The position numbers and the translations under genes were made by a program. From positions 2,897 to 66,896 of the forward strand of contig JBOGVG010000103.1 in NCBI GenBank assembly GCA_050692435.1: a stretch of DNA of 64,000 bases. Direction: 5' to 3'. Positions 1 to 64,000 of this stretch are shown piece by piece. The notes below the pieces were generated by a model. The model did not search any database. It saw nothing but the letters and a program-made list of their open reading frames with translations, and had not been told where the DNA came from. The stretch comes from Actinomycetota bacterium. Lineage in GTDB: Bacteria; Actinomycetota; UBA4738; HRBIN12. Every line of letters starts with the position of its first letter. Within the stretch, counting starts at the first letter, position 1.

Positions 1-1007
1 CCGGACCGCCTGGCGATCTCGCCGGAACCCCGGGGCACGAGGCGTGTGGGGAGCACGATCCGCTGCGGGGGGCGCTCGTCGCCGGCCAGCCGGCCGAAGA
101 GCAGCTCGGCCCCGGCCCGGCCCATCTCGGCCGGGTCGTGCTTCACCACCGTGACCGGTACCGGAAGCATGTCCGCCAGCTCGAAGTCGTCGAACCCCAC
201 CAGCGCGAAGGTGGATTCCCGGCCCCGGAGCGCCCGCAGCACGCCGATGCTGGCCCGGTTGTTCGTGGTGAAGACCGCCGTGGGCGGATCGGCCATCGAG
301 AGTAGCTCCCGGGTGGCCGCCTTCGCCTCGGTGACGTCCCGCCAACCGAGGCGCACCAGGGACTCGTCGACCGTCACGCCCGCCGCAGCCATGGCCTCCC
401 GGAACCCCCTCACCCTCTGGGCGACGGTATACACGGTCGGCGGATCGCCCACCACGCCGATCCGCCGGTGCCCGTGGGCCAGGAGGTGCTCGATCGCATG
501 ACGAGCGCCGCCCACGTTGTCGATGAGGACCTCGTCCGCCTTGACTCGCCGGGCCGGCCGATCCATGAACACGACCGGCGTGCCGTGTCGGATCTCCTCG
601 AGCAGGTAGCTGTGGTCCTGGCCGGCCGGAACGATCAGGAGTCCGGTGACCTGCCGCTCGAGGAGCGTGCCCACCGCCTTTTGCTCCGCCGCGGGGTTCT
701 CGTCGGAGCTCGCGATGACGACCATGTGGCCGTGCGCGCGCGCGATCTCCTCCACCCCCCGGGCGATGCTGGAGTAGAAGGGGTTGCGAACGTCCTCGAT
801 GACGAGGCCCACGGTGGCCGGCCGCTGCCTCCGGCGAAGATTCCGGGCGGTGTCGTTGGCCCGGTACCCGAGCACCGCCACCGCCTCTCGGACCCTCGCC
901 GCGGTCTCGGCCCGGACGCCCCGTTCCTCGTTCACCACCCGCGAGACGGTCTTCAGGCTGACCCCGGCCACCCCCGCCACGTCCACCATGGTGGGCCGCG
1001 CCCTCAT
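1..1007 (-). CDS. LacI/GalR-family transcriptional regulator (3' end runs off the window)
   Basis: It is absent from the ORF track because no stop lies inside the window. Reverse-complement translation from ATG at 1007 reads MRARPTMVDVAGVAGVSLKTVSRVVNEERGVRAETAARVREAVAVLGYRANDTARNLRR (LacI HTH), then a sugar-binding-type core (...VGFDDFELADMLPVPVTVVKHD...RIVLPTRLVPRGS). A second in-frame ATG lies at 989. Confidence 0.85.
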   Translation of the reverse strand, partial: MRARPTMVDVAGVAGVSLKTVSRVVNEERGVRAETAARVREAVAVLGYRANDTARNLRRRQRPATVGLVIEDVRNPFYSSIARGVEEIARAHGHMVVIASSDENPAAEQKAVGTLLERQVTGLLIVPAGQDHSYLLEEIRHGTPVVFMDRPARRVKADEVLIDNVGGARHAIEHLLAHGHRRIGVVGDPPTVYTVAQRVRGFREAMAAAGVTVDESLVRLGWRDVTEAKAATRELLSMADPPTAVFTTNNRASIGVLRALRGRESTFALVGFDDFELADMLPVPVTVVKHDPAEMGRAGAELLFGRLAGDERPPQRIVLPTRLVPRGSGEIARRS

Positions 1008-1108
1008 CCCCTCGTCCTCGTCGCTCCCCGATGTGGGCTGCCCCTAGATGCTCGTCGCCACCGAGCGCGTCGGTCCTGTCGTCCCCTGACGGGCAAACAA
1101 CCCTGGCA

Positions 1109-1120
1109 GACAACGTTGTC
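1109..1120. promoter_or_regulatory. Candidate LacI-type operator: perfect 12-bp palindrome GACAACGTTGTC
   Basis: Read directly. The palindrome has the central CG typical of LacI/GalR operators. It sits in the 314-bp divergent region between the LacI-like gene and the SDR gene. Confidence 0.4.
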
Positions 1121-1160
1121 ATGCACTCAAGCATGGCCTTCCAGAAGTTGTCAAGCCGAG

Positions 1161-1281
1161 GCCGTGGGGCCGCCGTCGGGCTGGCGTGGGATGTGGGGCA
1201 GGCCGAGGGGTCGGCCGGTGGGCCGGCCGCGGGGCCGGTGGGGCCGGTCGCTGGGCTGGTGGGGCCGGCCGATGGGTGGGC
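1161..1281 (+). repeat. G-rich imperfect tandem repeat (GGTGGGGCCGG-like units, many G3-4 runs)
   Basis: Units such as ccgtggggccgcc, ccggtgggccggcc, ggccggtggggccgg, ctggtggggccggcc and gatgggtgggc are read in the intergenic region. No credible CDS covers it. Confidence 0.5.
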
Positions 1282-1321
1282 TATCGTCTTCCCCTGAACC
1301 GCAGCATCTCTGGGGGTCGCC

Positions 1322-2020
1322 ATGGCTGCATCCTGGGCGATCGTGACCGGGGGCGGCTCGGGTCTCGGCCTGGCGCTGGCCGAGGGCCTGGGCCGAACCG
1401 GGATCGCGGTCGCCATCCTCGGTCGTGATCCGGACCGGTTGAACGACGCGCTCCGGCGCTTGCGGGCGGGCGGAGGGGACGCCGAGGGCTTCCCCTGCGA
1501 CGTGTCCAGGCAAGCCGACGTCCGAGACGCCTTCTCGCGGATCTCCCGCGACCGTGATGTGAGGCTCCTGTTCAACGTGGCGGGTGCGGGACGCTTCGGG
1601 CCTGTGGAGGAGCTCACCGAGGACGCGATCGACGAGGTCCTGTCGGGGAACCTGAGGGGGCTGATGATGGCCACGGCCGCGGCGCTGCCCGTCTTTCGCG
1701 CCGCCGGAGGCGGGACCATCGTCACCGTACTGTCATCCGCCGCCCTGGTGGGCCGGCCCAACGAGGCCGCCTACTGCGCCGCGAAATGGGGAGGCCGGGG
1801 GTTCATGGAGGCCTTGCGAGCCGCGCTCAAGGGGAGCTCCATCCGGACGCTCACGGTCTACCCCGGCGGGATGCGGACCCCGTTCTGGGGCCCGGACGTG
1901 GGGGAGCCGCCCGACCTCGACACCTACATGGATCCGCGTGACGTGGCCGCTCAGATCCTGGGGGTGGTCCTCGACCCCGGCGGAGCCCACGTCACCGAGA
2001 TGACGATCGCTCGAGGCTGA
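1322..2020 (+). CDS. SDR-family short-chain dehydrogenase/reductase
   Basis: TGGGSGLG Rossmann motif near the N-terminus, and YCAAKWG matching the catalytic YxxxK. Confidence 0.85.
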   Translation: MAASWAIVTGGGSGLGLALAEGLGRTGIAVAILGRDPDRLNDALRRLRAGGGDAEGFPCDVSRQADVRDAFSRISRDRDVRLLFNVAGAGRFGPVEELTEDAIDEVLSGNLRGLMMATAAALPVFRAAGGGTIVTVLSSAALVGRPNEAAYCAAKWGGRGFMEALRAALKGSSIRTLTVYPGGMRTPFWGPDVGEPPDLDTYMDPRDVAAQILGVVLDPGGAHVTEMTIARG

Positions 2021-2030
2021 AGATCCGCCG

Positions 2031-3485
2031 ATGAAGGGGACCCTGGCACGGTCGCGCGAGGCGCTCCGGAGCCACGACTTCCGCAAGCTGTTCGCCATCC
2101 GGTTGGTCAGTCAGTCCGCGGACGGGCTGTTCCAGGCGGCCCTGGTCGCCTCTGTCGTGTTCAACCCGGAGGAGCAAAGCACCGCGGTGGGATTCGCCAT
2201 CGCCACCCTGGTGGTCTTGCTTCCGTTCTCGATCATCGGTCCGTTCACCGGCGTGTTCATCGACCGGTGGTCCAGGCGGCAGATCCTGGTGGTCGCCCCG
2301 TGGCTACGGGCTGCGGTGGTGGGGCTCGCATTGCTCGATCCGACGAGCGCTGCGACCCCCTTCTACGCCGGCGTCCTGATGGTGTTCTCGGTGAACCGCT
2401 TCTACCTGGCCACGGCGCAGGCCGTGGTGCCGCGGCTGGTCCCCATCCAGGACCTGCTCATGGCGAACTCGATGGCCACGGTCGGCGGGACCGTGGCGCT
2501 CCTGGTCGGCGTGTTCGCGGGTGGATGGGTGTCCGATGTGTTCGGCAACGTGCCGGTGATCGCGGCAGCCGGCTCGATGTGGATCCTGGCCTCGCTCATC
2601 GCTTCCAGGATCACCGCGAGCCTCGTGCCGCATCACCTGCCCCAGACGCCGGTTCGCGACGAGCTCCACCGGGTGACCCGGGAGTTCGCCGACGGTATCC
2701 ACCGCCTGGCCCGAACGCCGCGGGCCGTCGGTCCGATCACCTCGATCACGCTGGACCAGATGGGCCAGGGCATCGTGCTGGTCCTCTCGCTGTTCGTGTT
2801 CGAGGAGCAGTTCAAGGAGGGCGTGGGGTCCTTCTCGAACCTGATCGGCGCAGGCGGCGTCGGCGTGCTGCTCGGCATCCTCACGGTGGGGAAGCTGGAA
2901 GAGCGGTTCGCCAAGGAGCGGATCGTATCCGGCGCGTTCTTCATCGGCGCGGTGGCGCTCCTGGCCCTGTCCACCCACATCACCGGCCTCACGGTGCTCG
3001 TCGGGAGCTTCGCGGTCGGCCTCACCTTCGCGTGGAAGAAGGTCCCCGTGGACACCATGGTCCAGGAGGCCATCCCCGACGGCTACCGGGGGCGCGTGTT
3101 CGCCGTGTACGACGTGGCCTACAACCTGTCGCGGATCGGGGCGGCGTTCCTGGCCATCCCCATGCTCCATTACCTCAGCCCCGCGTGGTCGGTGGCGATC
3201 ATCGGGGTGGTCTTCCTGCTGTGGACACCGGTGCTCCCCCTCTGGATCGCCCGCTCGCCCGAGCTGATGATCCGGTTCTACGAGGGCGGGAGAGCGGAGG
3301 AGTGGCCTCGGGCCGTGATCTGGGGAGGGGTCGAGGAGCGGGTCGAGGTCGAGCGCTCGTGGCTCGAGGAGCGAAACGGCCGCCGCTTGACCTGCTACCG
3401 CCTGGCCCTAGAGGACGGGACGGTCATCGAGGTGTCCAGGCCGGACGGTGCCGAGACCTGGCGGTTGGACCGCGAGCTCTCGTAG
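2031..3485 (+). CDS. MFS transporter with an extra ~75-aa soluble C-terminal domain
   Basis: About 12 hydrophobic segments. The N-terminus (FRKLFAIRLVSQSADGLFQAAL) is typical of MFS proteins. The tail (EWPRAVIWGGVEERVEVERSWLEERNGRRLTCYRLALEDGTVIEVSRPDG) is hydrophilic. Confidence 0.8.
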   Translation: MKGTLARSREALRSHDFRKLFAIRLVSQSADGLFQAALVASVVFNPEEQSTAVGFAIATLVVLLPFSIIGPFTGVFIDRWSRRQILVVAPWLRAAVVGLALLDPTSAATPFYAGVLMVFSVNRFYLATAQAVVPRLVPIQDLLMANSMATVGGTVALLVGVFAGGWVSDVFGNVPVIAAAGSMWILASLIASRITASLVPHHLPQTPVRDELHRVTREFADGIHRLARTPRAVGPITSITLDQMGQGIVLVLSLFVFEEQFKEGVGSFSNLIGAGGVGVLLGILTVGKLEERFAKERIVSGAFFIGAVALLALSTHITGLTVLVGSFAVGLTFAWKKVPVDTMVQEAIPDGYRGRVFAVYDVAYNLSRIGAAFLAIPMLHYLSPAWSVAIIGVVFLLWTPVLPLWIARSPELMIRFYEGGRAEEWPRAVIWGGVEERVEVERSWLEERNGRRLTCYRLALEDGTVIEVSRPDGAETWRLDRELS

Positions 3486-3497
3486 GCGCCTCCGCTC

Positions 3498-3812
3498 CTA
3501 TCCCGGCTCCGGCCCGTCGACGTTCACGACGGGCTCGCCGGTGCCCGACCGGGTCACGATGATCTCGGCTTCCACGGCGCTCGGGTTGCTTTCGCGGTGG
3601 ATGGCGCCCCTCGGCACGTAGAGGAAGTCGCCCGGCCCCGCCTCAACGATCTCCCTCCCGCCGCGGCCGAACTCCATGCGAACCGCGCCGGATGAGACGT
3701 AGATCGAGGTTTCCAAGTCGCCGTGGTGGTGCCAGCCGGATACCATGCCAGGAGCGGTCCTTGCGAAGCCGGACCACATCTCCGGCGTTGCGATCGCCTC
3801 CTCGCGGGTCAT
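3498..3812 (-). CDS. Cupin-domain protein
   Basis: Cupin motifs GWHHHGDLETSIYVSSG and GDFLYVPRGAIHRESN. The start was trimmed to ATG MTREEA (cat at 3810-3812), because the upstream part of ORF 3498..4196 is low-complexity shadow sequence. Confidence 0.75.
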   Translation of the reverse strand: MTREEAIATPEMWSGFARTAPGMVSGWHHHGDLETSIYVSSGAVRMEFGRGGREIVEAGPGDFLYVPRGAIHRESNPSAVEAEIIVTRSGTGEPVVNVDGPEPG

Positions 3813-3948
3813 CCCCGGTGTTGGCTGTCCGGTACTGCGCTCCTCCGGGCTGATCCTGCGAATGCCGGCCACTCGAACATCCTCACATGCCACGAGAGTC
3901 CGAGTCGAATGGGGATTGGTGTCACGAGCTACTGGGCCACTCGTCCTC

Positions 3949-3974
3949 CCGAAGGAACCCTTCGGTTTGATTCT
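3949..3974 (+). terminator. Terminator/attenuator-like hairpin CCGAAGG-AAC-CCTTCGG followed by TTTGATTCT, in the leader of the lipoprotein/M15 operon
   Basis: A 7-bp perfect stem plus a U-rich tail, read directly. It lies about 60 nt upstream of ATG 4027. Confidence 0.3.
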
Positions 3975-4026
3975 CGCGTGGGAAGGCCCGGGACCTGCGA
4001 GACTCGGAGCAAGGAAGGAAGGCGGG

Positions 4027-4593
4027 ATGCGGAACCGGATGCTGATCTCGATCCTGCTCGCCACGGTGATGTCCGTGGCGGCGTGCGCCGAGGAGGGTGG
4101 GGATGTGGCCACGCCCGCCCCCACACCGTTACCGACGACCGGGTCGCCCTCTCCCGGCCCATCGCCCACCGGATCCCCTTCGCCGGCGCCGGGCACCGAC
4201 CTCGGGGACGGCCGGCACTTCGGTTACATCGAGTCGGTCGACATCAGGCCGCTCCCCGGGACGATGGTGTTCGACCTGGCTTACTTCCTGACCGGGGATG
4301 AGGCCAACGAGGCCGCGGAGGAGCACGGAGACGAGACCCCTGTGCCGAACGACTACTACATCGTGAACGACAACCCGAGGCTCAGGACGCTCGTGGTGTC
4401 TCGCGACATCAGGATCCTGCTGATCGACTGGAAGAACTGCTGTGACCGGTTCTCGGCCGACCCGGGCCGGTTCCAGGACTCCTTCGCCCTGGACGAGTAC
4501 CCGCCCGGCAACTACAAGGGGAAGTTCTCCCAGTACTGGCTCACGGTGAAGGGTGGCGTCGTGTCGGCCATCGAGGAGCAGTACCTGCCGTGA
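4027..4593 (+). CDS. Lipoprotein of unknown function
   Basis: MRNRMLISILLATVMSVAAC has a signal peptide and lipobox Cys, followed by a PT/SP-rich linker. RBS AGGAAGGAAGG lies upstream of ATG 4027. The start was trimmed from ORF 3745..4593. Confidence 0.75.
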   Translation: MRNRMLISILLATVMSVAACAEEGGDVATPAPTPLPTTGSPSPGPSPTGSPSPAPGTDLGDGRHFGYIESVDIRPLPGTMVFDLAYFLTGDEANEAAEEHGDETPVPNDYYIVNDNPRLRTLVVSRDIRILLIDWKNCCDRFSADPGRFQDSFALDEYPPGNYKGKFSQYWLTVKGGVVSAIEEQYLP

Positions 4594-5369
4594 CACGCAT
4601 TCGGGGAGGGGCCGGTCCGCTCTCCGCCCTGGTCCTCCTTGCCTCGCTCACGGCGTGCGCTTCCGGGGCGACCAAGTCGCGAACCGCCGGCGATTCCACC
4701 TCGACCCCAGGGGCGAGCGCCGCGGCCAGCTCTTCGCCGACCGCTCGGACATCCCCGAGCCCCCCGGCGCTCCCGGCCAGGTTCCGGGGAACCGTCTCGC
4801 GGATCCCCCCCGACCTCCAGGCGGAGATGCGCGGAACGACGTGGCGGCCCGGGTGTCCGGTGGACCTCAGCGACTTCCGGCTCCTGACCCTCCGCTACTG
4901 GGGCTTCGACGGCACCGTGCATGAGGGCCCCATGGTGGTGAACGAGAGCGTGGCCGCCGACGTGGTGTGGGTGTTCCGGCAGCTGTTCGAGGCCCGGTTC
5001 CCCATCAAGCGCATGCACCTGTCCCGCCGGTACCGCCCGAACCACGATGACCCCAACGACAAGCGCGACTACACGGCCGCGTTCAACTGCCGTCCGGTGA
5101 TCACCCCCCGGGGACCGCTCGGCACGTGGTCGCAGCACTCCTATGGATGGGCCATCGACATCAACCCCATCGAGAACCCCTACGTCGGGGCCGACGGCTA
5201 CGTGCGGAATCGCAACGCCCGCCCCTTCCGCGACCGGTCCCTGGACGTGCCGGGGATGATCCACTCCGGGGACGTCGTGGTCCGGTCGTTCGCGGCGATC
5301 GGGTGGGGGTGGGGCGGCTCCTGGTCGAGCGGCCCGGACTACATGCACTTCTCGCTGACCGGGCGCTGA
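4590..5369 (+). CDS. M15-family (VanY-like) D-Ala-D-Ala carboxypeptidase, lipoprotein
   Basis: Lipobox LASLTAC. Zn-ligand motifs SQHSYGWAIDIN and DYMHFS are present. The GTG start overlaps the upstream stop (GTGA). Confidence 0.8.
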   Translation: MTRIRGGAGPLSALVLLASLTACASGATKSRTAGDSTSTPGASAAASSSPTARTSPSPPALPARFRGTVSRIPPDLQAEMRGTTWRPGCPVDLSDFRLLTLRYWGFDGTVHEGPMVVNESVAADVVWVFRQLFEARFPIKRMHLSRRYRPNHDDPNDKRDYTAAFNCRPVITPRGPLGTWSQHSYGWAIDINPIENPYVGADGYVRNRNARPFRDRSLDVPGMIHSGDVVVRSFAAIGWGWGGSWSSGPDYMHFSLTGR

Positions 5370-5373
5370 CCCG

Positions 5374-5414
5374 GCGGCCGCCGACCCGGCGTTGACCGGG
5401 CGGCCGGCGGCCGC
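5374..5414. terminator. GC-rich imperfect inverted repeat between convergent genes
   Basis: GCGGCCGCCGACCCGG ... CCGGGCGGCCGGCGGCCGC, about 12 bp of pairing with bulges and no T-tract. Confidence 0.3.
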
Positions 5415-5974
5415 TAGATGAACAGCTGGATGGCCGACTCCTTCATCTCGAGGAGCGCGGTCGCGGCGCCGATGGGCTCCTCGAGCCCGTCGATCAGGTC
5501 CTCCTTCTTGACCCCCATGAGGTCCATCGTCATCTGGCATGGGATCAGCCGAACCCCCATGTCCCGCGCCATCTCGAGGAGCTCGGTGGGGTGGGGGGTC
5601 TTGTAGTCCTCGGCGACCTTGCCGAGCATCCACGGCCCCATGCCGGCGAAATTGTAACGAGAGAGCTTGGCTCGCTTGAGCGCAGCGGGGTTCAGCACCG
5701 AGAGGGCCTTCGTCATCCACTCCTTGCCGGTGGTCCGCTTCTCCGGCTTGACCAGCGCGAACAGGCCCCAGAAGGTGAAGAACACGGAGACCTCCATGCC
5801 GCTTGCCGCGGCGGTGGTGGACAGGATCAGCGTGGGCCAGACCCGGTCGAGGTGGCCGTCCCAGGCGATGATCGTGATCTTGTTTTTCTTGTTGATGCCG
5901 TCCTCGCGCTCCGCGAGGGCCTGCTCGATCAGCTTCTTGAGCTCGGTCGTGTCGGTGGCCGTCTCGGTGCTCAT
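5414..5974 (-). CDS. DsrE/DsrF-like (DrsE_2) sulfur-relay family protein
   Basis: KITIIAWDGHLDRVWPTLILSTTAAASGMEVSVFFTFWGL ... RLIPCQMTMDLMGVKKEDLIDG matches the DsrE-like fold proteins usually paired with TusA. The start is ATG MSTETA (cat 5972-5974). Confidence 0.8.
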   Translation of the reverse strand: MSTETATDTTELKKLIEQALAEREDGINKKNKITIIAWDGHLDRVWPTLILSTTAAASGMEVSVFFTFWGLFALVKPEKRTTGKEWMTKALSVLNPAALKRAKLSRYNFAGMGPWMLGKVAEDYKTPHPTELLEMARDMGVRLIPCQMTMDLMGVKKEDLIDGLEEPIGAATALLEMKESAIQLFI

Positions 5975-6207
5975 GCTCGGGCCTTCCGGATCACGTAGCG
6001 GAGGAGGCCGTCCTCCTCGGTGGCTTCGACCAGCTCGTTGCCGGAGAGCTTGGCCCAGGACGGCACGTCCGAGCGGGCGCCCGGGTCCGTGCACAGGAGC
6101 TCGAGCAGGTCACCCTGCCGCGCGTCCTTCAGCGCACGGTGAAGCGTCACGAGCGGACCCGGGCAGGACTGGCCCCGGGCATCCACGGTGGTGGTGATGA
6201 CATCCAT
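5971..6207 (-). CDS. tusA: TusA/SirA-family sulfurtransferase
   Basis: 78 aa with DARGQSCPGPLV (the CPxP active-site motif). GGAGG RBS is present. ATGA overlap with the downstream DsrE-like gene. Confidence 0.85.
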   Translation of the reverse strand: MDVITTTVDARGQSCPGPLVTLHRALKDARQGDLLELLCTDPGARSDVPSWAKLSGNELVEATEEDGLLRYVIRKARA

Positions 6208-6261
6208 GAGCGCGAACCTCCGAAGGTGGTGGGCGGGCGAGGGCCGGTGCCGAAGGCGCGA

Positions 6262-6277
6262 CGGCCGCTAGCGGCCG
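6262..6277. promoter_or_regulatory. Perfect 16-bp palindrome CGGCCGCTAGCGGCCG upstream of tusA
   Basis: Read directly, in the 286-bp divergent region. A second inverted repeat, TTGCA-AC-TGCAA, lies near 6352-6363. Confidence 0.2.
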
Positions 6278-6493
6278 GCGCCGGGCACCTCGGGACAGCA
6301 GCACCGGCAGGGGATCATGGCCCCAACGAGCCCGCGGCACCGTGTCCGGATCATTGCAACTGCAAATCCTACGCCATCCACGGAATCCCTGGCAAGCGAG
6401 GGCTTGACCGGGCGACCAGGCGGGTGCTTGGGTACGCGGTAGCCCGCGTGTGGACTTATCCGCGCCCGTGTGCTGGAGTTAAGGAGGGGGCCG

Positions 6494-8305
6494 ATGCGCC
6501 ACCGTCGGGTTCGACTGTCCGTCGTGTCGTTCCTGCTGCTCATCCTGATGGTGGCGACGGGATCCTTCCCGGCCGGCGCGGGGGTCCCCGCGCGGACGGC
6601 CGACGCGTACCGGGCCTCCCTCGACAGGATCAACGCGCGGCTCCGGACGAGCGCGGACCGGGCCACCCGTTCGACCGCCGCTCCCCTGGTCCCGGTCACC
6701 AACAACTTCACGGTGATCGGTCACACGGACCTGGGCGCCTCGGACACGAACGGCGACGTGTGGGTGCACGGCAACTTCGCCTACGTGGGAACGTGGGCCG
6801 ATCCCTGCAACGGCCTCGGCGTGAAGATCATCGACGTCTCCAACCCGGCGAGCCCGGTGATGATCGGAAGAGTGGCGGGCATCGCGGGGACGAGCGCCGA
6901 GGACGTCGTGGTCCGGAGCGTCTCCACCGCCTCGTTCACGGGCGACCTGCTGGCGACCGGGATCCAGCGCTGCGGGGGGGATCCGGCCCTGGACACCGCC
7001 CAGTTCGGGGTGGACTTCTGGAACGTGACGAACCCGGCGGCACCCGTTCACCTCTCCTTCCTGGGCGTGACGACCGGGGAAGGGGGCGTCCACGAGCTCG
7101 ACCTGTTCCAGCGGGGGGCGAACGTGTACGCGCTCCTCGCCACCCCGTTCAGCGAGTGGTTTGATCCTGAGCCCGGAGGCGACTTCTGGATCGCCGACGT
7201 CACGAACCCGGCCAGCTCGACGGTGGTCGGCCAATGGGGCGCAGGCGCGGAGGGGCTGTCCCGTGGCCCCTTCTGGGGGCAGGGGTCCTTCGGTGCGACG
7301 TACGACCACAGCGCCCGGGCCAGTGCCGACGGCACGAAGGCGTACGTCTCGTATTGGGACTTGGGCGTGTTGACGCTCGACATCACCGACGTCACCAACC
7401 CCACGCTGCTGTCGCGAACCAAGTATCCGGCCGACGCGGATGGCGATGCGCATTCTCTGGCCGTCTATCAGGGGACCAGCAGGACCTTCCTATTGCAGAA
7501 CGACGAGGACTTCGATCCCCGGTCCCCGGCGCGCATCGTGTCCGGCGGCGACGTAGGCATCGGGAGTGAGGCGCCCTATGCACGGGCCCTGTGGCGTTCT
7601 TCAAACCACCGGCTGTCCGGCCGGGTAGTCCGGCCGGCGCGCGAGGGCTGCTCGCCCGGCGACTACGGATCGGCCAATGTCGACGGACGGATCGCCGTGG
7701 TGAAGACCTATTTCAAGTTCTTCGACCCCAAGCCCCGCCGGCCGGCATGCCGCTCCGGGAGGCAGGAGAAGGTGGCCCAGGGGCTCGGCGCGGCCGCAGT
7801 GGTCCACGACTTCATCGCCAGGAACACCAGCCCCCAGTGGTTCTCGTTCCCCTCGGGCATCAGGATCCCCGTGCTCTTCACCGACCACGCCACCGCCCTC
7901 GGCATGGTCGACGCCGGCCGGGCCAGGCTGGTGGCCCAGCAACCGTCGTGGGGGTTCCTCCGGGTGTTCGACGCGAGCACCGGGCAGCAGGTGGCGAAGT
8001 TCGACGACCTCCCGTACGTCCATACGCTGACCTCGCCCCTCGGGACCTGGAGCGTCCACAACAACGAGGTCAGGGGGAACCGGTCGTACGCGTCCTGGTA
8101 CACGCACGGGATCGTGGCCCTCGACCTCGCCCCCCTCAACGCGGCCACGCCCGGGGACCCGGTGATGGTGGGCCAGTTCGTTCCCGAAGGCGCCGACCCG
8201 CTCGTCTGGGGAGTGGCCATCAGGGCGAGCGACGGGTTGATCTTCGCCTCGGACATGAACAGCGGGCTCTGGATCGTGCAGGCCACGGGCCCGGCCGCCC
8301 CGTAG
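6494..8305 (+). CDS. Secreted LVIVD-repeat beta-propeller protein with inserted PA (protease-associated) domain
   Basis: AAGGAGG RBS at 6481-6487 and a signal peptide (RLSVVSFLLLILMVATGSFPAGAG). Repeated ...YVG..GLGVKIIDVSNPASPV / FWIADVTNPASS / LTLDITDVTNPTLL motifs are present. The PA-like insert reads GCSPGDY..VDGRIAVVKTY...AQGLGAAAVV. Confidence 0.7.
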   Translation: MRHRRVRLSVVSFLLLILMVATGSFPAGAGVPARTADAYRASLDRINARLRTSADRATRSTAAPLVPVTNNFTVIGHTDLGASDTNGDVWVHGNFAYVGTWADPCNGLGVKIIDVSNPASPVMIGRVAGIAGTSAEDVVVRSVSTASFTGDLLATGIQRCGGDPALDTAQFGVDFWNVTNPAAPVHLSFLGVTTGEGGVHELDLFQRGANVYALLATPFSEWFDPEPGGDFWIADVTNPASSTVVGQWGAGAEGLSRGPFWGQGSFGATYDHSARASADGTKAYVSYWDLGVLTLDITDVTNPTLLSRTKYPADADGDAHSLAVYQGTSRTFLLQNDEDFDPRSPARIVSGGDVGIGSEAPYARALWRSSNHRLSGRVVRPAREGCSPGDYGSANVDGRIAVVKTYFKFFDPKPRRPACRSGRQEKVAQGLGAAAVVHDFIARNTSPQWFSFPSGIRIPVLFTDHATALGMVDAGRARLVAQQPSWGFLRVFDASTGQQVAKFDDLPYVHTLTSPLGTWSVHNNEVRGNRSYASWYTHGIVALDLAPLNAATPGDPVMVGQFVPEGADPLVWGVAIRASDGLIFASDMNSGLWIVQATGPAAP

Positions 8306-8338
8306 CGGCCGGGCCCCCGAGCCCTCCTCGTCGAGCGA

Positions 8339-8794
8339 TCAGATCAGGCGCCGCCTGGACGGAGGCCAGTACACGAGGCGCAGCGTGGCCTTGATGCGGT
8401 CGGTCGTGACCGGCCCGAAGTGGCGGCTGTCGGTGGAGGCGGCAGGGCTGTCGCCCTCCACCCACCACTCGTCGAACGCCAGGAACCGGCCGCCCGGGGC
8501 GAGCTCGCCGGGGATGCCGGTGATGCGCTTCACCATCTCGAACCCCGGACGCGCCGGATGCTCCACGACGACCACGTGCCGGCGGCGGAGCCGTGCGGGC
8601 TTCACGGCGAGAGCCCAGTCCCCGGGCAGAAGCGTTGGGGCCATGCTGGGGCCGGTGATCTCGACCTTGAACGGCTTCCACCGAAGGAAGCAGTAGGCGA
8701 GGGCCACGCCCACCGCCACGGTGGCCGCCGTCTGGCTCAATCTCCGACCGCGGTGATAGGTTGGGTCGGAGACCTCGTCGGAAGGAGGCGGCAT
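8339..8794 (-). CDS. sodX: S26-family signal-peptidase-like protease, NiSOD maturation protease
   Basis: GPSMAPTL (catalytic Ser) and EMVKRI (Lys). It is divergent from sodN. Candidate starts are ATG 8794, ATG 8800 or TTG 8818, and all of them overlap the sodN 5' end. Confidence 0.75.
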   Translation of the reverse strand: MPPPSDEVSDPTYHRGRRLSQTAATVAVGVALAYCFLRWKPFKVEITGPSMAPTLLPGDWALAVKPARLRRRHVVVVEHPARPGFEMVKRITGIPGELAPGGRFLAFDEWWVEGDSPAASTDSRHFGPVTTDRIKATLRLVYWPPSRRRLI

Positions 8795-9218
8795 GTCCAT
8801 CCTCGAAGCTTTGCGCAAGCCCCACCGCGTCGTCCACGCCCACTGCGACCTGCCGTGCGGAATCTACGACCCGGCCCAGGCCCGCATCGAGGCCGAGTCT
8901 GTCAAGGCCGTCCAGGCCCGGTACCAGGCCCCGGACAAGTTCAAGACGGCGGGCGAGACGGCGGAGGACTACAAGTCCCGGTGCCTTCAGATCAAGGAGG
9001 AGCGGGCCAACCTGGTCAAGGAGCACCTGTGGGTGCTGTGGACCGACTACTTCAAGCCCGAGCACCTCGAGGCGTACCCCCAGCTCCACGAGCTGTTCTG
9101 GAAGGCCACTAAGGAGGCCGGGGCGGCGAAGAAGTCCCAGGACCCGGAGCAAGGCGAGAAGCTGCTCACCCTGATCGACGAGATCGCGAAGATCTTCTGG
9201 GAGACCAAGGCCGCGTAG
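8793..9218 (+). CDS. sodN: Nickel superoxide dismutase precursor
   Basis: A leader (MSILEALRKPHRVVHA) is followed by the Ni-hook HCDLPCGIYDP. The C-terminus ends IDEIAKIFWETKAA. GGAAGGAGG RBS is present. Confidence 0.95.
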   Translation: MSILEALRKPHRVVHAHCDLPCGIYDPAQARIEAESVKAVQARYQAPDKFKTAGETAEDYKSRCLQIKEERANLVKEHLWVLWTDYFKPEHLEAYPQLHELFWKATKEAGAAKKSQDPEQGEKLLTLIDEIAKIFWETKAA

Positions 9219-9282
9219 GTATCGCCCAGCGCAAGGAGCCAAGGGGCGGGTTCGAGCCCCGGTCGGCTAGGCTCGCCGGACC

Positions 9283-10263
9283 GTGAAGAACATCGGGCTG
9301 GTCGGCGTGCCGTTCTCCGGCAAGTCCACGCTGTTCACCGCGCTCACGCATGCGGGCGCGAAGGGCGGCCACGCGAACCAGGCCGTCGTGCCGGTCCCGG
9401 ACCCGCGGGTGGAGGCGCTCGCCGAGATCGACCGGTCGAAGAGGGCCGCCCACGCCCAGGTCCGGTTCGTCGACGTCCCCGGCGGGACCTCCTCCGCGCA
9501 CGGCATCGGACAGCTCCGGGAGACGGATGCGCTGTGCCTGGTGATCCGGTGCTTCGGCCCCGACGCGAAACCAGCTGCCGAGCTCGCGGATGTCACGGCC
9601 GACCTGGTCCTGGCCGACGTGGCGGTGATCGAGCCTGCTCTGGAGAAGGCCGAGAAGCACTCCAGGGGCAAGCCCTCTCAGGAGGAGGTGGGGGCGCTTC
9701 GCAGGGCGCGGGATGCCCTGTCGGCCGAGACGCTCCTCCGCGACGCCGGCCTGGCGCAGGAGGAGCTAACGCACCTCCGGCCGTTCGCGCCCCTGACCCT
9801 CAAGCCGTGGGTCGTGGTGGCGAACCTCGAGGAAGGTGCCGCCGTGCCGTCCGACCTCCCCGATGGAACCGTCGGCGTGTGGGCCGAGATCGAGGCGGAG
9901 ACGGCGGAGATGGACGCCGAGGAGGCGCGAGCGCTGCTCGACGAGTTCGGGGTGCACGAGCCGGGGCTGGAGAAGGTGGTGCACGGGTGCTATCGGGCCC
10001 TCGACCTCATCTCGTTCCTCACCGGCGGGCCCGAGGAGGCCCACGCGTGGGAGGTCCGCCGCGGCGCGAAGGCACCGGAGGCCGCGGGGATGATCCACAC
10101 CGACATGGAGCGCGGCTTCATCCGGGCCGAGGTCATCCCGTTCGACGACCTGGTGGCCGCGGGGAGCATGGACGCGGCCAAGCACAAGGGCCTGGTTCGG
10201 GTGGAGGGGAAGGACTACGTCGTCCAGGAGGGCGACGTGGTCCACGTCCGCTTCGCAGTCTAA
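9283..10263 (+). CDS. ychF: YchF-type redox-regulated ATPase (OBG-HflX-like GTPase superfamily)
   Basis: P-loop GVPFSGKSTLF and a C-terminal TGS-like domain (HTDMERGFIRAEVIPFDDL...GKDYVVQEGDVVHVRF). GTG start. Confidence 0.8.
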   Translation: MKNIGLVGVPFSGKSTLFTALTHAGAKGGHANQAVVPVPDPRVEALAEIDRSKRAAHAQVRFVDVPGGTSSAHGIGQLRETDALCLVIRCFGPDAKPAAELADVTADLVLADVAVIEPALEKAEKHSRGKPSQEEVGALRRARDALSAETLLRDAGLAQEELTHLRPFAPLTLKPWVVVANLEEGAAVPSDLPDGTVGVWAEIEAETAEMDAEEARALLDEFGVHEPGLEKVVHGCYRALDLISFLTGGPEEAHAWEVRRGAKAPEAAGMIHTDMERGFIRAEVIPFDDLVAAGSMDAAKHKGLVRVEGKDYVVQEGDVVHVRFAV

Positions 10264-10315
10264 ACGCGCCGGCTTTCTCTGGCGTTGCAGTCCCTTAATC
10301 CTATATCCTGAGCCC

Positions 10316-10705
10316 ATGAGCGAGGGCTACCGGATCGGGGAGGCCGCGGAGATACTCGGCGTGCGGGTGGAGACCCTCCGCCGGTGGGAGCGGGAGGGAG
10401 CCATCAAGGCCGCACGAACCAGGGGTGGCCAGCGCCTCATCCCGGCCGGCGAGGTGGCCCGGCTCCTGGCCGAACGGCGGTCGCACCCCAAGGTCACGGC
10501 GGGGAGCGTCCGCAACCGGTTTCCCGGCGTAGTCACCGAGGTGAAGCGGGACAAGCTCGCCGCGACCGTGGAGATCCTGGCGGGCCCTCACCGGATCCTC
10601 GCCTTCATCACCCGCGAAGCCGTGGACGAGATGGGCCTGAAACCGGGGATGCACGCCGTGGCCACGGTGAAGGCCACCAACGTCATGGTTGAGCTCGCGG
10701 AATGA
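10316..10705 (+). CDS. MerR/excisionase-type HTH plus TOBE (molybdopterin-binding) domain regulator
   Basis: YRIGEAAEILGVRVETLRRWEREG forms the HTH. SVRNRFPGVVTEV...ATVKATNVMVE forms the TOBE/Mop domain. Confidence 0.8.
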   Translation: MSEGYRIGEAAEILGVRVETLRRWEREGAIKAARTRGGQRLIPAGEVARLLAERRSHPKVTAGSVRNRFPGVVTEVKRDKLAATVEILAGPHRILAFITREAVDEMGLKPGMHAVATVKATNVMVELAE

Positions 10706-11895
10706 GCGCTGCCGTAACAGGGCCCGCCGCCGGTGGGTTCCGGATAGGCGTGGGCGAGGCCGCCGGCGCCGTGGCCGACCTCGGCGTGCTCGTTCCCCTG
10801 GCGGCGGCGCTCATCTTGGTGAACGGCCTCGACCCCGGCGCCCTCCTCGTGTGCGCCGGGCTCCTCGTCATCGCCGCAGGCGTGGCCTTCCGTGTCCCCT
10901 TCCCGATTCAGCCGCTGAAGGCCCTGACGGCCGTGGCCGTGGCCCAGCAGCTCTCGCCCGACGTGATCCACGCCGCCGGTCTCGAGCTGGCGGGCTTCCT
11001 CATCCTGCTCTCGGTGGGGCATGTCGCCGACGTCGTGGCCCGCCTGTTCACGAAGCCCGTGGTCCGGGCCCTCCAACTGGGCGTGGGGGGGCTGCTCGTC
11101 CTCACGGCGCTCCGCCTGGTCCAGCGCCCACCGGACCTCTTCGCGGGAACGCCGCCCTCTCCCTGGCCCGTCGTGTTGGCCGTCCTCGCGTTCAGCGGCG
11201 TCGCGGCCGCCGCGCACAAGCGCCACTACTGGGCGGCGCTCGCTCTGTTCGGCGTGGGCTGTGCGGCCGTCCTCGCTGCCGTCCAACCGAGCGTCGGCGG
11301 GCCAGCGTTCGCGCTTCCCTCAGTAAGGATCCCCCCGGCGGCCGCGTTCGGGACGGCGCTCCTCCTCCTGGTGCTCCCCCAGCTCCCCCTCACGTTCGGC
11401 AACGCCGTGGTGGCCGTGAACGACCTGGCGCACGAGTACTTCGGCCCTGCAGCGGAGCGGGTGAGCCCATCGCGGGTGTGCCTCTCGGCGGGCCTCGGAA
11501 ACACGGTCTCCGCGCTCCTCGGCGGGATGCCGATGTGCCACGGCGCCGGCGGCCTCACCGCTCACGTTCGCCTGGGGGCCCGGACCGCGGGGATGAACCT
11601 GCTCCTCGGTGGGGCCTTCCTGTTCCTGGGGCTGTTCTTCGCCGCCCAGGTTCCGGTGCTCCTGGGACTCCTCCCGGTGTGGGTGTTGGCGGCTTTTCTC
11701 GCCTACGCCGGGTTCCGCCATGCCTGGCTGGTGAGCGATCTCGGGGGCGCGCCCCTGGCCATCGCCGCCGTCGCCGGGGTCTTCGGCGTCCTCCTGGGGA
11801 ACATGGCCGTCACGGCTTCGGTCGCGCTGATCGCCGACCACGGGTGGCGGCTCCTGGTGCGAGCCCGCGCGAGGAAGGTGGGGACGGGGGTCTGA
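10702..11895 (+). CDS. MOT1/SulP-like putative molybdate (sulfate) transporter
   Basis: Polytopic membrane protein. N-terminal GEAAGAVADLGVLVPLA and FRVPFPIQPLKA match the MOT1-type family. ATGA overlap with the TOBE regulator gene. Confidence 0.7.
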   Translation: MSAAVTGPAAGGFRIGVGEAAGAVADLGVLVPLAAALILVNGLDPGALLVCAGLLVIAAGVAFRVPFPIQPLKALTAVAVAQQLSPDVIHAAGLELAGFLILLSVGHVADVVARLFTKPVVRALQLGVGGLLVLTALRLVQRPPDLFAGTPPSPWPVVLAVLAFSGVAAAAHKRHYWAALALFGVGCAAVLAAVQPSVGGPAFALPSVRIPPAAAFGTALLLLVLPQLPLTFGNAVVAVNDLAHEYFGPAAERVSPSRVCLSAGLGNTVSALLGGMPMCHGAGGLTAHVRLGARTAGMNLLLGGAFLFLGLFFAAQVPVLLGLLPVWVLAAFLAYAGFRHAWLVSDLGGAPLAIAAVAGVFGVLLGNMAVTASVALIADHGWRLLVRARARKVGTGV

Positions 11896-11930
11896 GCTTC
11901 CCGCCCGGCCCGGGTACGCTTGCCGCGCCC

Positions 11931-12641
11931 ATGGCCGCAACCGACAAACGGCGGCGGGATCCCGAGCCCTCGGCCCTCGAGCGACTGCTGGAGCGCGTGC
12001 CCCTGGACGGGCCCGTTGCGTCGGAGGCCGAAGGCTCCCGGAGGAAGGAGCACCCCCCGCTGATCCGCGACGTCCCGGTCCTCGTCCTCATCTCGCTGGT
12101 CGTGGCCATCCTCATTAAGTCCTTCCTGGTCCAGGCGTTCTTCATCCCCTCCTCCTCGATGGAGCCCACGCTCATGCCGGGAGACCGGGTGCTGGTGAGC
12201 AAGCTCGCGTACCGGTTCGGCGACGTCGGCCGGGGCGACGTCGTCGTCTTCGAGAACCCCGACACCGCGTTGCTCCAGGACCGGAGCGTCCTCGGGTCCT
12301 TCTTCCACTGGCTGGGCGAAGGCCTGGGGTTCGCGCGGCCGGAGGAAGAGGACCTCATCAAGCGGGTGATCGGGATCCGTGGCGACATCGTCGAGATCAG
12401 GGATCGCACCGTCCACGTGAACGGGCAACCGCTCGCCGAGCTCTACCTCACGCCCGACGCCCGAGCGGCCATGGGCGATTACGGCCCGGTGACGGTGCCG
12501 GAGGGCATGCTGTTCGTGTTGGGCGACAACCGGGGCAACTCGGCCGACTCGCGCGCGATCGGCTTCGTACCGGAGGACCGGGTGGTCGGACGGGCCTTCG
12601 TGATCATCTGGCCGCCTTCGGATGCCGGGGGACTGGACTGA
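11931..12641 (+). CDS. lepB: Signal peptidase I
   Basis: IPSSSMEPTL (Ser), LIKRVIG (Lys) and GDNRGNSADSR boxes. The start was trimmed to ATG 11931, because the upstream part of ORF 10689..12641 is shadow sequence. Confidence 0.9.
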   Translation: MAATDKRRRDPEPSALERLLERVPLDGPVASEAEGSRRKEHPPLIRDVPVLVLISLVVAILIKSFLVQAFFIPSSSMEPTLMPGDRVLVSKLAYRFGDVGRGDVVVFENPDTALLQDRSVLGSFFHWLGEGLGFARPEEEDLIKRVIGIRGDIVEIRDRTVHVNGQPLAELYLTPDARAAMGDYGPVTVPEGMLFVLGDNRGNSADSRAIGFVPEDRVVGRAFVIIWPPSDAGGLD

Positions 12642-12663
12642 TACCGCCGACGCGATTCGGCCG

Positions 12664-14073
12664 TCAGGACGAGGCCGGGATGCCCTCCCCCTCGGCCCAC
12701 TCGTCGAGGAGCCGGTAGGCCTCGTCCTTCTCGATGGGACCACGCTCCAGGCGAAGCTCCATGAGGTGCTCGAGGGCCTCCCCCACCACCGGGCCGGGTC
12801 CGATACCGAGGTGGGCCATGACCTCGTTGCCGTCGAGCGGCGGCCGGATGGCCTCCAGGTTCTCCTCCTCGGCCAGGTGCGCGATCCGCTCCTCCAGCTG
12901 GTCCTGGAGGGACTGGAACTGCTTGGCCCTGAACCGGTTCCCCGTGGTGACGTCGGCCCGGGTTAGCTGGTTCAGCTTGTCGAGGAGCGGCCCGGCGTCG
13001 CGAACGTACCGGCGCACGGCGCTGTCGGTCCACCCCTCCCCGTACCCGTGGAACCGGAGATGCATCTCCACCAGCTTGCGCACGTTGTCCACGAGGCTGT
13101 TCGGGTAGCGAAGCGCGCGCAGCCGCTCCTCGACCATCCGGGCCCCGACCACCTCGTGGTGGTGGAACTGCACGCCCTCCGGCGTGACCTGCCGTGTCCG
13201 GGGCTTCCCGATGTCGTGTAGCAGGGCGGCCAGGCGGACCTCCAGGTCGGTGGGGTCGCACCGCTCCACCACCGCCAGGGTGTGGTGAAAGACGTCCTTG
13301 TGCTTGTGGACCGGGTCCTGCTCCAGCATCAGCGCCGGGAGCTCGGGCAGGAACTCCTCGGCCAGGCCGGTGTTCACGACGAGCTCCAGGCCCTTGGACG
13401 GCTTCGCCGAAAGCAGCAGCTTCGAGAGCTCGTCTGAGATCCGCTCCAAGGACACGATGCGCAGCCGCTCGCGCAGGCGCTTGATCGCCTCCACCACCCT
13501 CGGTGCCGGCGTGAGGTCGAGCTGCGAGACGAACCGTGCCGCCCGCAGCATCCGCAGAGGGTCGTCGGAGAAGGCGACCTCGGGATCGAGCGGCGTATCC
13601 AGCCGCTTCGCCGCCAAGGCCTTGACCCCACCGAACGGATCGAGGAACTCGCCGTCCGGCAGGCGCACCGCCATGGCGTTGATCGTGAAGTCCCGGCGGG
13701 ACAGGTCGGTGTGGATGTCGCGGGCGAAGGTGACCGACGGCTTGCGGGTGTCCTCCGGATAGACCTCCTCGCGGAACGTCGTGATCTCCATGTGCACGTC
13801 GCCCTTTCGGGCCCCGACCGTCCCGAACCGCACGCCGATCAGCTTGCGACTGTTGGCCCATCCCTGAAGGAGCTTGATGGTCTGCCGGGGTGGGGCGTCG
13901 GTGGCCAGGTCGAACTCCGCGCCCTCGCGCGCCTGCCCGAGCAGCAGGTCGCGAACCACCCCGCCCACCAGGTACAGCTCGTGCCCGGCCATGCGGAACC
14001 GCTCGCCGAGCTCCGTGGCGAGAGGAGGGACCTCCAGGCGCGCGCCCTCGTTCGGGCGCGTGGGACGGGCCAT
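12664..14073 (-). CDS. cca: CCA-adding tRNA nucleotidyltransferase / poly(A) polymerase family with HD domain
   Basis: LYLVGGVVRDLLLG, RRDFTINAM and RMLRAARF motifs, plus the HD motif LHDIGKP. The start is ATG MARPTRP (cat 14071-14073). Confidence 0.9.
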   Translation of the reverse strand: MARPTRPNEGARLEVPPLATELGERFRMAGHELYLVGGVVRDLLLGQAREGAEFDLATDAPPRQTIKLLQGWANSRKLIGVRFGTVGARKGDVHMEITTFREEVYPEDTRKPSVTFARDIHTDLSRRDFTINAMAVRLPDGEFLDPFGGVKALAAKRLDTPLDPEVAFSDDPLRMLRAARFVSQLDLTPAPRVVEAIKRLRERLRIVSLERISDELSKLLLSAKPSKGLELVVNTGLAEEFLPELPALMLEQDPVHKHKDVFHHTLAVVERCDPTDLEVRLAALLHDIGKPRTRQVTPEGVQFHHHEVVGARMVEERLRALRYPNSLVDNVRKLVEMHLRFHGYGEGWTDSAVRRYVRDAGPLLDKLNQLTRADVTTGNRFRAKQFQSLQDQLEERIAHLAEEENLEAIRPPLDGNEVMAHLGIGPGPVVGEALEHLMELRLERGPIEKDEAYRLLDEWAEGEGIPASS

Positions 14074-14125
14074 GACCCGGTCAGGATACCCCCGGCCCCC
14101 ACCGGCCCTGCGGTACCGTCGCGCC

Positions 14126-14491
14126 ATGGCGGCCGTCTTGGGGTTCGTGTGGACGCTTCCCAACACCGTCGTCGGGCTGGTGCTCGGCCTGTTCACGTTC
14201 CAGCCGCCCCGGATCCACGGCGGCGCGCTCGTGTTCGACCGGGCGCCCCGGGGCCTCTCCTTGCTGATGTCGAAGATGAACCGGAGCGCGATGACCGTCG
14301 GCTTCGTGATCCTTTCGGCCGTGCCGGTGGAGGGAGTGCTCCTCGAGCACGAACTGCACCACATCCGGCAGTACTGCCGGTGGGGACCGCTGTTCATCCC
14401 GGCGTACTTCGCGCTGGCCGTGCCGTTCGGTTACCGGCGGCATCCGTTCGAGCGGGCGGCGCGCCGAGCCGCGGGGGAGCCCGACCGTTAG
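14126..14491 (+). CDS. Small membrane protein with HExxH motif (HELHH)
   Basis: 121 aa with 2-3 TM segments and LLEHELHHIRQY. Its stop overlaps the convergent pilT stop (TTAG). Confidence 0.45.
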   Translation: MAAVLGFVWTLPNTVVGLVLGLFTFQPPRIHGGALVFDRAPRGLSLLMSKMNRSAMTVGFVILSAVPVEGVLLEHELHHIRQYCRWGPLFIPAYFALAVPFGYRRHPFERAARRAAGEPDR

Positions 14492-15576
14492 ATCAGCTGC
14501 GGGGTCCCCCGCGTCATGACGCCGCTCAGCGCGAGGTTGAAGTCATGGGGGTTGGTTGAGGCCCGCCGAGCGTCCTCCTCACTGACGATGCCCTCCTTCG
14601 TCAGCCTCACCAGGTCCTGGTCGAAGGTCTGCATCCCGTAGTAGCCGCCCTCCGCCATGATGTCGCGGATCTCGGTGGTGGCCTCGGGGTCGACGATCCT
14701 GTCGTAGACGCGACCGTTCGCGATCAGCACCTCCACCGTTGGAACCCGGCCCTTGCCGTCGGACCGCGGCACCAGCCGCTGGGACACGATGCCCCGAAGC
14801 GCCCCGGCGAACGACGTGCGCACCTCCTTCTGCTGCGTCGGGGGGAACAGGTCGAGCAACCGGTTGATGGTCTCGGTGGCGTCGATCGTGTGCATCGTGG
14901 AGATGACGAGGTGGCCCGTCTCCGCGGCCTGGATGGCCGAGAGCGCCGAGTCGGGGTCCCGGATCTCGCCGATGAAGATGATGTCCGGGTCCTGCCGGAT
15001 CACGCGCTTGAGGGCCACCGCGTACGACTCGGTGTCCAGGCCGAGCTCGCGCTGCTGGATGATCGACATGTCGTCGTCGTGGACGACCTCGATAGGGTCC
15101 TCGACGGTCAGGATGTGCGCTCGACGCGTCCGATTGATGTGCCCGATCATCGCGGCGATGCTGGTGGTCTTCCCGGTGCCCGTGGGCCCCGTCAGGAGCA
15201 CCAGGCCCCGGCTCGAGTCGGCCAGGTCCTTGATGACCATCGGGAGGCCCAGCTCCTCGAAGGTCGGGACCTCGGCACGCACCCGACGGACGGCCACGCT
15301 GATCACGCCCCGCTGGCGGAACACGTTCACCCGGAACCGTCCTACGCCGGGTAGGGAGTACCCGAAGTCGGCCTCGTTCGTGGACGCGAACTCCCGAACC
15401 TTGTGGTCGGGCATAAGCGTCGCGGCGAACGTCTGTGTATCGGTCCCGCTGAGGCCAGGGTAGGACGTCGGATGCAGCGTCCCATCCACTCGGATGAACG
15501 GGACGTTGCCGACCTTCAGGTGAAGGTCGCTGGCCCCCATCTCGACGGTGTGGCGGAGCAGCTCGTTGACGTCCAT
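14488..15576 (-). CDS. pilT: Type IV pilus retraction ATPase PilT family
   Basis: ASDLHLKVG, Walker A GPTGTGKTT, Asp box, Walker B IIFIGEIRD and His box TGHLVISTMHT. The start is MDVNELL. Confidence 0.9.
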   Translation of the reverse strand: MDVNELLRHTVEMGASDLHLKVGNVPFIRVDGTLHPTSYPGLSGTDTQTFAATLMPDHKVREFASTNEADFGYSLPGVGRFRVNVFRQRGVISVAVRRVRAEVPTFEELGLPMVIKDLADSSRGLVLLTGPTGTGKTTSIAAMIGHINRTRRAHILTVEDPIEVVHDDDMSIIQQRELGLDTESYAVALKRVIRQDPDIIFIGEIRDPDSALSAIQAAETGHLVISTMHTIDATETINRLLDLFPPTQQKEVRTSFAGALRGIVSQRLVPRSDGKGRVPTVEVLIANGRVYDRIVDPEATTEIRDIMAEGGYYGMQTFDQDLVRLTKEGIVSEEDARRASTNPHDFNLALSGVMTRGTPQLI

Positions 15577-15583
15577 CCCGACT

Positions 15584-16312
15584 TCAGTCGTCGGCCGGTT
15601 CGCCCTCCGGCTTGAGGTCGGAGGGCCTCCCGAGCCCATCCGTCGACTCCAGATCGGGCAGCTGCTTCTCGACGGCCCGGTGCGAGGCCCGAAGCCTCGA
15701 AGCCCCGATCAGGAGCAGCAGGACCATCAGGACGACCAGCCCGGCGGGGGTGACGTACCGCTCCCACCGCGCGTAGCTCGCCCCGATCACGTACCCCAGG
15801 ATCGAATGGCCTACCCCCCAGATGACCGCCCCGGCAACGTCGTACATCAGGAACCGGCGCCACCGCATGGCGGCAACGCCGGCCAGGATGAACCCCATGC
15901 TCCTCACGAACGGGATGAACCGGCCGAAGAACACGGTCTTGCCGCCGTGGGACCGGTAGTAGCGGTCGGCCTTCTCCAGTCGCTCCGGCGTGATGAACAG
16001 CTTGCCGCCGTGGCGCTCCAGGAACCCTCGACCGAACCGCCGGCCGATCACGTAGCCGACGTTGTCGCCGAGGATGGCGCCGAAGCAGGCCGCGAAGGCA
16101 ACCCACGCGAGCGAAAGGTCGCCGATGCTCGCATAGAATCCGCCGATGATGACGAGGGTCTCGCCGGGGACGATGACCCCCGCCCCCACGGAGTTCTCCA
16201 GGAACGTGCCCCCCCCCACGATCAGGTAGCCCCACGGCACGGAGAGATACGGGCGGAGGAAGTCGATGATGCGGTCGACCACGGGTGGCCAGTATAGGTG
16301 GGGCCCTCGCAC
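15584..16312 (-). CDS. DedA-family membrane protein
   Basis: ENSVGAGVIVPGETL...GDNVGYVIGRRFG...FGRFIPFVRS motifs. GTG start at 16312, with an alternative GTG at 16282. Confidence 0.8.
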   Translation of the reverse strand: MRGPHLYWPPVVDRIIDFLRPYLSVPWGYLIVGGGTFLENSVGAGVIVPGETLVIIGGFYASIGDLSLAWVAFAACFGAILGDNVGYVIGRRFGRGFLERHGGKLFITPERLEKADRYYRSHGGKTVFFGRFIPFVRSMGFILAGVAAMRWRRFLMYDVAGAVIWGVGHSILGYVIGASYARWERYVTPAGLVVLMVLLLLIGASRLRASHRAVEKQLPDLESTDGLGRPSDLKPEGEPADD

Positions 16313-16321
16313 CGGCCTTCG

Positions 16322-16747
16322 ATGAAGACACGGAGCGAGGTCTCGGCCGGTGGCGTCGTGTATCGACGGGTGGGCGATGCGATCGAGGTGGCCCTGGCGG
16401 CCCGCCGGACCCGCCGGGGCGAACTGGCGTGGGGCCTACCCAAGGGCGAGATCGAGCCAGACGAGACCGCCGAGCAAGCAGCCGTCCGAGAGGTTCACGA
16501 GGAGACCGGCCTGGAGGCCGAGATCGAGGCATCGCTCGGAGACATCCGGTACTTCTACGTCTGGGAAGGGGTCCGGATCCGCAAGGCCGTTCGGTTCTTC
16601 CTCATGTGCGCGACCGGGGGCGACGTCTCGCTCCATGACCACGAGATGGAGGACGTGCGGTGGTTCCCGCTCCCCGTCGCCCTTCGCCGTGCCGCTTATC
16701 GCGGGGAGCGCGAGGTCCTGGAACGGGCTTCGAACCGGTTGGCATGA
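16322..16747 (+). CDS. Nudix hydrolase (MutT4 position)
   Basis: Nudix box GLPKGEIEPDETAEQAAVREVHEETG. ATG 16322 is preferred over GTG 16298, which would overlap the dedA start. Confidence 0.85.
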   Translation: MKTRSEVSAGGVVYRRVGDAIEVALAARRTRRGELAWGLPKGEIEPDETAEQAAVREVHEETGLEAEIEASLGDIRYFYVWEGVRIRKAVRFFLMCATGGDVSLHDHEMEDVRWFPLPVALRRAAYRGEREVLERASNRLA

Positions 16748-17520
16748 CCCCGCTCCAGGTATTCGCCGGCGCCCTCGTGGGGTTCATCGCCGGCATCCTG
16801 TCCGGCCTGTTCGGGGTAGGCGGAGGGACCGTCACCACCCCGGCCATCAACGTCTTCCTGGGCGGCACGGCCATCCAGGCCGTGGCCACCCCGCTCCCGG
16901 CGATCTTCCCCACCTCGCTGGTGGGCGCCATCACCTACGGGCGGGCCGGAGAGGTGAGCTTCCGGGCCTTCGGGTGGGCCGTGGGGCCGGGGGTCGCCGG
17001 AGCGATCATCGGGGCTGGCCTCACCGACGCGGTGAACGCCCACCTCCTCCTGGTGATCACGGCCGTGCTGATCGGCTGGACGGCGGTGCAGGTCATCCGA
17101 GACAGGCGCCCCCGAACGGCCTGGGAGCGGGGAAAGACTCCGGGGTGGAAGTACGGGGCCATCGGGTTCGTGGCCGGCTTCGTGTCCGGGCTCCTCGGGC
17201 TGGGCGGAGGGATCGTGATGGTGCCGGCGTTCACCGCGATCCTGGGGATGCCGCTGAAGCGCGCCCTCGGCACCTCGCTCGTCACGATCGCGGCCCTGGT
17301 GATCCCGGGGACCATCGTCCACGCCGTCCTCGGCCACATCGACTGGGCCATCTTCCTCGTCCTCACCATCGGCGTGGTCCCCGGGGCCAGGATCGGAGCG
17401 CAGGTCGCGCTGGGGGCGAAGGAACGCCCGCTCCGCCTGGCGGTGGGCGCCTTCCTGTTCGCCGTCGCAGTCCTGTACGGCGTTCGGGAGCTGGCCGCCC
17501 TCGTTGGGGCCTCCGGGTAG
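16744..17520 (+). CDS. TauE/SafE (TSUP) family anion exporter
   Basis: Two-fold repeated GxxxGLxGxGGG motifs (GILSGLFGVGGG and GFVSGLLGLGGG) and about 8 TM segments. ATGA overlap with the Nudix gene. Confidence 0.8.
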   Translation: MTPLQVFAGALVGFIAGILSGLFGVGGGTVTTPAINVFLGGTAIQAVATPLPAIFPTSLVGAITYGRAGEVSFRAFGWAVGPGVAGAIIGAGLTDAVNAHLLLVITAVLIGWTAVQVIRDRRPRTAWERGKTPGWKYGAIGFVAGFVSGLLGLGGGIVMVPAFTAILGMPLKRALGTSLVTIAALVIPGTIVHAVLGHIDWAIFLVLTIGVVPGARIGAQVALGAKERPLRLAVGAFLFAVAVLYGVRELAALVGASG

Positions 17521-17536
17521 GATGGGCCCGCCGACC

Positions 17537-19564
17537 ATGCACCGGCTCGCCGCGTCCCTCCTCGCCCTGTCCATATGGTTGCTCCTTCCCCTGCCGCAGG
17601 GGCAGGCGGAGGCCCCGGAGCCGCTCGTTCGCCTCACGCTGGTCAGCCAGATCCCGTGGAACTCCATCAGCCAGCGCGAGCTCGACGTCGAGGTTCGCGC
17701 GGAGAATCTGGGCTTCGAGCCCATCGGCGAGCTCTCGATCGGATGGACCCTGTGGGGCCCGGTGTTCGAACGCATCAACTACGAGCGATCCCTGGTGGCC
17801 GATCCGGAGGACGCGGTGACGATCGACGGAGACACCCTGCCCCAGAACGGGACGATCGAGCCCGGCAGGTCCCGCGTGTTCACTGTGAGGCTCGCCCTCG
17901 ATTCGGAAGGGATCGCCACGGACACGTCGCTGATCTATCCGCTGAAGATCGACCTTCGGAGCAGCTTCACCTCGCTCGCCGCCATCCGGACCCCGGTCAT
18001 CTTCCTGGTGCGGCAGCCGGAGATCCCACTCAGCCTCGCCTGGACCTTCGTGCTGCACGAGCCCATTGGGTTCGGCCCGGACGGGGTGTTCACGTCCACC
18101 GCGCTCGAGCAGGAGCTCGCCACCGGCGGGGGCCTCGCCGGCCAGATCCGGTCGTTGCTGACCCTCACCCAGGACGGCTCGCAGACGCCGATCGGGGTGG
18201 CCGTCTCTCCGACCCTGCTCACGAACCTGGTGCGCATGCGAGATGGGTACATCGTGATGGACGAAGGGCAACGTCGGCAGGTCAAGGCTGGCGAAGGGGG
18301 GGCGGGCGCGGCTGCCCAGGCCCTCGCGGGCCTGCGGCAGATCGCGGCCGCCCCCGAGATCGAGCTGTCGGCCCTGCCCTTCGCCGCGCCCAGCCTCCCC
18401 GCCCTAGCCGCGAGCGGGCTCTGGGCGGACCTCACCACGCAGCTCGAACGGGGTCGCCAGACCGTGGCTACCGCGCTCGGCCGAACCCCCAACCCCGCCA
18501 TCCTCCGTCCGCCCGGCTCGGTGGTGGACCAGGCGAGCCTGGACCAGCTCCCCGGCCAGGGGGTGACCCTCCTCCTGCTCGACGACTGGGCCGCACCACC
18601 GCCGCCGCAACCTCTCGGCTTCGTGGCACCCCCCGCCACCTCGCTCCCCGCGGGCGGTGGGGAGATCGGCGCGCTCGTCTCCGACGCGGACGTCCAGGCC
18701 CTGTTCGGCTGGGAGCTGATGACCGAGGATCCCGTGCTCGGCGCCCAGGCCATCCTGGGCGAGCTCGCGCAAATCTGGCTGGAACAGCCGGGGGTTGAGC
18801 GAGGGATCGCCGTCACGTTCCCTGATGCGTTCGACCCACCCGGCGCCTTGTTCGGTCCGTTGGTGCGGGGGATCGCCGCCGCCCCCTGGGTTCGCAAGAC
18901 CACCGCCACAGCCCTGTCCCAGGCCTTCCCCCCGCCCGGGCCGGGGCAGCTCACACCGGCGCTGTCCCCGACCTTCCCTCGTGAGTACGTGGAGACCATC
19001 AAGCAAACGCGCCGCCGGATCCGCATCTACCGTTCCATGCTCGTTGACGAGAGCGATGAGCCCGACCGGCTCGAGACGCTGCTGCTCCTGGCGGAATCCG
19101 GCCAGTTCCTGGACGACAAGACCACCGGCTCCTGGTTCGCCCGCTACGCCCGCGACTCGGTGGGGGCGATCTTCAACGCGATCCGTCCAGACACGGATCA
19201 GGTGATCACGCTGACCTCCAGCGCCGGCAGGGGGATCCCGATGCGCGTGACGAACGGGAACGACGAGCCCGTCCGCGTCACGATCAGGCTGGTCTCGCCG
19301 CACCTCCAGGGCACCCCCGAGTCGTCGACGGTCCTCGACGCGCGGTCCACACGAACGGTGAACTTCGACGTGTCGCTGACCACCACCGGGCGGTTCCCGG
19401 TGGACGTGCAGATCGCGTCGCCCTCGGGCCGGATGATCGGCGAGAGCACCTTGATCGTGAGATCCACGGCGTACAACCGGATCGCGCTCATCATCACCTT
19501 CGGCGCGGCGGCGGTGGCCTTGCTCGTGTGGGCCAGGAGGTTCCTGCCACGTCGGACCGGGTGA
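17537..19564 (+). CDS. Rv3909-like large secreted protein (DUF6049-type) with C-terminal TM anchor
   Basis: Signal peptide MHRLAASLLALSIWLLLPLPQGQA and a C-terminal TM segment (IALIITFGAAAVALLVW). Its position immediately upstream of murJ matches mycobacteria. The family assignment rests on synteny and architecture. Confidence 0.6.
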   Translation: MHRLAASLLALSIWLLLPLPQGQAEAPEPLVRLTLVSQIPWNSISQRELDVEVRAENLGFEPIGELSIGWTLWGPVFERINYERSLVADPEDAVTIDGDTLPQNGTIEPGRSRVFTVRLALDSEGIATDTSLIYPLKIDLRSSFTSLAAIRTPVIFLVRQPEIPLSLAWTFVLHEPIGFGPDGVFTSTALEQELATGGGLAGQIRSLLTLTQDGSQTPIGVAVSPTLLTNLVRMRDGYIVMDEGQRRQVKAGEGGAGAAAQALAGLRQIAAAPEIELSALPFAAPSLPALAASGLWADLTTQLERGRQTVATALGRTPNPAILRPPGSVVDQASLDQLPGQGVTLLLLDDWAAPPPPQPLGFVAPPATSLPAGGGEIGALVSDADVQALFGWELMTEDPVLGAQAILGELAQIWLEQPGVERGIAVTFPDAFDPPGALFGPLVRGIAAAPWVRKTTATALSQAFPPPGPGQLTPALSPTFPREYVETIKQTRRRIRIYRSMLVDESDEPDRLETLLLLAESGQFLDDKTTGSWFARYARDSVGAIFNAIRPDTDQVITLTSSAGRGIPMRVTNGNDEPVRVTIRLVSPHLQGTPESSTVLDARSTRTVNFDVSLTTTGRFPVDVQIASPSGRMIGESTLIVRSTAYNRIALIITFGAAAVALLVWARRFLPRRTG

Positions 19565-21207
19565 CCCCGGACGCCCCGGAGGCCGGCGAGCTCCCACCGG
19601 AGGACTCACAGGGGTCGTTCGTCCGCAGCACCGCGGTGATGTCGGTGGGAACGGCGCTGTCGCGCGTCACGGGGTTCCTACGCTTGGCGGCCATGGCGTA
19701 CGCGCTCGGCATCTCTGAGACGCGTCTGGCGGACGCCTACAACATCGCCAACATCACGCCGAACATCATCTACGAGCTCGCCCTCGGTGGGATCCTGACG
19801 TCGGTGTTCGTCCCGGTATTCGTGGAGTGGCTCCAGAGCCGGGGTCGTGAACAAGCATGGGAGCTGGCCCGCCGGGCGCTCACGATCACCGCTATCTCGC
19901 TCGGCGCGATCGCCCTGCTCGGCGTGATCTTCGCTCCGTGGATCGTCCGCCTCTACACCGTGGGGGTGCCGGAGGACCAGCGCGCGGTGGTTAAGGAGCT
20001 CGCCTCGTTCTTCCTGAGATGGTTCATGCCGCAGATCGTCTTCTACGGAATCGGCGCGGCCGCCACCGGACTGCTGAACGCCCATAGACGGTTCGCCGTG
20101 CCGATGTTCGCGCCGATCCTCAACAACCTCATCGTCGTCGGCACGTTCCTGACGTTCGCCGCGATGTCCCGGCCGGACCAGGCGGTCTTGGCTACCGGGC
20201 CGCAAAAGCTGGTTCTCGCCATCGGGACGACCCTGGGGGTCGTGGCGATGACCGCCGCGCTGTGGCCCTCGCTCCACCGCCTGGGGTTCCGGTTCGGGTG
20301 GCGGCCCGACTGGCGGGACGAGGCGGTGTCCCGCATCACCCAACTGGCGAAGTGGGTGATCGTGTACGTGGCGGCGAACCAGCTCGGATACCTCGTCGTC
20401 CTGATCCTGGCGGCCCGGGTCCAGGGCGGGTACACGGCCTACGCCGCCGGGTTCATGCTGTTCCAGCTCCCGCACTCGATCTTCGTCGTCTCGGTGTTCA
20501 CGGCGCTGCTGCCGGCGATGTCGTCGCGTTGGGTCGACGGCGATCGGGCCGGCTTCCGCGAGCTCCTGGCCGGGGGGATCAGGTGGACCGGGGTGCTCGT
20601 CGTGCCGGCCGCCCTGGGCTACCTGGCGCTGGCCGTCCCCATCGTCCGACTGCTCCTCGAGCACGGGGTGACCCGTCCGAGGAGCACCGAGCTCGTGGCC
20701 GGCGTCCTGGTGTTCTTCGCCGTCGGGCTGTTCTCCTTCTCCACGTTCCAGCTCCTTCTTCGCGCGTTCTACTCGATGCAGGACACCCGGACCCCGGCCC
20801 TGGTGAACATCTCGGCGGTAGGCCTGAACGTGGCGCTCGACTTGCTGTTCGTCTTGGTCCTCGACCTGGGGGTCCGAGGGTTGGCCCTGGGGCACGCCAC
20901 CGCGTACACCTTTGGATCCATGGCGCTGGTCTTGATCGTCCGCCGCAGGCTGGGCGGGATCGACGGCAGGCGGATCCTGTCCGGCCTGACCCGGACGCTC
21001 CCCGCGGCCGCGGTCACGGCGGCGGCGGCGTGGGGGGTGGCCCGGCTCATCGAGGAACAGCTCGGCACCGTCACCCTAGGAGCACAGGCCCTCCAGGTGC
21101 TCGGGGCGGTCGCGGTGGGGGTGCTTGTCTTCGTGGCGACAGCGCTTATGTTCCGCATCGAGGAGGTCGATGTGGTGCGAAGGCAACTCGTCGCGAGGTG
21201 GAGGTGA
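19561..21207 (+). CDS. murJ: Lipid II flippase MurJ
   Basis: SRVTGFLRLAAMAYALG...ADAYNIANITPNIIYEL is the typical MurJ N-terminus, with about 14 TM segments. The GTG start overlaps the upstream stop (GTGA). Confidence 0.9.
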   Translation: MTPDAPEAGELPPEDSQGSFVRSTAVMSVGTALSRVTGFLRLAAMAYALGISETRLADAYNIANITPNIIYELALGGILTSVFVPVFVEWLQSRGREQAWELARRALTITAISLGAIALLGVIFAPWIVRLYTVGVPEDQRAVVKELASFFLRWFMPQIVFYGIGAAATGLLNAHRRFAVPMFAPILNNLIVVGTFLTFAAMSRPDQAVLATGPQKLVLAIGTTLGVVAMTAALWPSLHRLGFRFGWRPDWRDEAVSRITQLAKWVIVYVAANQLGYLVVLILAARVQGGYTAYAAGFMLFQLPHSIFVVSVFTALLPAMSSRWVDGDRAGFRELLAGGIRWTGVLVVPAALGYLALAVPIVRLLLEHGVTRPRSTELVAGVLVFFAVGLFSFSTFQLLLRAFYSMQDTRTPALVNISAVGLNVALDLLFVLVLDLGVRGLALGHATAYTFGSMALVLIVRRRLGGIDGRRILSGLTRTLPAAAVTAAAAWGVARLIEEQLGTVTLGAQALQVLGAVAVGVLVFVATALMFRIEEVDVVRRQLVARWR

Positions 21208-21614
21208 AGACGGTGGGGAGGCTGTCGGACGAGCGCGGGCTGGTCAGCAAGCTCGGGGTGATGTGGCTCGTCATCGTCGCGCTATTTGTGGTGGCCGCCT
21301 TCGACACTGGCTCCATCGCCCTGACCAAGTTCAAGGTGGCCAGCGCCGCCGAAAAGGCGGCCTTCGAGGCGGCGGCCACGTACAAGGCGACCGGGAACCG
21401 CGACAAGGCCCGCCTCACCGCGCTCGAACAACTGGAGCAGGAGGCCCCGGACGCCCGGCTCGCGAGGGACGGGTTCTCCATCAACCAGCGGACGGGAGAG
21501 GTCACCGTGACCGCGGTGGACCGGGCCTCCACCCTGCTCGCCGGCCGCATCGGGTTCCTCAAGGAATTCACCAGGACGACCGCCACCGAGACCGCCGGCC
21601 CCTCGACGTTCTGA
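21204..21614 (+). CDS. Small membrane protein with TadE/G-like N-terminal segment
   Basis: DERGLVSKLGVMWLVIVALFVVAAFDTGSI resembles the Tad N-terminal motif (ERG..hydrophobic..D.G). The GTG start overlaps the murJ stop. Confidence 0.45.
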   Translation: MKTVGRLSDERGLVSKLGVMWLVIVALFVVAAFDTGSIALTKFKVASAAEKAAFEAAATYKATGNRDKARLTALEQLEQEAPDARLARDGFSINQRTGEVTVTAVDRASTLLAGRIGFLKEFTRTTATETAGPSTF

Positions 21615-21658
21615 GCATCCAGGGCCGTCGGCCGGATGTCGCGACGTAGACTGCGCGG

Positions 21659-23104
21659 GTGAGGACGGAGCAGCCACGGGCCGTGCTCGCGGGGCGATAC
21701 GTCCTCGAGCAGGAGCTCGGTCGAAGCGGTCTCGGCGTGGCGTGGCGAGCCACGGACGTGGTGCTAGACCGCCGGGTGGTGGTGAAGCTGCTCCGGGCGG
21801 GGTCGGCCGAGGATCCCGGCTTCGCCGAGCGCCTAGTCGAGCGACTGCGCGCCGTGGCCCTGGTGTCCCATCCCGGGCTGGCCCGCCTCCTGGACACGGG
21901 CCGCGAGGACGGTGTGGAGTTCATCGTTCGCGAATACGTGGAGGGCGGCAGCCTCCGGGACCTCCTGGATTCGGAGAGGAAGGTGCCGGCGGACCAGGCG
22001 GCCCGCGTCATCGGCTCGGTGCTCGACGCGCTGGCGGCGTCCCACGATGCCGGCATCCTCCACCTCAACCTCAAGCCCGAGAACGTGCTCATCGGGCCGG
22101 ACGGCACGGTGCGCGTATGCGATCCGGTGATCGCCCAGGGTCCGGCGGGGACGGGCCGGTCCCAGAAGGTCGCCCCGATCGACGGGGACGGTCCGATCCC
22201 ACCGGAACAAAGGAGCGGCGGGCCCGTTGACCCCCGGACCGACGTGTGGGGGGCCGGGGCCCTGTTGTTCGAGCTCCTCACGGGGGAACCTCCCCGTGAC
22301 GGGCGTCCGGCCACGCCGCGATCCCTCCGCAGGGACACTCCCCGCGCGCTGGACGCTGCAGTAGCTCGGGCCCTCTCCCCGGAACCGGAGGACCGGTTCG
22401 CCTCCCCCCACGAGTTCGCCGAGTCGCTTCGGAGGATCTGGCGGGAAGCGGGGCCGCCGCTCGCCGTGCCGGTCGGACCAACGCCCCAACCCGAGGCGGT
22501 CCCGCCCCTGAGCCGCCACCGATCGGTGTTCCGCACGTGGCTGGCGATGCCCCTGCTGATCGCGCTCGTCGCCGCCGGCTCCGTGGGCGCTGGATTGTGG
22601 CTGGGGGAGCTGGAGCTCGGCGGCCCGGTGGGGGTCCAGGTGAAACGGGAGGAGGTGCCGAGCTCGACGCCTGCCACGCGTCTGGCTCGTTTCGCGTCGG
22701 TCGGGACGTTCGACCCGTTCGGCGACGGCCGTGAGAACGACTCGGGCCTCGCCTCCGCGGCCGACGGCGACGAGGCCACCGCATGGAAGTCGGAGAACTA
22801 CTTCGACGGCCGGCTGAACAAGCCGGGCGTGGGGCTGCTCTTCGACCTCGGGGTCGAGCGCACGGTCACCGGATTCAGGCTCACCTCACCGCACCCGGGA
22901 TTCGACTTCGCCGTGGTGGTCGGGGACGACCCGGCGACCATGGCCGATTCCGCCCATGCCACGTTCACCGCCTCCGCCGATACGCGCGAGTCGATCGAAC
23001 CCGCCGCGGGGCGATACGTGCTGCTGTGGATCACCACCGTCGTTGTAACCGGCGACGGGAACCGCGCGGAGGTGGCCGAGTTCCGGGTGGTGGCGACGGG
23101 CTGA
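21659..23104 (+). CDS. Membrane-anchored Ser/Thr pseudokinase with extracellular discoidin-like domain
   Basis: Kinase fold is present (VVVKLL, SHPGLARLLD, PPE). The catalytic loop reads HLNLKPEN instead of HRDLKPxN, and DFG is replaced by CDPV. One TM segment (WLAMPLLIALVAAGSVGAGLWL). The C-terminal domain contains DGDEATAWKSENY...RYVLLWIT. Confidence 0.8.
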   Translation: MRTEQPRAVLAGRYVLEQELGRSGLGVAWRATDVVLDRRVVVKLLRAGSAEDPGFAERLVERLRAVALVSHPGLARLLDTGREDGVEFIVREYVEGGSLRDLLDSERKVPADQAARVIGSVLDALAASHDAGILHLNLKPENVLIGPDGTVRVCDPVIAQGPAGTGRSQKVAPIDGDGPIPPEQRSGGPVDPRTDVWGAGALLFELLTGEPPRDGRPATPRSLRRDTPRALDAAVARALSPEPEDRFASPHEFAESLRRIWREAGPPLAVPVGPTPQPEAVPPLSRHRSVFRTWLAMPLLIALVAAGSVGAGLWLGELELGGPVGVQVKREEVPSSTPATRLARFASVGTFDPFGDGRENDSGLASAADGDEATAWKSENYFDGRLNKPGVGLLFDLGVERTVTGFRLTSPHPGFDFAVVVGDDPATMADSAHATFTASADTRESIEPAAGRYVLLWITTVVVTGDGNRAEVAEFRVVATG

Positions 23105-23697
23105 TGCCGGACGGCGAACGCGACGAGGACCTGGTCCGTCGGGCCGTGAGTGGAGAGCATTCGGCGTTCGGAATCCTCGTCGAGCGGCACGAGCGCCGCG
23201 TGTACAACCTGGCGCTCCGGATGACCGGACACGAAGAGGACGCGCGCGACGCCACCCAGGAGGCCTTCCTCACCGCCCTCCGGAAGCTCTCGTCGTTCCG
23301 GGGCGAGGCCGCCTTCACCACCTGGATGCACCGGGTCACCGTGAATACGTGCTACGACCTCCTCCGAAAGCGAAGGCGGGCACCCTTGCTCGAGCGGAGC
23401 GAGGAACACGAGCCGGAGCCGCCCCCCGCGCCCGACCCTGCCGACGCCACGGACCTCTCGATCGACGTGCAGCGGGCGCTGCTCCGGGTGCCGCCCGACT
23501 ACCGGATCGTGATGATCCTCCACGACGTCCAGGACCTGCCCTACGAGGAGGTTGCGGCGATCGTGGGCGTGCCGGTGGGCACGGTGAAGTCGCGCCTGCA
23601 CCGGGGTCGGGTGGCGCTGTCCCGGGCCCTCCGCGGCCGCTCGGAGCGGGAACGTCCCGAGCCGCCGGGACCGTCTGACCAGGCGAGGTCGAGATGA
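23104..23697 (+). CDS. ECF (sigma-70 group IV) sigma factor, SigM position
   Basis: Region 2 (RRVYNLALRMTGHEEDARDATQEAFL) and region 4 (DLPYEEVAAIVGVPVGTVKSRLHRGR). The ATG overlaps the upstream TGA. Confidence 0.9.
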   Translation: MPDGERDEDLVRRAVSGEHSAFGILVERHERRVYNLALRMTGHEEDARDATQEAFLTALRKLSSFRGEAAFTTWMHRVTVNTCYDLLRKRRRAPLLERSEEHEPEPPPAPDPADATDLSIDVQRALLRVPPDYRIVMILHDVQDLPYEEVAAIVGVPVGTVKSRLHRGRVALSRALRGRSERERPEPPGPSDQARSR

Positions 23698-24455
23698 CGC
23701 ACCCCGAGGAACTCCTTGCCGGCTACGTCGACGGCGCGCTCACCGAGGAGGAGCGGGCCGAGGTCGACGCGCACCTCGCCACGTGCTGGGCGTGCCGGGA
23801 AGAGATGGAGCTCTCCACCCTGGCCGTGGCGGCCCTGGCCGAGCTGCCCGAGCAGCCCGTCCCGCTCGGCGTGATGAACCCGGTCGCCGCCGAGATCCGC
23901 CGGCGGGGCGCCGGAGCGGCCGCCACACCGTGGTGGGGCAGGTTCCAATGGGCCGCCGGGCTCGCTGCGGCCGCGGCGCTGGTGGCGGTGATCGCCGTGG
24001 TACTCCCGCGCCTGGGAGAGGAGGAGAAGAGCGCGGCCCTCAGGGCCGAGGCCGGTGGGGCGACGCCCACCGAGTCGGTCCCCGGCGCCGACGCCGCCCT
24101 GGCCAGGGGCGTCTTCCTGGAGATCCAGCCGGACGCGGACTACAGCGCCGAAGACCTGGAGGCCCTGGCGAACGAGGCCGCTCAGCGGACGGGCCTCAGC
24201 GCCGTGGCCCCCGGCGCGGCGACGGTCGCCCACGCCGAGGCCAACGCCGCCAAGGCGTGCCTGGTCGAGCCGGGCGGCCTCACGGAAGGCGACCGGCTGG
24301 TCCGGCTGATCCGGGCCAGGTTCGATGGGAAGCCCGCGTACCTCGGGGTCTACCTGGAGAGCCCCGGTGCCGACCGGCCCTCCAACCGGGTCGTCATCTG
24401 GGTCGTGGCCACGAAGGACTGCCGGATACTGTCCTTTTCGTCCAAGCCGCTGTAG
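23694..24455 (+). CDS. Anti-sigma factor (zf-HC2, single TM)
   Basis: N-terminal LLAGYVDGALTEEERAEVDAHLATCWAC (HxxxCxxC) and a TM segment (WAAGLAAAAALVAVIAVVL). ATGA overlap with the sigma gene. Confidence 0.8.
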   Translation: MTHPEELLAGYVDGALTEEERAEVDAHLATCWACREEMELSTLAVAALAELPEQPVPLGVMNPVAAEIRRRGAGAAATPWWGRFQWAAGLAAAAALVAVIAVVLPRLGEEEKSAALRAEAGGATPTESVPGADAALARGVFLEIQPDADYSAEDLEALANEAAQRTGLSAVAPGAATVAHAEANAAKACLVEPGGLTEGDRLVRLIRARFDGKPAYLGVYLESPGADRPSNRVVIWVVATKDCRILSFSSKPL

Positions 24456-24537
24456 CGGCGGGACTGCTTCGTCCCCCACCCGCCGCAACAGCACGGCGCT
24501 TGGATGTTTCGAGCGGACACTCGTAGAGTTGTCGTTC

Positions 24538-25308
24538 GTGAGGTACCGGGTCGAGCAGCTCGCCGCGGCGTGCGACGTCTCCGTGGACACGGTCCGCTTC
24601 TACCAGACCCGGGGCCTCCTCCCGCCGCCGGAACGCGAGGGGCGGGTGGCCTGGTACGGCCCCCGACACGCCGAGCGGATCCGTGAGGTCCGCGCGCTCC
24701 AGCGAAAGGGCCTGACCCTCGCCGCGATCAAGCACGTGATCCAGGGCGAGCTGGGCAAGGCCGACGCCAACCTCGCGGCGGCGGTGGCCGCAGCGCGGGG
24801 GGAAGGGCGCGACGACGCGTTGCTCACGCTCGAGCAGTTCGGGGCGGCCAGCGGCGTCCCGCCGTCGCTGATCCAGGCGGTGGAGCGAGAGGGGATCCGC
24901 CTCGCTCGGCGGGTCGATGGGGAGGACCGGTACATCGCCGCCGACATCGACATGGTCCGGGCGGCCCTGAAGCTCCTCGAGTACGGCCTTCCCTTGGGAG
25001 AGCTGCTCACCCTGGCCCGCGACACCCACCGGGCCATGGCCGGGCTGGCCGAGCGAGCGGTCGAGCTGTTCGACGAACGGGTCCGAAAGCCCATCCGAGA
25101 CACCGCCGCATCCGACGAGGAAGCCGCCGCGCAGCTCGTCGAGGCGTTCCGCACGCTCCTCCCCGCGGTCACCGAGCTCGTGGCGAACCACTTCCGCCGG
25201 GTGCTGCTCGGCGTGGCCGAGGAGCACATCGAGCGGGTGGGCGGAAAGGCCGAGGTGGAGGCGGCCCGGGCCGAGTCCCGGCGCCTCGACCGCGCGTGGC
25301 AGGCGTGA
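24538..25308 (+). CDS. MerR-family transcriptional regulator
   Basis: YRVEQLAAACDVSVDTVRFYQTRGLLPPPER...RIREVRALQRKGLTLAAIK. The GTG start at 24538 was chosen, and the start is uncertain. Confidence 0.7.
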   Translation: MRYRVEQLAAACDVSVDTVRFYQTRGLLPPPEREGRVAWYGPRHAERIREVRALQRKGLTLAAIKHVIQGELGKADANLAAAVAAARGEGRDDALLTLEQFGAASGVPPSLIQAVEREGIRLARRVDGEDRYIAADIDMVRAALKLLEYGLPLGELLTLARDTHRAMAGLAERAVELFDERVRKPIRDTAASDEEAAAQLVEAFRTLLPAVTELVANHFRRVLLGVAEEHIERVGGKAEVEAARAESRRLDRAWQA

Positions 25309-25997
25309 CCGGTTCCGAGGGCCTGCCGCAGGGCGAGGACAAGGCCCGCCGGGTCCGAGGGATGTTCGACGCCATCGCCGGGCGATACGACTTGGTGAAC
25401 CGGGTCATGACATTCGGGATGGACGTGGGGTGGCGCCGACGCGCGGTCCGCGAGCTTCGGCTCCCCGGCGGCGCTCTCGTGGTCGACCTCGCTTGCGGCA
25501 CCGGCGACCTGTGCAGCGAGCTCCACCGCAACGGATACCGAGCGGTCGGGTTCGACTTCTCCCACGGCATGCTGGCCGAGGCCACCACCGATGCGCCCCT
25601 GGTGGAGGCCGACGTCCTTCGCTTGCCGGTGCGCGACGCCTCGACCGACGGGGCGACGTGCGGGTTCGCGCTTCGAAACGTCATCGACCTCCGGGCGTTC
25701 TTCGAGGAGTTGGCGAGGGTCGTCCGGCGAGATGGGCGGATCGCGCTGCTCGAGGCGTCCGAGCCCGAGGGCCCCGTGATGCGGGCCGGCCACAACATGT
25801 ACTTCCGGCGTGTGGTGCCGGTGATCGGCGGCGTGTTGTCGGATCGGGAGGCGTACCGCTACCTCCCCCGGTCCATGGAGTACCTCCCGCAGCCACCGGA
25901 GCTGCTCGCATTGCTTCGGGGCTCCGGGTTCCCGGACGCGCGGCGACTCCCGCTCTCGGGCGGCATCGCGCAGCTGCTGGTTGGGACGCGGGAATGA
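25296..25997 (+). CDS. menG: Demethylmenaquinone methyltransferase (UbiE/MenG family)
   Basis: VRGMFDAIAGRYDLVNRVMTFGMDVGWRR and the SAM motif VVDLACGTGD. Confidence 0.85.
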   Translation: MAGVTGSEGLPQGEDKARRVRGMFDAIAGRYDLVNRVMTFGMDVGWRRRAVRELRLPGGALVVDLACGTGDLCSELHRNGYRAVGFDFSHGMLAEATTDAPLVEADVLRLPVRDASTDGATCGFALRNVIDLRAFFEELARVVRRDGRIALLEASEPEGPVMRAGHNMYFRRVVPVIGGVLSDREAYRYLPRSMEYLPQPPELLALLRGSGFPDARRLPLSGGIAQLLVGTRE

Positions 25998-27268
25998 GCG
26001 GGGCCCCCCTCGTGGCCGGGGCCCGGAGGCTCGGCCCGGCCTTCGATCTCATCGCGAACTACGAGCCCGACGGGTTCTTCTTCGAGCGGAGCGGCCTGGG
26101 GGTCTCGGCCTCCGGGACGGCCGGCGGCTTCGACGTGAACGGAGGGCCCGGGCGGATCGAGGAGCTTGCCCGGGTGGCCGGGGAGACGCTCGGGGCGATC
26201 CAGCGGGACGACGACGGGCCTCCGGTCGTGGCGGTGGGGGCCATCCCGTTCGACGAGGCGGAGCCGGCATCGCTGGCGATCCCATCGCGGACCGCCGTCC
26301 GGCGGCGGACGGGGGACACGTGGCGGATCGACGTGTGGCCCCAGGACGGTGCGCCGGGGGAGACCGAACCGCCTGGCCGGTGGGTCGGCGGCGCGCCGCA
26401 CCAGGCGTTCGCCGACATCCAGGTCCGACCCGACCCGGAGCCCTCCCGGTATGCGGCCGCCGTGGGCGAGGCCACTCGGCGGATCGCGGCCGGCGAGCTC
26501 CGAAAGATCGTGCTCGCCCGGTCCCTGATCGTGGAGGCGGGGCGGGAGCTCGATCCCCACCGGCTGCTGTGGCGTCTTCGCGCGGTCGACCCCGACTGCT
26601 TCGCCTTCGCCGTGCCAACCTTCGCCCCGGAAGGCCGGCGGTTGGCGTCCCGGGGCGTGCTGGTCGGCGCGAGCCCCGAGCTCCTCGTGAGGAAGGCCGG
26701 GGCTGAGGTCCGGGCCACACCCCTCGCCGGCTCCGCCCCCCGCTTCGGGGACCCGGAGGAGGACCGCGCCTCGGCCGAGCGACTGCTCGGCTCGGAGAAG
26801 GACCGTGAGGAGCACGCCGCGGTGTCGGAGTTCGTCGAGCTCGTCCTGGGCAATTTCTGCGGCCGGCTGGACCATCCCGAGGAGCCCGAGCTCCTGGGGA
26901 CCGCGAACGTCTGGCACCTCGCCACGCCCTTCCACGGCCGGTTGCGGGACCCGGCGCGGTCCGTGCTCGACCTCGTGGCGGAGCTTCACCCCACGCCGGC
27001 CGTGTGCGGCGCGCCCCGAGACGGCGCGAGAAAGGTGCTCGGGGAGCTCGAGACCCTGCACCGCGGGTGCTACGCGGGGCCGGTCGGCTGGGTGGACGTG
27101 AACGGCGACGGCGAGTGGGCCATCGGACTCCGTTGCGCTGAGGTCGCAGGCAGTACGGCCCGGTTGTTCGCCGGCGCCGGCATCGTTGCCGGGTCGGTGC
27201 CGGGGCTCGAGCTCGACGAGACCGAGCGGAAGTTCCGGGCGCTCCTCGACTCGCTCCGGTGGGGCTAA
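25994..27268 (+). CDS. menF: Isochorismate synthase
   Basis: Chorismate-binding motifs GASPELLVRK, TPLAGS, EHAAV, LHPTPAVCG and YAGPVGW. ATGA overlap with menG. The start was trimmed from ORF 25430..27268. Confidence 0.85.
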   Translation: MSGAPLVAGARRLGPAFDLIANYEPDGFFFERSGLGVSASGTAGGFDVNGGPGRIEELARVAGETLGAIQRDDDGPPVVAVGAIPFDEAEPASLAIPSRTAVRRRTGDTWRIDVWPQDGAPGETEPPGRWVGGAPHQAFADIQVRPDPEPSRYAAAVGEATRRIAAGELRKIVLARSLIVEAGRELDPHRLLWRLRAVDPDCFAFAVPTFAPEGRRLASRGVLVGASPELLVRKAGAEVRATPLAGSAPRFGDPEEDRASAERLLGSEKDREEHAAVSEFVELVLGNFCGRLDHPEEPELLGTANVWHLATPFHGRLRDPARSVLDLVAELHPTPAVCGAPRDGARKVLGELETLHRGCYAGPVGWVDVNGDGEWAIGLRCAEVAGSTARLFAGAGIVAGSVPGLELDETERKFRALLDSLRWG

Positions 27269-28956
27269 CCGCCCAGGGCATCGGCGACGGCAACCTTCAC
27301 TTCGGCGTGGCGCGCTACGTTCCGCTCGCCGTCGGACGGCACCTCGACGATCCACACCCCGCCGGCATCGGACGCCTTTTCCACGGCCGGCCCGAGGTCG
27401 GCGGCGCGATCGACCAGGAGGTGGGGCGCGCCGGCCGCGTCCGCGACGTTCGCCAGGTCGAGTCCGTGCGGTGTGACGAACAGATCATCCAACTCCGGAA
27501 GCGACCGCTGCGGGAGAAACGAGAAGATGACGCCGCCGGCGTTGTTGGGGACGACGAACACGGCGTCCTGGCCGCGCTTCGCGCCCCACAGGAGCGCCCC
27601 CACGTCGTGCAGAAGCGTGAGGTCGCCGCACAGGGCGACCGTCGGCGAGCCCGTCGCGGCCACGCCGAGGACGGTGGAGACGAATCCGTCGATCCCGCTG
27701 GCGCCCCGGTTGCCGAGCACGCGAAGGCTCCCCCGGGGCAGCATGTAGAAGTCGAGGTCGCGCACCGGCATGCTCGACCCGACGACGAAGGTCGAGCCAT
27801 CCGGCAGACAGGCGGCGAGGTCCCGAGCCACCCTTCCCTCGAACGGCTCGTCCCAGGAGTCCAACAGCTCGTCCACGGCCCGGCGCGCGCAGGCATCGGC
27901 GTCGCGCCACTCCCGGAGCCAAGGCGTCTCGCCGCGCACGGGAAGTCGCTCGACGAGCGCGCTTCCGAGCATCGCGGGGTCCGCCCGGATCGTCCTCGAC
28001 GCGTGACGGGCCGGGTCGGCGACCAACCCGTCGGGGTCCACGATCACCAGCTCCTTCGCGCCCGCCGCGAAGGCCAAACCCGCCCGCGAGGTCGGTGCGG
28101 CACCGAACTGGAGCACCACATCGGGCTCGTGCGAGGAGGTGAACCCTCGGTCCGCAAGTAGGAACAGCCCGGCCGCGAGGGCTCCCGGCGCGCGCACGCC
28201 CGACGTGGGCTCCGCGATCAGCAGCCACCCGGCCGAGCGGGCAAGGTCCAGGATGGGCCGGGCGTCCAGCCGGAGCGATCCCGCCAGGATGACACCCCGC
28301 TCCATCTCTTCCATCTTCTCGGCCAGCGACGCGACCTCGTCCGGCCTGGGCTCCCGAGGGGCCGGTCGCCACGCGACCGAGGCAGGCCGAGGATCGGCCG
28401 CAGGGACCACTTCTTCCGAGGGCACCAACGGCTCGCGGAATGGCAGGTTCAGATGCACGGGCCCGGGGGCTCCCTCCACGGCGTCGCGGATCGCTTCCCC
28501 CGCGAGAGACCGCCAGTGCGCGAGACCTGGTCGGTCGCCCGGCACCTCCGCGTCGACGAACCGCTTCACGTACCTGCCGAACAGGTGGAGCTGGTCGATG
28601 GCCTGGTTCGCGCCGACGCCTCGGAGCTCCGGGGGCCGGTCCGCCGTGAGCAGGATCAGGGGAACCCGGGACATCGACGCTTCCACGACCGCCGGGAAGA
28701 GGTTGGCGGCCGCGGTGCCGGACGTGGATGCCACCGCCGCCGGCCTCCCCGTCGTCTTCGATAGCCCGAGAGCGAAGAACGCCGAGGACCGCTCGTCGAG
28801 ATGGACGTGGACGTTCACGCGCGGGTGGCGCCAGAGCGCCAGCGCGACCGGGGTGGATCGGGAGCCCGGCGACACGCACGCCTGCTCCAGCCCGTGGGAT
28901 GCGAGCTCGTCCACAAGCGCCTGCATGCATGCGAGCGCGACATCGCCCTCGTTCAT
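27265..28956 (-). CDS. menD: SEPHCHC synthase (2-succinyl-5-enolpyruvyl-6-hydroxy-3-cyclohexene-1-carboxylate synthase)
   Basis: ThDP enzyme with N-terminus ALACMQALVDELASHGLEQACVSPGSRSTPVALA...TSGTAAANLFPAVVEA. The C-terminus carries GNRGASGIDG. The start is MNEGDV (cat 28954-28956). Confidence 0.9.
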   Translation of the reverse strand: MNEGDVALACMQALVDELASHGLEQACVSPGSRSTPVALALWRHPRVNVHVHLDERSSAFFALGLSKTTGRPAAVASTSGTAAANLFPAVVEASMSRVPLILLTADRPPELRGVGANQAIDQLHLFGRYVKRFVDAEVPGDRPGLAHWRSLAGEAIRDAVEGAPGPVHLNLPFREPLVPSEEVVPAADPRPASVAWRPAPREPRPDEVASLAEKMEEMERGVILAGSLRLDARPILDLARSAGWLLIAEPTSGVRAPGALAAGLFLLADRGFTSSHEPDVVLQFGAAPTSRAGLAFAAGAKELVIVDPDGLVADPARHASRTIRADPAMLGSALVERLPVRGETPWLREWRDADACARRAVDELLDSWDEPFEGRVARDLAACLPDGSTFVVGSSMPVRDLDFYMLPRGSLRVLGNRGASGIDGFVSTVLGVAATGSPTVALCGDLTLLHDVGALLWGAKRGQDAVFVVPNNAGGVIFSFLPQRSLPELDDLFVTPHGLDLANVADAAGAPHLLVDRAADLGPAVEKASDAGGVWIVEVPSDGERNVARHAEVKVAVADALGG

Positions 28957-29855
28957 GCCGCTGTGGCTCCGGCGACCCACAACCCCAGCGCGAGCAACGC
29001 CCCGAACGCCACCTGGAGGAGCGCCGTCCCCACGAGCACCGGGATCAACTCCCGACCATCGGCCTTCCCTGCGACCTCCATCGGGCGGATGGCGAGCGGC
29101 CACGCGGCCAGCGCGAGCAGCGCCCACTGCGACATCCCGAGCGGCTCGGCGGCGATGCCCACGGCCACCCCTCCCGCAACCGTGGCGAACGCCGCGACGA
29201 TCAGAGCGCGGAACAGCACCCGAGTTCGCCGCTGGCCCAGCCGGACCGCCAGGGTTCGCTTCCCCGCCGCCTCGTCGGTAGGGATGTCCCGGAGGTTGTT
29301 CGCCTCCAAGATGGCGACCGCCAGGAACCCCACGGCCGCCGCCGACCACCACGCCGCCGCGGGAACCCGCTCGGCCTGCGCGTACGCGGTGCCGACCGTG
29401 GCCATCAGCCCGAAGAACAGGAACACCGCGACCTCGCCCAAGCCGAGCGACGCGTACGGCCACGGCCCGCCCGAGTACAGCCACAGCGCCACCATCGCCG
29501 CCGCGCCGATCGCGATCAGCCACGGCGTCGTGGCCACGGCGAGGGCCAGCCCTGCCAGCCCCGCGACGGCGACGGAAATGAGCGCCGCGATCATCACCGC
29601 ACGGGGCGAGGCCATCCCCGACGACGTCAGTCTTTGCGGGCCCAGCCGGTGCTCGGTGTCCACCCCTCGCACGCCGTCGTGGTAGTCGTTCGCGTAGTTC
29701 ACGCCCACCTGGAGACCCAATCCCACCGCGAGCGCGGCCGCGGTGCGCCACACGGAGGCCCGTCCGGCCGCGGCCGTCCCCACTACGACCGGCGCGACGC
29801 TCGCGGCCAGGGTCCTCGGGCGCGCCCCGTGCACCCAGACGGCGAACCCGTTCAC
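28953..29855 (-). CDS. menA: 1,4-dihydroxy-2-naphthoate polyprenyltransferase
   Basis: UbiA-fold motifs [11 protein letters not shown] and [16 protein letters not shown], with about 8 TM segments. 4-nt overlaps with both neighbours. Confidence 0.9.
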
Positions 29856-30667
29856 GGCCTCCTCGGGAACCTGGTGAAGTCCGGAGGGCGCTTCTCCAAG
29901 TAGGCGTCGCGCCCCTCCTGCGCCTCCTCAGACATGTAGTAAAGGAGCGTCGCGTCGCCGGCGAGCTGCTGGATGCCGGCCAGGCCGTCGGCGTCGGCGT
30001 TGAACCCGGCCTTGATCAGCCGGAGCGATAGCGGGCTCATCTGGAGGATCCGCCGGCACACCCCGACGGTCTCTTCCTCCAGCCGCTCCAACCGCACGAC
30101 CCGGTTCACCAGCCCCCACTCCAGCGCCGTCTGCGCGTCGTACTGCTCGCACAGGAACCAGACCTCCTTGGCCCGCTTCACGCCGATGGTTCGGGCCAGG
30201 AGCCCGGTCCCGTAGCCAGCGTCGAACGATCCCACCTTGGGCCCCGTTTGGCCGAACCTCGCGTTGTCCGCGGCGATGGTCAGGTCGCATACCAAGTGCA
30301 GCACGTGGCCGCCCCCGATGGCGTAGCCGGCGACCATGGCGATCACCGGCTTGGGGAGCCGCCGGATCTGGACCTGGAGGTCGAGGACGTTCAGGCGTCC
30401 CATCCCCTCCTCGTCCCGATACCCGTCGTCCCCCCGGACCCGCTGGTCGCCGCCCGAGCAGAACGCCTCCGGCCCCTGGCCGGTCAAGACGATCACGCCG
30501 ATCCCCGGGTCGTCCCGAGCCAGGTCGAAGGCGTGCGAGAGCTCGAACAGCGTGATTGGCCGGAACGCGTTGCGAACCTCGGGCCGGTCGATCGTGATCT
30601 TGGCGATGCCCTGGGCGGTCTCGTACCGGATGTCTCGGTAGGTGGTTCCCGACGATTGCCACTCCAT
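29852..30667 (-). CDS. menB: 1,4-dihydroxy-2-naphthoyl-CoA synthase
   Basis: Crotonase fold: [33 protein letters not shown] and [21 protein letters not shown]. The start is MEWQSS. Confidence 0.9.
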
Positions 30668-30722
30668 TCGACCGATCACTCCTAGAGCGTGCACTCGAAC
30701 GGTTCAGGCTAGCCTATCTCAC

Positions 30723-31907
30723 ATGCCCCCAGGCGCGAGCGCCGGCCTTCGGACCGAGGACGTCGTGGCCGTCACGCTCCCCCCGGGCCCAGAGTGGATC
30801 CGGATCGTGGCGGATGTGTGGGACGCCGGGGCGGCGCTGCTCCCCGTGGACCACCGCCTCCCCCAACCGGAGATCCGGACCCTCCTCGACCGGGCCTCCC
30901 CCACCGTCGTCCACGACTCGGGGGGTTGGACGCGGCTTCCGGCCGGTGTGCCGGCAGGAACCAAGGTCGCGCTGGTCGTCCACACCTCGGGCTCCGGCGG
31001 GGGGCTGAAGCTCGCGCAGTTCGACCGGGCCGCCATCGACGCCGCGGTCGCCTCGTCCGCGCTGGCCCTGGAGGCCACGCCCCACGATCGCTGGTTGTGC
31101 TGCCTCCCGCTTGCCCACGTGGGCGGGCTCCTGGTGTTGCTCCGGGCGGTCCTCCTGGGTGCACCCGTCACCGTCCACGCGAGCTTCGACCCGGTCGCGG
31201 TCGGGGCGGAAGTAGACGCCGGGTTCGTCTCGGTCGTCCCCGCGATGCTGCTTCGGCTGCTCGATGCGAACGCGGACCTCTCGCGCTTCCGGGCCATCCT
31301 GGTGGGAGGGTCGGCCCTGGCCGCCGGACTCCGGGCGAGGGCCGAGGCCGCGGGCGTCCGGGTCATCGAGACGTATGGCCTCACCGAAAGCTGCGGAGGC
31401 GTCGTCTACGACGGCCGTCCCCTCGCCGGGATCGAGGCCCGGATCGATCCGAGGGACCAGGGCATCCAGCTCCGCGGGCCAACCCTGATGCTGGGGTACC
31501 GGTTCGATAAGGAAGGCACCATGGCGGCCTTCACCGGGGACGGCTGGCTTCGAACCTTCGACGCCGGCCTCCTCGATCCCGAAGGCCGGCTCCGGATCCT
31601 GGGCCGCCTGGACGACCTGATCAAGACGGGCGGCGAACGGGTCTGGCCCGACGAGGTCGAGCACGCCCTCCGAGATCACGCCAAGGTGGCCGACGCAGCG
31701 GTGGCCGGCCGGCTCGACTCCGAGTGGGGGCAGCGGGTCGTGGCATTCGTCGTCTCCGCCGACCCCTCGTCTCCTCCCACCCTCCAGGAGCTCCGGGATC
31801 ACGTCTCGATCACGCTCCCCCGCCACAAGGCACCCCGGGAGCTCGTCCTCGTCGACGAGCTCCCCCGCACCGCCTCCGGCAAGGTCCGCCGGGACGGCCT
31901 CGTGTGA
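30723..31907 (+). CDS. menE: o-Succinylbenzoate-CoA ligase (short actinobacterial form)
   Basis: AMP-binding motifs HTSGSGGGLK, ETYGLTE, GDGWLRTFD and PRTASGKVRR. It is divergent from menB. Confidence 0.8.
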   Translation: MPPGASAGLRTEDVVAVTLPPGPEWIRIVADVWDAGAALLPVDHRLPQPEIRTLLDRASPTVVHDSGGWTRLPAGVPAGTKVALVVHTSGSGGGLKLAQFDRAAIDAAVASSALALEATPHDRWLCCLPLAHVGGLLVLLRAVLLGAPVTVHASFDPVAVGAEVDAGFVSVVPAMLLRLLDANADLSRFRAILVGGSALAAGLRARAEAAGVRVIETYGLTESCGGVVYDGRPLAGIEARIDPRDQGIQLRGPTLMLGYRFDKEGTMAAFTGDGWLRTFDAGLLDPEGRLRILGRLDDLIKTGGERVWPDEVEHALRDHAKVADAAVAGRLDSEWGQRVVAFVVSADPSSPPTLQELRDHVSITLPRHKAPRELVLVDELPRTASGKVRRDGLV

Positions 31908-31938
31908 AGGAATAGAGAGCGGTTATCCCTATGGGAGA

Positions 31939-32880
31939 ATGGAGCGGAACGTGCTCGACGAACGAAACGTGATCGTTCTCGGATCGGGGCCGGCCGGGTA
32001 CGCGGCGGCCCTGTACGCCGCCCGCGCAGACCTGGAGCCCCTCGTCCTGAAGGGACTCGACGCCGGTGGCCAGCTCATGCTCACCACCGATGTCGAGAAC
32101 TACCCCGGGTTCCCCGGTGCCATCCTCGGACCGGAGCTCATGGACGCCATGGAGAAGCAGGCCGCCCGGTTCGGGGCGGAGATGCTGCATCAGACCGCGA
32201 CGCGGGTGGACCTTTCCGAGCGGCCGTTCGGGGTGTGGGCGGGGGACCAGGAGTGGCGGGCGAAGACGCTGATCATCGCCACCGGGGCCACGGCCAAGTG
32301 GCTCGGCGTCCCCGGCGAGGACAAGCTCCGGGGCCGCGGTGTGTCGGCCTGCGCGACATGCGACGGGTTCTTCTTCCGCGACAAGGAGCTAGTCGTGGTG
32401 GGCGGGGGGGATACCGCCATGGAGGAGGCCACGTTCCTCACGAAGTTCGCCTCCCACGTCACGATCGTCCACCGCCGCGACGAGTTCCGGGCGTCAAAGA
32501 TCATGCAGGACCGGGCGCTGGCGAACCCCAAGATCTCCGTGACCTGGGACACCGTGGTCGAGGAGATCCTTGGCGACGGCGCGGTGGCCGCCGTCCGCCT
32601 TCGAAACGTGAAGTCGGGCGAGACGACCGAGTTCCGCACGGACGGCGTGTTCGTGGCCATCGGCCATACCCCGAACACGTCGCTGGTGGAGGGGCAACTC
32701 GAACTCACCGACGGCGGCTACATCCCGGTCCAGGAACCGACCACGAAGACCAGCGTGCCCGGCGTGTTCGCCGCTGGCGATGTCACCGACCGAGTCTACC
32801 GTCAGGCGGTGACCGCGGCGGGCCAGGGGTGCAAGGCGGCGATGGACGCCGAGCGCCTCCTGGAAGCGGAAGGACACTAG
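31939..32880 (+). CDS. trxB: Thioredoxin reductase
   Basis: GSGPAGYAAALYAAR (FAD), redox-active CATCDG and GGGDTAMEEA (NADPH). Confidence 0.95.
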   Translation: MERNVLDERNVIVLGSGPAGYAAALYAARADLEPLVLKGLDAGGQLMLTTDVENYPGFPGAILGPELMDAMEKQAARFGAEMLHQTATRVDLSERPFGVWAGDQEWRAKTLIIATGATAKWLGVPGEDKLRGRGVSACATCDGFFFRDKELVVVGGGDTAMEEATFLTKFASHVTIVHRRDEFRASKIMQDRALANPKISVTWDTVVEEILGDGAVAAVRLRNVKSGETTEFRTDGVFVAIGHTPNTSLVEGQLELTDGGYIPVQEPTTKTSVPGVFAAGDVTDRVYRQAVTAAGQGCKAAMDAERLLEAEGH

Positions 32881-33003
32881 GCCTCCACCAAAGAGGGAAT
32901 CCCGAGCATCTTCGGGGGCGTTGCAACGAGCAGGCCATCCCCGGGCCCAGGGCGATCTGGACTCGAGGATGTTCGGATCCGAGGAGGAAGGACGTGGCGT
33001 TCG

Positions 33004-33324
33004 ATGGGTGACGTGACGGACCAGGACTTCGATGAGCGCGTGCTGAGGTCGGACACACCGGTGCTGGTGGACTTCTGGGCAGAGTGGTGCGTGCCCTGCC
33101 ACATGGTCTCCCCCGTGGTCGAGGAGATCGGGCGGGAGAAGGGCGAGGCCCTCATCGTGGTCAAGCTCAACATCGACGAGAACCCCGAGATGACCCGGCG
33201 GTACGGCGTGATGAGCATCCCCACGCTCATGCTGTTCAAGGACGGGCTAGAGAAGGCCCGACTGGTCGGGGCCCGCGGCAAGGAAGCCCTGCTCCGCGAG
33301 ATCGAGCCCCACCTCGCGGCGTAG
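33004..33324 (+). CDS. trxA: Thioredoxin with variant active site WCVPCH
   Basis: 106 aa: VLVDFWAEWCVPCHMVSPVVEEI...IPTLMLFKDG. The canonical motif is WCGPCK. Confidence 0.9.
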   Translation: MGDVTDQDFDERVLRSDTPVLVDFWAEWCVPCHMVSPVVEEIGREKGEALIVVKLNIDENPEMTRRYGVMSIPTLMLFKDGLEKARLVGARGKEALLREIEPHLAA

Positions 33325-33396
33325 GAAGCACCTGCGTGGGCCGTCCGGCCCTCCCAGGTCCGCGGAGCCACCGCGCCCAACCGTAGACTTCCCACC

Positions 33397-34500
33397 GTGA
33401 ACATCATCCACCGAGGAGACTCGGGCGAGGCGATCCGGGACATCCAGCACCGCCTCCTGGATCTCGGCCTCTCCGTCCAACCGGACGAGCTCGAGGGGCG
33501 GTTCGGGCCATCCACGGAGGCCGCGGTGCGGGCATTCCAGCAGCGCCGGGGGCTTCCTTCCGACGGGATGGTCGGCGCCGACACGTGGGGCCAACTCGTG
33601 GAGGCGGGGTACCGGCTCGGCGACCGGGTCCTGTACCTTCGCTCCCCGGCGTTCCGAGGAGACGACGTCCGCGAGCTCCAACGGCGCCTGAACGCCCTGG
33701 GCTTCGACGCGGGCCGGGAGGACGGCATCTTCGGTGCGAGGACCGAGGGGGCCATCGTCGAGTTCCAGCGCAACGTGGGCGAGAACGCCGACGGGATCGT
33801 CGGGCCTGGTACCACCCAAGCCATCGACCGGTTCCGTCCTGCGGTCGAAGGGCCGAGTCGGGCTGTGGTCCGGGAGGAGGAGGACGTCCGCCGGATCGAG
33901 GAGGAGCAGGCCCTGGCCGGATCCCGGGTGGCCATCGACCCGGGGCACGGCCCCGGCGACCCGGGCAACGTCGGCCCCGGGGGCCTCGTCGAGACCGAGG
34001 CCGCGATGTTGCTGGCAAGGGACCTGGCAGAGGAGCTCCGCGCCCGCGGCGCCATCCCCACCATCCTTCGCGGAGACGACGACGATCCCACCCCAAGCGA
34101 GCGCGCCCTGCTGGCGAACGAGCTCGGCGCGGCGGTGTGCATCTCCGTCCACATGAACGCCGGCGAACGAACCGCCGAGGGCGCCACGTGCTTCTACTAC
34201 GGCACCGAGGAAACGCACTCACCGGCGGGGCAGCGCCTCGCGGAGGTCATCCAGGAGGAGCTCACCTCGCGCATGGGGCTGATGGACGGGCGGACCCATC
34301 GCCTGGCCGTGGCAATCCTCCGCGAGACCAGGATGCCCGCGGTCCAGGTGGAACCCTGCTTCATCACCAGCCCGAGCGAAGAGCGGCTGGTGGCCGACCC
34401 GGTCTCCCGGCGCCGCGTGGCCGCCGCCATCGCAACTGGGGTCGAGCGGTTCTTCGGCGCGGTTGAATCGAGGGCGGGGCGCCGGGCCGCGAGCGGCTAG
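33397..34500 (+). CDS. cwlM: CwlM-type N-acetylmuramoyl-L-alanine amidase with two PG-binding domains
   Basis: Two PG_binding_1 repeats (GDSGEAIRDIQHRLLDLG and GDDVRELQRRLNALG), then Amidase_3 (VAIDPGHGPGDPG...ISVHMNAG). GTG start. It sits after trxA, as in mycobacteria. Confidence 0.85.
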   Translation: MNIIHRGDSGEAIRDIQHRLLDLGLSVQPDELEGRFGPSTEAAVRAFQQRRGLPSDGMVGADTWGQLVEAGYRLGDRVLYLRSPAFRGDDVRELQRRLNALGFDAGREDGIFGARTEGAIVEFQRNVGENADGIVGPGTTQAIDRFRPAVEGPSRAVVREEEDVRRIEEEQALAGSRVAIDPGHGPGDPGNVGPGGLVETEAAMLLARDLAEELRARGAIPTILRGDDDDPTPSERALLANELGAAVCISVHMNAGERTAEGATCFYYGTEETHSPAGQRLAEVIQEELTSRMGLMDGRTHRLAVAILRETRMPAVQVEPCFITSPSEERLVADPVSRRRVAAAIATGVERFFGAVESRAGRRAASG

Positions 34501-34538
34501 AGGTCCCGCGAAGCTCCAGCCCATCGGACGGGACCGGC

Positions 34539-34628
34539 TCAGGCTCTGGTGTGCCGCGACCGGGTCAAGGCCACCATCACCAGTCCCAGGACCAGCCCCA
34601 ACAGTGTGGCCTTCGCAGCTCTTGCCAC
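34539..34628 (-). CDS. Possible 29-aa single-TM micro-ORF (VARAAKATLLGLVLGLVMVALTRSRHTRA)
   Basis: Hand-translated from the minus strand in an otherwise empty 200-bp gap. GTG start, weak RBS and no homology evidence. Confidence 0.15.
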   Translation of the reverse strand: MARAAKATLLGLVLGLVMVALTRSRHTRA

Positions 34629-34700
34629 CTCTTCGAAGGAAGGTGCGTTCGTGGAAGGATTGTAGGTCCGCGAACGGCAGCGCTGAGGGGGGAGGCGCCG

Positions 34701-35654
34701 ATGCGGTTCTGCCTGATGCTCGAGGGACAGGAAGGTGTCACCTGGGAGCAGTGGCTGGCCCTGGCCGAGGCCTGTGAGCGGCTCGGCTTCGAGGGTCTGT
34801 TCTCATCCGATCACTACTTCTCGGTCCATGGCGCGGCGGGACGCGGGTCGGCCGACGCGTGGACGGTGCTGGCCGGCGTGGCCGCCCGCACGACGCGCCT
34901 CCGGCTCGGCACACTCGTCTCGCCCGTGACCTTCCGCCTCCCCGTGGTGCTGGCCAAGGTCGCCACCACCGTCGATCGCATATCCGGGGGTCGCGTGGAG
35001 ATCGGGATGGGCGCCGGGTGGTGGGAGGAGGAGCACCGGAGTCACGGGTTTCTCTTCCCTCCCCTGGACGAGCGGATGGAGATGCTGGAGGAACAGCTCG
35101 AGATCGTGCACGGCTTGCTCTCCGAAGAGGTCTTCTCGTTCAAGGGGCGGCATTATGCGCTGCACGACTGTCGGTTCCTGCCGAAGGGGATCCAGTCGCC
35201 CCACCCGCCGATCATCGTGGGGGGGAAGGGAGGACCGAGGATCGCTCGGCTGGCGGCGAGGTGGGCCGACGAGTTCAACACGGTCGGAGGGACGCCGAGG
35301 GAGGTCCGTGAACGCTTCGAGCGCGTTCGCGAGGGGGTGGATGCCGCGGGCCGAGATCAGGCCACCGTCACGACGTCGTTCATGACGTGGGTCTACATCG
35401 GAAAGGACGAGCGGTCCGTCCGGGAGCGCATGGAGCGGGGACGACAGCTCGATCCCAGGGCGGGCTCCTACGACGAGTTCCTCGCCGACGCGGAGCGGGA
35501 CTGCATCGTCGGAACGCCGGACCGCGCCGCCGAGCGCCTGTCGGAATACGCAGCCGCCGGCGTGCAGCGCGTGTTCTTGAACCACGAGCTGTTCGACGAC
35601 CTGGAGATGGTCGAGATCCTGGGGACGGACGTCCTCCCCAAAGTCGGCGACTGA
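34701..35654 (+). CDS. LLM-class (luciferase-like) F420-dependent oxidoreductase
   Basis: MRFCLMLEGQEG...FEGLFSSDHY...LGTLVSPVTFR...GRVEIGMGAGWWEEEH...PPIIVGGKG. GGGGGAGG RBS lies before ATG 34701. Confidence 0.8.
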   Translation: MRFCLMLEGQEGVTWEQWLALAEACERLGFEGLFSSDHYFSVHGAAGRGSADAWTVLAGVAARTTRLRLGTLVSPVTFRLPVVLAKVATTVDRISGGRVEIGMGAGWWEEEHRSHGFLFPPLDERMEMLEEQLEIVHGLLSEEVFSFKGRHYALHDCRFLPKGIQSPHPPIIVGGKGGPRIARLAARWADEFNTVGGTPREVRERFERVREGVDAAGRDQATVTTSFMTWVYIGKDERSVRERMERGRQLDPRAGSYDEFLADAERDCIVGTPDRAAERLSEYAAAGVQRVFLNHELFDDLEMVEILGTDVLPKVGD

Positions 35655-35708
35655 CGCACGCCCCGGTTCCACCTCTCCGAGCTGCGGCGTTGCTACCATG
35701 GCTCCCTA

Positions 35709-36935
35709 ATGGCCGAGCTCAACGTCGATCCCTACGTAGACCTGTACGCCCGACGCACCTCGGGGATGTCCGCATCCGAGGTCCGGGCGCTGTTCGCGGT
35801 GGCGTCCCGTCCCGAGGTCGTCTCGCTGGCCGGCGGCATGCCGTACGTCCAGGGCATCCCGAAGGAGGACGTGCTCGACGTCGTGGCCCACGTCGTGTCC
35901 GAGCAGGCCTCCACCGCGCTCCAGTACGGCGGGGGCCAGGGGATGCCCACCCTCCGGGAGCGCCTGGCCATGCTGATGCGCGAGGAAGGCACGGAGTCCG
36001 ATCCCGAGGACATGGTCGTCACCACGGGGGCGCAGCAGGCCCTCGACCTCATTGGGAAGGTGTTGATCGATCCCGGGGACGAGATCGTCGTGGAGGCTCC
36101 CTCGTACGTGGGCGCGCTCTCGGCGTTCAGCGCATACGAGCCCCGCTACGTCCAGATCGAACTGGACGACAACGGGATGGTCGTCGAACGATTGGAGGAG
36201 GCGCTGGTCAAGGGGGCCCGACCGAAGTTCGTATACACGGTTCCCAACTTCCACAACCCCGCGGGCGTCACCATGTCCACCGCCCGGCGGGAGCAGCTCG
36301 TCGCTCTCTGCCGCGAAGCCCATGTCCCCATCGTGGAGGACAACCCGTATGGCCTACTCCGGTTCGAAGGCCGGTCCGAGCCCACCCTCCGCTCCATGGA
36401 CCCCCACAACGTGATCTACCTGGGGACGGTGTCGAAGGTGTTCGCGCCTGGGCTCCGGGTCGGATGGGCCCTGGCCGAACCCGGTGTCCTCCAGCGGTTG
36501 ATCCTGGCCAAGGAGGCGGGCGATCTCTGTGGGAGCTCCTTCACGATGCTGGTCACCGAGCGCTACCTGTCCGGCAGCCGGTGGCAGAAGAACCTCCAGG
36601 GCCTGGTCGACGTGTACCGAAGCCGTCGAGACGCGATGCTCGCGGCGCTCGATGAGCACTTCCCGGACGACGCCACGTGGACGCTCCCGACAGGCGGGTT
36701 CTTCGTGTGGGTCACCCTCCCTGGATACTTCGACACGCAGGCCATGTTGGCGGCCGCGGTGGAGCGACGGGTGGCCTACGTGCCGGGGACGGCCTTCCAT
36801 CCCGACGGCCGGGGCCGGGACAAGATGCGCCTCGCGTTCTGCTACCCGGCCGAGGACGACATCGTGGAGGGGGTGCGGCGGCTCGGTGCGCTCCTCGCCG
36901 ACGAGGAGGAGTTGTACCGGTCGCTGTCCGGATGA
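35709..36935 (+). CDS. Class I/II PLP-dependent aminotransferase (LysN/2-aminoadipate type)
   Basis: SLAGGMPY, YGGGQGMPTLRE, PNFHNPAG and the PLP lysine context TVSKVFAPGLRVGW. Confidence 0.8.
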   Translation: MAELNVDPYVDLYARRTSGMSASEVRALFAVASRPEVVSLAGGMPYVQGIPKEDVLDVVAHVVSEQASTALQYGGGQGMPTLRERLAMLMREEGTESDPEDMVVTTGAQQALDLIGKVLIDPGDEIVVEAPSYVGALSAFSAYEPRYVQIELDDNGMVVERLEEALVKGARPKFVYTVPNFHNPAGVTMSTARREQLVALCREAHVPIVEDNPYGLLRFEGRSEPTLRSMDPHNVIYLGTVSKVFAPGLRVGWALAEPGVLQRLILAKEAGDLCGSSFTMLVTERYLSGSRWQKNLQGLVDVYRSRRDAMLAALDEHFPDDATWTLPTGGFFVWVTLPGYFDTQAMLAAAVERRVAYVPGTAFHPDGRGRDKMRLAFCYPAEDDIVEGVRRLGALLADEEELYRSLSG

Positions 36936-37873
36936 GCGAGCGGATTGCCGTCCTGGCCGGTGGGCGCTCTCCGGAGCGGGAGGTCTCGCTCCGGTCCGGA
37001 CACCGGGTGATGACGGCCCTCGTGTCCAAGGGGTACGACGCCTTCGTCCTCGACCCGGCCGAGGAGCCCCTCGTTGAACTCCTTTCCGCTGCAAGGGTTT
37101 CCGCGTGTTACGTGGCCCTCCATGGCAAGGAGGGAGAGGACGGCACGGTCCAGCGGCTCATCGAGCTCCTCGGGATCCCGTACACGGGCACGCAGCCGCT
37201 CGCCTGCCACGTCACGTTCGACAAGGTCCTGGCGAAGGAGGCGCTCGCTCGCGCCGGCGTGTCGACGCCGCCCTGGGTGACGGTGGAGGCCTCCGCGCTC
37301 CGCGACCTGTCGGCCGGACCGATCCTCCACAGCGTGGCGGAACGGGTCGGCCTCCCGGCCGTGGTCAAGCCGTCGAGAGCAGGATCCGCCATGGGTCTTT
37401 CGTTCGCCGAGCGGGAGAGCGACCTGCCCAGCGCGGTCATGAGCGCGCTCTCGTTCGCCGACGCAGTCGTGGTCGAGCGGAAGATCGAGGGGGCCGAGGT
37501 CGCCGCGGCCATGGTGGGGTCGCCCGACGAACCGCTGCCACTGGTCGAGATCGTCCCGAAGTCCGGGGTGTTCGACTACGCCGCCCGGTACACGGCTGGG
37601 GCTACCGAGTACTACGCGCCGGCACGCGTGTCCCCCGAGGTGGCGGCGGCCTGCCATCGACAGGCCGCCCTAGCCTTCCGGACGCTCGGGCTTCGGGACG
37701 TGAGCCGGGCGGACATCATGATCGACTCCCGGGGCATGCCATGGGTCGTCGACGTCAATGTCTCCCCCGGCATGACCGACACCAGCCTCCTGCCCATGTC
37801 GGCCCAGTCCGCGGGGATCCCCTTCCCCGACCTCTGCGAACGGATCCTGCATCTCGCCTTGGCCCGGGCCTGA
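36932..37873 (+). CDS. ddl: D-alanine--D-alanine ligase
   Basis: IAVLAGGRSPEREVSLRSG, LHGKEGEDGTVQ, VVKPSRAGSAMG and the ATP-grasp C-terminus VNVSPGMT. ATGA overlap with the upstream gene. Confidence 0.9.
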   Translation: MSERIAVLAGGRSPEREVSLRSGHRVMTALVSKGYDAFVLDPAEEPLVELLSAARVSACYVALHGKEGEDGTVQRLIELLGIPYTGTQPLACHVTFDKVLAKEALARAGVSTPPWVTVEASALRDLSAGPILHSVAERVGLPAVVKPSRAGSAMGLSFAERESDLPSAVMSALSFADAVVVERKIEGAEVAAAMVGSPDEPLPLVEIVPKSGVFDYAARYTAGATEYYAPARVSPEVAAACHRQAALAFRTLGLRDVSRADIMIDSRGMPWVVDVNVSPGMTDTSLLPMSAQSAGIPFPDLCERILHLALARA

Positions 37874-37890
37874 CCGACGGCTCGGTCAGG
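37869..37890. terminator. Hairpin CCTGACCGA-CGGC-TCGGTCAGG between convergent ddl and parB
   Basis: A 9-bp perfect stem, read directly. It overlaps the ddl stop and has no T-tract, which is common in high-GC actinobacteria. Confidence 0.45.
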
Positions 37891-37942
37891 ACCGGGTGGT
37901 GATGCGTGTTGGGCATTCGAAGTGAACGCGCCGCCGGCCAGC

Positions 37943-38818
37943 TCAGTCGGGGGCGAGACCTGGGCCCGAGCCGATGATCTCCGAGACGATCCGATCCAGG
38001 TCGTCCGCCGAGCCAAACTCGATCACGATGCGGCCCCGCTTCTTCGTCATCTGGATATTCACCCGTGTCGCGAGCTGTTCGGACAGGATCTCCTCGACTT
38101 CCACGAGCGAGGTCTGCTCCGGCACGGACTCGAGCCTGGGCGGCCGGGCCTCCGCCACCGGTTGGTCCACGTAGCGGCGGACCACCTCCTCGACCTCGCG
38201 CACAGACAGGTCCTCGGCGGCGGCACGCAGGGCCAGGCCCCGCTGAGCCTCGCCGTCGCCCAGGGCCAGGAGTGCTCGCCCGTGGCCGGCCTGGATCCTT
38301 TGCTCCGCCAGCAGTTGTTGGACCTCCGAGGGCAGGCCGAGCAGCCGGATCGTGTTGGCCACGTGTGACCGGGAAACGCCCAGTCGCTCCGCCAGCGTCT
38401 CCTGCTTCAGCCCCAGCTCCTCCAGGAGCTCCCGGAACGCCTCGGCCAGCTCGATGGGGTTCAGGTCCTCCCGGTGGATGTTCTCGATCAGGGCCTCGCG
38501 AAGCGATTCCGAGTCGTCGCTCTCCCGCACGACCGCTGGGACGGTGGCCAGACCGGCGAGCCTCGCGGCACGCAGACGGCGCTCCCCCGCGATCAGCTCG
38601 AACTCGCCGCCCACCCTCCGAACCACAATGGGCTGGAGGACGCCCACCTCCCGGATCGAGACGGCCAGGGCCTCAAGCGACTCGTCCTCGAACATCGTCC
38701 GAGGCTGGCGCGGGTTGGGGGCGACGGCCCCCACTGGGATCTCCAGTAGCCCGGCCCCCTCCTCCACCGCCCCCGGGATCAGCGCGGATAGCCCGCGCCC
38801 CAGCCCACCACGCTTCAT
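37943..38818 (-). CDS. parB: Chromosome partitioning protein ParB
   Basis: GLGRGLSALI, the CTP/ParB box LIAGERRLRAA and the HTH LAERLGVSRSHVANTIRLL. The start is MKRGGLG, which overlaps the parA stop. Confidence 0.95.
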   Translation of the reverse strand: MKRGGLGRGLSALIPGAVEEGAGLLEIPVGAVAPNPRQPRTMFEDESLEALAVSIREVGVLQPIVVRRVGGEFELIAGERRLRAARLAGLATVPAVVRESDDSESLREALIENIHREDLNPIELAEAFRELLEELGLKQETLAERLGVSRSHVANTIRLLGLPSEVQQLLAEQRIQAGHGRALLALGDGEAQRGLALRAAAEDLSVREVEEVVRRYVDQPVAEARPPRLESVPEQTSLVEVEEILSEQLATRVNIQMTKKRGRIVIEFGSADDLDRIVSEIIGSGPGLAPD

Positions 38819-40152
38819 CACTGCCCTCCTCTGCGGAACAGGCTCCAACGGTGCTTGGAAGGCCCCTCACCGGCCTGGTCCGCCGCCCGCTCCTCGTCGG
38901 CCCGATCCTCGTCTTCGTTCGAGTCGATCACGACATCCGCAGGCTCAGTGGCCTGAGCCGGCCGCTTCCCCACTCGCGAGGGTGAGACCTCCGGGTCCGC
39001 ACCCTCACCGTCTCCCGACCCTCGATCTCCAGTTGGAGATGAGACCGGCGCGACTGCGGCCTGGGCGGTGGCCAAACTCTCCATCCCCTCCTCGACGAGA
39101 GGCTCCCCGCCACTGGTCTCCTCCTCGATCTCCACGTGATCAGGACTGAGCTCGCCCTCGTCGAGGGCCCGATCGTCCCCTTCGGAGGGCGTACGGAGGG
39201 GGTGGGGTGCCGTCATCACCTGCGGCTCCGGAGGGGGCACGACGACCGTGGGCAGATGGTCCAGCGCGGGAATGGCCCGATCCGACGGCTTCTTCTCCAC
39301 GACTTCGTGCGCCAGGTCCCGGTAGCTCGCGGCCCCTCGGGATTTGGGGTCGTACACCGTGATGGGCAGCCCGAACCCCGGAGCCTCCGAGAGCCGAACC
39401 GTCCTCGGAATGATGCTGTCATACACGCGGTCACCGAAGTACTTCCTGACCTCCTCCACCACCTGCTCGGAGAGCTTTGTCCGGGGGTCATACATGGTCA
39501 TCACGATGCCCGTCAGCCGAAGGCCCGGGTTCACGTTCTGCTGAACCAGGCGGACGTTCTTGATGAGCTGCCCCAGGCCCTCCAGGGCGTAGTACTCGCA
39601 CTGGATGGGCACGATGAGCTCCTCGGCAGCCGCGAGCGCGTTCACGGTCAGCAGCCCGAGGGATGGAGGGCAGTCAAGCAGGACGAAGTCGAACCCGCGG
39701 TCCTTCAGCGGTTCCATGGCCTTTCGGAGCTTGAGCTCCCGGGAGAACTGGCTGACCAGCTCGATCTCCGCCCCGGCGAGGTCGATCGTGGACGGGATGG
39801 CGTACAGGCCGGCCAGGGGGGTCTCCACGATGGCCTGTTCGATGGGGGCCCCGTCCGCCAGCACGTCGTACACGGTGACCGCCCGAGCCTCGTGGCGGAT
39901 CCCCAGACCGGTTGAGGCGTTTCCCTGGGGATCCAGATCCACGACCAGCACCCGACGGCCCAACTCGGCTAGGGCCGCCCCAAGGCTTACGGCGGTCGTG
40001 CTCTTACCTACGCCGCCCTTCTGGTTCGCCACGGCGATGACCCTGGTGGGGCGGGTTTCCGGCTCGGAGCCGGGGACATGGGCTCTGTTCGAGGTTGGCT
40101 TCATCTCAGATCGGCTCGGCTGGGACGGTGGAGCGGCCGTCGTTTCGGCCAT
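38818..40152 (-). CDS. parA: Chromosome partitioning ATPase ParA/Soj with ~155-aa acidic C-terminal extension
   Basis: Deviant Walker A NQKGGVGKST, with the ParA core ending near SYRDLAHEVVEKK (about aa 288). The remaining sequence to aa 444 is a P/E/D/A-rich tail. Confidence 0.9.
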   Translation of the reverse strand: MAETTAAPPSQPSRSEMKPTSNRAHVPGSEPETRPTRVIAVANQKGGVGKSTTAVSLGAALAELGRRVLVVDLDPQGNASTGLGIRHEARAVTVYDVLADGAPIEQAIVETPLAGLYAIPSTIDLAGAEIELVSQFSRELKLRKAMEPLKDRGFDFVLLDCPPSLGLLTVNALAAAEELIVPIQCEYYALEGLGQLIKNVRLVQQNVNPGLRLTGIVMTMYDPRTKLSEQVVEEVRKYFGDRVYDSIIPRTVRLSEAPGFGLPITVYDPKSRGAASYRDLAHEVVEKKPSDRAIPALDHLPTVVVPPPEPQVMTAPHPLRTPSEGDDRALDEGELSPDHVEIEEETSGGEPLVEEGMESLATAQAAVAPVSSPTGDRGSGDGEGADPEVSPSRVGKRPAQATEPADVVIDSNEDEDRADEERAADQAGEGPSKHRWSLFRRGGQ

Positions 40153-40222
40153 CGGCCGGGCTATGGGCCCCCGATGACCCCGGTCGCCCCAGTCAGCGCC
40201 CCGGGGGGCACCTGTGGCTCGG

Positions 40223-40819
40223 TCACTGACGGGTCATGATAACCAGCGGCCCCGCGCTTGCAAGTACGGGCGTGCCTACCAGCCGCGATACGGCGCCCGC
40301 CGGTAGAGAAATGGCCGAGGGCGTCGCCCCCCGGCCGGCGAAGTAGACCAGCTTGCCCCCTGGTCGAAGGAGGTTCCTCGCGAGGTTCCAGGCGGTCGGA
40401 AGCGGGGAGAGGGCTCGGGCGAAGCAGATGTCCACAGGGTCGACGAGCACTTCCGCTCGACCGATCCATACGACGACGTTGGCCAGGGCCAGGCTGGCGG
40501 CGGCGAACTCGAGGAAGGCGCCTCGCCGCCGCTGCGTCTCCACCAGGAGCACCCGGAGGGCGGGACGGGCGATGGCGACCACGATCCCGGGGAGCCCGGC
40601 CCCCGAGCCCAGGTCGTACGCGTCCCGATCGGAAGGCTCCACGACGGCGGCCGCCCGCAGGCAGTCCAGTATGTGCCGGGGCCGGAGCTTGGGGAGGTCA
40701 CCCTTGGCCACGAACCCAAGGGGCACCGCTCGGTCCCTGAGAAGACCTTCGAACCGGAGGAGCCGCTCGGCCTGGTCCGGAGTGAGGCTCACCCCGAGGG
40801 TCGCAGCCTGGCCGACCAT
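40223..40819 (-). CDS. rsmG: 16S rRNA (guanine527-N7)-methyltransferase
   Basis: DLGSGAGLPGIVVAIARP is the SAM motif. ATG 40819 (with AAGGAG upstream) is preferred. The track start at 40852 is the GTG in the centre of the parS palindrome. Confidence 0.85.
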   Translation of the reverse strand: MVGQAATLGVSLTPDQAERLLRFEGLLRDRAVPLGFVAKGDLPKLRPRHILDCLRAAAVVEPSDRDAYDLGSGAGLPGIVVAIARPALRVLLVETQRRRGAFLEFAAASLALANVVVWIGRAEVLVDPVDICFARALSPLPTAWNLARNLLRPGGKLVYFAGRGATPSAISLPAGAVSRLVGTPVLASAGPLVIMTRQ

Positions 40820-40844
40820 TTCGGCCGGGTCTCCTTGGGGGCGT

Positions 40845-40860
40845 TGTTTCACGTGAAACG
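40845..40860. promoter_or_regulatory. parS centromere site TGTTTCACGTGAAACG
   Basis: 15/16 match to the consensus TGTTTCACGTGAAACA, with a perfect 14-bp palindromic core GTTTCACGTGAAAC. Confidence 0.85.
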
Positions 40861-40890
40861 CAACCCTTAGGGCCGGACCCGTGGGGCGCC

Positions 40891-41556
40891 TCAGGCCCGA
40901 GGCCGGATGACCACCCGCCGCTCCGGCTCCTCACCCCGGCTGGAGCTTTCAACCCCCGCCACGCCCGAGACGGCGTCGTGCACCACCTTCCGCTCGTAGG
41001 GGTTCATCGGCTCCAGCTCCTCCTCCCGCCCCGTCCGGGCCACCCTCTTGGCGATGTCGCGGGCCTTGGAGGCGAGCCGCGACCGCTGCCGCTTCTTGTA
41101 GTCCTCCACGTCCACGATCACCCGCGATCGCAGCCCGGTGCGGTGCCCAATCACGACCCTGGTCAGCTCCTGGAGCGCCTCCAACGTCTGCCCATGTCGC
41201 CCGATCAGCAACCCCATGTCCTCATCGTCCGGCCCCGTCCCTAGGACGTTCACGTACATCGTCCCCCCCTGCAGCTCCGGCTCGACGCCGGTGGTCAGGC
41301 CCATCCGGGAGAGCAACCCCTCGATGAACTCCGCGGCGATCTCCCCCTGGTCCTCGAGCTCGTCCTCCGAAACGGCGTCGGGGTGAGTCCTCAGCTTGAC
41401 CCGGACCACGGCGTCCTGGGCCCCGACTCCCAGGAACCCGGTCCTTGGCTCTTGGACGATCTGCACCGCGACTTCCTGCTCGCTCGCACCGAGATCGGCC
41501 AGGGCGGCCTCGACGGCCTCCTCAACGCTTGGGGCGCTTCTTTCGACTTCCTCCAT
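40891..41556 (-). CDS. jag: Jag/KhpB-type RNA-binding protein (Jag_N, KH, R3H)
   Basis: R3H motif EPMNPYERKVVHDAV and KH-like LIGRHGQTLEALQEL. The start is MEEVERS (cat 41554-41556), which overlaps the yidC 3' end by 35 nt. Confidence 0.85.
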   Translation of the reverse strand: MEEVERSAPSVEEAVEAALADLGASEQEVAVQIVQEPRTGFLGVGAQDAVVRVKLRTHPDAVSEDELEDQGEIAAEFIEGLLSRMGLTTGVEPELQGGTMYVNVLGTGPDDEDMGLLIGRHGQTLEALQELTRVVIGHRTGLRSRVIVDVEDYKKRQRSRLASKARDIAKRVARTGREEELEPMNPYERKVVHDAVSGVAGVESSSRGEEPERRVVIRPRA

Positions 41557-42610
41557 CGCGTCCTCCCGGACCGGGCCTCTTCGGCGGCTGCTTGGGCGAT
41601 CCCGGCTTCGACGTCCCGCCCGGCTTCGCCCCGCCCTGCCCAGCACGGCGCTGACGCTCCGCGTCAGCCCGCTCCATCAGCGACGCCAACAGGCCCCTCC
41701 GGGGCTGCTTCCCATCCGCCCGGGCCGCCAACTCCTCGACGGAAGGGCGGGTCCTCACCATGAAGTATTGCTGGCCGATCTGCCACAGGTTCGACGTGCT
41801 CCAGTACAGCACCAGGGCCACGGGGAAGAAGATCCCGAACACCCCGAATACCAGCGGCATCACCCGGAGAAGGGCCTGCTGCTGCTGGGAGGCGGCCCCC
41901 GGTGGGCTGGCCTTCTGCATCTGCCGCTGTTGGAAATAGGTGGTGCCAAACATGAGCGCCGCGGCGATGTAGTACGGGATGCGCACCGGCCAATCCTGGC
42001 CGCAGTCGACCGGGTAGCTCACCTGCACACGCTCGTCTCCATCGGGCACGGAGTCGCCGACCTCGGCATTGGGGTTGCCCGCCTGCGAGGGCGCGCACAG
42101 CAGGTTCATCCACAGGAAGTCCGTCCCCGACCTCGGCTGCGCCTCTTCCGGGATCTGGTCGATCTGGTCCATCGACTCGATGTTCGGGACCTGCCTGGTG
42201 ACGGCGGCCCGGAGCTCGCTCCCCTCCGGGAGGTGGATGGGGTGCTGGGGGAACCGCAACACCGAGTACATCGAGATGAAGATGGGGAGCTGGAGCAGGA
42301 CGGGCCAGCACCCTGAGAGCGGGCTCACCCCGTGCTCCTTGTACACCTTCATGATCTCTTCCTGCTGTTTCTGCTTGTTGCCCTTGTAGCGCTGCTGGAT
42401 GGCCTTGATCTTGGGCTGGACGAGCTGCATATGCTGCATGGATCGGATCTGCTTCACGCCCAGAGGAAGCAGCACCAGTCGGATCAGCAATGTGAGCACG
42501 ATGATGGTGACCCCGTAGTTGGGGATCAGGTCGTAGATCTCCGCAAGGACCCAGCCCAAGCCGTCGAGCAGGGCCTGCCAGGCCGGCGACCAAGGAACGG
42601 CGCCGATCAC
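41522..42610 (-). CDS. yidC: Membrane protein insertase YidC
   Basis: GVTIIVLTLLIRLVLLPL...QPKIKAIQQRYKGN...GCWPVLLQLPIF, with a basic C-terminal tail. The GTG start overlaps the yidD stop. Confidence 0.9.
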   Translation of the reverse strand: MIGAVPWSPAWQALLDGLGWVLAEIYDLIPNYGVTIIVLTLLIRLVLLPLGVKQIRSMQHMQLVQPKIKAIQQRYKGNKQKQQEEIMKVYKEHGVSPLSGCWPVLLQLPIFISMYSVLRFPQHPIHLPEGSELRAAVTRQVPNIESMDQIDQIPEEAQPRSGTDFLWMNLLCAPSQAGNPNAEVGDSVPDGDERVQVSYPVDCGQDWPVRIPYYIAAALMFGTTYFQQRQMQKASPPGAASQQQQALLRVMPLVFGVFGIFFPVALVLYWSTSNLWQIGQQYFMVRTRPSVEELAARADGKQPRRGLLASLMERADAERQRRAGQGGAKPGGTSKPGSPKQPPKRPGPGGRDGGSRKKRPKR

Positions 42611-42927
42611 CCACTCACCTCGGAACGTTCGGTCGTGTGTATGACATCCTCATACGGCACCCGGTGGGGTCGCCGCGCCGGTACCGGGTCGAGTCCTCCG
42701 TTGGTGAACGGCCCGCACCGCGCCACCCTCCACCCGGCCAGCATCACTCCGCGCGCGGCGCCGTGGGCCCGGATGGCCTCCTCCGCGTAGCGCGAGCAGG
42801 ACGGGTAGAACTTGCACTGGCCTCCCAACCACGCCGAGAGCGTGAGTCGGTACAGGCGGATCAGCCCGATCAGCGCGACCCGGGCCGGCGCGCCCGCCAC
42901 CCACATCGAACGCCGAAGGGTGATCAC
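42607..42927 (-). CDS. yidD: Membrane protein insertion efficiency factor YidD
   Basis: LIRLYRLTLSAWLGGQCKFYPSCSRYAEEAIRAHG...GLDPVP. The start is GTG 42927, overlapping the rnpA stop (GTGA), or alternatively ATG 42906. Confidence 0.85.
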   Translation of the reverse strand: MITLRRSMWVAGAPARVALIGLIRLYRLTLSAWLGGQCKFYPSCSRYAEEAIRAHGAARGVMLAGWRVARCGPFTNGGLDPVPARRPHRVPYEDVIHTTERSEVSG

Positions 42928-43310
42928 GGCCCGATCACACGCGCGCGCACAAGCAGCTCTTCCATCTCGGCCATCAGATCCCGCGTCTTGGCCCCGCGGA
43001 TGACTCCCCGGGCAACAATGGCGACGTCGTATCCCTCCCGAACCCGCGGCGCGAGCTCCCGCCACGGGGCCCTCAGGATGCGCCGGGCCCGATTCCGCAT
43101 GACCGCCCCGCCCACCCGCCGCCCCGCGACGAACGCCACGTTCCCCGACCCGGGCGCGACAAACACTACCATCCGTGCTCCACGAACCGGGCTCCCGGTA
43201 GCGAGGAGCCCGCCGACGCTCCACCCGTTCGTGGCCCTTGCTCCGCGCCTACGCTGACAGCCGTGCCCTGCCCTTGGTCCGGCGGCGGGCCAGGATGGCG
43301 CGCCCCCCAC
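42924..43310 (-). CDS. rnpA: RNase P protein component (start uncertain, likely overlaps rpmH)
   Basis: [23 protein letters not shown] is the RNR motif region. After the rpmH stop the only in-frame start is ATG 43172, which would delete the conserved N-terminal segment. An in-frame GTG at 43310 gives 128 aa. Confidence 0.7.
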
Positions 43311-43386
43311 GCGTCCGCATCCGCGCGCGGAACCCGTGGGTCTTCTTGCGCCTGCGGTTGTTGGGCTGGAACGTTCGCTTGGACAT
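43249..43386 (-). CDS. rpmH: 50S ribosomal protein L34
   Basis: [45 protein letters not shown]. Confidence 0.97.
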
Positions 43387-43511
43387 AGCCTCTTTCCGGG
43401 CCGACAAAGCCGGCTCGGACGCCGGCCGGCGTGAGTATACGAGAGCGCATCGGCGCAGGGCAAAGAGCGTCCAAACAGAAAGTGCGCCAAAAGGGCCCGC
43501 ATCGGACCCCT

Positions 43512-43637
43512 TGTGGAAAAGCCCGGTGCTATAGTGCGCGGCGCTTCCCCCTGGCGGCCCCGCCGAGATCCCCATCCGCGGGGCCGTTTCCCCTTCCCCC
43601 AAGGTTTTCCACACCTGTGGAAAGGGTCTGTGGATAT
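43512..43637. promoter_or_regulatory. DnaA-box cluster (4 boxes) in the rpmH-dnaA intergenic region; candidate oriC and/or dnaA autoregulatory region
   Basis: TTTTCCACA (43512-43520, minus), TTTTCCACA (43605-43613, plus), CTTTCCACA (43616-43624, minus) and ATATCCACA (43629-43637, minus), against the consensus TTATCCACA. Boxes 2 and 3 form the inverted repeat TTTCCACA-CC-TGTGGAAA. Confidence 0.65.
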
Positions 43638-45017
43638 ATGGCGGTAGCATCCTTCGCCGAAGCGGCTGAGCGCACCTGGGCCCGGGTCGTGGACCGGGCC
43701 CGCCAGGAACTGCCCGAGAGTTCTTTCTCGATGTGGTTCGTCGGCGTTCGCGCGACCAGCCTGCACGACGGGGTCCTGGAGGTGGTCGCACCCTCCGAGT
43801 ACGTCCGCGACCGCCTGGCCAAGAATTACCTCGACCTCATCCAGGCGGCCGCCGCAGACGCCCTCGGCCATCCGATCCAGATCCACCTCGGCTCCGACCC
43901 CGAGCCGGTCCGCCCGCCCCTCGGCGAGCCGTCGCCTCCCTCCCCAACCCGTCACGATGCCACCGCGGCGGCGCAGCTCGGGGCACCCGGACTCCCGTTC
44001 CCCAACTACACCTTTGAGACCTTCGTGGCCGGTCCGAGCAATCGGTTCGCTCATGCCGCCGCAATGGCGGTCGCCGAGTCTCCTCCCTCCAAGGCGTACA
44101 ACCCACTGTTCATCTACGGGGGGGTGGGCCTGGGCAAGACCCATCTCCTCGTGGCCATCGGCCATCACATGCACCGGCTCGCTCCGAACCTCCGCGTGAA
44201 GTACGTCACGTCCGAGAGCTTCATGGCCGAGTTCATCAAGGCCGTCCGGGAGCGCCAGGGCTACCAGTTCGCGGCCCGGCACCGCGACGTCCACGTGCTG
44301 ATGGTTGACGACATCCAGTTCCTGGCCAAGCGGGAGGAGACCCAGACCGAGTTCTTCCACACGTTCAATGCGTTGCACGAGAAGGAGCGGCAGATCGTGA
44401 TCGCTTCGGACCGCCCGCCCCAGGAGCTCGGCATGGAGGAGCGGCTCCAGAGCCGGTTCCGCCTTGGGCTCTGCGTCGATGTGCAGCCGCCCGACCTGGA
44501 GACCCGCATCGCCATCCTGCAACTGAAGGCGCAGCGGGAGGCGGTGCATCTCCCCGAGGATGTCATCGAGTTCATGGCCTCCAAGTTCGACCAGAGCGTC
44601 CGGGAGCTCGAGGGCGCACTGGTGCGGGTGGTGGCGTGGAGCGACCTCACGGGGCAGCCCATCTCGCTCGACCTAGCCGACCACGCTCTCGAAGACCTCC
44701 TGCCCCAGGCCGAGGCGGAGATCCCGCCGCAGCTCATCCTGGAAGAGACGGCCCGGTACTACAGCCTGGCCGTCGCGGACCTCGTCTCGAAGAGCCGATC
44801 CCGTCCGCTCACCAATGCCCGTCACGTCGCCATGTACCTGGTCCGCGAGTGCACCGGGATGACCCTCCCGAAGATCGGCGAACTCTTCGACCGGGACCAC
44901 ACCACCGCCCTGCACGGGATCAACAAGATCGACAAGAACCTGCGAGACCGCGAGCTTGTGTACCGGCAGGTGCAGGATCTGTCCCGGATCATCCGGAACA
45001 GGTCGAGGAGCCTGTGA
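43638..45017 (+). CDS. dnaA: Chromosomal replication initiator DnaA
   Basis: Walker [14 protein letters not shown]+ motifs, and the C-terminal DNA-binding domain [40 protein letters not shown]. The start is ATG 43638. Confidence 0.95.
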
Positions 45018-45147
45018 CCTCCGCTGGGGAAACCGTGGGACTTCCTGTGCGGTGCCGCGCGGCGCTCAGGGCCCGTGCACCCGTCTCCCCACGCCCCACA
45101 CATGTCGGACCCACGCGATACGCTCGGCGCATGGCCCCGATATCCCC

Positions 45148-45156
45148 GTTTCCACA
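45148..45156 (+). promoter_or_regulatory. Single DnaA box GTTTCCACA in the dnaA-dnaN spacer
   Basis: 8/9 match to the consensus. The spacer (45018-45216) also holds the comparatively AT-richer stretch CTACTACCACTACATGAAGAAGAACCACCAAGAAGAAG. Confidence 0.4.
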
Positions 45157-45216
45157 GGCCCTACTACCACTACATGAAGAAGAACCACCAAGAAGAAGCA
45201 GCGGGGAGGGAGACAC

Positions 45217-46320
45217 GTGAAGTTCCGGTGCGACCGAGATGCCCTGTCCGAGGCGCTCCAGACCGTTCAGCGAGGCGTGTCGTCCCGGCCGGGGATCCCG
45301 GCGCTCACGGGCGTACTGCTCGAGGCGAGGCCGAACGGTGCCCTCACGCTTACGACCACCGACCTCGAGGTCTCCGCCCGCCTCGGCATCGAGGTGCAGG
45401 TCCAGGAGGAGGGGATCGTCCTGGTACCGGCCCGCCTGCTCGGCGACACGGTGAAGAGCCTGTCCGACGCTCCGGTGGAGTTCGACGCGGACCAGAGCCA
45501 GGCCTGGATCCGCTGCGCCGCGTACGAGGGCGCGCTTCGCCTGCTCCCCGCGGAGGACTTCCCAGCACTGCAACCGCCCACGGGGACGCGGATCGTGGTG
45601 GAGGCCTCGAAGTTCACCGAGGCCGTGGGGCAGGTGGCCCGGGCGGCGTCCCGGGACGAGGCTCGGCCCGTCCTGACGGGCGTGCTGGTCGAGGTGAGCC
45701 GGGAGGGCCTCACACTCGTGTCCACGGACTCGTACCGGCTCGCGGTCCGGGAGCTGGTGGCCACGGCCGCGGCGGAGGGGAAGGCCATCGTGCCGGAGCG
45801 GGCCATGTCCGAGGCGGGACGGGCGGCGGCCGCGGTCGACAAGGGCGATGTCGAGCTGCTCGTCGACGAGAGCCAGGTGGCCTTCCAGATCGGGAACCTC
45901 ATGCTCACCTCGCGGCTGATCGAGGGCGAGTTCCCGAACTACCGCCAGCTCCTGCCGGAGGCCTACGAGAACCGGCTCACGGTGTCCAGGCAGCAGTTGA
46001 CCGACGCGGTGCGCCGGGTGGGCCTCCTGGCCAGGGACACCTCGCCGGTCCGCCTGGAGTTCAACGCTCTCGGCGTGAAGCTCTCGTCCTCCTCCCCGGA
46101 CCTCGGGCAGGCCGTGGAGGCCGTGGAGGCTCGGTACGAGGGCGAGGACATGACGGCCGCGTTTAACCCGGCCTACCTGGCCGATGGATTGGCGGCGGCC
46201 ACGGGCGAAACGGTTCGTCTCGAGGTTCGCGACGGGCTGAAGCCCGGCCTGATCAAGGGCGAGAGCGACGAGTTCACCTATCTGGTGATGCCGGTGCGCC
46301 TGCCCACTCCGGTCGGCTGA
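45217..46320 (+). CDS. dnaN: DNA polymerase III beta sliding clamp
   Basis: MKFRCDRDALSEALQTVQRGVSSR...LTGVLLEA... 367 aa with three-domain length. GTG start. Confidence 0.95.
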   Translation: MKFRCDRDALSEALQTVQRGVSSRPGIPALTGVLLEARPNGALTLTTTDLEVSARLGIEVQVQEEGIVLVPARLLGDTVKSLSDAPVEFDADQSQAWIRCAAYEGALRLLPAEDFPALQPPTGTRIVVEASKFTEAVGQVARAASRDEARPVLTGVLVEVSREGLTLVSTDSYRLAVRELVATAAAEGKAIVPERAMSEAGRAAAAVDKGDVELLVDESQVAFQIGNLMLTSRLIEGEFPNYRQLLPEAYENRLTVSRQQLTDAVRRVGLLARDTSPVRLEFNALGVKLSSSSPDLGQAVEAVEARYEGEDMTAAFNPAYLADGLAAATGETVRLEVRDGLKPGLIKGESDEFTYLVMPVRLPTPVG

Positions 46321-46336
46321 TCCTCCCGGGGATGCG

Positions 46337-47467
46337 TTGCGGCTTCTGTGGGCCGAGCTGAAGGATTTCCGCAACCACCCGAACACCCGCCTGCCCGACA
46401 TCCCCGATGGGTTGGTGGTGGCGGTGGGAGGGAACGGGGAGGGCAAGACGAACCTCCTCGAAGGCCTGGCGTTCCTGTTCTTCTTGGCATCGCCCCGGGT
46501 CTCGAGCACCGAGCCGCTGGTGCGCCGCGGCGCCGAGGCCGCCTATGTGCGCGGCGAGATCGAGACCGCAGGCGGACGGATCATGGTCGAGGTGGAGATC
46601 CCGGGGCGGGGAGCGAACCGGGTGCACGTGAACCGGTCCCCGGTGCGGCGGAAGCGGGACCTGCGGCGGCAGGTCCGGGCGGCGTTCTTCGGGCCCGACG
46701 ATCTGGACGTGGTCAGGGGCGATCCATCGGAACGAAGGAGGTTCATGGACGAGGCCGTGACGTCGCTGTGGCCGCTCAAGGAGTCGGCCCTCACGGCGTA
46801 CGACCGGACCCTTCGGCAGCGGAACCGCCTCCTTAAGGACTGGGAAGGCCGGGCGGGGCCGGCGGACCTCGAGACGTGGGATCGGGAACTGGTGGAGAAC
46901 GGGTGTGCCGTCATGCGGCTGCGGACGGAGGCGGTGGCGCGCCTTGCCCCGGGCGCCGAGGAGGAATTCGGGGTGCTGGCGGGGTACGGGCTGGCGAGCG
47001 AGTACCGGCCATCGGTGTGGGGCGAAAACCTGGAGGAGGCCTTCCGGGAGCGCCTGGCGGAGCGACGGCAGGACGAGCTGGTGCGCCGGACCAGCCTGGT
47101 CGGTCCGCACCGGGACGACCTGGAGCTCGCCGTGCGGGATCTCGGGGCCCGGGCGTTCGCCTCCCACGGCGAGGCTTGGGGGGCGGCGCTGTGCCTGCGC
47201 CTGGGGCTGGCCGAGGCCCTGGGAGAGGAGGCGGGGGAGCGCCCGGTCGTCCTGCTTGACGATCCCTTCTCCGCCTTGGACCCCCAGCGCCAGACGCGCG
47301 TTGGGGAGCGGCTCTCCGCCCGAGGCCAAGTTGTGCTGTCGGTCGCCGACGAGGCGCACGTCCCGGCGCACATGGACGCGGTGTGGGAAGTGTCGGCGGG
47401 TGCGGTTACGGTTCGAGGCGGGGGTTCGGGGGTCTCAACAAGCGACCCGGGAAGGGGGGGAGGGTGA
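46337..47467 (+). CDS. recF: DNA replication/repair protein RecF
   Basis: Walker A GGNGEGKTNLLEG, the signature region and Walker B VVLLDDPFSALD. TTG start. Confidence 0.9.
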   Translation: MRLLWAELKDFRNHPNTRLPDIPDGLVVAVGGNGEGKTNLLEGLAFLFFLASPRVSSTEPLVRRGAEAAYVRGEIETAGGRIMVEVEIPGRGANRVHVNRSPVRRKRDLRRQVRAAFFGPDDLDVVRGDPSERRRFMDEAVTSLWPLKESALTAYDRTLRQRNRLLKDWEGRAGPADLETWDRELVENGCAVMRLRTEAVARLAPGAEEEFGVLAGYGLASEYRPSVWGENLEEAFRERLAERRQDELVRRTSLVGPHRDDLELAVRDLGARAFASHGEAWGAALCLRLGLAEALGEEAGERPVVLLDDPFSALDPQRQTRVGERLSARGQVVLSVADEAHVPAHMDAVWEVSAGAVTVRGGGSGVSTSDPGRGGG

Positions 47468-47820
47468 TGCCGTCGGGAATGTGGCGGCGGGGCCGGAAGG
47501 ACGAGCGAACCATCGAGAGCACGCCCATCGGCGACGTGGTGGACGGACTCCTTCGGGAACGAGCCTTCGCCCGGGGGCTGCCCGTGGGGCGGCTGGCCAC
47601 CAAGTGGCAACTGGTGGTGGGGCCGCGCCTGGCCTCCGAGTCCGCCCCGGTGAGCCTGGAGGAAGGCGTCCTCGTGGTTGCCGCGAGCTCCGGGCCGTGG
47701 GGCGCGCAAGCCCGGTTCCTGGCCGACGAGATCCGCGGTCGGGCCAACGAAACGCTCGGATCCGACGAAGTCCGGAAGGTGCGGATCGTGGTCCGCGCCG
47801 AACCGCAGAGAGGCTTGTGA
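47467..47820 (+). CDS. dciA: DUF721/DciA-family protein (Rv0004 position, helicase-loading factor family)
   Basis: 117 aa: IGDVVDGLL...LATKWQLVVGPRLASESAPVSLEEGVLVVAASSGPWGAQARF. The ATG overlaps the recF TGA. It lies between recF and gyrB. Confidence 0.7.
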   Translation: MPSGMWRRGRKDERTIESTPIGDVVDGLLRERAFARGLPVGRLATKWQLVVGPRLASESAPVSLEEGVLVVAASSGPWGAQARFLADEIRGRANETLGSDEVRKVRIVVRAEPQRGL

Positions 47821-47868
47821 GGCAACGGTTTCGCAGTGCCCCCGACACCGGGCGGAGGGCGGTTGCGA

Positions 47869-47877
47869 TGGTAGAAT
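47869..47877 (+). promoter_or_regulatory. Extended -10 element TGgTAGAAT upstream of gyrB
   Basis: Read directly. It is the best TANNNT match in the 150-bp gap. No convincing -35 element is present. Confidence 0.35.
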
Positions 47878-47901
47878 TGCATGTGTAGTTCCCCCGCGTG
47901 A

Positions 47902-52369
<4,468 letters not shown>

Positions 52370-52372
52370 CCG

Positions 52373-53656
52373 TCAGGACGACGGCGAGACCCGTTCCTCG
52401 GGGAACGGTACCCGCCGGAACGTCGCGTACAACAGGAGGTCGTAGGCGACCTTCAGTCCTCCTGCCACGGCGAAGGGGGCTCCGATGGCTACCCGCTGCA
52501 TCAGCAGGCCCGCGCCGACCGGCCCCACGGGCCGAGCCGCGTACCGCGCGGTGTTCGTGAAGGCGGCCGCGGCTGTTCGCTCCTCCGGGTCGACCATTGC
52601 CACCACGTAGGCCTGGCGCGCCGGCACGTCCATCTGCGACAGCGCGAACCGTGCCAGCAGCACGGCGATGGCCCATCCGAGGGACGGCATCACCGGGACC
52701 AGCATCAGCAGCACGTTCGAAGGGAGGTGCGTGAACACCATCGTGTTCAGCAGGCCGATCCGCGCGGCCACGCGCCCGGCCGCGACCGACGAGGCTGCTT
52801 GGAGCACGCCCGCGGCGAAGAACACCACGCCCATGAGCTCCGGGCTCGCCCCGAACGCCCGACCGAACCAGAACACGAGGAAGGCCTGGACCACGAACCC
52901 GCCGGCAAACGCATCCAGGCCGAACAGCGCCGCCAGCTTCGTAACGGTGCGTCGGGACGTCCGGAGCGGAGATCGGGAGAGGGCACGCGCTTCGGTCTGT
53001 GGGTCCCGTCGTCGCTTCCCTCCTCGACCCATACCCTCCGCGCGACCCGCTCCCGCTTCGACGGCTGCCGACAGCCGACCGGCAAGAGCTACGCACGCGA
53101 TCGCCAGCGCCGGGAAGGCCAGCAGCCACCGCTGGTCGGGGGGGATGGTGGGCAAGAGCTCTCGGAGTGCCGCGGGACCACCACCGACCAGGGACCCGAC
53201 CGCGCCCCCCAGGTACGCCACCGCGTTGTACCGTCCGAACACCCTGGCCCGGTGGGCCGGCGGAGCGCTCCCTATCATGGCCTGCTCGAGCGAGGTCATG
53301 GGCCCGGATTCGTTGGGGTCGGTGGAGAGGGTGCCGGTGAGCGCCGCCGCGACCAGCAGCAGGAGCGAGTCGGTCAGGGCGAACACCGCCCCCGCGAGGC
53401 CCATCACCAGCAGGAGCACCGAGTAGGCTCGCCGCCGGCCGGCGCGGTCCGCCACCAACCCGACCGCGATCGAGCTCGCCGCCGCGCCCGCCAACATCGC
53501 CGTGAAGACCACGCCGACCGCGACGTCGGTGAGCCCGCCGCGCAGGAGCGAGGTCCCGAGGACCACGCTCCCGAACCCGTACAGGAACGCCCGGAGGGCT
53601 TGGATCGTCAGGATCAACCGGAGGTCGGCGAGCTCGGCGCTACGGGTTCGGCTCAC
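52373..53656 (-). CDS. MFS transporter
   Basis: 12 TM pattern, with the loop motif GLVADRAGRRRA between TM2 and TM3. GTG start. Confidence 0.8.
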   Translation of the reverse strand: MSRTRSAELADLRLILTIQALRAFLYGFGSVVLGTSLLRGGLTDVAVGVVFTAMLAGAAASSIAVGLVADRAGRRRAYSVLLLVMGLAGAVFALTDSLLLLVAAALTGTLSTDPNESGPMTSLEQAMIGSAPPAHRARVFGRYNAVAYLGGAVGSLVGGGPAALRELLPTIPPDQRWLLAFPALAIACVALAGRLSAAVEAGAGRAEGMGRGGKRRRDPQTEARALSRSPLRTSRRTVTKLAALFGLDAFAGGFVVQAFLVFWFGRAFGASPELMGVVFFAAGVLQAASSVAAGRVAARIGLLNTMVFTHLPSNVLLMLVPVMPSLGWAIAVLLARFALSQMDVPARQAYVVAMVDPEERTAAAAFTNTARYAARPVGPVGAGLLMQRVAIGAPFAVAGGLKVAYDLLLYATFRRVPFPEERVSPSS

Positions 53657-54046
53657 ACCTGGTGTCGCGATTCGCGACCCACCTCGGCCACCTCCTCAGG
53701 AGGCTCCATAATCGCACCCGTGAACCCCGCGGCCGGCGTCGTGCTGATCGCCGGCGGCGCCGCCGCCGGACTGCTCGGGGCGTTCGTGCTGTGGAGACGG
53801 CTGCCGCCGGTGGGCGCCGTCGGGTTCGTGTCCGGGTCAGGCCTCGCGACCGGCGCCGGGGCCCTGCTCGTGCAGGAGAACTCCGGGGCAGGCGACTGGG
53901 TCATCACGCTGGCGGTCTTGGCGGTGGTCGGTCCGCTCCACTGTCGTGTGCTCTTCGGCGCACCGGACGGAGCCCTTGCCGGCTCGCTTCGGGGCTCGGG
54001 GTTGTTGCCGAAGCTGGCCGGGCCGCGTAGAAAGACGGGGTATCCG

Positions 54047-54514
54047 ATGACTCAGCGTATGGACAAACCCGGTCTCGCCACGGAACCGACCGCGCCGGCG
54101 CCCGCCCCGGACGTTGGAACAGTGGCGGGCGTGCCTGCGGGAACGGCGACCCGGCCGCGCCGTCGGGCCCGTCAGACCCGGGTGGTGATCCGGAAGATCG
54201 GGCCGTGGTCGGTGTTTAAGTTCTCGCTCCTGTTCTATTCCTGCATCGTCCTGGTGATCCTGCTCGCGGTGGCGATGCTCTATTGGATCTTGGGGGCGAT
54301 CGGCGCGATCGAGCACCTGACCGAGTTCACGCGACAGCTGTGGCCGGAAGAGGACTTCAAGATCCACGGAGCTTGGATCTTCGCCCGCATGACGCTGATC
54401 GGGGTGGCCATGGTCATCATCTGGTCGCTCATCAACCTGTTCCTCGCGTTCCTATACAACCTCATCTCGGACGTCGTGGGTGGGATCGAGGTCACGCTGG
54501 CCGAGCCCCATTGA
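54047..54514 (+). CDS. DUF3566-domain membrane protein (Rv0007 position)
   Basis: RRRARQTRVVIRKIGPWSVFKFSLLFYSCIVLVILLAVAMLYWILGAIG...LFLAFLYNLISDVVGGIEVTL. The frame stays open upstream to GTG 53720, which would add 3 TM helices, so the true start may be earlier. Confidence 0.75.
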   Translation: MTQRMDKPGLATEPTAPAPAPDVGTVAGVPAGTATRPRRRARQTRVVIRKIGPWSVFKFSLLFYSCIVLVILLAVAMLYWILGAIGAIEHLTEFTRQLWPEEDFKIHGAWIFARMTLIGVAMVIIWSLINLFLAFLYNLISDVVGGIEVTLAEPH

Positions 54515-54554
54515 GCGGCGCCTTCCTCCAAGAATCGGCAGGTCGCCCACGACG

Positions 54555-54584
54555 TTGACAGCCCGTTTGAGCCACGCGTACGCT
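54555..54584 (+). promoter_or_regulatory. Sigma-70-type promoter for tRNA-Ile: -35 TTGACA, 18-nt spacer, -10 TACGCT
   Basis: Read directly. It lies about 40 nt upstream of the tRNA 5' end. Confidence 0.5.
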
Positions 54585-54623
54585 TGCCGGGACCCGGGTG
54601 GATGGGGCCTTGGGGTTCGCTTC

Positions 54624-54698
54624 GGGCCTGTAGCTCAGCTCGGTTAGAGCGCATCCCTGATAAGGATGAGGTCGTTGGTTCAAGTCCAACCAGGCCCA
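54624..54698 (+). tRNA. ileT: tRNA-Ile (anticodon GAT)
   Basis: Hand-folded cloverleaf: acceptor GGGCCTG/CAGGCCC, D stem GCTC/GAGC, anticodon stem CATCC/GGATG with loop CTGATAA, and T arm GTTGG-TTCAAGT-CCAAC. CCA is not encoded. Confidence 0.95.
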
Positions 54699-54719
54699 CC
54701 GCGAAAGGAGGAGACTCGG

Positions 54720-54890
54720 ATGGCGGAAGGCGAGGAGTCCGAGAAGAAGCACGGCTTCTTCGGGAAGCTGCTCCGTCTGGCGTTCATCGGGGCGATGATT
54801 GCCGCGATCGTCGCGTTCTTCAAGCGGCGCCGCGGTCAGGAGTTCAGCGAAGATGAGTGGCAGGAGCTTCCCCCTCCGGAGGGCGGCTAG
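54720..54890 (+). CDS. 56-aa single-TM protein (MAEGEESEKKHGFFGKLLRLAFIGAMIAAIVAFFKRRRGQEFSEDEWQELPPPEGG)
   Basis: Strong RBS AAGGAGGAG 8-9 nt upstream of ATG 54720. One TM segment is followed by a basic patch and then an acidic, Trp-containing tail. Confidence 0.55.
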   Translation: MAEGEESEKKHGFFGKLLRLAFIGAMIAAIVAFFKRRRGQEFSEDEWQELPPPEGG

Positions 54891-54980
54891 GTTCCGGCGG
54901 CGTATCGAAGGGCCCGTGCCGCGGCACGGGCCTTTCGTGTTCCCGGGGCCGAACTGGGCCCACGGTAGACTCCCGGCGCC

Positions 54981-55841
54981 ATGGCGGTGAGCGAGGCCTG
55001 GAAGACAGCCGAGCAGGCCGCCCGCGCGGCGCAGGTGGAGCTTCGGCCCTGCACTTCCCTGGAAGATGCCGACGAGATCCTGCGGATCATGATCGCCACC
55101 TGGGGAGAGCACCAGTTCGTGCCCAGGGAGATGATCCGGGCCCTGTCCGACAGCGGGAACGAACCGTACGGGGCGTTTCGGCAAGGCGAGATGGTCGGCT
55201 ATGTCCTGGGGTGGATGGGGTCCGACCGAGACGGGCCGCACGTCCATTCCCACATGCTCGCGGTTGCTCCCGAGCTCCGCTCTCGGGGCGTGGGGTACGC
55301 CCTGAAGCTCGCGCAGCGGGCCCAGGCCCTCGAGCAGGGCTACGGCGTGGTCCGGTGGACCTTCGACCCGCTCCAGTCCCGCAACGCGCACTTCAACATC
55401 GGCAAGCTCGGGGTGGTATGCGACCGGTTCCACCGCAACTTCTACGGGGCCATGACGGACGTGATGAATCGAGGGGAGCGGAGCGACCGGCTCGTGGTGC
55501 GGTGGGACCTGGACCGGGCGGCCGGACCTCGGCCGGTCCCGAAGGGTGACGAGGTCGCCGTGCTCGAGGCGAACGGACCGGACAATCTGCCCCGACCGGT
55601 GCGCGCGGAGCCGATCGCGCCGGACGGAGGGAGCCTGCGGGTGTGCATCCCCCACGACTACGCGGGCATGAAGCAACGGGACCCGGGCCTGGCAGCTGAA
55701 TGGCGAGAGGCCGTGGGAGATGTGTTGGAGGAGTGTTTCGGCCACGGCGCGATCGTCGTGGCCTTCGGCTCGGCCGGCGACCGAGCGCCGGGTTACCGCC
55801 TCGTCTTCCCAGGCGCCGCCGACGATTGGGCGGGCCGATGA
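54981..55841 (+). CDS. GNAT-family acyltransferase
   Basis: The acyl-CoA binding motif region LAVAPELRSRGVGYALKLAQRAQA is followed by RWTFDPLQSRNAHFNIGKLG. It is translationally coupled (ATGA) to the enolase-superfamily gene. Confidence 0.7.
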   Translation: MAVSEAWKTAEQAARAAQVELRPCTSLEDADEILRIMIATWGEHQFVPREMIRALSDSGNEPYGAFRQGEMVGYVLGWMGSDRDGPHVHSHMLAVAPELRSRGVGYALKLAQRAQALEQGYGVVRWTFDPLQSRNAHFNIGKLGVVCDRFHRNFYGAMTDVMNRGERSDRLVVRWDLDRAAGPRPVPKGDEVAVLEANGPDNLPRPVRAEPIAPDGGSLRVCIPHDYAGMKQRDPGLAAEWREAVGDVLEECFGHGAIVVAFGSAGDRAPGYRLVFPGAADDWAGR

Positions 55842-57007
55842 CGCGGATCCGGGCCGTCGAGCTCCGGCTGGTCTCGCTCCCCTTGGTGCGTCCCTTCAGG
55901 ACCAGCTTTGGCCAGGAGACGGAGAAGGTCTGCATCGTGGCACGGGTGGAGACCGACGACGCCGAGGGATGGGGCGAGTGCGTGACCGGTCCCGAACCGG
56001 GGTTCTCGGAGGAGTTCAACGAGGGTGCCTGGTCCGTGATCCGCGACTTCCTCGCCCCGGCCCTGTTCGGGGCGGGCGACATCTCGGCCGAGGGGCTGGA
56101 TTGGGCTTTCGCCTTCGTCCGAGGGAACCCCATGGCCAAGGCCACCCTGATCGACGCCGTACTCGATGCGGAGCTTCGGGCGGGGGGAGCCTCACTCGCC
56201 CGGTACCTCGGTGCCGAGCGAGACCGGGTGGCGTGTGGCGTCTCCGTGGGCATCGCCCCCACCGCCGAGGCGTTGGTGGAAGAGATCGGCAGCTATCTGG
56301 CCGAGGGATACCGACGGATCAAGCTGAAGATCCAGCCTGGCCTCGACGTCGAGCGGGTGGCCCCGGTGCGCGAGGCCTACCCCGAGGTCCTCCTGTCGGT
56401 AGACGCGAACGCCGCGTACACGCTGGAGGATGCCGGGACCTTCCTGGCCCTCGACGCCTTCGACCTGCTCATGGTGGAGCAGCCCTTGCACCACGAGGAC
56501 CTGGTGGACCACGCGGAGTTGCAACGGCGGATCCGCACGGACATCTGCCTGGACGAATCGATCCGCTCGGCGACCGGGGCGGGGGCCGCGTTGACGCTCG
56601 GTTCCTGCCGGATCGTGAACATCAAGCAGGGACGGGTCGGTGGGTTGCTGGAGGCGAGGCGCGTCCACGACGTCTGCCGTTCCGGGGGTGTTCCGGTGTG
56701 GTGCGGAGGGATGCTCGAGACCGGGATCGGCCGGGCAGCCAACCTGGCCCTGGCGGCGCTCCCCGGATTCACCTTGCCCGGGGACACGAGCGCCAGCCGC
56801 CGGTACTTCCACGAGGACCTCACCGAGCCCTTCGAGATGGACTCCGACGGGACGATGGCCGTGCCCCAGGGGCCGGGGCTCGGCGTGGAGCCCCGCCCCG
56901 AGCGCCTCACGGAATGCACCGTCCGGACGGAGCTCCTGAGAAAAGGTGACAAGATCGCCCATCCCGGCTTGACCGCCGGAGGTGGAGTCCCATACAGTGC
57001 GCGATGA
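55838..57007 (+). CDS. menC: Enolase-superfamily o-succinylbenzoate synthase / N-succinylamino-acid racemase
   Basis: MR/MLE-type: IKLKIQPG (KxK), SVDANAAY, MVEQPL, LDES and NIKQGRVGG. The OSBS versus NSAR role is ambiguous. Confidence 0.8.
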   Translation: MTRIRAVELRLVSLPLVRPFRTSFGQETEKVCIVARVETDDAEGWGECVTGPEPGFSEEFNEGAWSVIRDFLAPALFGAGDISAEGLDWAFAFVRGNPMAKATLIDAVLDAELRAGGASLARYLGAERDRVACGVSVGIAPTAEALVEEIGSYLAEGYRRIKLKIQPGLDVERVAPVREAYPEVLLSVDANAAYTLEDAGTFLALDAFDLLMVEQPLHHEDLVDHAELQRRIRTDICLDESIRSATGAGAALTLGSCRIVNIKQGRVGGLLEARRVHDVCRSGGVPVWCGGMLETGIGRAANLALAALPGFTLPGDTSASRRYFHEDLTEPFEMDSDGTMAVPQGPGLGVEPRPERLTECTVRTELLRKGDKIAHPGLTAGGGVPYSAR

Positions 57008-57050
57008 GAGGCCGCTGGGACCTTCGGGTTTCGGCGGTCTCTCGCTTTTG
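57006..57050 (+). terminator. Intrinsic terminator after menC: 17-bp stem, TTCG loop, TTTT tail
   Basis: GAGAGGCCGCTGGGACC-TTCG-GGTTTCGGCGGTCTCTC (13 Watson-Crick pairs plus 4 G-U pairs) followed by GCTTTTG. Confidence 0.7.
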
Positions 57051-57169
57051 CGCCCCGTGCCCGGCCCGTCCCCTCTCCTCCAGCGACGTCCCCGCCTGAG
57101 GCGGCCGGTGGGCCCCTCACGACCCGCCCCGTGACCCTGCCGACGTGGCCCCTCACGTTCCAGATGTGG

Positions 57170-57197
57170 TTGACCGTTCCGCCCGGCGAGGTACTTT
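57170..57197 (+). promoter_or_regulatory. Candidate promoter of the mau-like operon: -35 TTGACC, 16-nt spacer, -10 TACTTT
   Basis: Read directly, about 70 nt upstream of ATG 57268. Confidence 0.4.
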
Positions 57198-57267
57198 GCG
57201 GGGGGCCTCCGGTCGCGCCATGCTAGGGGGCGGGCGTGGGCCGAGAGATGCGAACGAGGGTGATGCG

Positions 57268-57900
57268 ATGAAGAAGCGTATTCTGCGGGCGGGCGAGATC
57301 GAGATCGAGGACTCCCAGGGCAAGGTCCGGGCCCGGCTGGGGGTGACGAACGACGACTCGCCGTTCATGGCCCTCTACGGCTCCGACGAGCGGCTCCGGG
57401 CCCGGTTCGGCGTCCAGCTCGACGGGTCGGCCGGGCTGGCCATCGCGGACGACGAGGGCAAGGTTCGGGCCACGTTCGGCCTGTTCTCTGACGGCTCGGC
57501 CAGCTTGGCCATGGTCGACAGGAACGGGAAGGTTCGCGCCAAGTTCGGGCTGGGGACCGAGGGTTCCCCCACCCTGGCCCTCCGTAACAAGGACGGGCAG
57601 CTCGGGTTCGTGTACAGCCTTGCGCAGCAAGGCTCTCCAACGATCTCCCTCCAAGACGAGGACGGGAAGGTCCGGGTCCGGCTGGGGCTGGCCGCGGAGG
57701 GGTCACCGATCCTCCGCCTGCTGAACAGGGAAGGCGAGCTCAGGGCGATCATGGGCCTCACCTCGGACGGCACGCCGGTGATCCAGTTCATGGACAAGAG
57801 GGGCGAGCCCATGTGGATGGCGCCCGAGAAGTTCCCCGAGGAGTTCTCCATCGAGGGGGAGCCCATGGCCGAGCCCGTACCGGACCCCGGGGAGGCCTAG
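57268..57900 (+). CDS. Novel repeat protein: seven and a half 23-residue repeats, no signal peptide
   Basis: GAGGGTG RBS. The repeats are FMALYGSDERLRARFGVQLDGSA / GLAIADDEGKVRATFGLFSDGSA / SLAMVDRNGKVRAKFGLGTEGSP / TLALRNKDGQLGFVYSLAQQGSP / TISLQDEDGKVRVRLGLAAEGSP / ILRLLNREGELRAIMGLTSDGTP and further units. The C-terminal tail is acidic. Confidence 0.7.
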   Translation: MKKRILRAGEIEIEDSQGKVRARLGVTNDDSPFMALYGSDERLRARFGVQLDGSAGLAIADDEGKVRATFGLFSDGSASLAMVDRNGKVRAKFGLGTEGSPTLALRNKDGQLGFVYSLAQQGSPTISLQDEDGKVRVRLGLAAEGSPILRLLNREGELRAIMGLTSDGTPVIQFMDKRGEPMWMAPEKFPEEFSIEGEPMAEPVPDPGEA

Positions 57901-57904
57901 CCGG

Positions 57905-58417
57905 GTGTCCGGCTGGTGGGTGGCCGCCTTCGCAGTCCAATGGGTACTGGTCGTCGTCCTGTGCGTCGTGGTGGTGGCCCTGGCCAGGCAGGTGGGCGTC
58001 CTCCACCTGCGCCTCGGACCGCTGGGCGCGCTGGAGGTCGATGAGGAGGGGCCGCCCCTCGGCGAGCCCGCCCAGCCGGTGACCGCCAGCGGACCCGATG
58101 GCGTTCCGACCGTGCTCGGAGGCCCCGGTCTGGGGCGCCTCGTCATGTTCGTCTCGCCCACCTGTCCCCTCTGCGAGCAGGTCCTTCCCTCGGTGGCCGC
58201 CGCGGCAAGCCTCTCCGGCCTGGTCCCGCAGGTGGTGTCGGACCCTGCTGCCGAGCACGCCTGGGGGGTGCCGGGCGTTCCTTTCGTGGTGGTCCTGAAC
58301 GAGGCGGGCGTTGTGCGGGCCAAAGGCACCGTGAACAACCTCGAGCAGCTCGAGGGGCTGGTGGACACGGCCTCCCGCCGCGCGGCCGAGCGGATCTTGG
58401 GGGTACCCGCCGGCTGA
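57905..58417 (+). CDS. MauD-like membrane-anchored thioredoxin-fold protein (CPLC)
   Basis: N-terminal TM segment followed by ALARQVGVLHLRLGPLGAL, then FVSPTCPLCEQVLP, then GVVRAKGTVNNLEQLEGLV. These match the MauD accessory-protein pattern as I recall it. GTG start. Confidence 0.7.
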   Translation: MSGWWVAAFAVQWVLVVVLCVVVVALARQVGVLHLRLGPLGALEVDEEGPPLGEPAQPVTASGPDGVPTVLGGPGLGRLVMFVSPTCPLCEQVLPSVAAAASLSGLVPQVVSDPAAEHAWGVPGVPFVVVLNEAGVVRAKGTVNNLEQLEGLVDTASRRAAERILGVPAG

Positions 58418-58944
58418 TGGGCTCGGATCTTGCCCGCGCCGAGGTCGAGCTGGCCCGCCGGACCAGCCGTCGCTCGTTCCTCGGCACGGTGGGCCGCGCG
58501 GTGGTGGCGTTGGCCGGTGGGCCGTTCGTGGCCGTGGCCCTCGCTCCGGAGCGGGCCGAGGCGCACCACATCTGCGGGCATATCTTCACGACGGGCTCCT
58601 GCCCTCACCCGTACGCGCCGCGCTCCCGGGTCGACGCGTACGGGTTCCCGGTGCATCCCAAGCACGGCTATCCCGTCGACGACGATGGGCGGATCTACAC
58701 CGACATCCGGCAGCGCCGGCGGAAGGTCTGCCAGGCTCGGGTCCCCGATGAGTACCCGGGCGTGAAGGACCCGCGCTACGGGGGCGGGTGGAGCCGGTGC
58801 TGCGACGGCAGGGTCCGGCACATCCAGGACTGTTGCTCGAGCTCGCGGATCCGCATCAACGGCGATCCCTCTGTTCGAGGGTACTGCCCGAAGAACCTTC
58901 GGGTGTTCTGCATCACGTACCGGGAGCTGAACGTGGCGTGTTGA
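58417..58944 (+). CDS. MauA-like (methylamine dehydrogenase light-chain-like) Cys-rich protein with Tat signal
   Basis: Twin-arginine leader ELARRTSRRSFLGTVGRAVVALAG. The mature part has 10 Cys and a single Trp (GGGWSRCCDGRVRHIQDCCS). The ATG overlaps the upstream TGA. Confidence 0.7.
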   Translation: MGSDLARAEVELARRTSRRSFLGTVGRAVVALAGGPFVAVALAPERAEAHHICGHIFTTGSCPHPYAPRSRVDAYGFPVHPKHGYPVDDDGRIYTDIRQRRRKVCQARVPDEYPGVKDPRYGGGWSRCCDGRVRHIQDCCSSSRIRINGDPSVRGYCPKNLRVFCITYRELNVAC

Positions 58945-59015
58945 CGGAGCCTGTGGCGATCGCCGTGGTCGTGGCGTCGCTCGTCGCGGGGGTGTCCACG
59001 CTCTTCGGCCCCTGA
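58938..59015 (+). CDS. Possible 25-aa hydrophobic micro-ORF (VLTEPVAIAVVVASLVAGVSTLFGP)
   Basis: The GTG overlaps the MauA-like stop (GTGTTGA) and the ORF fills the 80-nt gap before the next gene. No independent support. Confidence 0.2.
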   Translation: MLTEPVAIAVVVASLVAGVSTLFGP

Positions 59016-59024
59016 GGGCTCTCG

Positions 59025-60161
59025 ATGGTGGAGACCATCACGCCCGTGGTGCACGGGGGACGAAGGGGAAGGTGGGCGGGAGACGTGGCGCTCCACGTGG
59101 CCGGCGCGACGCTTTCGGCCGCGGCGTTCGGGGCGATCCTGGGGGCGGCCGGGTCGGTCCTAGGGGCTCCATGGGGACGTGGGGGCCTGGTGGTCGTCGT
59201 CGTGGCCTCGGTGATCTACCTGCTGCGCGAGGCGGGGGTGGTACCGGTGCCCGTTCCCCAGCTCCGCCGTCAGGTGCCCGAGTGGTGGCGGGCCTTCTTC
59301 CCGGCCCCGGTGGCGTCGTTCCTGTACGGGGCGGGCCTGGGGATCGGCTTCCTCACGTTCTTGCGACAAGGGACGCTGGTCGCCGTCGCCGCGGCCGCGG
59401 CTTCGTCGGGGAGGCCCGGTGTGGGAGCGTTGCTCGTCGCTCCATTCGGGGTCGCGCGGGGCCTGTCGGTGCTCGCGACGGCCCGGATCCGAGCGCCGGA
59501 GGAGGGGCGGGCGCTGATCGGACGCCTGGAGGCCGCGGCGTCGGCACCGGCGTGGCGGACCGCCCATGTCGCCGCCTTGGGCGCGATGACGGCGACGACG
59601 GCCTTCGCCGTGGCAGGCTCCGGGGCCGGCGTCCGGGTCGGAGCGGTGGCGGCTGGAGTGCTCGGCGCGGTGTTCGCCTGGTCCGCCGGGGGCAAGCTCC
59701 TGAGCCCGAGGGACTGGCGCCGGGCCCGCTCCGCCCACGGTCTGCGAGGCCCGCTCGACCAGTTCGCCGCGATCGGCGCACCGGTCGCGGAGGCCGGGGT
59801 CCTCGGGCTCGTCGTCGTCGGGTTGCACCGAACGGCCGGCATCGCCGGTCTGCCCCTGCTACTCGTGTTCTCGCTCGCCGTCCTGCGGGCTCGGCGAAGG
59901 GCCGGGGACCTCGTTCCGTGTGGGTGCTTCGGAACGGTAAAGGCGCATGACTACCGGGTGCTGCTCCTTCGGAACGCGGTCCTGACCGTTGCCGCGGCGG
60001 TCGCCGCGGTCTGGGGGGTGGATAGCCCTCGGCTTCGGACTCCGGGGATCCCCACCGGCCCCGACGTTCTCCCCCTGGCCTTCGCCGTCGTCGGCCTGAG
60101 CGTGGCGGCGTGGACGATGGTGCGGTCGGTCCGATCCCTCGGCCGGCGGGGAGCTGCGTGA
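59025..60161 (+). CDS. Polytopic membrane protein: unknown N-terminal domain fused to a MauE/DoxX-like domain (CGCFG)
   Basis: The C-terminal half (FAWSAGGKLLSPRDW...VAEAGVLGLVVVG...LVPCGCFG...LLRNAVL) fits the MauE pattern. The N-terminal ~190 aa has 4-5 TM segments (RRQVPEWWRAFF...FLYGAGLGIGFLTF). Confidence 0.65.
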   Translation: MVETITPVVHGGRRGRWAGDVALHVAGATLSAAAFGAILGAAGSVLGAPWGRGGLVVVVVASVIYLLREAGVVPVPVPQLRRQVPEWWRAFFPAPVASFLYGAGLGIGFLTFLRQGTLVAVAAAAASSGRPGVGALLVAPFGVARGLSVLATARIRAPEEGRALIGRLEAAASAPAWRTAHVAALGAMTATTAFAVAGSGAGVRVGAVAAGVLGAVFAWSAGGKLLSPRDWRRARSAHGLRGPLDQFAAIGAPVAEAGVLGLVVVGLHRTAGIAGLPLLLVFSLAVLRARRRAGDLVPCGCFGTVKAHDYRVLLLRNAVLTVAAAVAAVWGVDSPRLRTPGIPTGPDVLPLAFAVVGLSVAAWTMVRSVRSLGRRGAA

Positions 60162-60772
60162 AACGAGGGTTCCGCGGCGTCACGATGGTGGTCGCGGTGC
60201 TGGCGTCGATAGGGCTCTCCGCGATCATCCCGGCCCTCGCCGCCCGGACGAACCTGGGCGATGCGAACGACAGCCCCGGGCCCCTGGACCTGCGGCACAT
60301 TCGGTTCGACCAGGACGCCGGCCCGGCCTCATGGGCGCTGCACACGTTCGGCTCCTGGACCGTCGACGACATCCAGGACTCGGGCTTCGTGTTGGTGATC
60401 CTCGACACGCTGGGGAGCCCCGACGAGGACTACCTAGTTGTCGTCCGGTCCGACGGACCGAAGCTGGTCGGCCTGCTCCTCCGTCGGCGGACGGGCGGCC
60501 GGGACACCGAGATCGGCCGGGTCCGGGTGGCGAAGTCCGGAGCCGATGGGGTCACGATGACGGTGGACATGGGCAAGCTGAATTTCGGGCCGACGCGAAC
60601 GTTGTACTTCTGGTGGGTACTCTCGCAGTTCACCGGGAAGGAATGTCCGCGGACCTGTCTGGACCGCGCGCCCGAGGAACGGGCCGTGCAGCAGAAGATC
60701 CCGAGCCCGTCGCCCACGCCCACCCCCTCACCCAGTCCCACCGACAGCCCCACGCCGTCGCCGAGCCCGTAA
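60158..60772 (+). CDS. Secreted protein of unknown function with SP/TP-rich C-terminal tail
   Basis: The GTG overlaps the upstream TGA. Signal peptide VKRGFRGVTMVVAVLASIGLSAIIPALAA. The tail reads PSPSPTPTPSPSPTDSPTPSPSP. Confidence 0.6.
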   Translation: MKRGFRGVTMVVAVLASIGLSAIIPALAARTNLGDANDSPGPLDLRHIRFDQDAGPASWALHTFGSWTVDDIQDSGFVLVILDTLGSPDEDYLVVVRSDGPKLVGLLLRRRTGGRDTEIGRVRVAKSGADGVTMTVDMGKLNFGPTRTLYFWWVLSQFTGKECPRTCLDRAPEERAVQQKIPSPSPTPTPSPSPTDSPTPSPSP

Positions 60773-60810
60773 CCCGAAGGCGGGCGCCTCGGCGCCTATG
60801 ATTGGGTGCC

Positions 60811-60848
60811 GGGGACGTAGCTCAGTCGGTAGAGCACCTGCTTTGCAA
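60811..60848 (+). pseudogene. tRNA-Ala (TGC) 5' fragment: acceptor 5' strand, D arm, anticodon stem 5' strand and loop only
   Basis: GGGGACG-TA-GCTC-AGTCGGTA-GAGC-A-CCTGC-TTTGCAA. The next bases are CCGGA rather than the required GCAGG. I found no T arm or CGTC(C/T)CC acceptor 3' strand in the next 3 kb. Confidence 0.7.
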
Positions 60849-61292
60849 CCGGAACAGCTCGAACGGTGTGCTGACCAGCGAAAACGCTCGGTCGGAGCGA
60901 GCGACACGGGCGCAGTTATCCGCTTAATCTCATGCCGTTGTGGACCGAGTGGGAACGGGTCTCGCGAGCCGGCGGGACCATTCGGTTGACCCTGGGCAGT
61001 GAGCCTTACAGGAAAGATCTCTTCGTAACCGAGGGCGTAGTGAGGCCCAGCGACGTCTACGCGGAGCGAAAGCGGCCGACTGCGACGGTCGGGAGTCGTG
61101 AGCACGATTCGTGTCGGTAGGAACTGGACGGGAGGCAATGCTCCTCGGTCGGAGGCCGACGCCTTCCAGACGACGGCCTGTTGGTGGCTTTCGCTTGCGG
61201 CGCTCGGGGGTCTCGGTCTGAACGCCGTCTTCGCTGGTGGTGGGCTGAACTAGTTTGTCCTGAAGGAACTTGCGAGGAGAGGGGAGGAACAG
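60849..61292. other. ~440-nt non-coding tract of lower GC with several small hairpins
   Basis: No frame gives a recognisable protein. My hand count of 60901-61020 gives about 61% GC, against about 75% for a 60-nt sample in the operon. Hairpins include AGCG-AAAA-CGCT (60877-60888), CACG-ATT-CGTG (61103-61113) and GTCGG-AGG-CCGAC (61148-61160). Confidence 0.5.
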
Positions 61293-61801
61293 ATGGCCCG
61301 TAAGATGCTGATTGCCGAGCAGTCCATCGCGACCAACGGCGTCACTAGCGTGACGCCCTGGACGGAAGCACGCGATCGCTTCGCGGAGGCGAATAGGTAC
61401 TGGCTAGCGACGGTGCGCCCAGACGGGAGACCACATATCATGCCGGTGTTCGGTGTCTGGGTGGGCGATGCTCTGTACTTCACAGCGGCCCGCACGAGCC
61501 GCAAGGCGAAGAACCTCGCGCTAAACGCCCGATGTGTGGTCGCGGCTGAGGTTCCCACCCTCGATGTGGTCGTCGAGGGCGAAGCCGTGAGGGTAAGCGA
61601 CGAGGCGAAGCTCCATCTCGTGGCCGACGCATACGCGTCCAAGTACGAGTGGCCCCTGACGGTGCGCGACGGCGCCTTCTTCGCGGAGTACGGAGCCCCC
61701 TCCGCCGGCTCGCCCCCGTACGACCCGTACGAGATGACGCCGGTGACGGGCTTCGGTCTCGGCATGGACGGCCATTCGGGGCCGCGCGTTGGAAATTCTA
61801 G
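61293..61801 (+). pseudogene. PPOX-class (pyridoxamine 5'-phosphate oxidase family, F420/FMN-binding) gene with apparent 3' frameshift
   Basis: WLATVRPDGRPHIMPVFGVWVGDALYFTAARTSRKAKNL... is typical of the family. An alternate frame ends HGRPFGAARWKF-TAG (61763-61801), resembling the family C-terminus. As assembled, the gene reads through in frame into the next gene. Confidence 0.55.
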
Positions 61802-61826
61802 ACGGGGTGCTCCCAGGCGACGAGCC

Positions 61827-62570
61827 ATGAAGCGCGGACTGTACTTGGCACCGTTCGACGAGTTGGCGGATCCGCGTCTCCTGGCCGAGCTCCCCAGGGT
61901 TGCTGAGTCCCGAGGTTGGGACGGCCTGTTCCTGTGGGATCGGATCGCGTATCCGCCCTCGGACCGCGCCGTGGCCGACCCATGGGTGGGACTCAGCGCC
62001 ATCGCTTCCAAGACGGACAGCCTTCGTATCGGGCCGATGATCACTCCGCTCTCGCGGAGGCGCGTCCAGAAGGTCGCACGGGAGACGGCCACGCTGGACC
62101 ACCTGAGCAACGGGCGTCTGAAACTGGGCGTCGGGCTCGGCAACACCGACGATCTCAGGCCTTACGGAGAGGCCATCGATCCACTCGAGCGCGCGCGCCT
62201 GCTGGATGAGGGCTTGGAGCGGCTCAGTGGATTCTGGAACGGCGCATTCCGCCCCCTCCCGGTACAGCGCCCGCGGATCCCCGTCTGGGTCGCGGCGAAC
62301 TGGCCCAATAGGGGCCCGGTCCGACGCGCGGCTCGATGGGACGGGTTGTTCCCGATCGATCTCCCCGGACCCGAGCAGCTCGCCGAACTCGCCGAAGCTC
62401 TTCGGCAGGAGCGTGCCGGGAGCGAGGATCCCTTCGATCTCGTCGTCGAGGTGCCGCCCGGAGCCGACGCTCATGCGTGGGAGGCCGCTAGCGCGACATG
62501 GGTGCTCACGAGCATCGAGCCGCAGCCCCCGGAGCACGAGATACGTGGGGTGATCGAAGCTGGTCCCTGA
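61827..62570 (+). CDS. LLM-class flavin/F420-dependent oxidoreductase (short form)
   Basis: MKRGLYLAPFDELADPRLLAELPRVAESRGWDGLFLWDRI...LGVGLG.... It shares the frame of ORF 61293..62570, and its codon usage is less GC-biased than the rest of the window. Confidence 0.6.
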   Translation: MKRGLYLAPFDELADPRLLAELPRVAESRGWDGLFLWDRIAYPPSDRAVADPWVGLSAIASKTDSLRIGPMITPLSRRRVQKVARETATLDHLSNGRLKLGVGLGNTDDLRPYGEAIDPLERARLLDEGLERLSGFWNGAFRPLPVQRPRIPVWVAANWPNRGPVRRAARWDGLFPIDLPGPEQLAELAEALRQERAGSEDPFDLVVEVPPGADAHAWEAASATWVLTSIEPQPPEHEIRGVIEAGP

Positions 62571-62730
62571 CCGCAGGTCCACGAAGAGTCCCTATCGATC
62601 GAACATGAGCGCAGCAGCAGTGCCATGCTTGCAACGACCCCGATGTGGTGCCGAGAGGGTGGGTGCCATCCGTGACGGACGCGGATCACCAACAACATCC
62701 AGGCGACCCCGACCGTCTTGACGGGCTGCG

Positions 62731-63100
62731 GTGCGGGACGGTGCCGCAGACAAACACCGGCCCAGCGCAACCGACTACGACGCCGAGCTGCGGCTGCACA
62801 ACGAGTGTTGCGCCGCGCCTGCCGGATCCACCGCCATGAGCACGTCCTCGATATCGGATGTGGGACCGGGCAGACGACCCGTGATGCCGCCCGGATGGCG
62901 CTGGCAGGGAGTGCGCTCGGGGTCGACATCTCCGCGTCCGCCATTGAGCGCGCCCGCGAGCTCGCCCGGGCGGAACGGCTCCCGAAGTCACCTTCGACCA
63001 GGGCGATGCGCAGATCCACCCCTTTCTGCCGGGGCATTTCGTTCTCGCTATCAGCAGGTTCGGCACGATGTTCTTCGACGACCCCATTGCCGCGTTTGCC
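62731..63100 (+). pseudogene. Class I SAM-dependent methyltransferase remnant spread over three frames and 3'-truncated
   Basis: Frame 1 reads DYDAELRLHNE. Frame 0 reads RVLRRACRIHRHEHVLDIGCGTGQTTRDAARMALAGSALGVDISASAIERARELARAERL. Frame 2 reads PEVTFDQGDAQIHPFLPGHFVLAISRFGTMFFDDPIAAFA. The frame changes lie near 62803-62810 and 62979-62984. Confidence 0.7.
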
Positions 63101-63384
63101 ATCCTTGAGGATGGCCTGCACATGGATTGGGCATTCTTCGGCTTCGTCCTGGGCTCGGCGATCATCCTTCTCGGGCTCCTCGCGCTCACGGGCGCGATCG
63201 CGCTCGCTGGTCGCGAGAGCCACCGGTACTCCGCGCTCATCCCGGCCGGGACCATGGCCGCCTTGATCTTCTACGTGGCCGCAGGCGGCATTCTGATGCT
63301 GGCCACCTGGCTCGCTGCAAGCGCGGTAGTCCTGGTCTTGCCCACGGGCACGGCTGCACAGACGTGACGGTCGTGAGCGTGTCG

Positions 63385-63526
63385 ACACCGTCGGGGCCCG
63401 CAGCCTGGCGCGACATCCCCGCCGTGTCAGGCGCCGATCGAGTTATCGATCCGGCCCTGCAACGTTGGATGGCGCAACGGGCGGGAGCGACGACGACGAT
63501 GTTCGACGATACGAGCCGCGCCGGCG
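63385..63526 (+). pseudogene. C-terminal remnant of an alpha/beta-hydrolase
   Basis: TPSGPAAWRDIPAVSGADRVIDPALQRWMAQRAGATTTMFDDTSRAG resembles the C-terminal Asp...His region of alpha/beta hydrolases (His position reads Arg). No N-terminal part is present. Confidence 0.45.
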
Positions 63527-63916
63527 TCACACGACGGCGACGGCGTCGATCTCGACGAGGAACTCGGGGCCCAAGCCGGCGACGACGTGGACCGTGAGGG
63601 CCGGCGGTGGGTCGGCCGGGTTCCACGCCTGCTGGAAGGCGGCGACACCCTCGTCGAACGTGTGGCCGTCCACCACGGCGATGGTCCAGTGCACGATGTT
63701 CGCCAGGCTCGCTCCCTCGCTCTCGAGGATGGTCCCGAGGTTGCGGAACGCCTGGCTGGCCTGCTCCCCGACGGTGGGACCGACGACCTTGCCGTCGGCG
63801 TCGACGCCGTTCTGTCCGCCGACGTAGATCGTCTTCGCCGGCTGTTCGACTACGACGGCCTGGCTGAAGGCCGGGCTGCGGTGGAGTCCCTCGGGGTTGA
63901 TGTGCCGTGTGCTCAT
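63527..63916 (-). CDS. RidA/YjgF/TdcF-family protein
   Basis: MSTRHINPEGLHRSPAFSQAVVVEQPAKTIYVGGQNGVDADGKVVG...FLVEIDAVAVV. GGAGG RBS lies 7 nt upstream of ATG 63916. Confidence 0.85.
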   Translation of the reverse strand: MSTRHINPEGLHRSPAFSQAVVVEQPAKTIYVGGQNGVDADGKVVGPTVGEQASQAFRNLGTILESEGASLANIVHWTIAVVDGHTFDEGVAAFQQAWNPADPPPALTVHVVAGLGPEFLVEIDAVAVV

Positions 63917-64000
63917 GTGTCGCCCTCCTCTGGCGATGAGACCAGTCATAGTGGTTTCGTGTGTGACACCGGTTGTAGTCGTTTCATGCGAGCGAGCGCA

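Follow-up and report, generated by a model that had tools for sequence, protein, structure and literature searches.

A five-gene actinobacterial operon with MauF, MauE and MauD homologues as a candidate oxidative-folding pathway for a cysteine-rich Tat-signal protein

We describe a five-gene operon in a 64-kb stretch of Actinomycetota DNA (the window) that carries homologues of MauF, MauE and MauD together with the gene of a cysteine-rich protein with a Tat-type leader. MauF, MauE and MauD are the set that the methylamine dehydrogenase (MADH) small subunit requires. The original prediction had described gene 4 as a MauE fusion and overlooked that its N-terminal half is MauF, as revealed by hhalign; the operon therefore carries the full trio of genes for small-subunit maturation. 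We consider it rather likely that the gene products form a dedicated, leader-tagged pathway for oxidative folding outside the cytoplasm, encoded together with its client. The overall interpretation of the original prediction was partly supported. The view of a resident, uncharacterised, Tat-exported Cys-rich system that is not a methylamine dehydrogenase was borne out, while the assignment of the three middle proteins to the MADH small subunit and its accessories held for MauD and MauE but not for the mature domain of the MauA-like protein.

The five open reading frames were recovered at the predicted coordinates (Table 1; gene 4 spans 59025-60161). Genes 1 and 2 are separated by 4 nt, genes 2 and 3 overlap by 1 nt, genes 3 and 4 lie 80 nt apart, and genes 4 and 5 overlap by 4 nt. 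NCBI contig calls match genes 3 and 5 with 100% identity (P0001, 175 aa; P0391, 204 aa). The identical five-gene order was found in 45 of the 57 species-level loci with complete flanks, an arrangement conserved far beyond chance. The prediction that the tightly packed genes form one operon was supported. A strong terminator had been proposed upstream, and the hairpin found there, directly 3' of the stop codon of an MR_MLE gene, is unusually stable (dG -36.8 kcal/mol, z -4.4, 0/200 shuffles equally stable). It ends the MR_MLE gene and sets the operon's 5' limit. The letters of the suggested TTGACC/TACTTT promoter are present at 57170-57197 but failed a consensus scan, with 3/6 positions matching in the -10 hexamer, and this promoter is therefore only putative; the sole promoter-like match in the scan (56969-56998) lies within the upstream gene. 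The tRNA fragment noted downstream is identical, as far as the anticodon loop, to the intact tRNA-Ala(TGC) gene of the closest relative; past that point the two sequences are unrelated. With tRNA-Ile(GAT) at 54624-54700, the locus lies between tRNA-Ile and tRNA-Ala as predicted, in the oriC-proximal recF-gyrB-gyrA region. The operon has a GC content of 0.70-0.75, compared with 0.65-0.73 in the flanks.

Table 1. Features of the operon and its boundaries (positions within the window)
Feature	Position	Strand	Remarks
Terminator-like hairpin	57006..57043	+	18-bp stem, UUCG loop, then GCUUUUG
Repeat protein, 210 aa (gene 1)	57268..57900	+	eight exact 23-residue beta-hairpin-type repeats
MauD homologue, membrane-anchored thioredoxin-fold (gene 2)	57905..58417	+	CPLC at 58163-58174
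Client, 175-aa Tat-signal protein (gene 3)	58417..58944	+	TIGR01409; leader 58417-58563; predicted mature domain 58564-58941
MauF-like 4-TM domain (gene 4)	59025..59609	+	N-terminal half of 378-aa fusion protein
MauE domain, DsbB-like disulfide oxidase by homology (gene 4)	59610..60161	+	C-terminal half of fusion; CGCFG at 59919-59933
Secreted beta-rich protein, 204 aa (gene 5)	60158..60772	+	Sec-type signal; hydrophobic N-terminus 4-31
5' 38 nt of tRNA-Ala(TGC)	60811..60848	+	3' boundary of locus; intact gene here in relatives

The expected MauE domain in gene 4 was confirmed by a match to PF07291 (77.2 bits, E 1.8e-21, aa 205-328) with an intact CGCFG active site. This site as well as a lysine in TM1 (SAGGKLL) and a glutamate in TM2 (PVAEAG) match the features reported for MauE in a recent preprint (bioRxiv 10.64898/2026.03.05.709764). 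Gene 2 matched TIGR02661 (MauD) with 78.1 bits (E 5.7e-22), below the 188.6-bit NCBIfam equivalog cutoff, and showed 34% identity to an annotated MauD (E 3e-28) over a region covering the anchor motif LARQxGxLH and FVSPTCPxCE. Its CxxC motif and its anchor, a hydrophobic N-terminal segment (1-37), are kept, which agrees with its designation as MauD-like, and a homologue was found in every related locus. The MauF-like domain aligned with an annotated MauF over 136 columns (hhalign probability 97.8%, E 1.1e-12), and a tblastn search with MauF matched 72 loci in addition to the window; in eight loci the domain is encoded on its own, with a length of about 194 aa. Its invariant features are an MxETIxPVVHGG start and a PQLRRQVPxWWR motif (59256-59291). 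The domain of the window is free of cysteine; since it lacks the single Cys that is kept by genuine MauF and by a second subfamily of these loci, its role is a guess. No match to MauB, MauG, MauJ, MauM or MauN was obtained by tblastn with genuine queries in the window and 84 related loci, in agreement with the reported absence of these genes from the window, and none to amicyanin with an approximate query sequence, which makes a weak test.

Gene 3 had been predicted to be MauA-like, which applies to its leader alone. The leader contains an RR motif (58465-58485), matched the TIGR01409 Tat signal (18.4 bits, cutoff 16.7) and aligned with the MauA leader in hhalign (probability 96.9%, E 1.3e-10). 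Moreover, about 85 client genes scored 18-33 bits with an HMM of the MauA leader, while all other six-frame ORFs among 9,461, including those with other Tat-type signals, reached at most 8 bits. For the mature domain, hmmscan with PF02975 gave no match, and comparison with mature MauA gave an hhalign probability of 0.4-1.1%, even with 78-100 sequences. The AlphaFold model is confident over residues 61-140 (pLDDT 83-95; <70 for 141-160) and had no fold match in the PDB by Foldseek, including none to a MADH or AADH light chain. As judged from these comparisons, likeness to MauA is limited to the Tat leader. The client family counts 945 clusters, with members in at least 463 species genomes. The predicted mature form in the window (126 aa, pI 9.2) has ten invariant cysteines, common to both subfamilies, a single invariant tryptophan (Trp125) and an invariant Tyr156.

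A two-Trp TTQ cofactor is ruled out because the client has one invariant Trp in place of the TTQ pair. Under the 'Trp-cofactor' option of the original prediction, the client would be the small subunit, much diverged, of a MADH-type quinoprotein. Its cofactor would be formed by Trp125 together with either Tyr156 or a Cys, and the large subunit would be the fifth protein. The invariance of both residues, the MauA-type leader, the mauA position after mauD, the E-D-client order of the second subfamily and a Cys-rich mature protein with a DCC motif and a size similar to MauA are in line with this idea. Nevertheless, the negative domain, profile and fold searches and the lack of MauG, MauB and other known quinone-cofactor maturases within 8 kb in 84 loci render it very unlikely.

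The mature N-terminus of the client adjoins a C-x-H...C-x-H motif (invariant C53-G-H55 and C62-P-(H64)), and two of the cysteines might bind metal rather than form a disulfide. The client could accordingly be a Tat-exported metalloprotein or redox carrier whose metal or Fe-S cluster is loaded before export, with the MauF-like domain, as a member of the DsbD_2/UreH-like transporter superfamily, handling the metal and MauE/MauD oxidising the other eight cysteines. Such a function is quite unlikely in our estimation: the predicted Tat export and the invariant His in the start motif and H24 of the MauF-like domain speak for it, but some second-subfamily members have Ala or Gly in place of H64, no known metal-site family or fold was matched, and the matches of MauF-like members to DsbD_2 (PF13386) are weak and confined to 5/19.

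Gene linkage argues for the client as a dedicated substrate. The second client subfamily, found on at least 493 metagenome contigs, has the order mauE-mauD-client-mauF, and the D-client-F linkage is kept in all loci of both divergent subfamilies, with the client gene between mauD and mauF in every one. One member of the second subfamily (P0130, L086) is a natural single ORF fusing MauE, MauD and client. To our knowledge, MauA, whose leader type the client bears, is the only other client linked with MauFED. A housekeeping disulfide system in which MauE/MauD act as DsbB/DsbA, and the Cys-rich protein is no more than one among many substrates, or a neighbour without any relation to the system, needs no such linkage; client linkage, fusion and leader therefore count against this reading, which we regard as unlikely. 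It is compatible with the position of the operon in a conserved oriC-proximal core region and with the preprint mentioned above, which makes the case for MauE as a generalist oxidase and reports MauA in only about 10% of MauE-bearing species (bioRxiv 10.64898/2026.03.05.709764).

The repeat protein is acidic (pI 4.95), its autocorrelation is highest at spacings of 23 and 46 residues, and no signal peptide, TM segment or hydrophobic segment was found in it. Its sole matches among PDB sequences were engineered OspA beta-hairpin-repeat constructs (E 2.8e-7), and no Pfam, NCBIfam or PADLOC family was found. It is present in 46/57 complete loci, in 45 of them directly 5' of mauD, and missing in 11; neither this protein nor the fifth one was found beside the second subfamily. 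The repeat protein, predicted to be cytoplasmic, is best regarded as a lineage-specific accessory gene. This distribution gives little support to the suggestion that it holds the slot of mauB; in the second subfamily, which keeps the canonical E-D-client order, the 'B' position is empty. It also speaks against the client being secreted as a toxin or antimicrobial protein, cationic and rich in disulfides (RiPP-like logic), with the repeat protein as immunity protein or antidote. The opposite charges of the two proteins and the occurrence of MauE/MauD beside Cys-rich candidate RiPP precursors in Streptomyces (PMC7794033) would suit a toxin; very high conservation (the best 80 species-level genomes show 64-92% identity) and a fixed core-genome locus are unlike arms-race genes, PADLOC gave no matches, and we consider this explanation highly improbable. 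The fifth protein was found in 57/57 complete loci of the window's subfamily, always after mauE, and stays beside it even where mauE is inverted. It bears the motif D-x-N-D-x-x-G-x-L-D at 60260-60289, a CxxxC that is invariant (60644-60658) and a tail rich in Pro, Ser and Thr (60701-60769). It had no match in Pfam, NCBIfam or PDB, and its AlphaFold model is poor (pLDDT 52.8).

In the oxidative-folding pathway that we favour, the client would be made in the cytoplasm as a precursor with a long Tat-type leader, whose N-region (helix and RTSRRSFLG) is of the MauA-leader type, exported and then cleaved after A-E-A49. Membrane-anchored MauD would oxidise the ten cysteines through its CxxC, probably to five disulfides. 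Tat export normally carries folded proteins, so this scheme has to square folding ahead of export with oxidation after it; MauA itself sets the precedent. The cysteine-free MauF-like domain is probably a scaffold or receptor keeping the leader-bearing client at the oxidase. The secreted fifth protein may be a constant partner or a second client in this lineage, and the acidic repeat protein, as a frequent accessory, possibly escorts the basic client before export. We infer that the CGC site of the MauE domain returns MauD to its oxidised state and hands the electrons on to the respiratory quinone pool, like DsbB for DsbA; MauE was reported to substitute for DsbB in E. coli via its CXC site (bioRxiv 10.64898/2026.03.05.709764).

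The closest known system is the maturation branch of the mau cluster, in which MauF, MauE and MauD act on pre-MauA (order mauF-B-E-D-A-J...G-M-N on the Indioceanicola profundi plasmid NZ_CP030128). Both have homologues of the three accessory proteins and a small Cys-rich client with a homologous long leader encoded directly 3' of mauD, and the second subfamily shares the E-D-client order. Here, however, the client's mature domain is no homologue of MauA as judged by HMM, profile-profile and fold comparison, the remaining mau genes were not found (amicyanin with the approximate query), two further conserved genes are present, and MauF is fused to MauE in the window and has lost the N-terminal TM helix that carries the SPCG cysteine. 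In addition, the host is a monoderm member of the Actinomycetota rather than a proteobacterial methylotroph. The MauE oxidase of the preprint belongs to the same Pfam family, shares the CGC-FG loop and both TM residues, and likewise occurs without MauA and with a thioredoxin-fold partner nearby. Unlike this generalist, MauE is here hard-wired to one client, MauD and MauF, and fused to MauF in the window or to MauD and client in P0130; that study mentions neither MauF nor Actinomycetota (bioRxiv 10.64898/2026.03.05.709764). Similarly, decRiPPter identified Streptomyces candidate RiPP clusters with MauE, one of three also with MauD, but without other mau genes, next to leader-bearing precursors with at least eight Cys and outside methylamine metabolism (PMC7794033). 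Compared by description, those are short predicted peptide precursors of a different family, whereas our client forms a folded domain of 126 aa behind a Tat leader and is accompanied by MauF. Finally, the proposed route from a quinone-linked membrane oxidase via a CxxC thioredoxin-fold protein to exported clients resembles DsbB-DsbA and VKOR-thioredoxin pairs, whose membrane oxidases belong to unrelated families and which are generalists without a client gene or leader recognition in the operon.

The five forward-strand ORFs of the operon were found exactly where the original prediction had placed them (see table), and they are closely packed: genes 1 and 2 are 4 nt apart, genes 2 and 3 overlap by 1 nt, genes 3 and 4 are separated by 80 nt, and genes 4 and 5 overlap by 4 nt. 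The window is part of a contig from an uncultured Actinomycetota MAG, and the database proteins P0001 and P0391 are 100% identical to the products of genes 3 and 5. Directly 3' of the preceding gene lies a hairpin whose 18-bp stem is capped by a UUCG loop and followed by U-rich sequence (dG -36.8 kcal/mol, z -4.4). The hexamers of the promoter that had been proposed upstream exist in the sequence but did not pass a consensus scan. The GC content of the operon is similar to that of its flanks. The wider neighbourhood comprises recF, gyrB, gyrA, an MFS gene, tRNA-Ile, a GNAT gene and an MR_MLE gene and is an origin-proximal core region. The GNAT and MR_MLE genes, which overlap by 4 nt, sit as a pair between tRNA-Ile and the operon and also precede the operon in the related locus L001. 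The tRNA fragment noted downstream of the operon was recovered as the 5' 38 nt of tRNA-Ala(TGC). It is identical, as far as the anticodon loop, to the gene that the closest relative has intact and then diverges, and no 3' half was found in the remainder of the window up to 64000. An Rfam scan of 60700-61400 gave no match and therefore no evidence of an intron in the broken tRNA-Ala, which could be a scar left by integration or rearrangement, or else a mis-assembly of the MAG at the tRNA. Within 60811-61290, about 440 bp beyond the fragment hold no called gene or Rfam match. The ORF directly after the broken tRNA-Ala encodes 425 aa with an N-terminal PNPOx-like and a C-terminal luciferase-like monooxygenase domain.

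Coordinates of the operon, its surroundings in the window and related loci used for comparison
Feature	Position or locus	Strand
tRNA-Ile	54624-54700	
GNAT acetyltransferase gene	54981-55841	
MR_MLE gene (enolase superfamily)	55838-57007	
Hairpin	57006-57043	
Repeat protein gene	57268-57900	+
MauD-like gene (gene 2)	57905-58417	+
Client gene	58417-58944	+
MauF::MauE fusion gene (gene 4)	59025-60161	+
Fifth (secreted) protein gene	60158-60772	+
tRNA-Ala(TGC) fragment	60811-60848	
PNPOx-like/luciferase-like ORF	61293-62570	
Second-subfamily examples	L117:7091-9238; L142:7112-9232	
P0130, fused protein	L086:7636-8997	
Split-form loci	L056, L062, L070, L073, L075, L078, L080, L083	

Scans of the five proteins against Pfam, NCBIfam and PADLOC returned MauE, weak MauD/thioredoxin and Tat-signal matches and nothing else. 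For comparison with a genuine mau cluster we used that of an Indioceanicola profundi plasmid, which has the order mauF-B-E-D-A-J...G-M-N. The MauD-like call for gene 2 was borne out as homology to genuine MauD. Gene 2 scores 78.1 bits on NCBIfam TIGR02661 (MauD), below the equivalog cutoff of 188.6, and shares 34% identity (E 3e-28, over anchor and domain) with the annotated I. profundi MauD in an alignment that takes in the N-terminal membrane anchor and the TCPxC motif. The CxxC is invariant in 19 members of its family. Judged by these alignments, gene 2 is a MauD homologue and not an equivalog. In gene 4, the C-terminal half (aa 205-328) matched PF07291 (MauE) with 77.2 bits against a gathering score of 27, in line with the original prediction, and carries a CGCFG motif, a CXC active site followed by F-G, at aa 299-303. 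By analogy with the MauE proteins of a recent preprint (bioRxiv 10.64898/2026.03.05.709764), this domain may have DsbB-like oxidase activity.

The N-terminal half of gene 4 has no Pfam match of its own. Profile-profile comparison by hhalign aligned it with MauF (probability 97.8%, E 1.1e-12, 136 columns) across the TM core including the PxPQxRRQVP motif, and a tblastn search with MauF matched the window (E 2e-8) and 72 loci. DsbD_2 is touched weakly by 5/19 members of the MauF-like domain family, and searches of PDB with this domain, by sequence and by profile, gave nothing meaningful. On the profile evidence this half is homologous to MauF. It begins at an invariant MxETIxPVVHGG and contains no Cys; unlike genuine MauF, it has no N-terminal TM helix with an SPCG cysteine. 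With gene 2 related to MauD and gene 4 to both MauF and MauE, the operon carries MauF, MauE and MauD. Genetic work in Methylobacterium and Paracoccus (Chistoserdov 1994; van der Palen 1997) reportedly showed that the MADH small subunit requires these three genes in order to accumulate. The remaining mau genes were missing, as had been claimed for the window: tblastn with MauB, MauG, MauJ, MauM and MauN gave 0 matches in the window and in 84 loci. Amicyanin was not found either with an approximate query sequence, which is a weak test.

The resemblance of the client to MauA that the original prediction had seen in its motifs held for the leader and not for the mature protein. The client scores 18.4 bits on the NCBIfam TIGR01409 Tat signal, above the cutoff of 16.7, and its twin-arginine motif and h-region (residues 24-43) make it a predicted Tat substrate. 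When the client family was compared with the MauA family profile by hhalign, the long Tat-type leader with its conserved N-region was the one part that aligned (29 columns, probability 96.9%, E 1.3e-10). A MauA-leader HMM gave about 85 client genes scores of 18-33 bits and gave at most 8 bits to all other six-frame ORFs in about 1 Mb of related DNA, a small control sample that includes a few other Tat-type signals. These scores indicate that the resemblance between the two leaders is real.

Ten Cys, a single Trp (W125) and Tyr156 are invariant in the mature domain of the client (126 aa, pI 9.2). PF02975 (Me-amine-dh_L), which is carried by 120/120 relatives of genuine MauA, gave no match to the client at E<=1, contrary to what its description as MauA-like had implied. 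With the leaders removed, the mature domains of client and MauA aligned with a probability of 0.4%, and the value was 1.1% when 78 sequences from a second client subfamily were used and again 0.4% with a combined profile. Searches of PDB with the client, by single sequence and by profiles, gave nothing meaningful and no MADH or AADH chain. The AlphaFold model of the client is confident for most of the mature domain, with pLDDT 83-95 at residues 61-140 and below 70 at residues 141-160; Foldseek with this predicted model against PDB reached a best E of 0.74 with TM <0.25 and listed no MADH or AADH chain among the top 50. The TTQ tryptophans of the MauA family alignment, in the SSW and IIWCFG motifs, are the invariant W107 and W158, and aligning the motifs by eye would set Tyr156 of the client opposite W158. 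Since the client has one invariant Trp, TTQ formation is impossible in it. Of the features that define membership of the MauA family, the client has the leader and none of the others, and it is very improbable that it is a very diverged quinoprotein small subunit. It belongs to a strongly conserved family that is without annotation and without a detectable structural relative. The mature domain also contains a C-G-H...C-P-(H) motif, and a metal or Fe-S protein built on such a CxH...CxH arrangement is a quite improbable alternative. A separate idea, an N-terminal histidine brace or ATCUN site at the HH start of the mature client, was dropped, since clients of the second subfamily do not conserve these His residues.

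The client family comprises 945 protein clusters, and at least 463 species-representative genomes contain relatives. The 80 best of these genomes are MAGs, and nearly every one bears the label Actinomycetota or Actinomycetes. Gene arrangements were counted in the 57 loci with complete flanks. The five-gene arrangement of the window recurred in 45 of them, while the repeat gene was 2 kb away in one and absent from 11. The fifth gene was present in 57/57, always after mauE. Eight of the 11 loci without the repeat gene have a split form, with a separate mauF (~194 aa) 3' of the client and with mauE (~175 aa) and the fifth gene divergent and upstream.

A second client subfamily, longer by an insert of about 25 residues (loci L088-L167), is clearly related to the first (hhalign E 2e-65) and was found on at least 493 metagenome contigs. 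Its gene order is mauE-mauD-client-mauF, of which the E-D-client part equals the canonical mau E-D-A order, and its MauF keeps the WSPCG cysteine, as genuine MauF does. No homologue of the repeat protein or of the fifth protein was detected beside second-subfamily clients. Recurrent neighbours are a gene for an EttA-like ABC-F ATPase upstream and one for a gamma-glutamyltranspeptidase downstream; clustering of the neighbourhoods returned lineage synteny and these two and nothing more. In locus L086, a single ORF of 453 aa (P0130) joins MauE, MauD and the Cys-rich client and keeps the RR/h-region of the client internally, and a MauF-like gene begins at 8991. Homology, motifs, linkage and fusions of the system are direct observations.

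Two partners are lineage-specific, the repeat protein and the fifth protein. The repeat protein consists of eight exact 23-residue repeats, has no hydrophobic segment and has a pI of 4.95. Its database similarity was confined to engineered OspA beta-hairpin repeats, the 'self-assembly mimic' constructs (PDB 5z1o, 3eex and 3cka; E down to 2.8e-7). Homology to these constructs was rejected, as the match reflects the type of repeat, and weak matches to Redoxin/YtfJ (E ~0.02-0.05) were set aside as a common hairpin motif. Given the OspA-repeat similarity and no other match, we read it as a probable soluble cytoplasmic beta-hairpin repeat protein, and the repeat type suggests a flat or solenoidal beta-hairpin array. 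The fifth protein starts with a Sec-type signal and ends in a PT-rich tail; it also contains an N-terminal motif rich in Asp and a CxxxC that is invariant. Eight indexed homologues were found. The structure model built from them had a pLDDT of 52.8, too poor for classification, and its Foldseek matches carry no meaning; PDB searches by sequence and profile gave nothing meaningful. A very improbable alternative takes the client, with its basic mature domain, as a cationic secreted toxin and the acidic repeat protein as its antidote.

MauE proteins have been reported to replace DsbB in E. coli via the CXC site, probably to use quinone, and to occur mostly without MauA (bioRxiv 10.64898/2026.03.05.709764). 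Therefore, we propose that the operon is probably a dedicated oxidative-folding pathway together with its client. The leader-tagged client would be exported, MauD would oxidise its cysteines through the CxxC, MauE would in turn re-oxidise MauD, and the Cys-free MauF-like domain might serve as a scaffold or leader receptor. We infer this electron flow, how many disulfides form, and what MauF, the fifth protein and the repeat protein do. A generalist housekeeping oxidase is an unlikely alternative. Operon order and natural fusions tie the client firmly to MauE, MauD and MauF. Within a dedicated pathway, a more far-reaching joint reading is a long shot. In evolution, the client and the MADH small subunit would be siblings by pathway and not by fold, and the client would have leader-directed maturation, MauF as the leader receptor and an extra cofactor. 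This would imply a new class of extracytoplasmic protein, RiPP-like maturation at the scale of a 126-aa domain, and a self-generated cross-link or quinone, beyond disulfides, at Trp125, Tyr156 or a neighbouring Cys. If true, this would be a previously unseen redox cofactor protein in uncultured soil Actinomycetota.

To our knowledge, the natural clients of MauE besides MauA have not been defined. The locus offers a candidate for such a client, from a family that extends over at least 463 genomes at species level and over soil metagenome contigs by the hundred, and MauF accompanies MauE and MauD without being tied to TTQ chemistry. In the client, the unusual leader of MauA precedes an unrelated mature domain, and thus the idea that MauFED recognise the leader and not the fold becomes testable. 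MauE was recently shown to be a DsbB-like oxidase that occurs for the most part in species lacking MADH (bioRxiv 10.64898/2026.03.05.709764). The system described here is widespread in uncultured Actinomycetota. It combines a known maturation module, to which MauF now belongs, with a client family that has neither annotation nor structural match and with the two lineage-specific partners. A literature search on MauE with disulfide and twin-arginine found no relevant paper. The closest precedent for MauE and MauD beside Cys-rich products other than MADH is the unvalidated candidate RiPP clusters of Streptomyces (PMC7794033). In its proposed mode of action, the operon would resemble two known systems, DsbB/DsbA and the small-subunit branch of the mau cluster.

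What the first reader, a model, noticed from the sequence alone, without database searches (positions are those of the whole stretch)
58417..58944. MauA-like small subunit has only one Trp: TTQ impossible, CTQ-like or cofactor-less alternative
The leader DLARAEVELARRTSRRSFLGTVGRAVVALAG parallels the unusually long MauA Tat leader (..DL.EK.SR.VAG.TSRRGFIGR.GT.., from my memory of Paracoccus and Methylobacterium MauA). In the mature part, GGGWSRCC...RHIQDCCS resembles MauA ASWVASC...AYRDCCG around the quinone-forming Trp. However, the protein contains a single Trp. The position I align with the second TTQ Trp (IIWCFG) reads RVFCITY. The protein has 10 Cys, against 12 in MauA. A Trp-Trp crosslink therefore cannot form. 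Possible alternatives are a Cys-Trp (CTQ-type) crosslink using the adjacent CC pair, or a purely disulfide-knotted protein.
Basis: partly seen in the sequence, partly recalled or inferred. Interest (0 to 1): 0.7.

Follow-up and report, generated by a model that had tools for sequence, protein, structure and literature searches.

The report
MauA-slot cysteine-rich protein with selenoprotein helper
The ORF encodes a new family of small, exported, ten-cysteine, one-tryptophan proteins that sits where the methylamine dehydrogenase light chain (MauA) sits in its operon, next to relatives of the helpers MauD, MauE and MauF, and here the MauF-MauE helper appears to contain selenocysteine and is cut short in every database entry seen.

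Summary
ORF 58417-58944 (+) encodes a 175-aa precursor with a Tat leader, one Trp (W125) and 10 Cys. All 11 residues are invariant in 93 aligned homologues and at least 97% conserved in 139 mature domains. No second Trp column is conserved.

The mature domain shows no detectable similarity to MauA (Pfam, PDB, hhalign probability 0.6-1.2%, Foldseek best E 0.42). MauB, MauG and amicyanin are absent from the window and from 86 related loci. The leader does align with the MauA leader (hhalign 96.7%). The gene always lies directly after a MauD-like thioredoxin and directly before a MauF homologue. In the 80 metagenome MauF loci kept, MauF genes have only two contexts: canonical mauFBEDA, or MauD, this family, then MauF.

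The best reading is a second client of the MauD/E/F oxidative-folding pathway, most likely a five-disulfide secreted protein. A Trp-derived quinone is not excluded.

The downstream "MauE" gene really starts at 58938. It reads through an in-frame TGA (59013-59015) that aligns with MauF's invariant Cys. This codon is TGA in 83/83 genome loci and TGA, TGC or TGT in 78/78 metagenome loci, with conserved hairpins just after it. It is therefore a candidate new selenoprotein.

The parts
57268..57900 (+). Conserved first gene of the operon: a 210-aa protein made of about seven 23-residue beta-hairpin repeats (D..GKVRA.FGL..DGSP.L.L). It has no signal peptide.
   Evidence: Present in 76/84 loci at 53-98% identity, always just upstream of the MauD-like gene. 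Conservation begins at MKKR, with no conserved upstream extension. The repeat layout is shown. Its profile matches engineered OspA beta-hairpin-repeat proteins in PDB, E 7.7e-7. No Pfam or NCBIfam family matches. It was not found next to the divergent-subfamily loci.
57905..58417 (+). MauD-like membrane-anchored thioredoxin-fold protein, 170 aa, with CPLC at nt 58163-58174.
   Evidence: NCBIfam TIGR02661 MauD gives E 5.7e-22, 78 bits, below the equivalog cut-off of 188.6. Pfam Thioredoxin_3 gives E 3e-4. tblastn with canonical Paracoccus-type MauD gives 31% identity over 147 aa, E 1.5e-10. Present in 84/84 loci. Its stop overlaps the target start (ATGA).
58417..58563 (+). Tat leader of the target (residues 1-49). 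The twin arginines are R18 R19 and the likely cleavage is after A47-E48-A49.
   Evidence: NCBIfam TIGR01409 TAT_signal_seq scores 18.4 bits against a cut-off of 16.7. hhalign against the MauA leader gives probability 96.7%. The cleavage site is inferred from the AxA motif and is not tested.
58564..58944 (+). Mature domain of the target (residues 50-175, ending in the stop codon). It has 10 invariant Cys and an invariant W125 (nt 58789-58791) inside G-x-W-x-R-C-C, plus the invariant motifs CGH, DCC, RINGD, GYC and VFC.
   Evidence: Alignments A1, A4 and the 139-sequence set. No Pfam, NCBIfam or PDB sequence match. AlphaFold model m869d3832baaa has a confident core: one helix (104-112) and a three-stranded sheet (120-129, 132-141, 162-174). 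Foldseek gives no structural neighbour, best E 0.42.
58938..60161 (+). Re-annotated gene: a MauF-like domain fused to a MauE domain, 407 codons, read through an in-frame TGA. Databases annotate only 59025-60161 (378 aa, 'MauE/DoxX family').
   Evidence: The GTG at 58938 overlaps the target stop and is ATG in several loci. BLASTP of the reconstituted N-terminal domain against canonical MauF gives 33% identity over 179 aa, E 1e-9, and the alignment runs through the TGA position. Pfam MauE PF07291 gives E 1.8e-21 on the C-terminal half. CGC lies at nt 59919-59927. All 120 best database relatives begin at MVET.
59013..59015 (+). In-frame TGA, the candidate selenocysteine codon (residue 26, motif FGP-U-GLSMVETI).
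   Evidence: TGA in 83/83 genome loci, whereas the target's own stop codon varies among TGA, TAG and TAA. It is always 9 nt before the ATG and in the same frame. The next two codons vary synonymously (GGC/GGG/GGA/GGT; CTG/CTC/TTG/CTA/CTT). In 78 metagenome loci this position is TGC in 37, TGT in 11 and TGA in 30, and nothing else. It aligns with the invariant Cys of MauF, WSPCG.
59024..59057 (+). Two conserved RNA hairpins just 3' of the TGA, forming a SECIS-like element. H1 is 59024-59039 (GAUGGU-GGAG-ACCAUC). H2 is 59043-59057 (CCCGU-loop-ACGGG, with an invariant GU in the loop).
   Evidence: RNAalifold consensus. Synonymous-codon entropy is 0.37 bit in codons +3..+14 against 1.20 bit elsewhere in the gene, p = 8e-5. 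Pairing is 96.9% for H1 and 91.2% for H2 across 81 distinct sequences, and one H2 pair switches U-A to C-G in a separate clade. Sec forms fold more stably than Cys forms (z -1.37 against -0.15), and the Thr codon is ACC in the Sec forms inspected but mostly ACG in Cys forms. No Rfam model matches.
60158..60772 (+). Last gene of the operon: a 204-aa secreted protein with a Sec-type signal peptide, a conserved ~150-aa domain ending in C-P-R-T-C, and a Pro/Ser/Thr-rich tail.
   Evidence: Its start overlaps the stop of the MauF-MauE gene. Detected in 64/84 loci at 26-93% identity. The signal peptide and conserved Cys pair are seen. No Pfam, NCBIfam or PDB match.

Best explanation
The ORF encodes the precursor of a small secreted protein that founds an unannotated family. 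It is an alternative client of the MauD/MauE/MauF maturation machinery, which is otherwise known only for the methylamine dehydrogenase light chain.

Inferred mechanism:
1. The precursor is exported by the Tat pathway through a MauA-like leader, which is removed after A-E-A49.
2. On the outer face of the membrane, the membrane-anchored thioredoxin MauD (CPLC) oxidises the ten invariant cysteines to five disulfides.
3. MauD is re-oxidised by the MauE domain (CGC), which passes the electrons to the quinone pool, as shown experimentally for MauE from other phyla.
4. The MauF domain is fused to MauE in this clade. Its single conserved Cys is replaced here by selenocysteine, and it acts as a third redox centre that either relays or reshuffles disulfides.
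5. The product is a disulfide-knotted domain of about 126 residues with a new fold. Its invariant polar cluster (H55, W125, R127, R134, D138, R146, N148, D150) points to a specific binding or catalytic site.
6. It is not a TTQ protein and has no MauB-type partner.

Shown here: the gene, the residue conservation, the leader similarity, the homology of the helper proteins, the strict gene order and the recoding signature. Inferred: the disulfide chemistry, the role of MauF and the absence of a cofactor.
For: - Gene and conservation.
- Tat leader, and the leader-only similarity to MauA.
- MauD-like neighbour, MauE domain with CGC and MauF homology.
- The operon is conserved in 84 loci.
- In the 80 metagenome MauF loci kept, MauF genes occur only in canonical mauF-B-E-D-A clusters (12 loci) or as MauD, this family, then MauF.
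- MauB, C, G, J, M and N are absent from the window and from 86 loci.
- No radical SAM or flavoprotein gene is called in the operon.
- MauE is an experimentally shown DsbB-like disulfide generator with a CXC active site (bioRxiv 10.64898/2026.03.05.709764).
- An even number of invariant Cys (10) is compatible with full pairing.
- A Sec/Cys pair at one position of MauF marks it as a redox-active residue.
Against: - No experiment and no atomic coordinates were available, so the disulfide pattern is untested.
- Tat export usually implies cytoplasmic folding or cofactor loading, which fits poorly with oxidative folding after export. MauA shares the same paradox.
- The many invariant polar residues and the invariant Trp beside a Cys pair would also suit a protein-derived cofactor.
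- MauE is a generalist according to the preprint, so its presence alone is weak evidence of a dedicated relationship.
- Selenocysteine insertion could not be backed by finding selA, selB, selC or selD in these genomes.
- The function of the mature protein remains unknown.
Confidence: 0.6

Rival explanations
1. It is a highly diverged MauA homologue that still carries a Trp-derived quinone. W125 would be oxidised and cross-linked to a nearby Cys (CTQ-like), and the protein would be the catalytic small subunit of an unknown quinoprotein. Possible partners are the beta-hairpin-repeat protein, the secreted fourth protein, or, in the sister subfamily, the extracytoplasmic domain fused to MauF.
For: - W125 is invariant inside G-x-W-x-R-C-C, with invariant R127, D138, N148, D150 and H55.
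- It has the MauA slot, a MauA-like leader and MauD/E/F helpers.
- The weak hhalign path reproduces DCCS with DCCG and VFC with IWC.
- In the sister subfamily, MauF carries a ~260-aa C-terminal domain with faint beta-propeller repeat hits. This recalls the propeller heavy chains of MADH and QHNDH.
Against: - There is no significant sequence or fold similarity to any TTQ or CTQ subunit.
- No MauG, LodB/QhpG-type flavoprotein or QhpD-type radical SAM enzyme is in the operon, the window or 86 loci.
- Ten Cys would leave an unpaired Cys if one were used for a cross-link.
- The repeat protein lacks a signal peptide.
Confidence: 0.15
2. It is a metal- or iron-sulfur-binding redox protein that folds and loads its cofactor in the cytoplasm, hence the Tat leader. 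The cysteines would be ligands rather than disulfides, and the neighbouring thiol oxidoreductases would keep them reduced or deliver the metal.
For: - The Tat signal is above its cut-off.
- The protein is Cys-rich, with a CGH...CP motif near the mature N-terminus.
- The first gene of the operon is cytoplasmic and could act as a chaperone.
Against: - The Cys spacing (two CC pairs and isolated Cys spread over 120 residues) matches no ferredoxin, HiPIP, Rieske or cupredoxin pattern, and no such Pfam family hits.
- Only one His (H55) is invariant once the sister subfamily is included.
- MauA is itself a Tat substrate with disulfides and no metal.
- MauE is an oxidase of thiols.
Confidence: 0.1
3. 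It is a precursor of a secreted bioactive or signalling polypeptide (RiPP-like, bacteriocin-like) whose only tailoring is disulfide formation. This was proposed for MauE/MauD-linked Cys-rich precursors in Streptomyces.
For: The decRiPPter study found MauE- and MauD-containing candidate clusters with precursors carrying at least 8 Cys in Streptomyces genomes that lack mau genes (PMC7794033). The target is a small, leader-bearing, Cys-rich product.
Against: - A 126-residue core that is 65-98% identical across the 80 genome-derived loci fetched, of 204 species-level genomes with a relative, and a locus 13 kb from dnaA in the chromosomal core, are unlike fast-evolving bacteriocin loci.
- The operon has no immunity, protease or ABC-exporter gene.
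- The leader is a Tat signal, not a RiPP recognition leader.
Confidence: 0.1
4. For the neighbouring gene only: the TGA at 59013 is an ordinary stop. A 25-aa hydrophobic peptide and a separate MauE protein starting at ATG 59025 are made, and TGAGG serves as the Shine-Dalgarno sequence.
For: - GAGG lies 7 nt before the ATG.
- All gene callers start at MVET.
- There is no Rfam SECIS hit.
- Sec machinery was not demonstrated.
Against: - Homology to MauF spans both sides of the TGA, and the TGA aligns with MauF's invariant Cys.
- The position is Cys or TGA in 78/78 further loci, including at least three TGA-bearing sequence groups (the window's family and two others) with close Cys relatives.
- The spacing is always exactly three codons, and the two codons after the TGA vary synonymously.
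- Hairpin H1 would sequester the ATG.
- The flanks of the TGA are the most conserved part of the protein, which is atypical for protein termini.
Confidence: 0.1

Closest known systems
MauA, the light (beta) chain of methylamine dehydrogenase and of aromatic amine dehydrogenase (Pfam PF02975; PDB 2bbk_L, 2agl_D)
   Same: - A long Tat leader with the core A-x-R-T-S-R-R-S/G-F-L/I-x-R-x-G.
- A mature domain of about 125 residues rich in Cys, including a D-C-C motif.
- The gene lies immediately after mauD, with mauE and mauF homologues in the same operon.
   Different: - No detectable sequence or predicted-fold similarity in the mature part.
- 10 Cys rather than 12, and one conserved Trp rather than the two TTQ Trp.
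- No mauB, mauG, amicyanin, mauJ, mauM or mauN.
- Found in uncultured Actinomycetota rather than in methylotrophic Proteobacteria.
QhpC, the gamma subunit of quinohemoprotein amine dehydrogenase (CTQ), and LodA/GoxA-type CTQ oxidases
   Same: The concept of a single modified Trp cross-linked to a Cys in a small, heavily cross-linked polypeptide.
   Different: - The family profile found no PDB chain at E<=10, in a library that holds the solved QHNDH and LodA-type structures.
- The operon has no QhpD radical SAM enzyme, no QhpE protease and no QhpG/LodB flavoprotein.
- QhpC cross-links are thioethers made in the cytoplasm, whereas this system is built around extracytoplasmic thiol oxidoreductases.
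MauE/MauD disulfide-forming pair (DsbB/DsbA-like; bioRxiv 10.64898/2026.03.05.709764) and the canonical accessory protein MauF
   Same: - MauE domain with a CGC-F-G active-site motif.
- MauD-like thioredoxin with CxxC.
- MauF-like domain with the P-C-G and P-Q-x-R-x-Q-V-P motifs.
   Different: - MauF is fused to MauE in one polypeptide.
- MauF's conserved Cys is encoded by TGA, presumably selenocysteine.
- The MauD-like protein scores below the MauD equivalog cut-off.
- The client is not MauA.
MauE/MauD-containing candidate RiPP clusters of Streptomyces (decRiPPter, PMC7794033)
   Same: MauE, with or without MauD, lies next to a small Cys-rich (at least 8 Cys) precursor in Actinobacteria that lack mau genes.
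   Different: I could not compare the sequences, because those precursors were not retrievable here. The present product is a 126-residue, strongly conserved domain with a Tat leader and an obligatory MauF partner.
Known bacterial thiol-oxidoreductase selenoproteins (DsbA-like, Trx/Prx-like, rhodanese/DsbD fusion-like TsoB and others; review PMC13188914)
   Same: - Sec replaces a redox Cys, and Cys-containing homologues exist.
- A hairpin lies in the coding sequence just 3' of the UGA.
- Gene callers truncate the gene.
   Different: - This is a polytopic membrane protein of the MauF family with a (G/S)-P-U-G motif and no CxxU or UxxC partner nearby.
- A term search of that review (Mau, DoxX, methylamine, CcdA, transmembrane and others) found no such family, and no NCBIfam selenoprotein model matches.

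Membership tests
MADH/AADH light chain (MauA, PF02975, TTQ) | Sequence match to the PF02975 profile or to solved light chains | tested here: not met
   No PF02975 hit at E<=1 or E<=10 for divergent members. PDB phmmer and hmmsearch gave 0 hits at E<=10. BLASTP best E 0.73. hhalign of the mature domains gave 1.2% and 0.6% probability.
MADH/AADH light chain (MauA, PF02975, TTQ) | Two conserved Trp that form tryptophan tryptophylquinone | tested here: not met
   Only one conserved Trp column in 93 and in 139 sequences.
MADH/AADH light chain (MauA, PF02975, TTQ) | Twelve Cys forming six disulfides | tested here: not met
   Ten Cys in 133/139 members, against 12 in 2bbk_L.
MADH/AADH light chain (MauA, PF02975, TTQ) | Light-chain fold | tested here: not met
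   Foldseek of two AlphaFold models against PDB gave best E 0.68 and 0.42 and TM<=0.26, with no MADH or AADH chain among the 50 listed matches. The result depends on a predicted model, not a solved structure.
MADH/AADH light chain (MauA, PF02975, TTQ) | Long Tat leader of the MauA type | tested here: met
   TIGR01409 is above its cut-off. hhalign leader-to-leader gives 96.7%, E 3.4e-10. The family scores a median of 26 bits against 1.9-17.7 bits for the controls. The n-region alone is not similar.
MADH/AADH light chain (MauA, PF02975, TTQ) | Operon with the heavy chain mauB and the TTQ-forming di-haem enzyme mauG (plus amicyanin) | tested here: not met
   tblastn of MauB, C, G, J, M and N found nothing in the 64-kb window or in 86 loci at E<0.01.
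MADH/AADH light chain (MauA, PF02975, TTQ) | Accessory genes mauD, mauE and mauF adjacent, with the gene directly after mauD | tested here: met
.
CTQ proteins (QHNDH gamma subunit; LodA/GoxA) | Sequence or fold similarity to QhpC or LodA, and neighbouring QhpD (radical SAM) with QhpG, or LodB (flavoprotein) | tested here: not met
   The family profile found no PDB chain at E<=10 and no such chain appears in the listed Foldseek matches. The operon genes carry no radical SAM or FAD domain.
CTQ proteins (QHNDH gamma subunit; LodA/GoxA) | Chemically modified Trp (quinone) cross-linked to Cys | not testable with these tools
   This needs quinone staining, spectroscopy and MS/MS of the native protein.
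MauF family (neighbouring gene 58938-60161, N-terminal half) | Sequence similarity to canonical MauF, including the (S/G)-P-C-G and P-Q-x-R-x-Q-V-P motifs | tested here: met
   BLASTP gives 33% identity over 179 aa, E 1e-9. Alignment A5 has invariant P25, C/U26, G27, P107, Q108, R110, Q112, V113 and P114. The Cys position is TGA here.
MauE family (PF07291; neighbouring gene, C-terminal half) | Pfam match above the gathering score, and a CXC-F-G active-site motif | tested here: met
   PF07291 scores 77.2 bits against a cut-off of 27. PCGCFG lies at residues 327-332 of the 407-codon protein.
MauD (TIGR02661 equivalog; gene 57905-58417) | Score above the equivalog cut-off; thioredoxin fold with CxxC; N-terminal membrane anchor | tested here: inconclusive
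   The score is 78 bits against a cut-off of 188.6, E 5.7e-22. CPLC and a hydrophobic N-terminus are present. It is best called MauD-like.
Bacterial selenoprotein (gene 58938-60161) | In-frame UGA conserved across orthologues, with protein conservation on both sides | tested here: met
   TGA in 83/83 loci, fixed frame and spacing, flanks AG.S.L.GP-*-G.SMVETI. The codons after the TGA vary synonymously.
Bacterial selenoprotein (gene 58938-60161) | Homologues with Cys at the UGA position | tested here: met
   L085, L086 and canonical MauF. In 78 loci the codon is TGC in 37, TGT in 11 and TGA in 30.
Bacterial selenoprotein (gene 58938-60161) | SECIS hairpin immediately downstream of the UGA | tested here: inconclusive
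   Two conserved hairpins, suppressed synonymous variation, one compensatory pair and an invariant loop GU are present. However, there is no Rfam match, little covariation, and the position of the H2 loop (nt 36-40 from the U of UGA) is, from my own recollection of published bacterial SECIS models, near their upper limit.
Bacterial selenoprotein (gene 58938-60161) | Sec machinery (selA, selB, selC, selD) in the same genome, and selenium in the protein | not testable with these tools
   Only tRNA-Ile is in the window.

The most novel reading that the evidence does not exclude
The family is a second, previously unrecognised client class of the MauD/E/F pathway, matured by a selenocysteine-dependent MauF-MauE fusion. 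Its invariant Trp, beside the invariant Cys pair, would be converted without MauG into a new Cys-Trp-type protein-derived redox cofactor. This would make it the catalytic subunit of an unknown extracellular oxidoreductase of soil Actinomycetota.
Probability: 0.1. Interest if true: 0.92.

Novelty: new variant of a known kind. Interest (0 to 1): 0.78.

Why it matters
1. MauD, MauE and MauF have been tied to a single client, MauA, for thirty years, and MauF has no known function. In the MauF loci kept from the metagenome scan, MauF had exactly two kinds of neighbour, MauA or this family. That gives a second, widespread system (204 species-level genomes) in which to study the pathway.

2. A Sec/Cys pair at MauF's only invariant Cys is the classical signature of a catalytic redox residue. 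It turns "MauF: function unknown" into a testable hypothesis that MauF is a thiol/selenol oxidoreductase working with MauE's single CXC pair. It also adds a polytopic membrane protein family to the prokaryotic selenoproteome.

3. All 120 best-scoring database entries for this gene are truncated at the TGA and lack the active-site residue. This is an annotation error that propagates.

4. The client has a confidently predicted fold without a PDB neighbour and a strictly conserved Trp-Arg-Cys-Cys site. It is a good candidate for structural work and for a search for protein-derived cofactors.

Tried and rejected
- Pfam, NCBIfam and PDB sequence searches of the target, as a single sequence and as a profile, found only the Tat signal.
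- The exhaustive representative search found only 227 representatives at E<=0.001. Most are fragments or frame-fused calls. It gave no visible bridge to another family, and the library carries no names.
- Foldseek against PDB was run on two models and gave only noise-level NTF2-like, IGPD and GFP hits.
- Forced hhalign alignments of the mature domains gave two mutually inconsistent weak paths, so neither is trusted.
- An HMM of the MauA leader's n-region alone gave no signal. The leader similarity lies in the RR core and h-region.
- The Rfam search around the TGA gave no SECIS family. The tRNA scan found only tRNA-Ile and no tRNA-Sec in the window.
- PDB searches of the secreted fourth protein and of the C-terminal domain fused to MauF in the sister subfamily found nothing. 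Whether that domain is a beta-propeller remains a faint hint only.
- Chance ORF was rejected on GC3/GC2 and on 945 homologues.
- A mobile or plasmid origin was rejected, because the locus lies 13 kb from dnaA-dnaN-recF-gyrB-gyrA.
- Alternative genetic codes (TGA as Trp or Gly) were rejected, because TGA terminates the target and other genes in the same loci.
Full report
**1. The observation**

Its ATG overlaps the stop of the upstream gene as ATGA.
- It has one Trp (W125) and ten Cys (53, 62, 105, 128, 129, 139, 140, 157, 165, 175).
- The quoted strings are all present.
My recalled mature P. denitrificans light chain is identical to PDB 2bbk_L and has 12 Cys and 4 Trp. MauA precursors carry ..FDDLFEKMSRKVAGHTSRRGFIGRVGT...
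- The gene is real. It has 945 database homologues, all unnamed or called only [quoted passage not shown]. Relatives occur in 204 species-level genomes, and nearly all of the 80 loci kept are from uncultured Actinomycetota MAGs. The codon-position GC is typical of a gene.

**2. Conservation**
- In 35 close homologues W125 and all ten Cys are invariant.
- They stay invariant when a 41-48% identical sister subfamily is added, giving 93 sequences.
- In 139 unique mature domains from genomes and metagenomes, 133 have exactly ten Cys. Only one Trp column is conserved, although 38 members have extra scattered Trp.
- Other residues conserved in at least 97% form the pattern CGH..TT..CP.P / R.D / G.W.RCC / R...DCC / RINGD / GYC / VFC..Y / C-terminal C.
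- Of the seven His, only H55 survives in the sister subfamily.

**3. Is it MauA-like?**

The mature part shows no detectable similarity:
- no PF02975 hit;
- no PDB chain by sequence or profile at E<=10;
- BLASTP against 2bbk_L gives only 15-residue noise;
- profile-profile comparison of the mature domains gives 1.2% and, with the broad profile, 0.6% probability.

The one gives a different register. Neither is significant.

Two AlphaFold models were built. The second has pLDDT 84-97 over residues 61-140, with a helix at 104-112 and a three-stranded sheet at 120-129, 132-141 and 162-174. Foldseek found no structural neighbour in PDB, with best E 0.42 and TM<=0.22 for the second model, and no MADH, AADH or QHNDH chain among the 50 listed matches.

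The leader is similar:
- hhalign of the full-length profiles aligns only residues 2-33 with MauA residues 9-39, probability 96.7%, E 3.4e-10.
- The signal lies in the A-x-R-T-S-R-R-S-F-L-x-R-x-G core and the h-region, not in the N-terminal extension.

**4. Context**

The gene is the third of a tightly packed five-gene operon conserved in 84 loci:
1. A 210-aa protein of 23-residue beta-hairpin repeats without a signal peptide (57268-57900).
2. A MauD-like membrane-anchored thioredoxin with CPLC (57905-58417).
3. The target.
4. A membrane protein annotated as MauE.
5. A secreted 204-aa protein with a PT-rich tail (60158-60772).

Canonical MauB, MauC, MauG, MauJ, MauM and MauN have no homologue in the 64-kb window or in any of 86 loci. 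The locus lies 13 kb from dnaA-dnaN-recF-gyrB-gyrA, so it belongs to the chromosomal core.

**5. The neighbouring gene is a MauF-MauE fusion with an in-frame TGA**

The 80 nt between the target and the annotated ATG (59025) are not intergenic.
- A reading frame starts at GTG 58938, overlapping the target's stop. This codon is ATG in several loci.
- It encodes a hydrophobic helix ending in ..AGVSTLFGP.
- It then meets a TGA at 59013-59015.
- It continues in the same frame as G-L-S-M-V-E-T-I-T-P...

In 83/83 loci this codon is TGA, while the target's own stop varies among TGA, TAG and TAA. The distance to the ATG is always three codons. The two codons after the TGA vary synonymously (GGC 42, GGG 30, GGA 7, GGT 4; CTG, CTC, TTG, CTA, CTT).

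In the sister subfamily the corresponding gene is one uninterrupted ORF with Cys at that position..GAWSPCGFSMVET... Canonical MauF proteins, fetched from Methylobacterium- and Paracoccus-type mau clusters, read ..LLSTWSPCGYSS.. and ..RVPYPQRRAQVPHDARQRFP... The window protein has the same two motifs. BLASTP of the reconstituted N-terminal domain against MauF gives 33% identity over 179 residues, E 1e-9, and the alignment runs through the TGA position (alignment A5).

A metagenome scan with this alignment returned 80 loci. At the P-x-G position, 37 have TGC, 11 have TGT, 30 have TGA, and none of the 78 loci where the motif was found has anything else. Two of the TGA-bearing sequence groups differ from the window's own family, and one of them has close Cys relatives: GAWSP-U-GLSMVETFTPAVCG against GAWSP-C-GFAMIETFTPHMCG.

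**6. RNA signal**
- Two hairpins follow the TGA: H1 at 59024-59039 and H2 at 59043-59057.
- Synonymous-codon entropy in codons +3 to +14 is 0.37 bit, against 1.20 bit elsewhere in the gene (Mann-Whitney p = 8e-5). TCG, ACC, ATC, CCC and GGG are fixed in 69-70 of 70 loci.
- In 81 distinct Sec-type sequences H1 is 96.9% paired and H2 91.2% paired. One H2 pair changes U-A to C-G in a separate clade. The H2 loop has an invariant GU.
- Sec-type sequences fold more stably than Cys-type ones at equal GC (z -1.37 against -0.15). The Thr codon needed for H1 is ACC in the Sec forms inspected but mostly ACG in Cys forms.
- Rfam has no matching model.

I rate selenocysteine at about 0.85. The rival reading is an ordinary stop with TGAGG as a ribosome-binding site. 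It explains neither the Cys/TGA exclusivity nor the homology to MauF on both sides of the codon.

The 407-codon protein contains only three redox residues: U26, C328 and C330.

All 120 best database relatives are truncated at MVET and named "MauE/DoxX family". Term searches of a 2026 review of the prokaryotic selenoproteome and of the deep-Sep paper found no mention of Mau, DoxX or methylamine, and no NCBIfam selenoprotein model matches.

**7. What this says about the target**

Among the 80 metagenome MauF loci there are only two contexts. Twelve are canonical mauF-mauB-mauE-mauD-mauA clusters. All the others that retain upstream flank have MauD, then a member of the target family, then MauF. 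MauE is fused either to MauF (the window clade) or to MauD (at least in L086 of the sister clade). The D-then-A gene order is kept.

From established knowledge (van der Palen et al. 1997, as cited in PMC7794033; Chistoserdov's mau genetics, from my own memory), mauD, mauE and mauF mutants lack the small subunit. MauE has now been shown to replace DsbB through its CXC motif (bioRxiv 10.64898/2026.03.05.709764).

The most economical explanation is that this family is the other client of the MauD/E/F pathway. It would be exported by Tat, and its ten Cys would be oxidised to five disulfides by MauD. MauD would be recycled by MauE and quinone, with MauF's Cys or Sec as a relay or isomerase centre. 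That chemistry is inferred, not shown.

**8. Cofactor question**

TTQ is excluded, because there is one conserved Trp and no MauG. A CTQ-like or other Trp-derived cofactor cannot be excluded.
- For a cofactor: W125 lies in G-x-W-x-R-C-C, surrounded by invariant Arg, Asp, Asn and His. In the sister clade MauF carries an extra ~260-residue extracytoplasmic-looking domain with faint beta-propeller repeat hits.
- Against a cofactor: no hydroxylase, radical SAM enzyme or flavoprotein is in the operon. The Cys count is even.

I give about 0.15 to a quinone cofactor, 0.1 to a metal or cluster site and 0.1 to a RiPP-like secreted peptide (the decRiPPter idea).

**9. Verdict**

The protein is an analogue of MauA in leader, operon slot and maturation machinery. 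It cannot be filed as a member of the MauA family, because four defining features were tested and not met: profile match, fold, the two Trp, and MauB/MauG. It is a new variant of a known kind of system. The added finding is that its MauF-MauE helper is very probably an unrecognised, systematically mis-annotated selenoprotein.

Noticed in passing
window 58938-60161 (TGA at 59013-59015; hairpins 59024-59057): The gene annotated as MauE really begins 87 nt upstream of the annotated ATG. It reads through a TGA that is strictly conserved (83/83 loci) and aligns with the invariant Cys of MauF. It is a candidate selenocysteine-containing MauF-MauE fusion with a SECIS-like element, and all 120 best database entries listed are truncated.
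   Followed up: yes
window 57268-57900: The first operon gene encodes about seven 23-residue beta-hairpin repeats (D..GKVRA.FGL..DGSP.L.L). Its profile matches engineered OspA single-layer beta-sheet repeat proteins (E 7.7e-7). It has no signal peptide and is as conserved as the target. It could be a chaperone or a Tat hitch-hiking partner, but its role is unknown.
   Followed up: partly
window 60158-60772: The last operon gene encodes a secreted protein with a Sec-type signal peptide, a conserved domain ending in C-P-R-T-C and a Pro/Ser/Thr-rich tail. No family or structure match was found.
   Followed up: partly
L085:847-2325, L086:4742-5605 and 6215-7672; proteins P0131, P0135: In the sister subfamily the parts are shuffled. 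In L086 MauE is fused to MauD, and P0131 and P0135 are called as MauD-target and MauE-MauD-target fusions. MauF (Cys type) carries a ~260-aa C-terminal domain with faint beta-propeller repeat hits. Some of these fusion calls may be frame errors.
   Followed up: partly
L109-L126, L144 (metagenome loci): Two further TGA-type MauF sequence groups (GAWSP*GFSMVETIVPVVHG and GAWSP*GLSMVETFTPAVCG) lie next to Cys-type relatives. This suggests repeated Cys/Sec exchange within the family.
   Followed up: partly
window 55700-57007 and 54981-55841: An o-succinylbenzoate synthase (MenC, TIGR01928 above its cut-off) and a GNAT-like gene lie just upstream. Homologous ORFs at the corresponding upstream positions are found in 34/38 full-length loci. 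A link between menaquinone synthesis and the quinone-dependent MauE is possible, but this may be mere synteny.
   Followed up: partly
window 38818-52369: Replication-origin-type gene order: parA, yidC, dnaA (43431-45017), dnaN, recF, gyrB, gyrA. This places the operon in the chromosomal core about 13 kb from dnaA.
   Followed up: no
window 54624-54700: A tRNA-Ile (GAT) gene is the only tRNA in the window. There is no tRNA-Sec here.
   Followed up: no
window 61293-62570: A fusion of a PNPOx-like domain and a luciferase-like monooxygenase domain lies just downstream of the operon. It is not conserved next to the operon in other loci.
   Followed up: no

What the first reader, a model, noticed from the sequence alone, without database searches (positions are those of the whole stretch)
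60811..61292. tRNA-Ala(TGC) stops at the anticodon loop and is followed by 440 nt of non-coding, lower-GC sequence
The first 38 nt fold as a textbook tRNA-Ala 5' half, including loop TTTGCAA. Position 39 onward (CCGGA...) cannot pair with CCTGC. I found no T arm or 3' acceptor strand downstream. The junction coincides with a compositional drop and the start of a region of broken genes. There are three readings:
1. An integration/deletion scar at a tRNA hotspot.
2. An assembly chimera joined at a conserved tRNA segment, if this is a MAG.
3. An intervening sequence. The stretch GTAGGAACTGGACGG (61117-61132) loosely recalls the group I intron J8/7-P7 core AGACUAGACGG as I remember it from the Azoarcus tRNA intron, but no 3' exon is visible, so I rate this reading lowest.
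If this is the only tRNA-Ala(UGC) gene, GCA decoding would be affected, so a second copy should exist.
Basis: seen in the sequence. Interest (0 to 1): 0.6.

Follow-up and report, generated by a model that had tools for sequence, protein, structure and literature searches.

The report
Orphaned tRNA-Ala half marks island border
The half tRNA-Ala gene is the front half of the host's own gene, pushed aside when a mobile island recombined into the anticodon arm and supplied a replacement front half, so it is an ordinary integration scar of the rarer front-half kind, next to a conserved attachment-site arm found across Actinomycetota.

Summary
Window 60811-60848 is an exact 38-nt 5' half of tRNA-Ala(UGC). 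No tRNA or intron model matches there, and no 3' half lies on the contig.

It is neither an intron nor, very probably, an assembly chimera. It is the displaced 5' fragment of the host tRNA-Ala gene at one end of an integrated island.

- **Conserved block:** the 65-70 nt after the half (60859-60928) occur in 52 of 294 genomes of the class and 47 of 401 sampled across the phylum. In 45 of 46 places inspected the block abuts a tRNA gene cut in its anticodon arm.
- **Two layouts:** the cut gene is either a sense 5' half or an antisense 3' part.
- **Restored gene:** in seven of eight well-assembled cases the intact cognate tRNA lies about 2.8-13 kb further on. In three it sits beside a Xer-like tyrosine recombinase.
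- **This genome:** the intact tRNA-Ala(UGC) ends contig C38. Relatives show that the C38 sequence sits at this same locus.
- **State of the island:** The "non-coding" 440 nt include a cation-efflux gene relic.
- **Nature of the block:** it shows no base-pair covariation, so I read it as a protein-binding attachment arm.

Islands with a displaced 5' fragment are known but uncommon (159 of 3919 in Islander). Interest is modest.

The parts
60797..60802 (+). TATGAT, a -10-like hexamer of the native tRNA-Ala promoter. It is now left driving only the orphaned half.
   Evidence: It lies 8 nt upstream of tRNA position 1. Equivalent TATGAT/TATCAT hexamers sit at the same place before the intact gene in G007, G003 and G019. 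The promoter role is inferred. The simple sigma-70 scan found no full promoter.
60811..60848 (+). Displaced 5' half (positions 1-38, through the anticodon loop) of the host tRNA-Ala(UGC) gene.
   Evidence: It is 38/38 identical to the intact genes on own contig C38 and in relatives. G007:C280 and C271 carry the same upstream genes with the intact gene at this place.
60849..60861 (+). Linker on the island side of the crossover. Its sequence varies between elements.
   Evidence: Linkers of 10-17 nt of differing sequence separate the tRNA fragment from the conserved block in all loci.
60859..60928 (+). Conserved integrase-distal attachment arm ('motif-1'). Its boxes are AACGGTGTGC (60862-60871), the inverted pair TGACCAGCG / CGCTCGGTC (60872-60893), GAGCG (within 60895-60907) and AGTTATCCGCT (60914-60924).
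   Evidence: - Model R1 scores this stretch at 64.7 bits.
- It occurs in 52/294 genomes of the class and 47/401 sampled across the phylum.
- It abuts a tRNA fragment in 45 of 46 places inspected.
- It shows no covariation.
60929..61054 (.). Unassigned non-coding DNA inside the island.
   Evidence: No relative matches it beyond a short, probably chance resemblance to cpaF genes at 61024-61076.
61055..61144 (+). Second conserved block ('motif-2') of unknown role.
   Evidence: It has 77-98% matches on own contig C192 and in G050, G018, G175, G179 and G189. It has no Rfam match and no covariation.
61151..61250 (+). Relic (about 33 codons, ending in a stop) of a cation-efflux (CDF) family membrane-protein gene.
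   Evidence: The relic reads EADAFQTTACWWLSLAALGGLGLNAVF. It aligns with full-length genes in G042, G060 and G247. The G042 protein matches Pfam Cation_efflux at 3.3e-16.
61189..61292 (+). Upstream region and ribosome-binding site of the next cargo gene.
   Evidence: It is 89% identical over 162 nt to G113:C228, and the match runs into the start of the homologous gene.
61293..62570 (+). Island cargo: a PNPOx-like domain fused by frameshift to a truncated luciferase-like monooxygenase.
Evidence: Pfam finds PNPOx_N at residues 25-120 and Bac_luciferase starting at profile position 21.
62571..63530 (.). Island cargo: broken gene fragments, including the N-terminus of a methyltransferase.
Evidence: The ORF at 62718-63266 matches only the first ~50 positions of methyltransferase profiles.
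63527..63949 (-). Island cargo: RidA / L-PSP family gene.
   Evidence: Pfam Ribonuc_L-PSP at 1.2e-20.

Best explanation
An integrative element recombined with the host tRNA-Ala(UGC) gene inside its anticodon arm.

**How the element works.** Its attachment site carries its own copy of the tRNA's 5' half, with upstream sequence that presumably holds a promoter.
- Integration joined that copy to the host's 3' half, which restored a complete gene at the far, integrase-proximal end of the island.
- The host's original 5' half, with its native promoter, was left stranded at the near end. That stranded half is what the window shows.
- Directly after the stranded half comes the element's conserved integrase-distal arm. 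It is about 65-70 bp of fixed sequence boxes, most likely binding sites for the recombinase or its helpers.

**The element family.**
- It is spread across Actinomycetota and uses a Xer-like tyrosine recombinase.
- It targets many tRNA species.
- It occurs in two mirror layouts, one displacing the 5' half and one displacing the 3' part.
- Many members carry only cargo and stack in tandem.

**What is shown and what is inferred.**
- Shown: the junction, its recurrence, the paired intact tRNA in relatives, and the locus synteny.
- Inferred: the crossover chemistry, protein binding to the arm, transcription of the orphan half, and the physical link between contigs C103 and C38.
For: **1. The locus is intact in a sister genome.** G007:C280 and C271 carry the same upstream genes at 90-93% identity, followed by an intact tRNA-Ala. 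The downstream synteny continues on own contig C158.

**2. The junction recurs.** The same 5' half followed by a related block occurs in:
- G011, with the same upstream genes;
- G002, with a different upstream;
- G013, a different genus.

**3. Motif-1 is widespread and almost always abuts a cut tRNA.**
- It occurs in 52/294 genomes of the class and 47/401 sampled across the phylum, with up to 12 copies per genome.
- In 45 of 46 places inspected it lies 10-17 nt from a tRNA gene cut in the anticodon arm. The exception is L030.
- The targets are Ala, Arg, Val, Pro, Gln and others.

**4. The intact cognate tRNA lies nearby in well-assembled genomes.** In 7 of 8 contexts it sits about 2.8-13 kb inward, in the matching orientation.
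- 5'-displacing: G117, G288, G245, G186:C1.
- 3'-displacing: G146, G190 (two in tandem), G186:C4.

**5. A recombinase sits beside the restored tRNA.** G117, G288 and G245 have a ~310-340-aa tyrosine recombinase there (PF00589 3e-29 to 6e-23, with SAM-like N-domains). It scores below the XerC/XerD cut-offs.

**6. The restored 5' half is element-borne.** In G245 the displaced half and the restored gene differ in the D loop.

**7. The intact gene's upstream matches the family's integrase-proximal arm.**
- Upstream of the restored tRNA, elements share the boxes AGTTAnnCGCTG - CGGTGTGCAACGG - TTTCCGCAGGTAGA.
- G006 and G004 carry TTTCCGCAGGT/CAGACAT just before the gene.
- C38 keeps CTGTGCCAAAC and GTAGACAT, with the piece between them deleted.

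**8. The C38-type region sits at this same locus in relatives.** In G006 and G010 it lies between the MauE operon and tRNA-Ala, and G010 then continues into the native downstream genes. Genus members without that region (G003, G007) have the uninterrupted locus.

**9. The published frame fits.**
- Islander defines islands by a regenerated tDNA plus a displaced fragment. It lists 159 of 3919 islands with a 5' fragment and 2083 with an anticodon-centred site (PMC4383910).
- pTN3 uses the 5' half of a tRNA gene (PMC8371274).
Against: - **The two ends are unlinked.** In this assembly they lie on different contigs (C103 and C38) with no overlap. The link rests on synteny in relatives, not on this genome's own sequence.
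- **No element integrase is assembled here.** Only the two housekeeping Xer genes are found, at ~30% identity.
- **C38's arm is partly deleted,** and its neighbouring genes are an amidase-like ORF split over two frames (from its sequence only; no Pfam match) and a coiled-coil protein without a Pfam match, not an integrase.
- **Several relatives lack the left end.** G001, G004, G006 and G010 have the C38-type region but no 5' fragment or motif-1. I have to explain this by later deletion; in G006 the neighbouring 220-aa gene is missing too.
- **No read-level check** of the junction was possible.
- **Protein binding to motif-1 is untested.**
Confidence: 0.85

Rival explanations
1. Assembly chimera. 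The assembler joined the native tRNA-Ala locus of one strain to unrelated DNA of another strain or organism through the shared 38-nt segment.
For: - The genome is a fragmented MAG: 276 contigs and 8% estimated contamination.
- The shared segment is short, and C38 breaks inside the same tRNA.
- Reads could not be checked.
Against: - A chimera between two tRNA genes would continue into a 3' half. Here the continuation is a block that abuts cut tRNA genes in dozens of other genomes.
- Sister species G011 has the orthologous upstream genes joined to a diverged version of the same block.
- A partner molecule carrying '5' half plus motif-1' would itself be the integration scar.
Confidence: 0.04
2. 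A disrupted gene with an independent replacement. The element split tRNA-Ala without restoring it, and the C38 tRNA-Ala is a separate complete gene elsewhere, as in tRNA-dependent lysogeny.
For: - C103 and C38 are not physically linked.
- Actinobacteriophages are known to disrupt a tRNA and carry a replacement (PMC10865867).
- Earlier scan notes describe such cases in other genomes.
Against: - The fragment and the intact gene share the full 38 nt up to the crossover, not a ~10-bp core.
- In seven assembled relatives the intact gene sits exactly at the other island end, in the configuration expected for restoration.
- G010 shows the C38-type region, then tRNA-Ala, then about 2.8 kb of other DNA and then the native downstream genes.
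Confidence: 0.07
3. An intervening sequence or split tRNA. The half is the 5' exon of a gene interrupted by a group I or other intron, or one half of a trans-spliced tRNA.
For: - The break is at the anticodon loop, where bacterial tRNA introns sit.
Against: - Rfam gives no Intron_gpI or other match at E<=10.
- No 3' exon is found on the remaining 4.4 kb of C103 or anywhere else in the genome except the intact C38 gene.
- The 5' exon would end in A, not the U that group I splicing needs (my knowledge).
- The same block flanks antisense 3' parts of tRNA genes.
- No structure covaries.
Confidence: 0.01
4. A functional RNA. The orphan promoter, the 5' half and motif-1 are kept as a transcribed regulatory RNA, for example one that signals the integrated state or drives the cargo, and are not a mere scar.
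For: - The native -10-like TATGAT is retained.
- Motif-1 is strongly conserved across the phylum.
- The first cargo gene is on the same strand.
Against: - Motif-1 occupies the same place next to antisense 3' parts, where no tRNA promoter reads into it.
- No base-pair covariation appears in 45 distinct sequences.
- Its boxes recur as single copies in the other arm of the attachment site, as protein-binding sites do.
Confidence: 0.1

Closest known systems
tDNA-integrated genomic islands with a displaced 5' tDNA fragment and an anticodon-centred attachment site (Islander classification, Hudson, Lau and Williams 2015, PMC4383910; Williams 2002 sublocation class)
   Same: - A tyrosine recombinase splits a tRNA gene at the anticodon arm.
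- Island sequence restores the gene.
- The displaced fragment and the restored gene mark the island ends.
- Tandem arrays occur.
   Different: - The recombinase is Xer-like, a subclass that the Islander search deliberately excludes.
- One family uses both the 5'-displacing and the 3'-displacing layouts on the same tRNA species.
- This copy has no integrase, and its two ends are on separate contigs.
pTN3-type integration in Thermococcus (attB = 5' half of a tRNA gene; Cossu et al. 2017, as cited in PMC8371274)
   Same: The identity block covers the 5' half, so the element must supply the promoter-proximal part of the gene.
   Different: It is an archaeal plasmid/virus-like element with an unrelated integrase subfamily. 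No motif-1 arm is known for it.
cis-mobilizable elements (CIMEs) and accretion arrays of Streptococcus ICE/IME families (PMC5704250, PMC6323972)
   Same: Elements bounded by attachment sites but lacking their own recombinase, stacked in tandem beside an integrase-bearing relative.
   Different: - The host phylum and integrase family are different.
- The site here is inside a tRNA anticodon arm.
- Mobilisation in trans has not been shown.
tRNA-dependent lysogeny of actinobacteriophages (Guerrero-Bustamante and Hatfull 2024, PMC10865867)
   Same: An Actinomycetota element integrates in a tRNA gene, and the element provides tRNA function.
   Different: In those phages the common core is ~10 bp, the gene is not rebuilt, and a separate complete phage tRNA compensates. 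Here the gene is rebuilt at the junction from an element-borne half.
Bacterial group I introns in tRNA anticodon loops (e.g. Azoarcus tRNA-Ile, cyanobacterial tRNA-Leu)
   Same: The interruption is in the anticodon loop region of a tRNA gene.
   Different: There is no intron core, no 3' exon and no splice-site U, and the inserted DNA is a multi-kilobase island.

Membership tests
tDNA-integrated genomic island (Islander definition) | A fragment of a tDNA that duplicates part of an intact tDNA of the same genome. | tested here: met
   60811-60848 is 38/38 identical to the tRNA-Ala(UGC) at the end of own contig C38.
tDNA-integrated genomic island (Islander definition) | Correct configuration: the 5' fragment lies upstream of the intact tDNA, in the same orientation, on one replicon. 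| tested here: inconclusive
   The two ends are on unlinked contigs. The configuration is met in relatives G117, G288, G245 and G186:C1. It is implied here by G006/G010 synteny.
tDNA-integrated genomic island (Islander definition) | An integrase gene inside the island. | tested here: not met
   tblastn with three family integrases finds only the two housekeeping Xer genes in this genome. Related elements do carry one next to the restored tRNA. By the strict definition this copy is a degraded or cargo-only island.
tDNA-integrated genomic island (Islander definition) | The crossover lies at a recognised sublocation (anticodon loop, T loop or 3' junction). | tested here: met
   Identity ends at tRNA position 38-41 in 5'-displacing members. 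It ends at the 5' border of the anticodon loop or stem (about 25/26 to 31/32) in 3'-displacing members.
Group I intron in a tRNA gene | A conserved catalytic core detectable by the Rfam Intron_gpI model. | tested here: not met
   No match at E<=10 in 60600-61500.
Group I intron in a tRNA gene | A 3' exon that completes the tRNA downstream of the intron. | tested here: not met
   No T arm plus acceptor 3' strand on the + strand of C103. The 3' half occurs in the genome only at the C38 end.
tRNA-dependent lysogeny | A short (~10 bp) common core, so the tRNA is not rebuilt, and the element carries a separate complete tRNA. | tested here: not met
   The common block is the whole 38-nt half. In assembled relatives the only cognate intact gene is the junction gene itself.
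cis-mobilizable element (integrase-less, att-bounded) | Bounded by both attachment sites of a known integrase family and lacking a recombinase gene. | tested here: inconclusive
   The left arm is intact (64.7 bits). The right arm on C38 is partly deleted. No integrase is assembled, but the island interior is incompletely assembled.
Structured non-coding RNA (for motif-1) | Base pairs kept by compensatory changes across relatives. | tested here: not met
   - RNAalifold finds 3 pairs and no compensatory change.
- My two proposed helices score no better than shuffles: 278/500 and 162/500 shuffles reach the observed values.
- No column pair combines high mutual information with pairing in 45 sequences.

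The most novel reading that the evidence does not exclude
The elements bearing motif-1 could form a phylum-wide gene-capture system of Actinomycetota.
- Small cargo-only cassettes would each carry a two-armed attachment site built around half of a tRNA gene.
- Xer-like integrases encoded by a minority of members would move them in trans.
- The cassettes stack in tandem at tRNA anticodon arms in either orientation.
- In the 5'-displacing layout each cassette is placed behind a captured tRNA promoter, so the orphan half in this window would be a working expression signal and not a dead scar.
Probability: 0.25. Interest if true: 0.6.

Novelty: new member of a known kind. Interest (0 to 1): 0.33.

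Why it matters
- **For this genome:** the half tRNA is not a lost essential gene, an intron or a mis-join. It fixes one border of a decaying island and explains the run of broken genes after it.
- **More widely:** it exposes an apparently undescribed, widespread family of tRNA-targeting elements in Actinomycetota.
  - The family has a recognisable ~70-bp arm that can serve as a search handle for island borders in fragmented MAGs.
  - Its integrases are Xer-like, a subclass that the Islander search filters out by design.
  - It uses both mirror layouts on the same tRNA species. That is a convenient natural test of how the near-symmetric anticodon arm sets the direction of integration.

Tried and rejected
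- **Intron:** Rfam at the gathering threshold and at E<=10 found nothing. A pattern search for the 3' half found nothing on C103.
- **Motif-1 as a structured RNA:** by eye I saw two hairpins.
  - RNAalifold gave no support.
  - Explicit pair counts with shuffles gave no support.
  - A mutual-information scan of 45 sequences gave no support.
  - The first 'hairpin' is better read as an inverted pair of a 9-10-bp box. That box also occurs singly in the other arm.
- **cpaF/virB11 relic at 61024-61076:** the many hits are all to one conserved gene and cover only ~33-55 nt. tblastx gave nothing convincing. I treat it as probably a chance match.
- **Motif-2 as a known RNA or a coding piece:**
  - no Rfam match;
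  - no covariation;
  - the short conserved reverse-frame peptide is not inside a consistent ORF.
- **Motif-1 in known phages or plasmids:** no match.
- **Element integrase in this genome:** none found.
- **Contig-end overlaps linking C103, C38 and C158:** none found.
- **Literature:** I found no description of this motif or family in the searches run.

Full report
**What is in the sequence**

Window 60811-60848 is an exact 38-nt copy of positions 1-38 of tRNA-Ala(UGC), ending with the anticodon loop TTTGCAA.
- ARAGORN finds only tRNA-Ile(GAU) at 54624 in the window.
- Rfam finds no tRNA and no intron at 60600-61500, at the gathering threshold or at E<=10.
- G+C drops from about 0.70 to about 0.63 at the junction.

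The window is contig C103:2897-66896 of a 2.86-Mb MAG with 276 contigs and 69% G+C.
- A pattern search of the whole assembly finds no T arm plus acceptor strand downstream on C103.
- It does find a second copy of the 38 nt at the very end of contig C38. There it continues as GCAGGGGGTCGGCGGTTCGAGTC, a normal 3' half cut off by the contig end, behind a different upstream sequence.
- No other tRNA-Ala(UGC) is assembled.

**The locus in relatives**

G007, of the same genus, has two contigs with the same upstream genes at 90-93% identity. tRNA-Ile lies 6.1 kb before an intact tRNA-Ala(UGC). The genes downstream of that tRNA match own contig C158. The ancestral state of this locus is therefore an uninterrupted gene.

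The truncated half followed by a related sequence also occurs elsewhere:
- in G011, with the same upstream genes;
- in G002, with the C38-type upstream;
- in G013, another genus with another upstream.

Independent assemblies with diverged sequence carry the same kind of junction. That makes a mis-join very unlikely.

**A conserved block that marks cut tRNA genes**

The ~65-70 nt after a 10-17-nt linker (window 60859-60928) are conserved. The consensus is aACGGTGTGCTGACCtGCGgAAAcGCAGGTC ... GAGCG ... AGTTATcCGCTG.
- BLAST finds the block in 52 of 294 genomes of the class.
- A sequence-only model built from 25 copies (R1) finds it in 47 of 401 genomes sampled across the phylum. Some genomes hold up to 12 copies, often 3-4 kb apart in the same orientation.
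- In 45 of 46 places I inspected, the block is preceded by a tRNA gene cut in its anticodon arm. The exception is L030, whose upstream showed no recognisable tRNA fragment.
- The cut gene is either a sense 5' half or the antisense 3' part.
- The tRNAs include Ala(UGC), Ala(GGC), Arg(UCU), Arg(ACG), Val(UAC, GAC, CAC), Pro(GGG) and Gln(CUG).
- Ala(GGC), Arg(UCU) and Arg(ACG) each occur in both layouts.

**The other end**

In eight well-assembled contexts I fetched up to 40 kb inward from the block. In seven, the intact cognate tRNA lies about 2.8-13 kb away, in the orientation that matches the fragment. The eighth contig ended too soon.
- 5'-displacing: G117, G288, G245 and G186:C1.
- 3'-displacing: G146, G190 (two units in tandem) and G186:C4.

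The gene next to the restored tRNA differs between elements.
- In G117, G288 and G245 it encodes a 308-340-aa tyrosine recombinase. It has Phage_integrase at 3e-29 to 6e-23 plus SAM-like N-domains.
- NCBIfam places this protein nearest XerC, XerD and XerA but far below their cut-offs.
- G186:C4 keeps only fragments of it. G146, G190 and G186:C1 have none.

Other genes in the full elements are AAA_25 ATPases and, in G288, a prohead protease and an exonuclease.

In G245 the displaced half and the restored gene differ in the D loop (GGGGG against TCTGGG). The 5' half of the restored gene therefore came with the element.

Units in the arrays of G248 and G395 are 1.7-4 kb and, in G248, hold single large cargo genes. 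Their ORF lists show no ORF with the family integrase's N-terminus, and the integrase tblastn found nothing in these loci; the ORFs were not scanned against Pfam.

**Nature of the block**

I first read two hairpins in it. The tests did not bear this out.
- RNAalifold finds essentially nothing.
- My explicit helices pair no better than shuffled partners.
- No column pair in 45 distinct sequences combines covariation with pairing.

Instead, the boxes recur in the other arm. Upstream of the restored tRNA in 5'-displacing members the order is AGTTAnnCGCTG, CGGTGTGCAACGG, then TTTCCGCAGGT(C/A)A just before the tRNA. In 3'-displacing members the last box appears inverted (CTGACCTGCG) beside the tRNA 3' end.

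The block's 'hairpin' is thus an inverted pair of a box that elsewhere stands alone. I conclude that the block is the integrase-distal arm of a ~180-200-bp attachment site and acts as double-stranded DNA bound by protein. This is an inference and no binding was tested.

**Back to this genome**

The upstream of the intact tRNA-Ala in C38 and its homologues matches the integrase-proximal arm of the family.
- G006 and G004 carry TTTCCGCAGGT/CAGACAT just before the gene.
- C38 keeps CTGTGCCAAAC and GTAGACAT, with the piece between them deleted.

The C38-type region is present in 7 of 12 genomes of the genus. It is absent from those with the uninterrupted locus, G003 and G007.
- In G006 it lies directly between the MauE operon and tRNA-Ala.
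- In G010 it is followed by tRNA-Ala, about 2.8 kb of other DNA, and then the native downstream genes.

C38 is therefore best read as the right-hand part of the island whose left border is at window 60849. G002 (C38-type region, then 5' half, then motif-1) is a second insertion into the restored gene, which gives a tandem array.

No element integrase is assembled in this genome, and no contig ends overlap. The cargo is decaying:
- a frameshift fusion of a PNPOx-like gene and a luciferase-like gene;
- a methyltransferase stub;
- a RidA gene (earlier notes).

**What fills the 440 nt**

| Window | Content |
|---|---|
| 60849-60861 | Linker |
| 60859-60928 | Attachment arm (motif-1) |
| 60929-61054 | Unassigned |
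| 61055-61144 | Second conserved block (motif-2) |
| 61151-61250 | Relic of a cation-efflux family gene, about 33 codons |
| 61189-61292 | Conserved upstream region of the PNPOx-like gene |

- Motif-2 also occurs on own contig C192 and in about six other genomes. It has no Rfam match and no covariation.
- Full-length homologues of the cation-efflux relic match Pfam Cation_efflux at 3.3e-16.
- The resemblance of 61024-61076 to cpaF genes is short and probably chance.

**Comparison with what is known**

Islander defines tDNA islands by a regenerated gene and a displaced fragment. It counts 159 of 3919 islands with a 5' fragment and 2083 with anticodon-centred sites. It also excludes Xer-type integrases from its search (PMC4383910).

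The case here is that uncommon layout, in a family I could not find described.

It differs from tRNA-dependent lysogeny, where the gene is not rebuilt (PMC10865867). Integrase-less, att-bounded units resemble CIMEs.

Earlier notes of this scan report similar integrase-less cassettes at tRNA genes in other phyla. I treat those as leads only.

**Verdict**

This is an integration scar of a known kind in its rarer orientation. It belongs to a widespread, apparently undescribed Actinomycetota element family with a conserved attachment arm. Confidence is 0.85.

Noticed in passing
window 61055-61144; also own contig C192:7700-7800, G050:C130, G018:C132, G175:C52, G179:C65, G189:C2: A second conserved non-coding block: GGAGCG..CCGCCGAnCGCGACGGTCGG..AGCACGATTCGnGTCGGTAGGAAC..GGACGGCAA. 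It is 98% identical over 48 nt to a genome of another family. In G018 it lies ~35 nt before a degenerate tRNA 3' part. It has no Rfam match and no covariation, and its role is unknown.
   Followed up: partly
window 61151-61250: About 33 codons (EADAFQTTACWWLSLAALGGLGLNAVF...) are a relic of a cation-efflux (CDF) family membrane-protein gene. Intact homologues exist in G042, G060 (two inverted copies 26 kb apart) and G247.
   Followed up: yes
G190:C14, G248:C52, G395:C110 and C13, G656:C77, G539:C123, G515:C90, G493:C81 (loci L055, L141-L146): Motif-1 units stand in tandem, 1.7-4.3 kb apart, at one tRNA gene. The G248 units carry single large genes (925-1062 aa, starting with a zinc-ribbon-like CxxC...CxxC) and no recognisable integrase gene. 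These are cargo-only cassettes in arrays.
   Followed up: partly
G288:C6 element (L063, about 4.1-14 kb): This integrase-bearing member also encodes an AAA_25 ATPase, a Caudovirus prohead serine protease and an RNase_T-type exonuclease. That suggests a phage-satellite-like or remnant prophage member of the family.
   Followed up: no
own contig C38:1555-3573: Next to the intact tRNA-Ala lie an amidase-like ORF split over two frames and a 383-aa coiled-coil protein (MQAPQLKRGLFGY...) with no Pfam match. An 86% paralogue of the coiled-coil protein lies on contig C93.
   Followed up: no
window 60885-60903, minus strand: A terminator-like hairpin followed by TTTTCG lies inside motif-1 on the minus strand. 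It is particular to this copy and is not a family feature.
   Followed up: no
G010:C8, about 2.8 kb between tRNA-Ala and the native downstream genes: There is a further small insertion on the 3' side of the same tRNA-Ala gene in G010. The gene therefore appears to be used as a hotspot from both sides.
   Followed up: no
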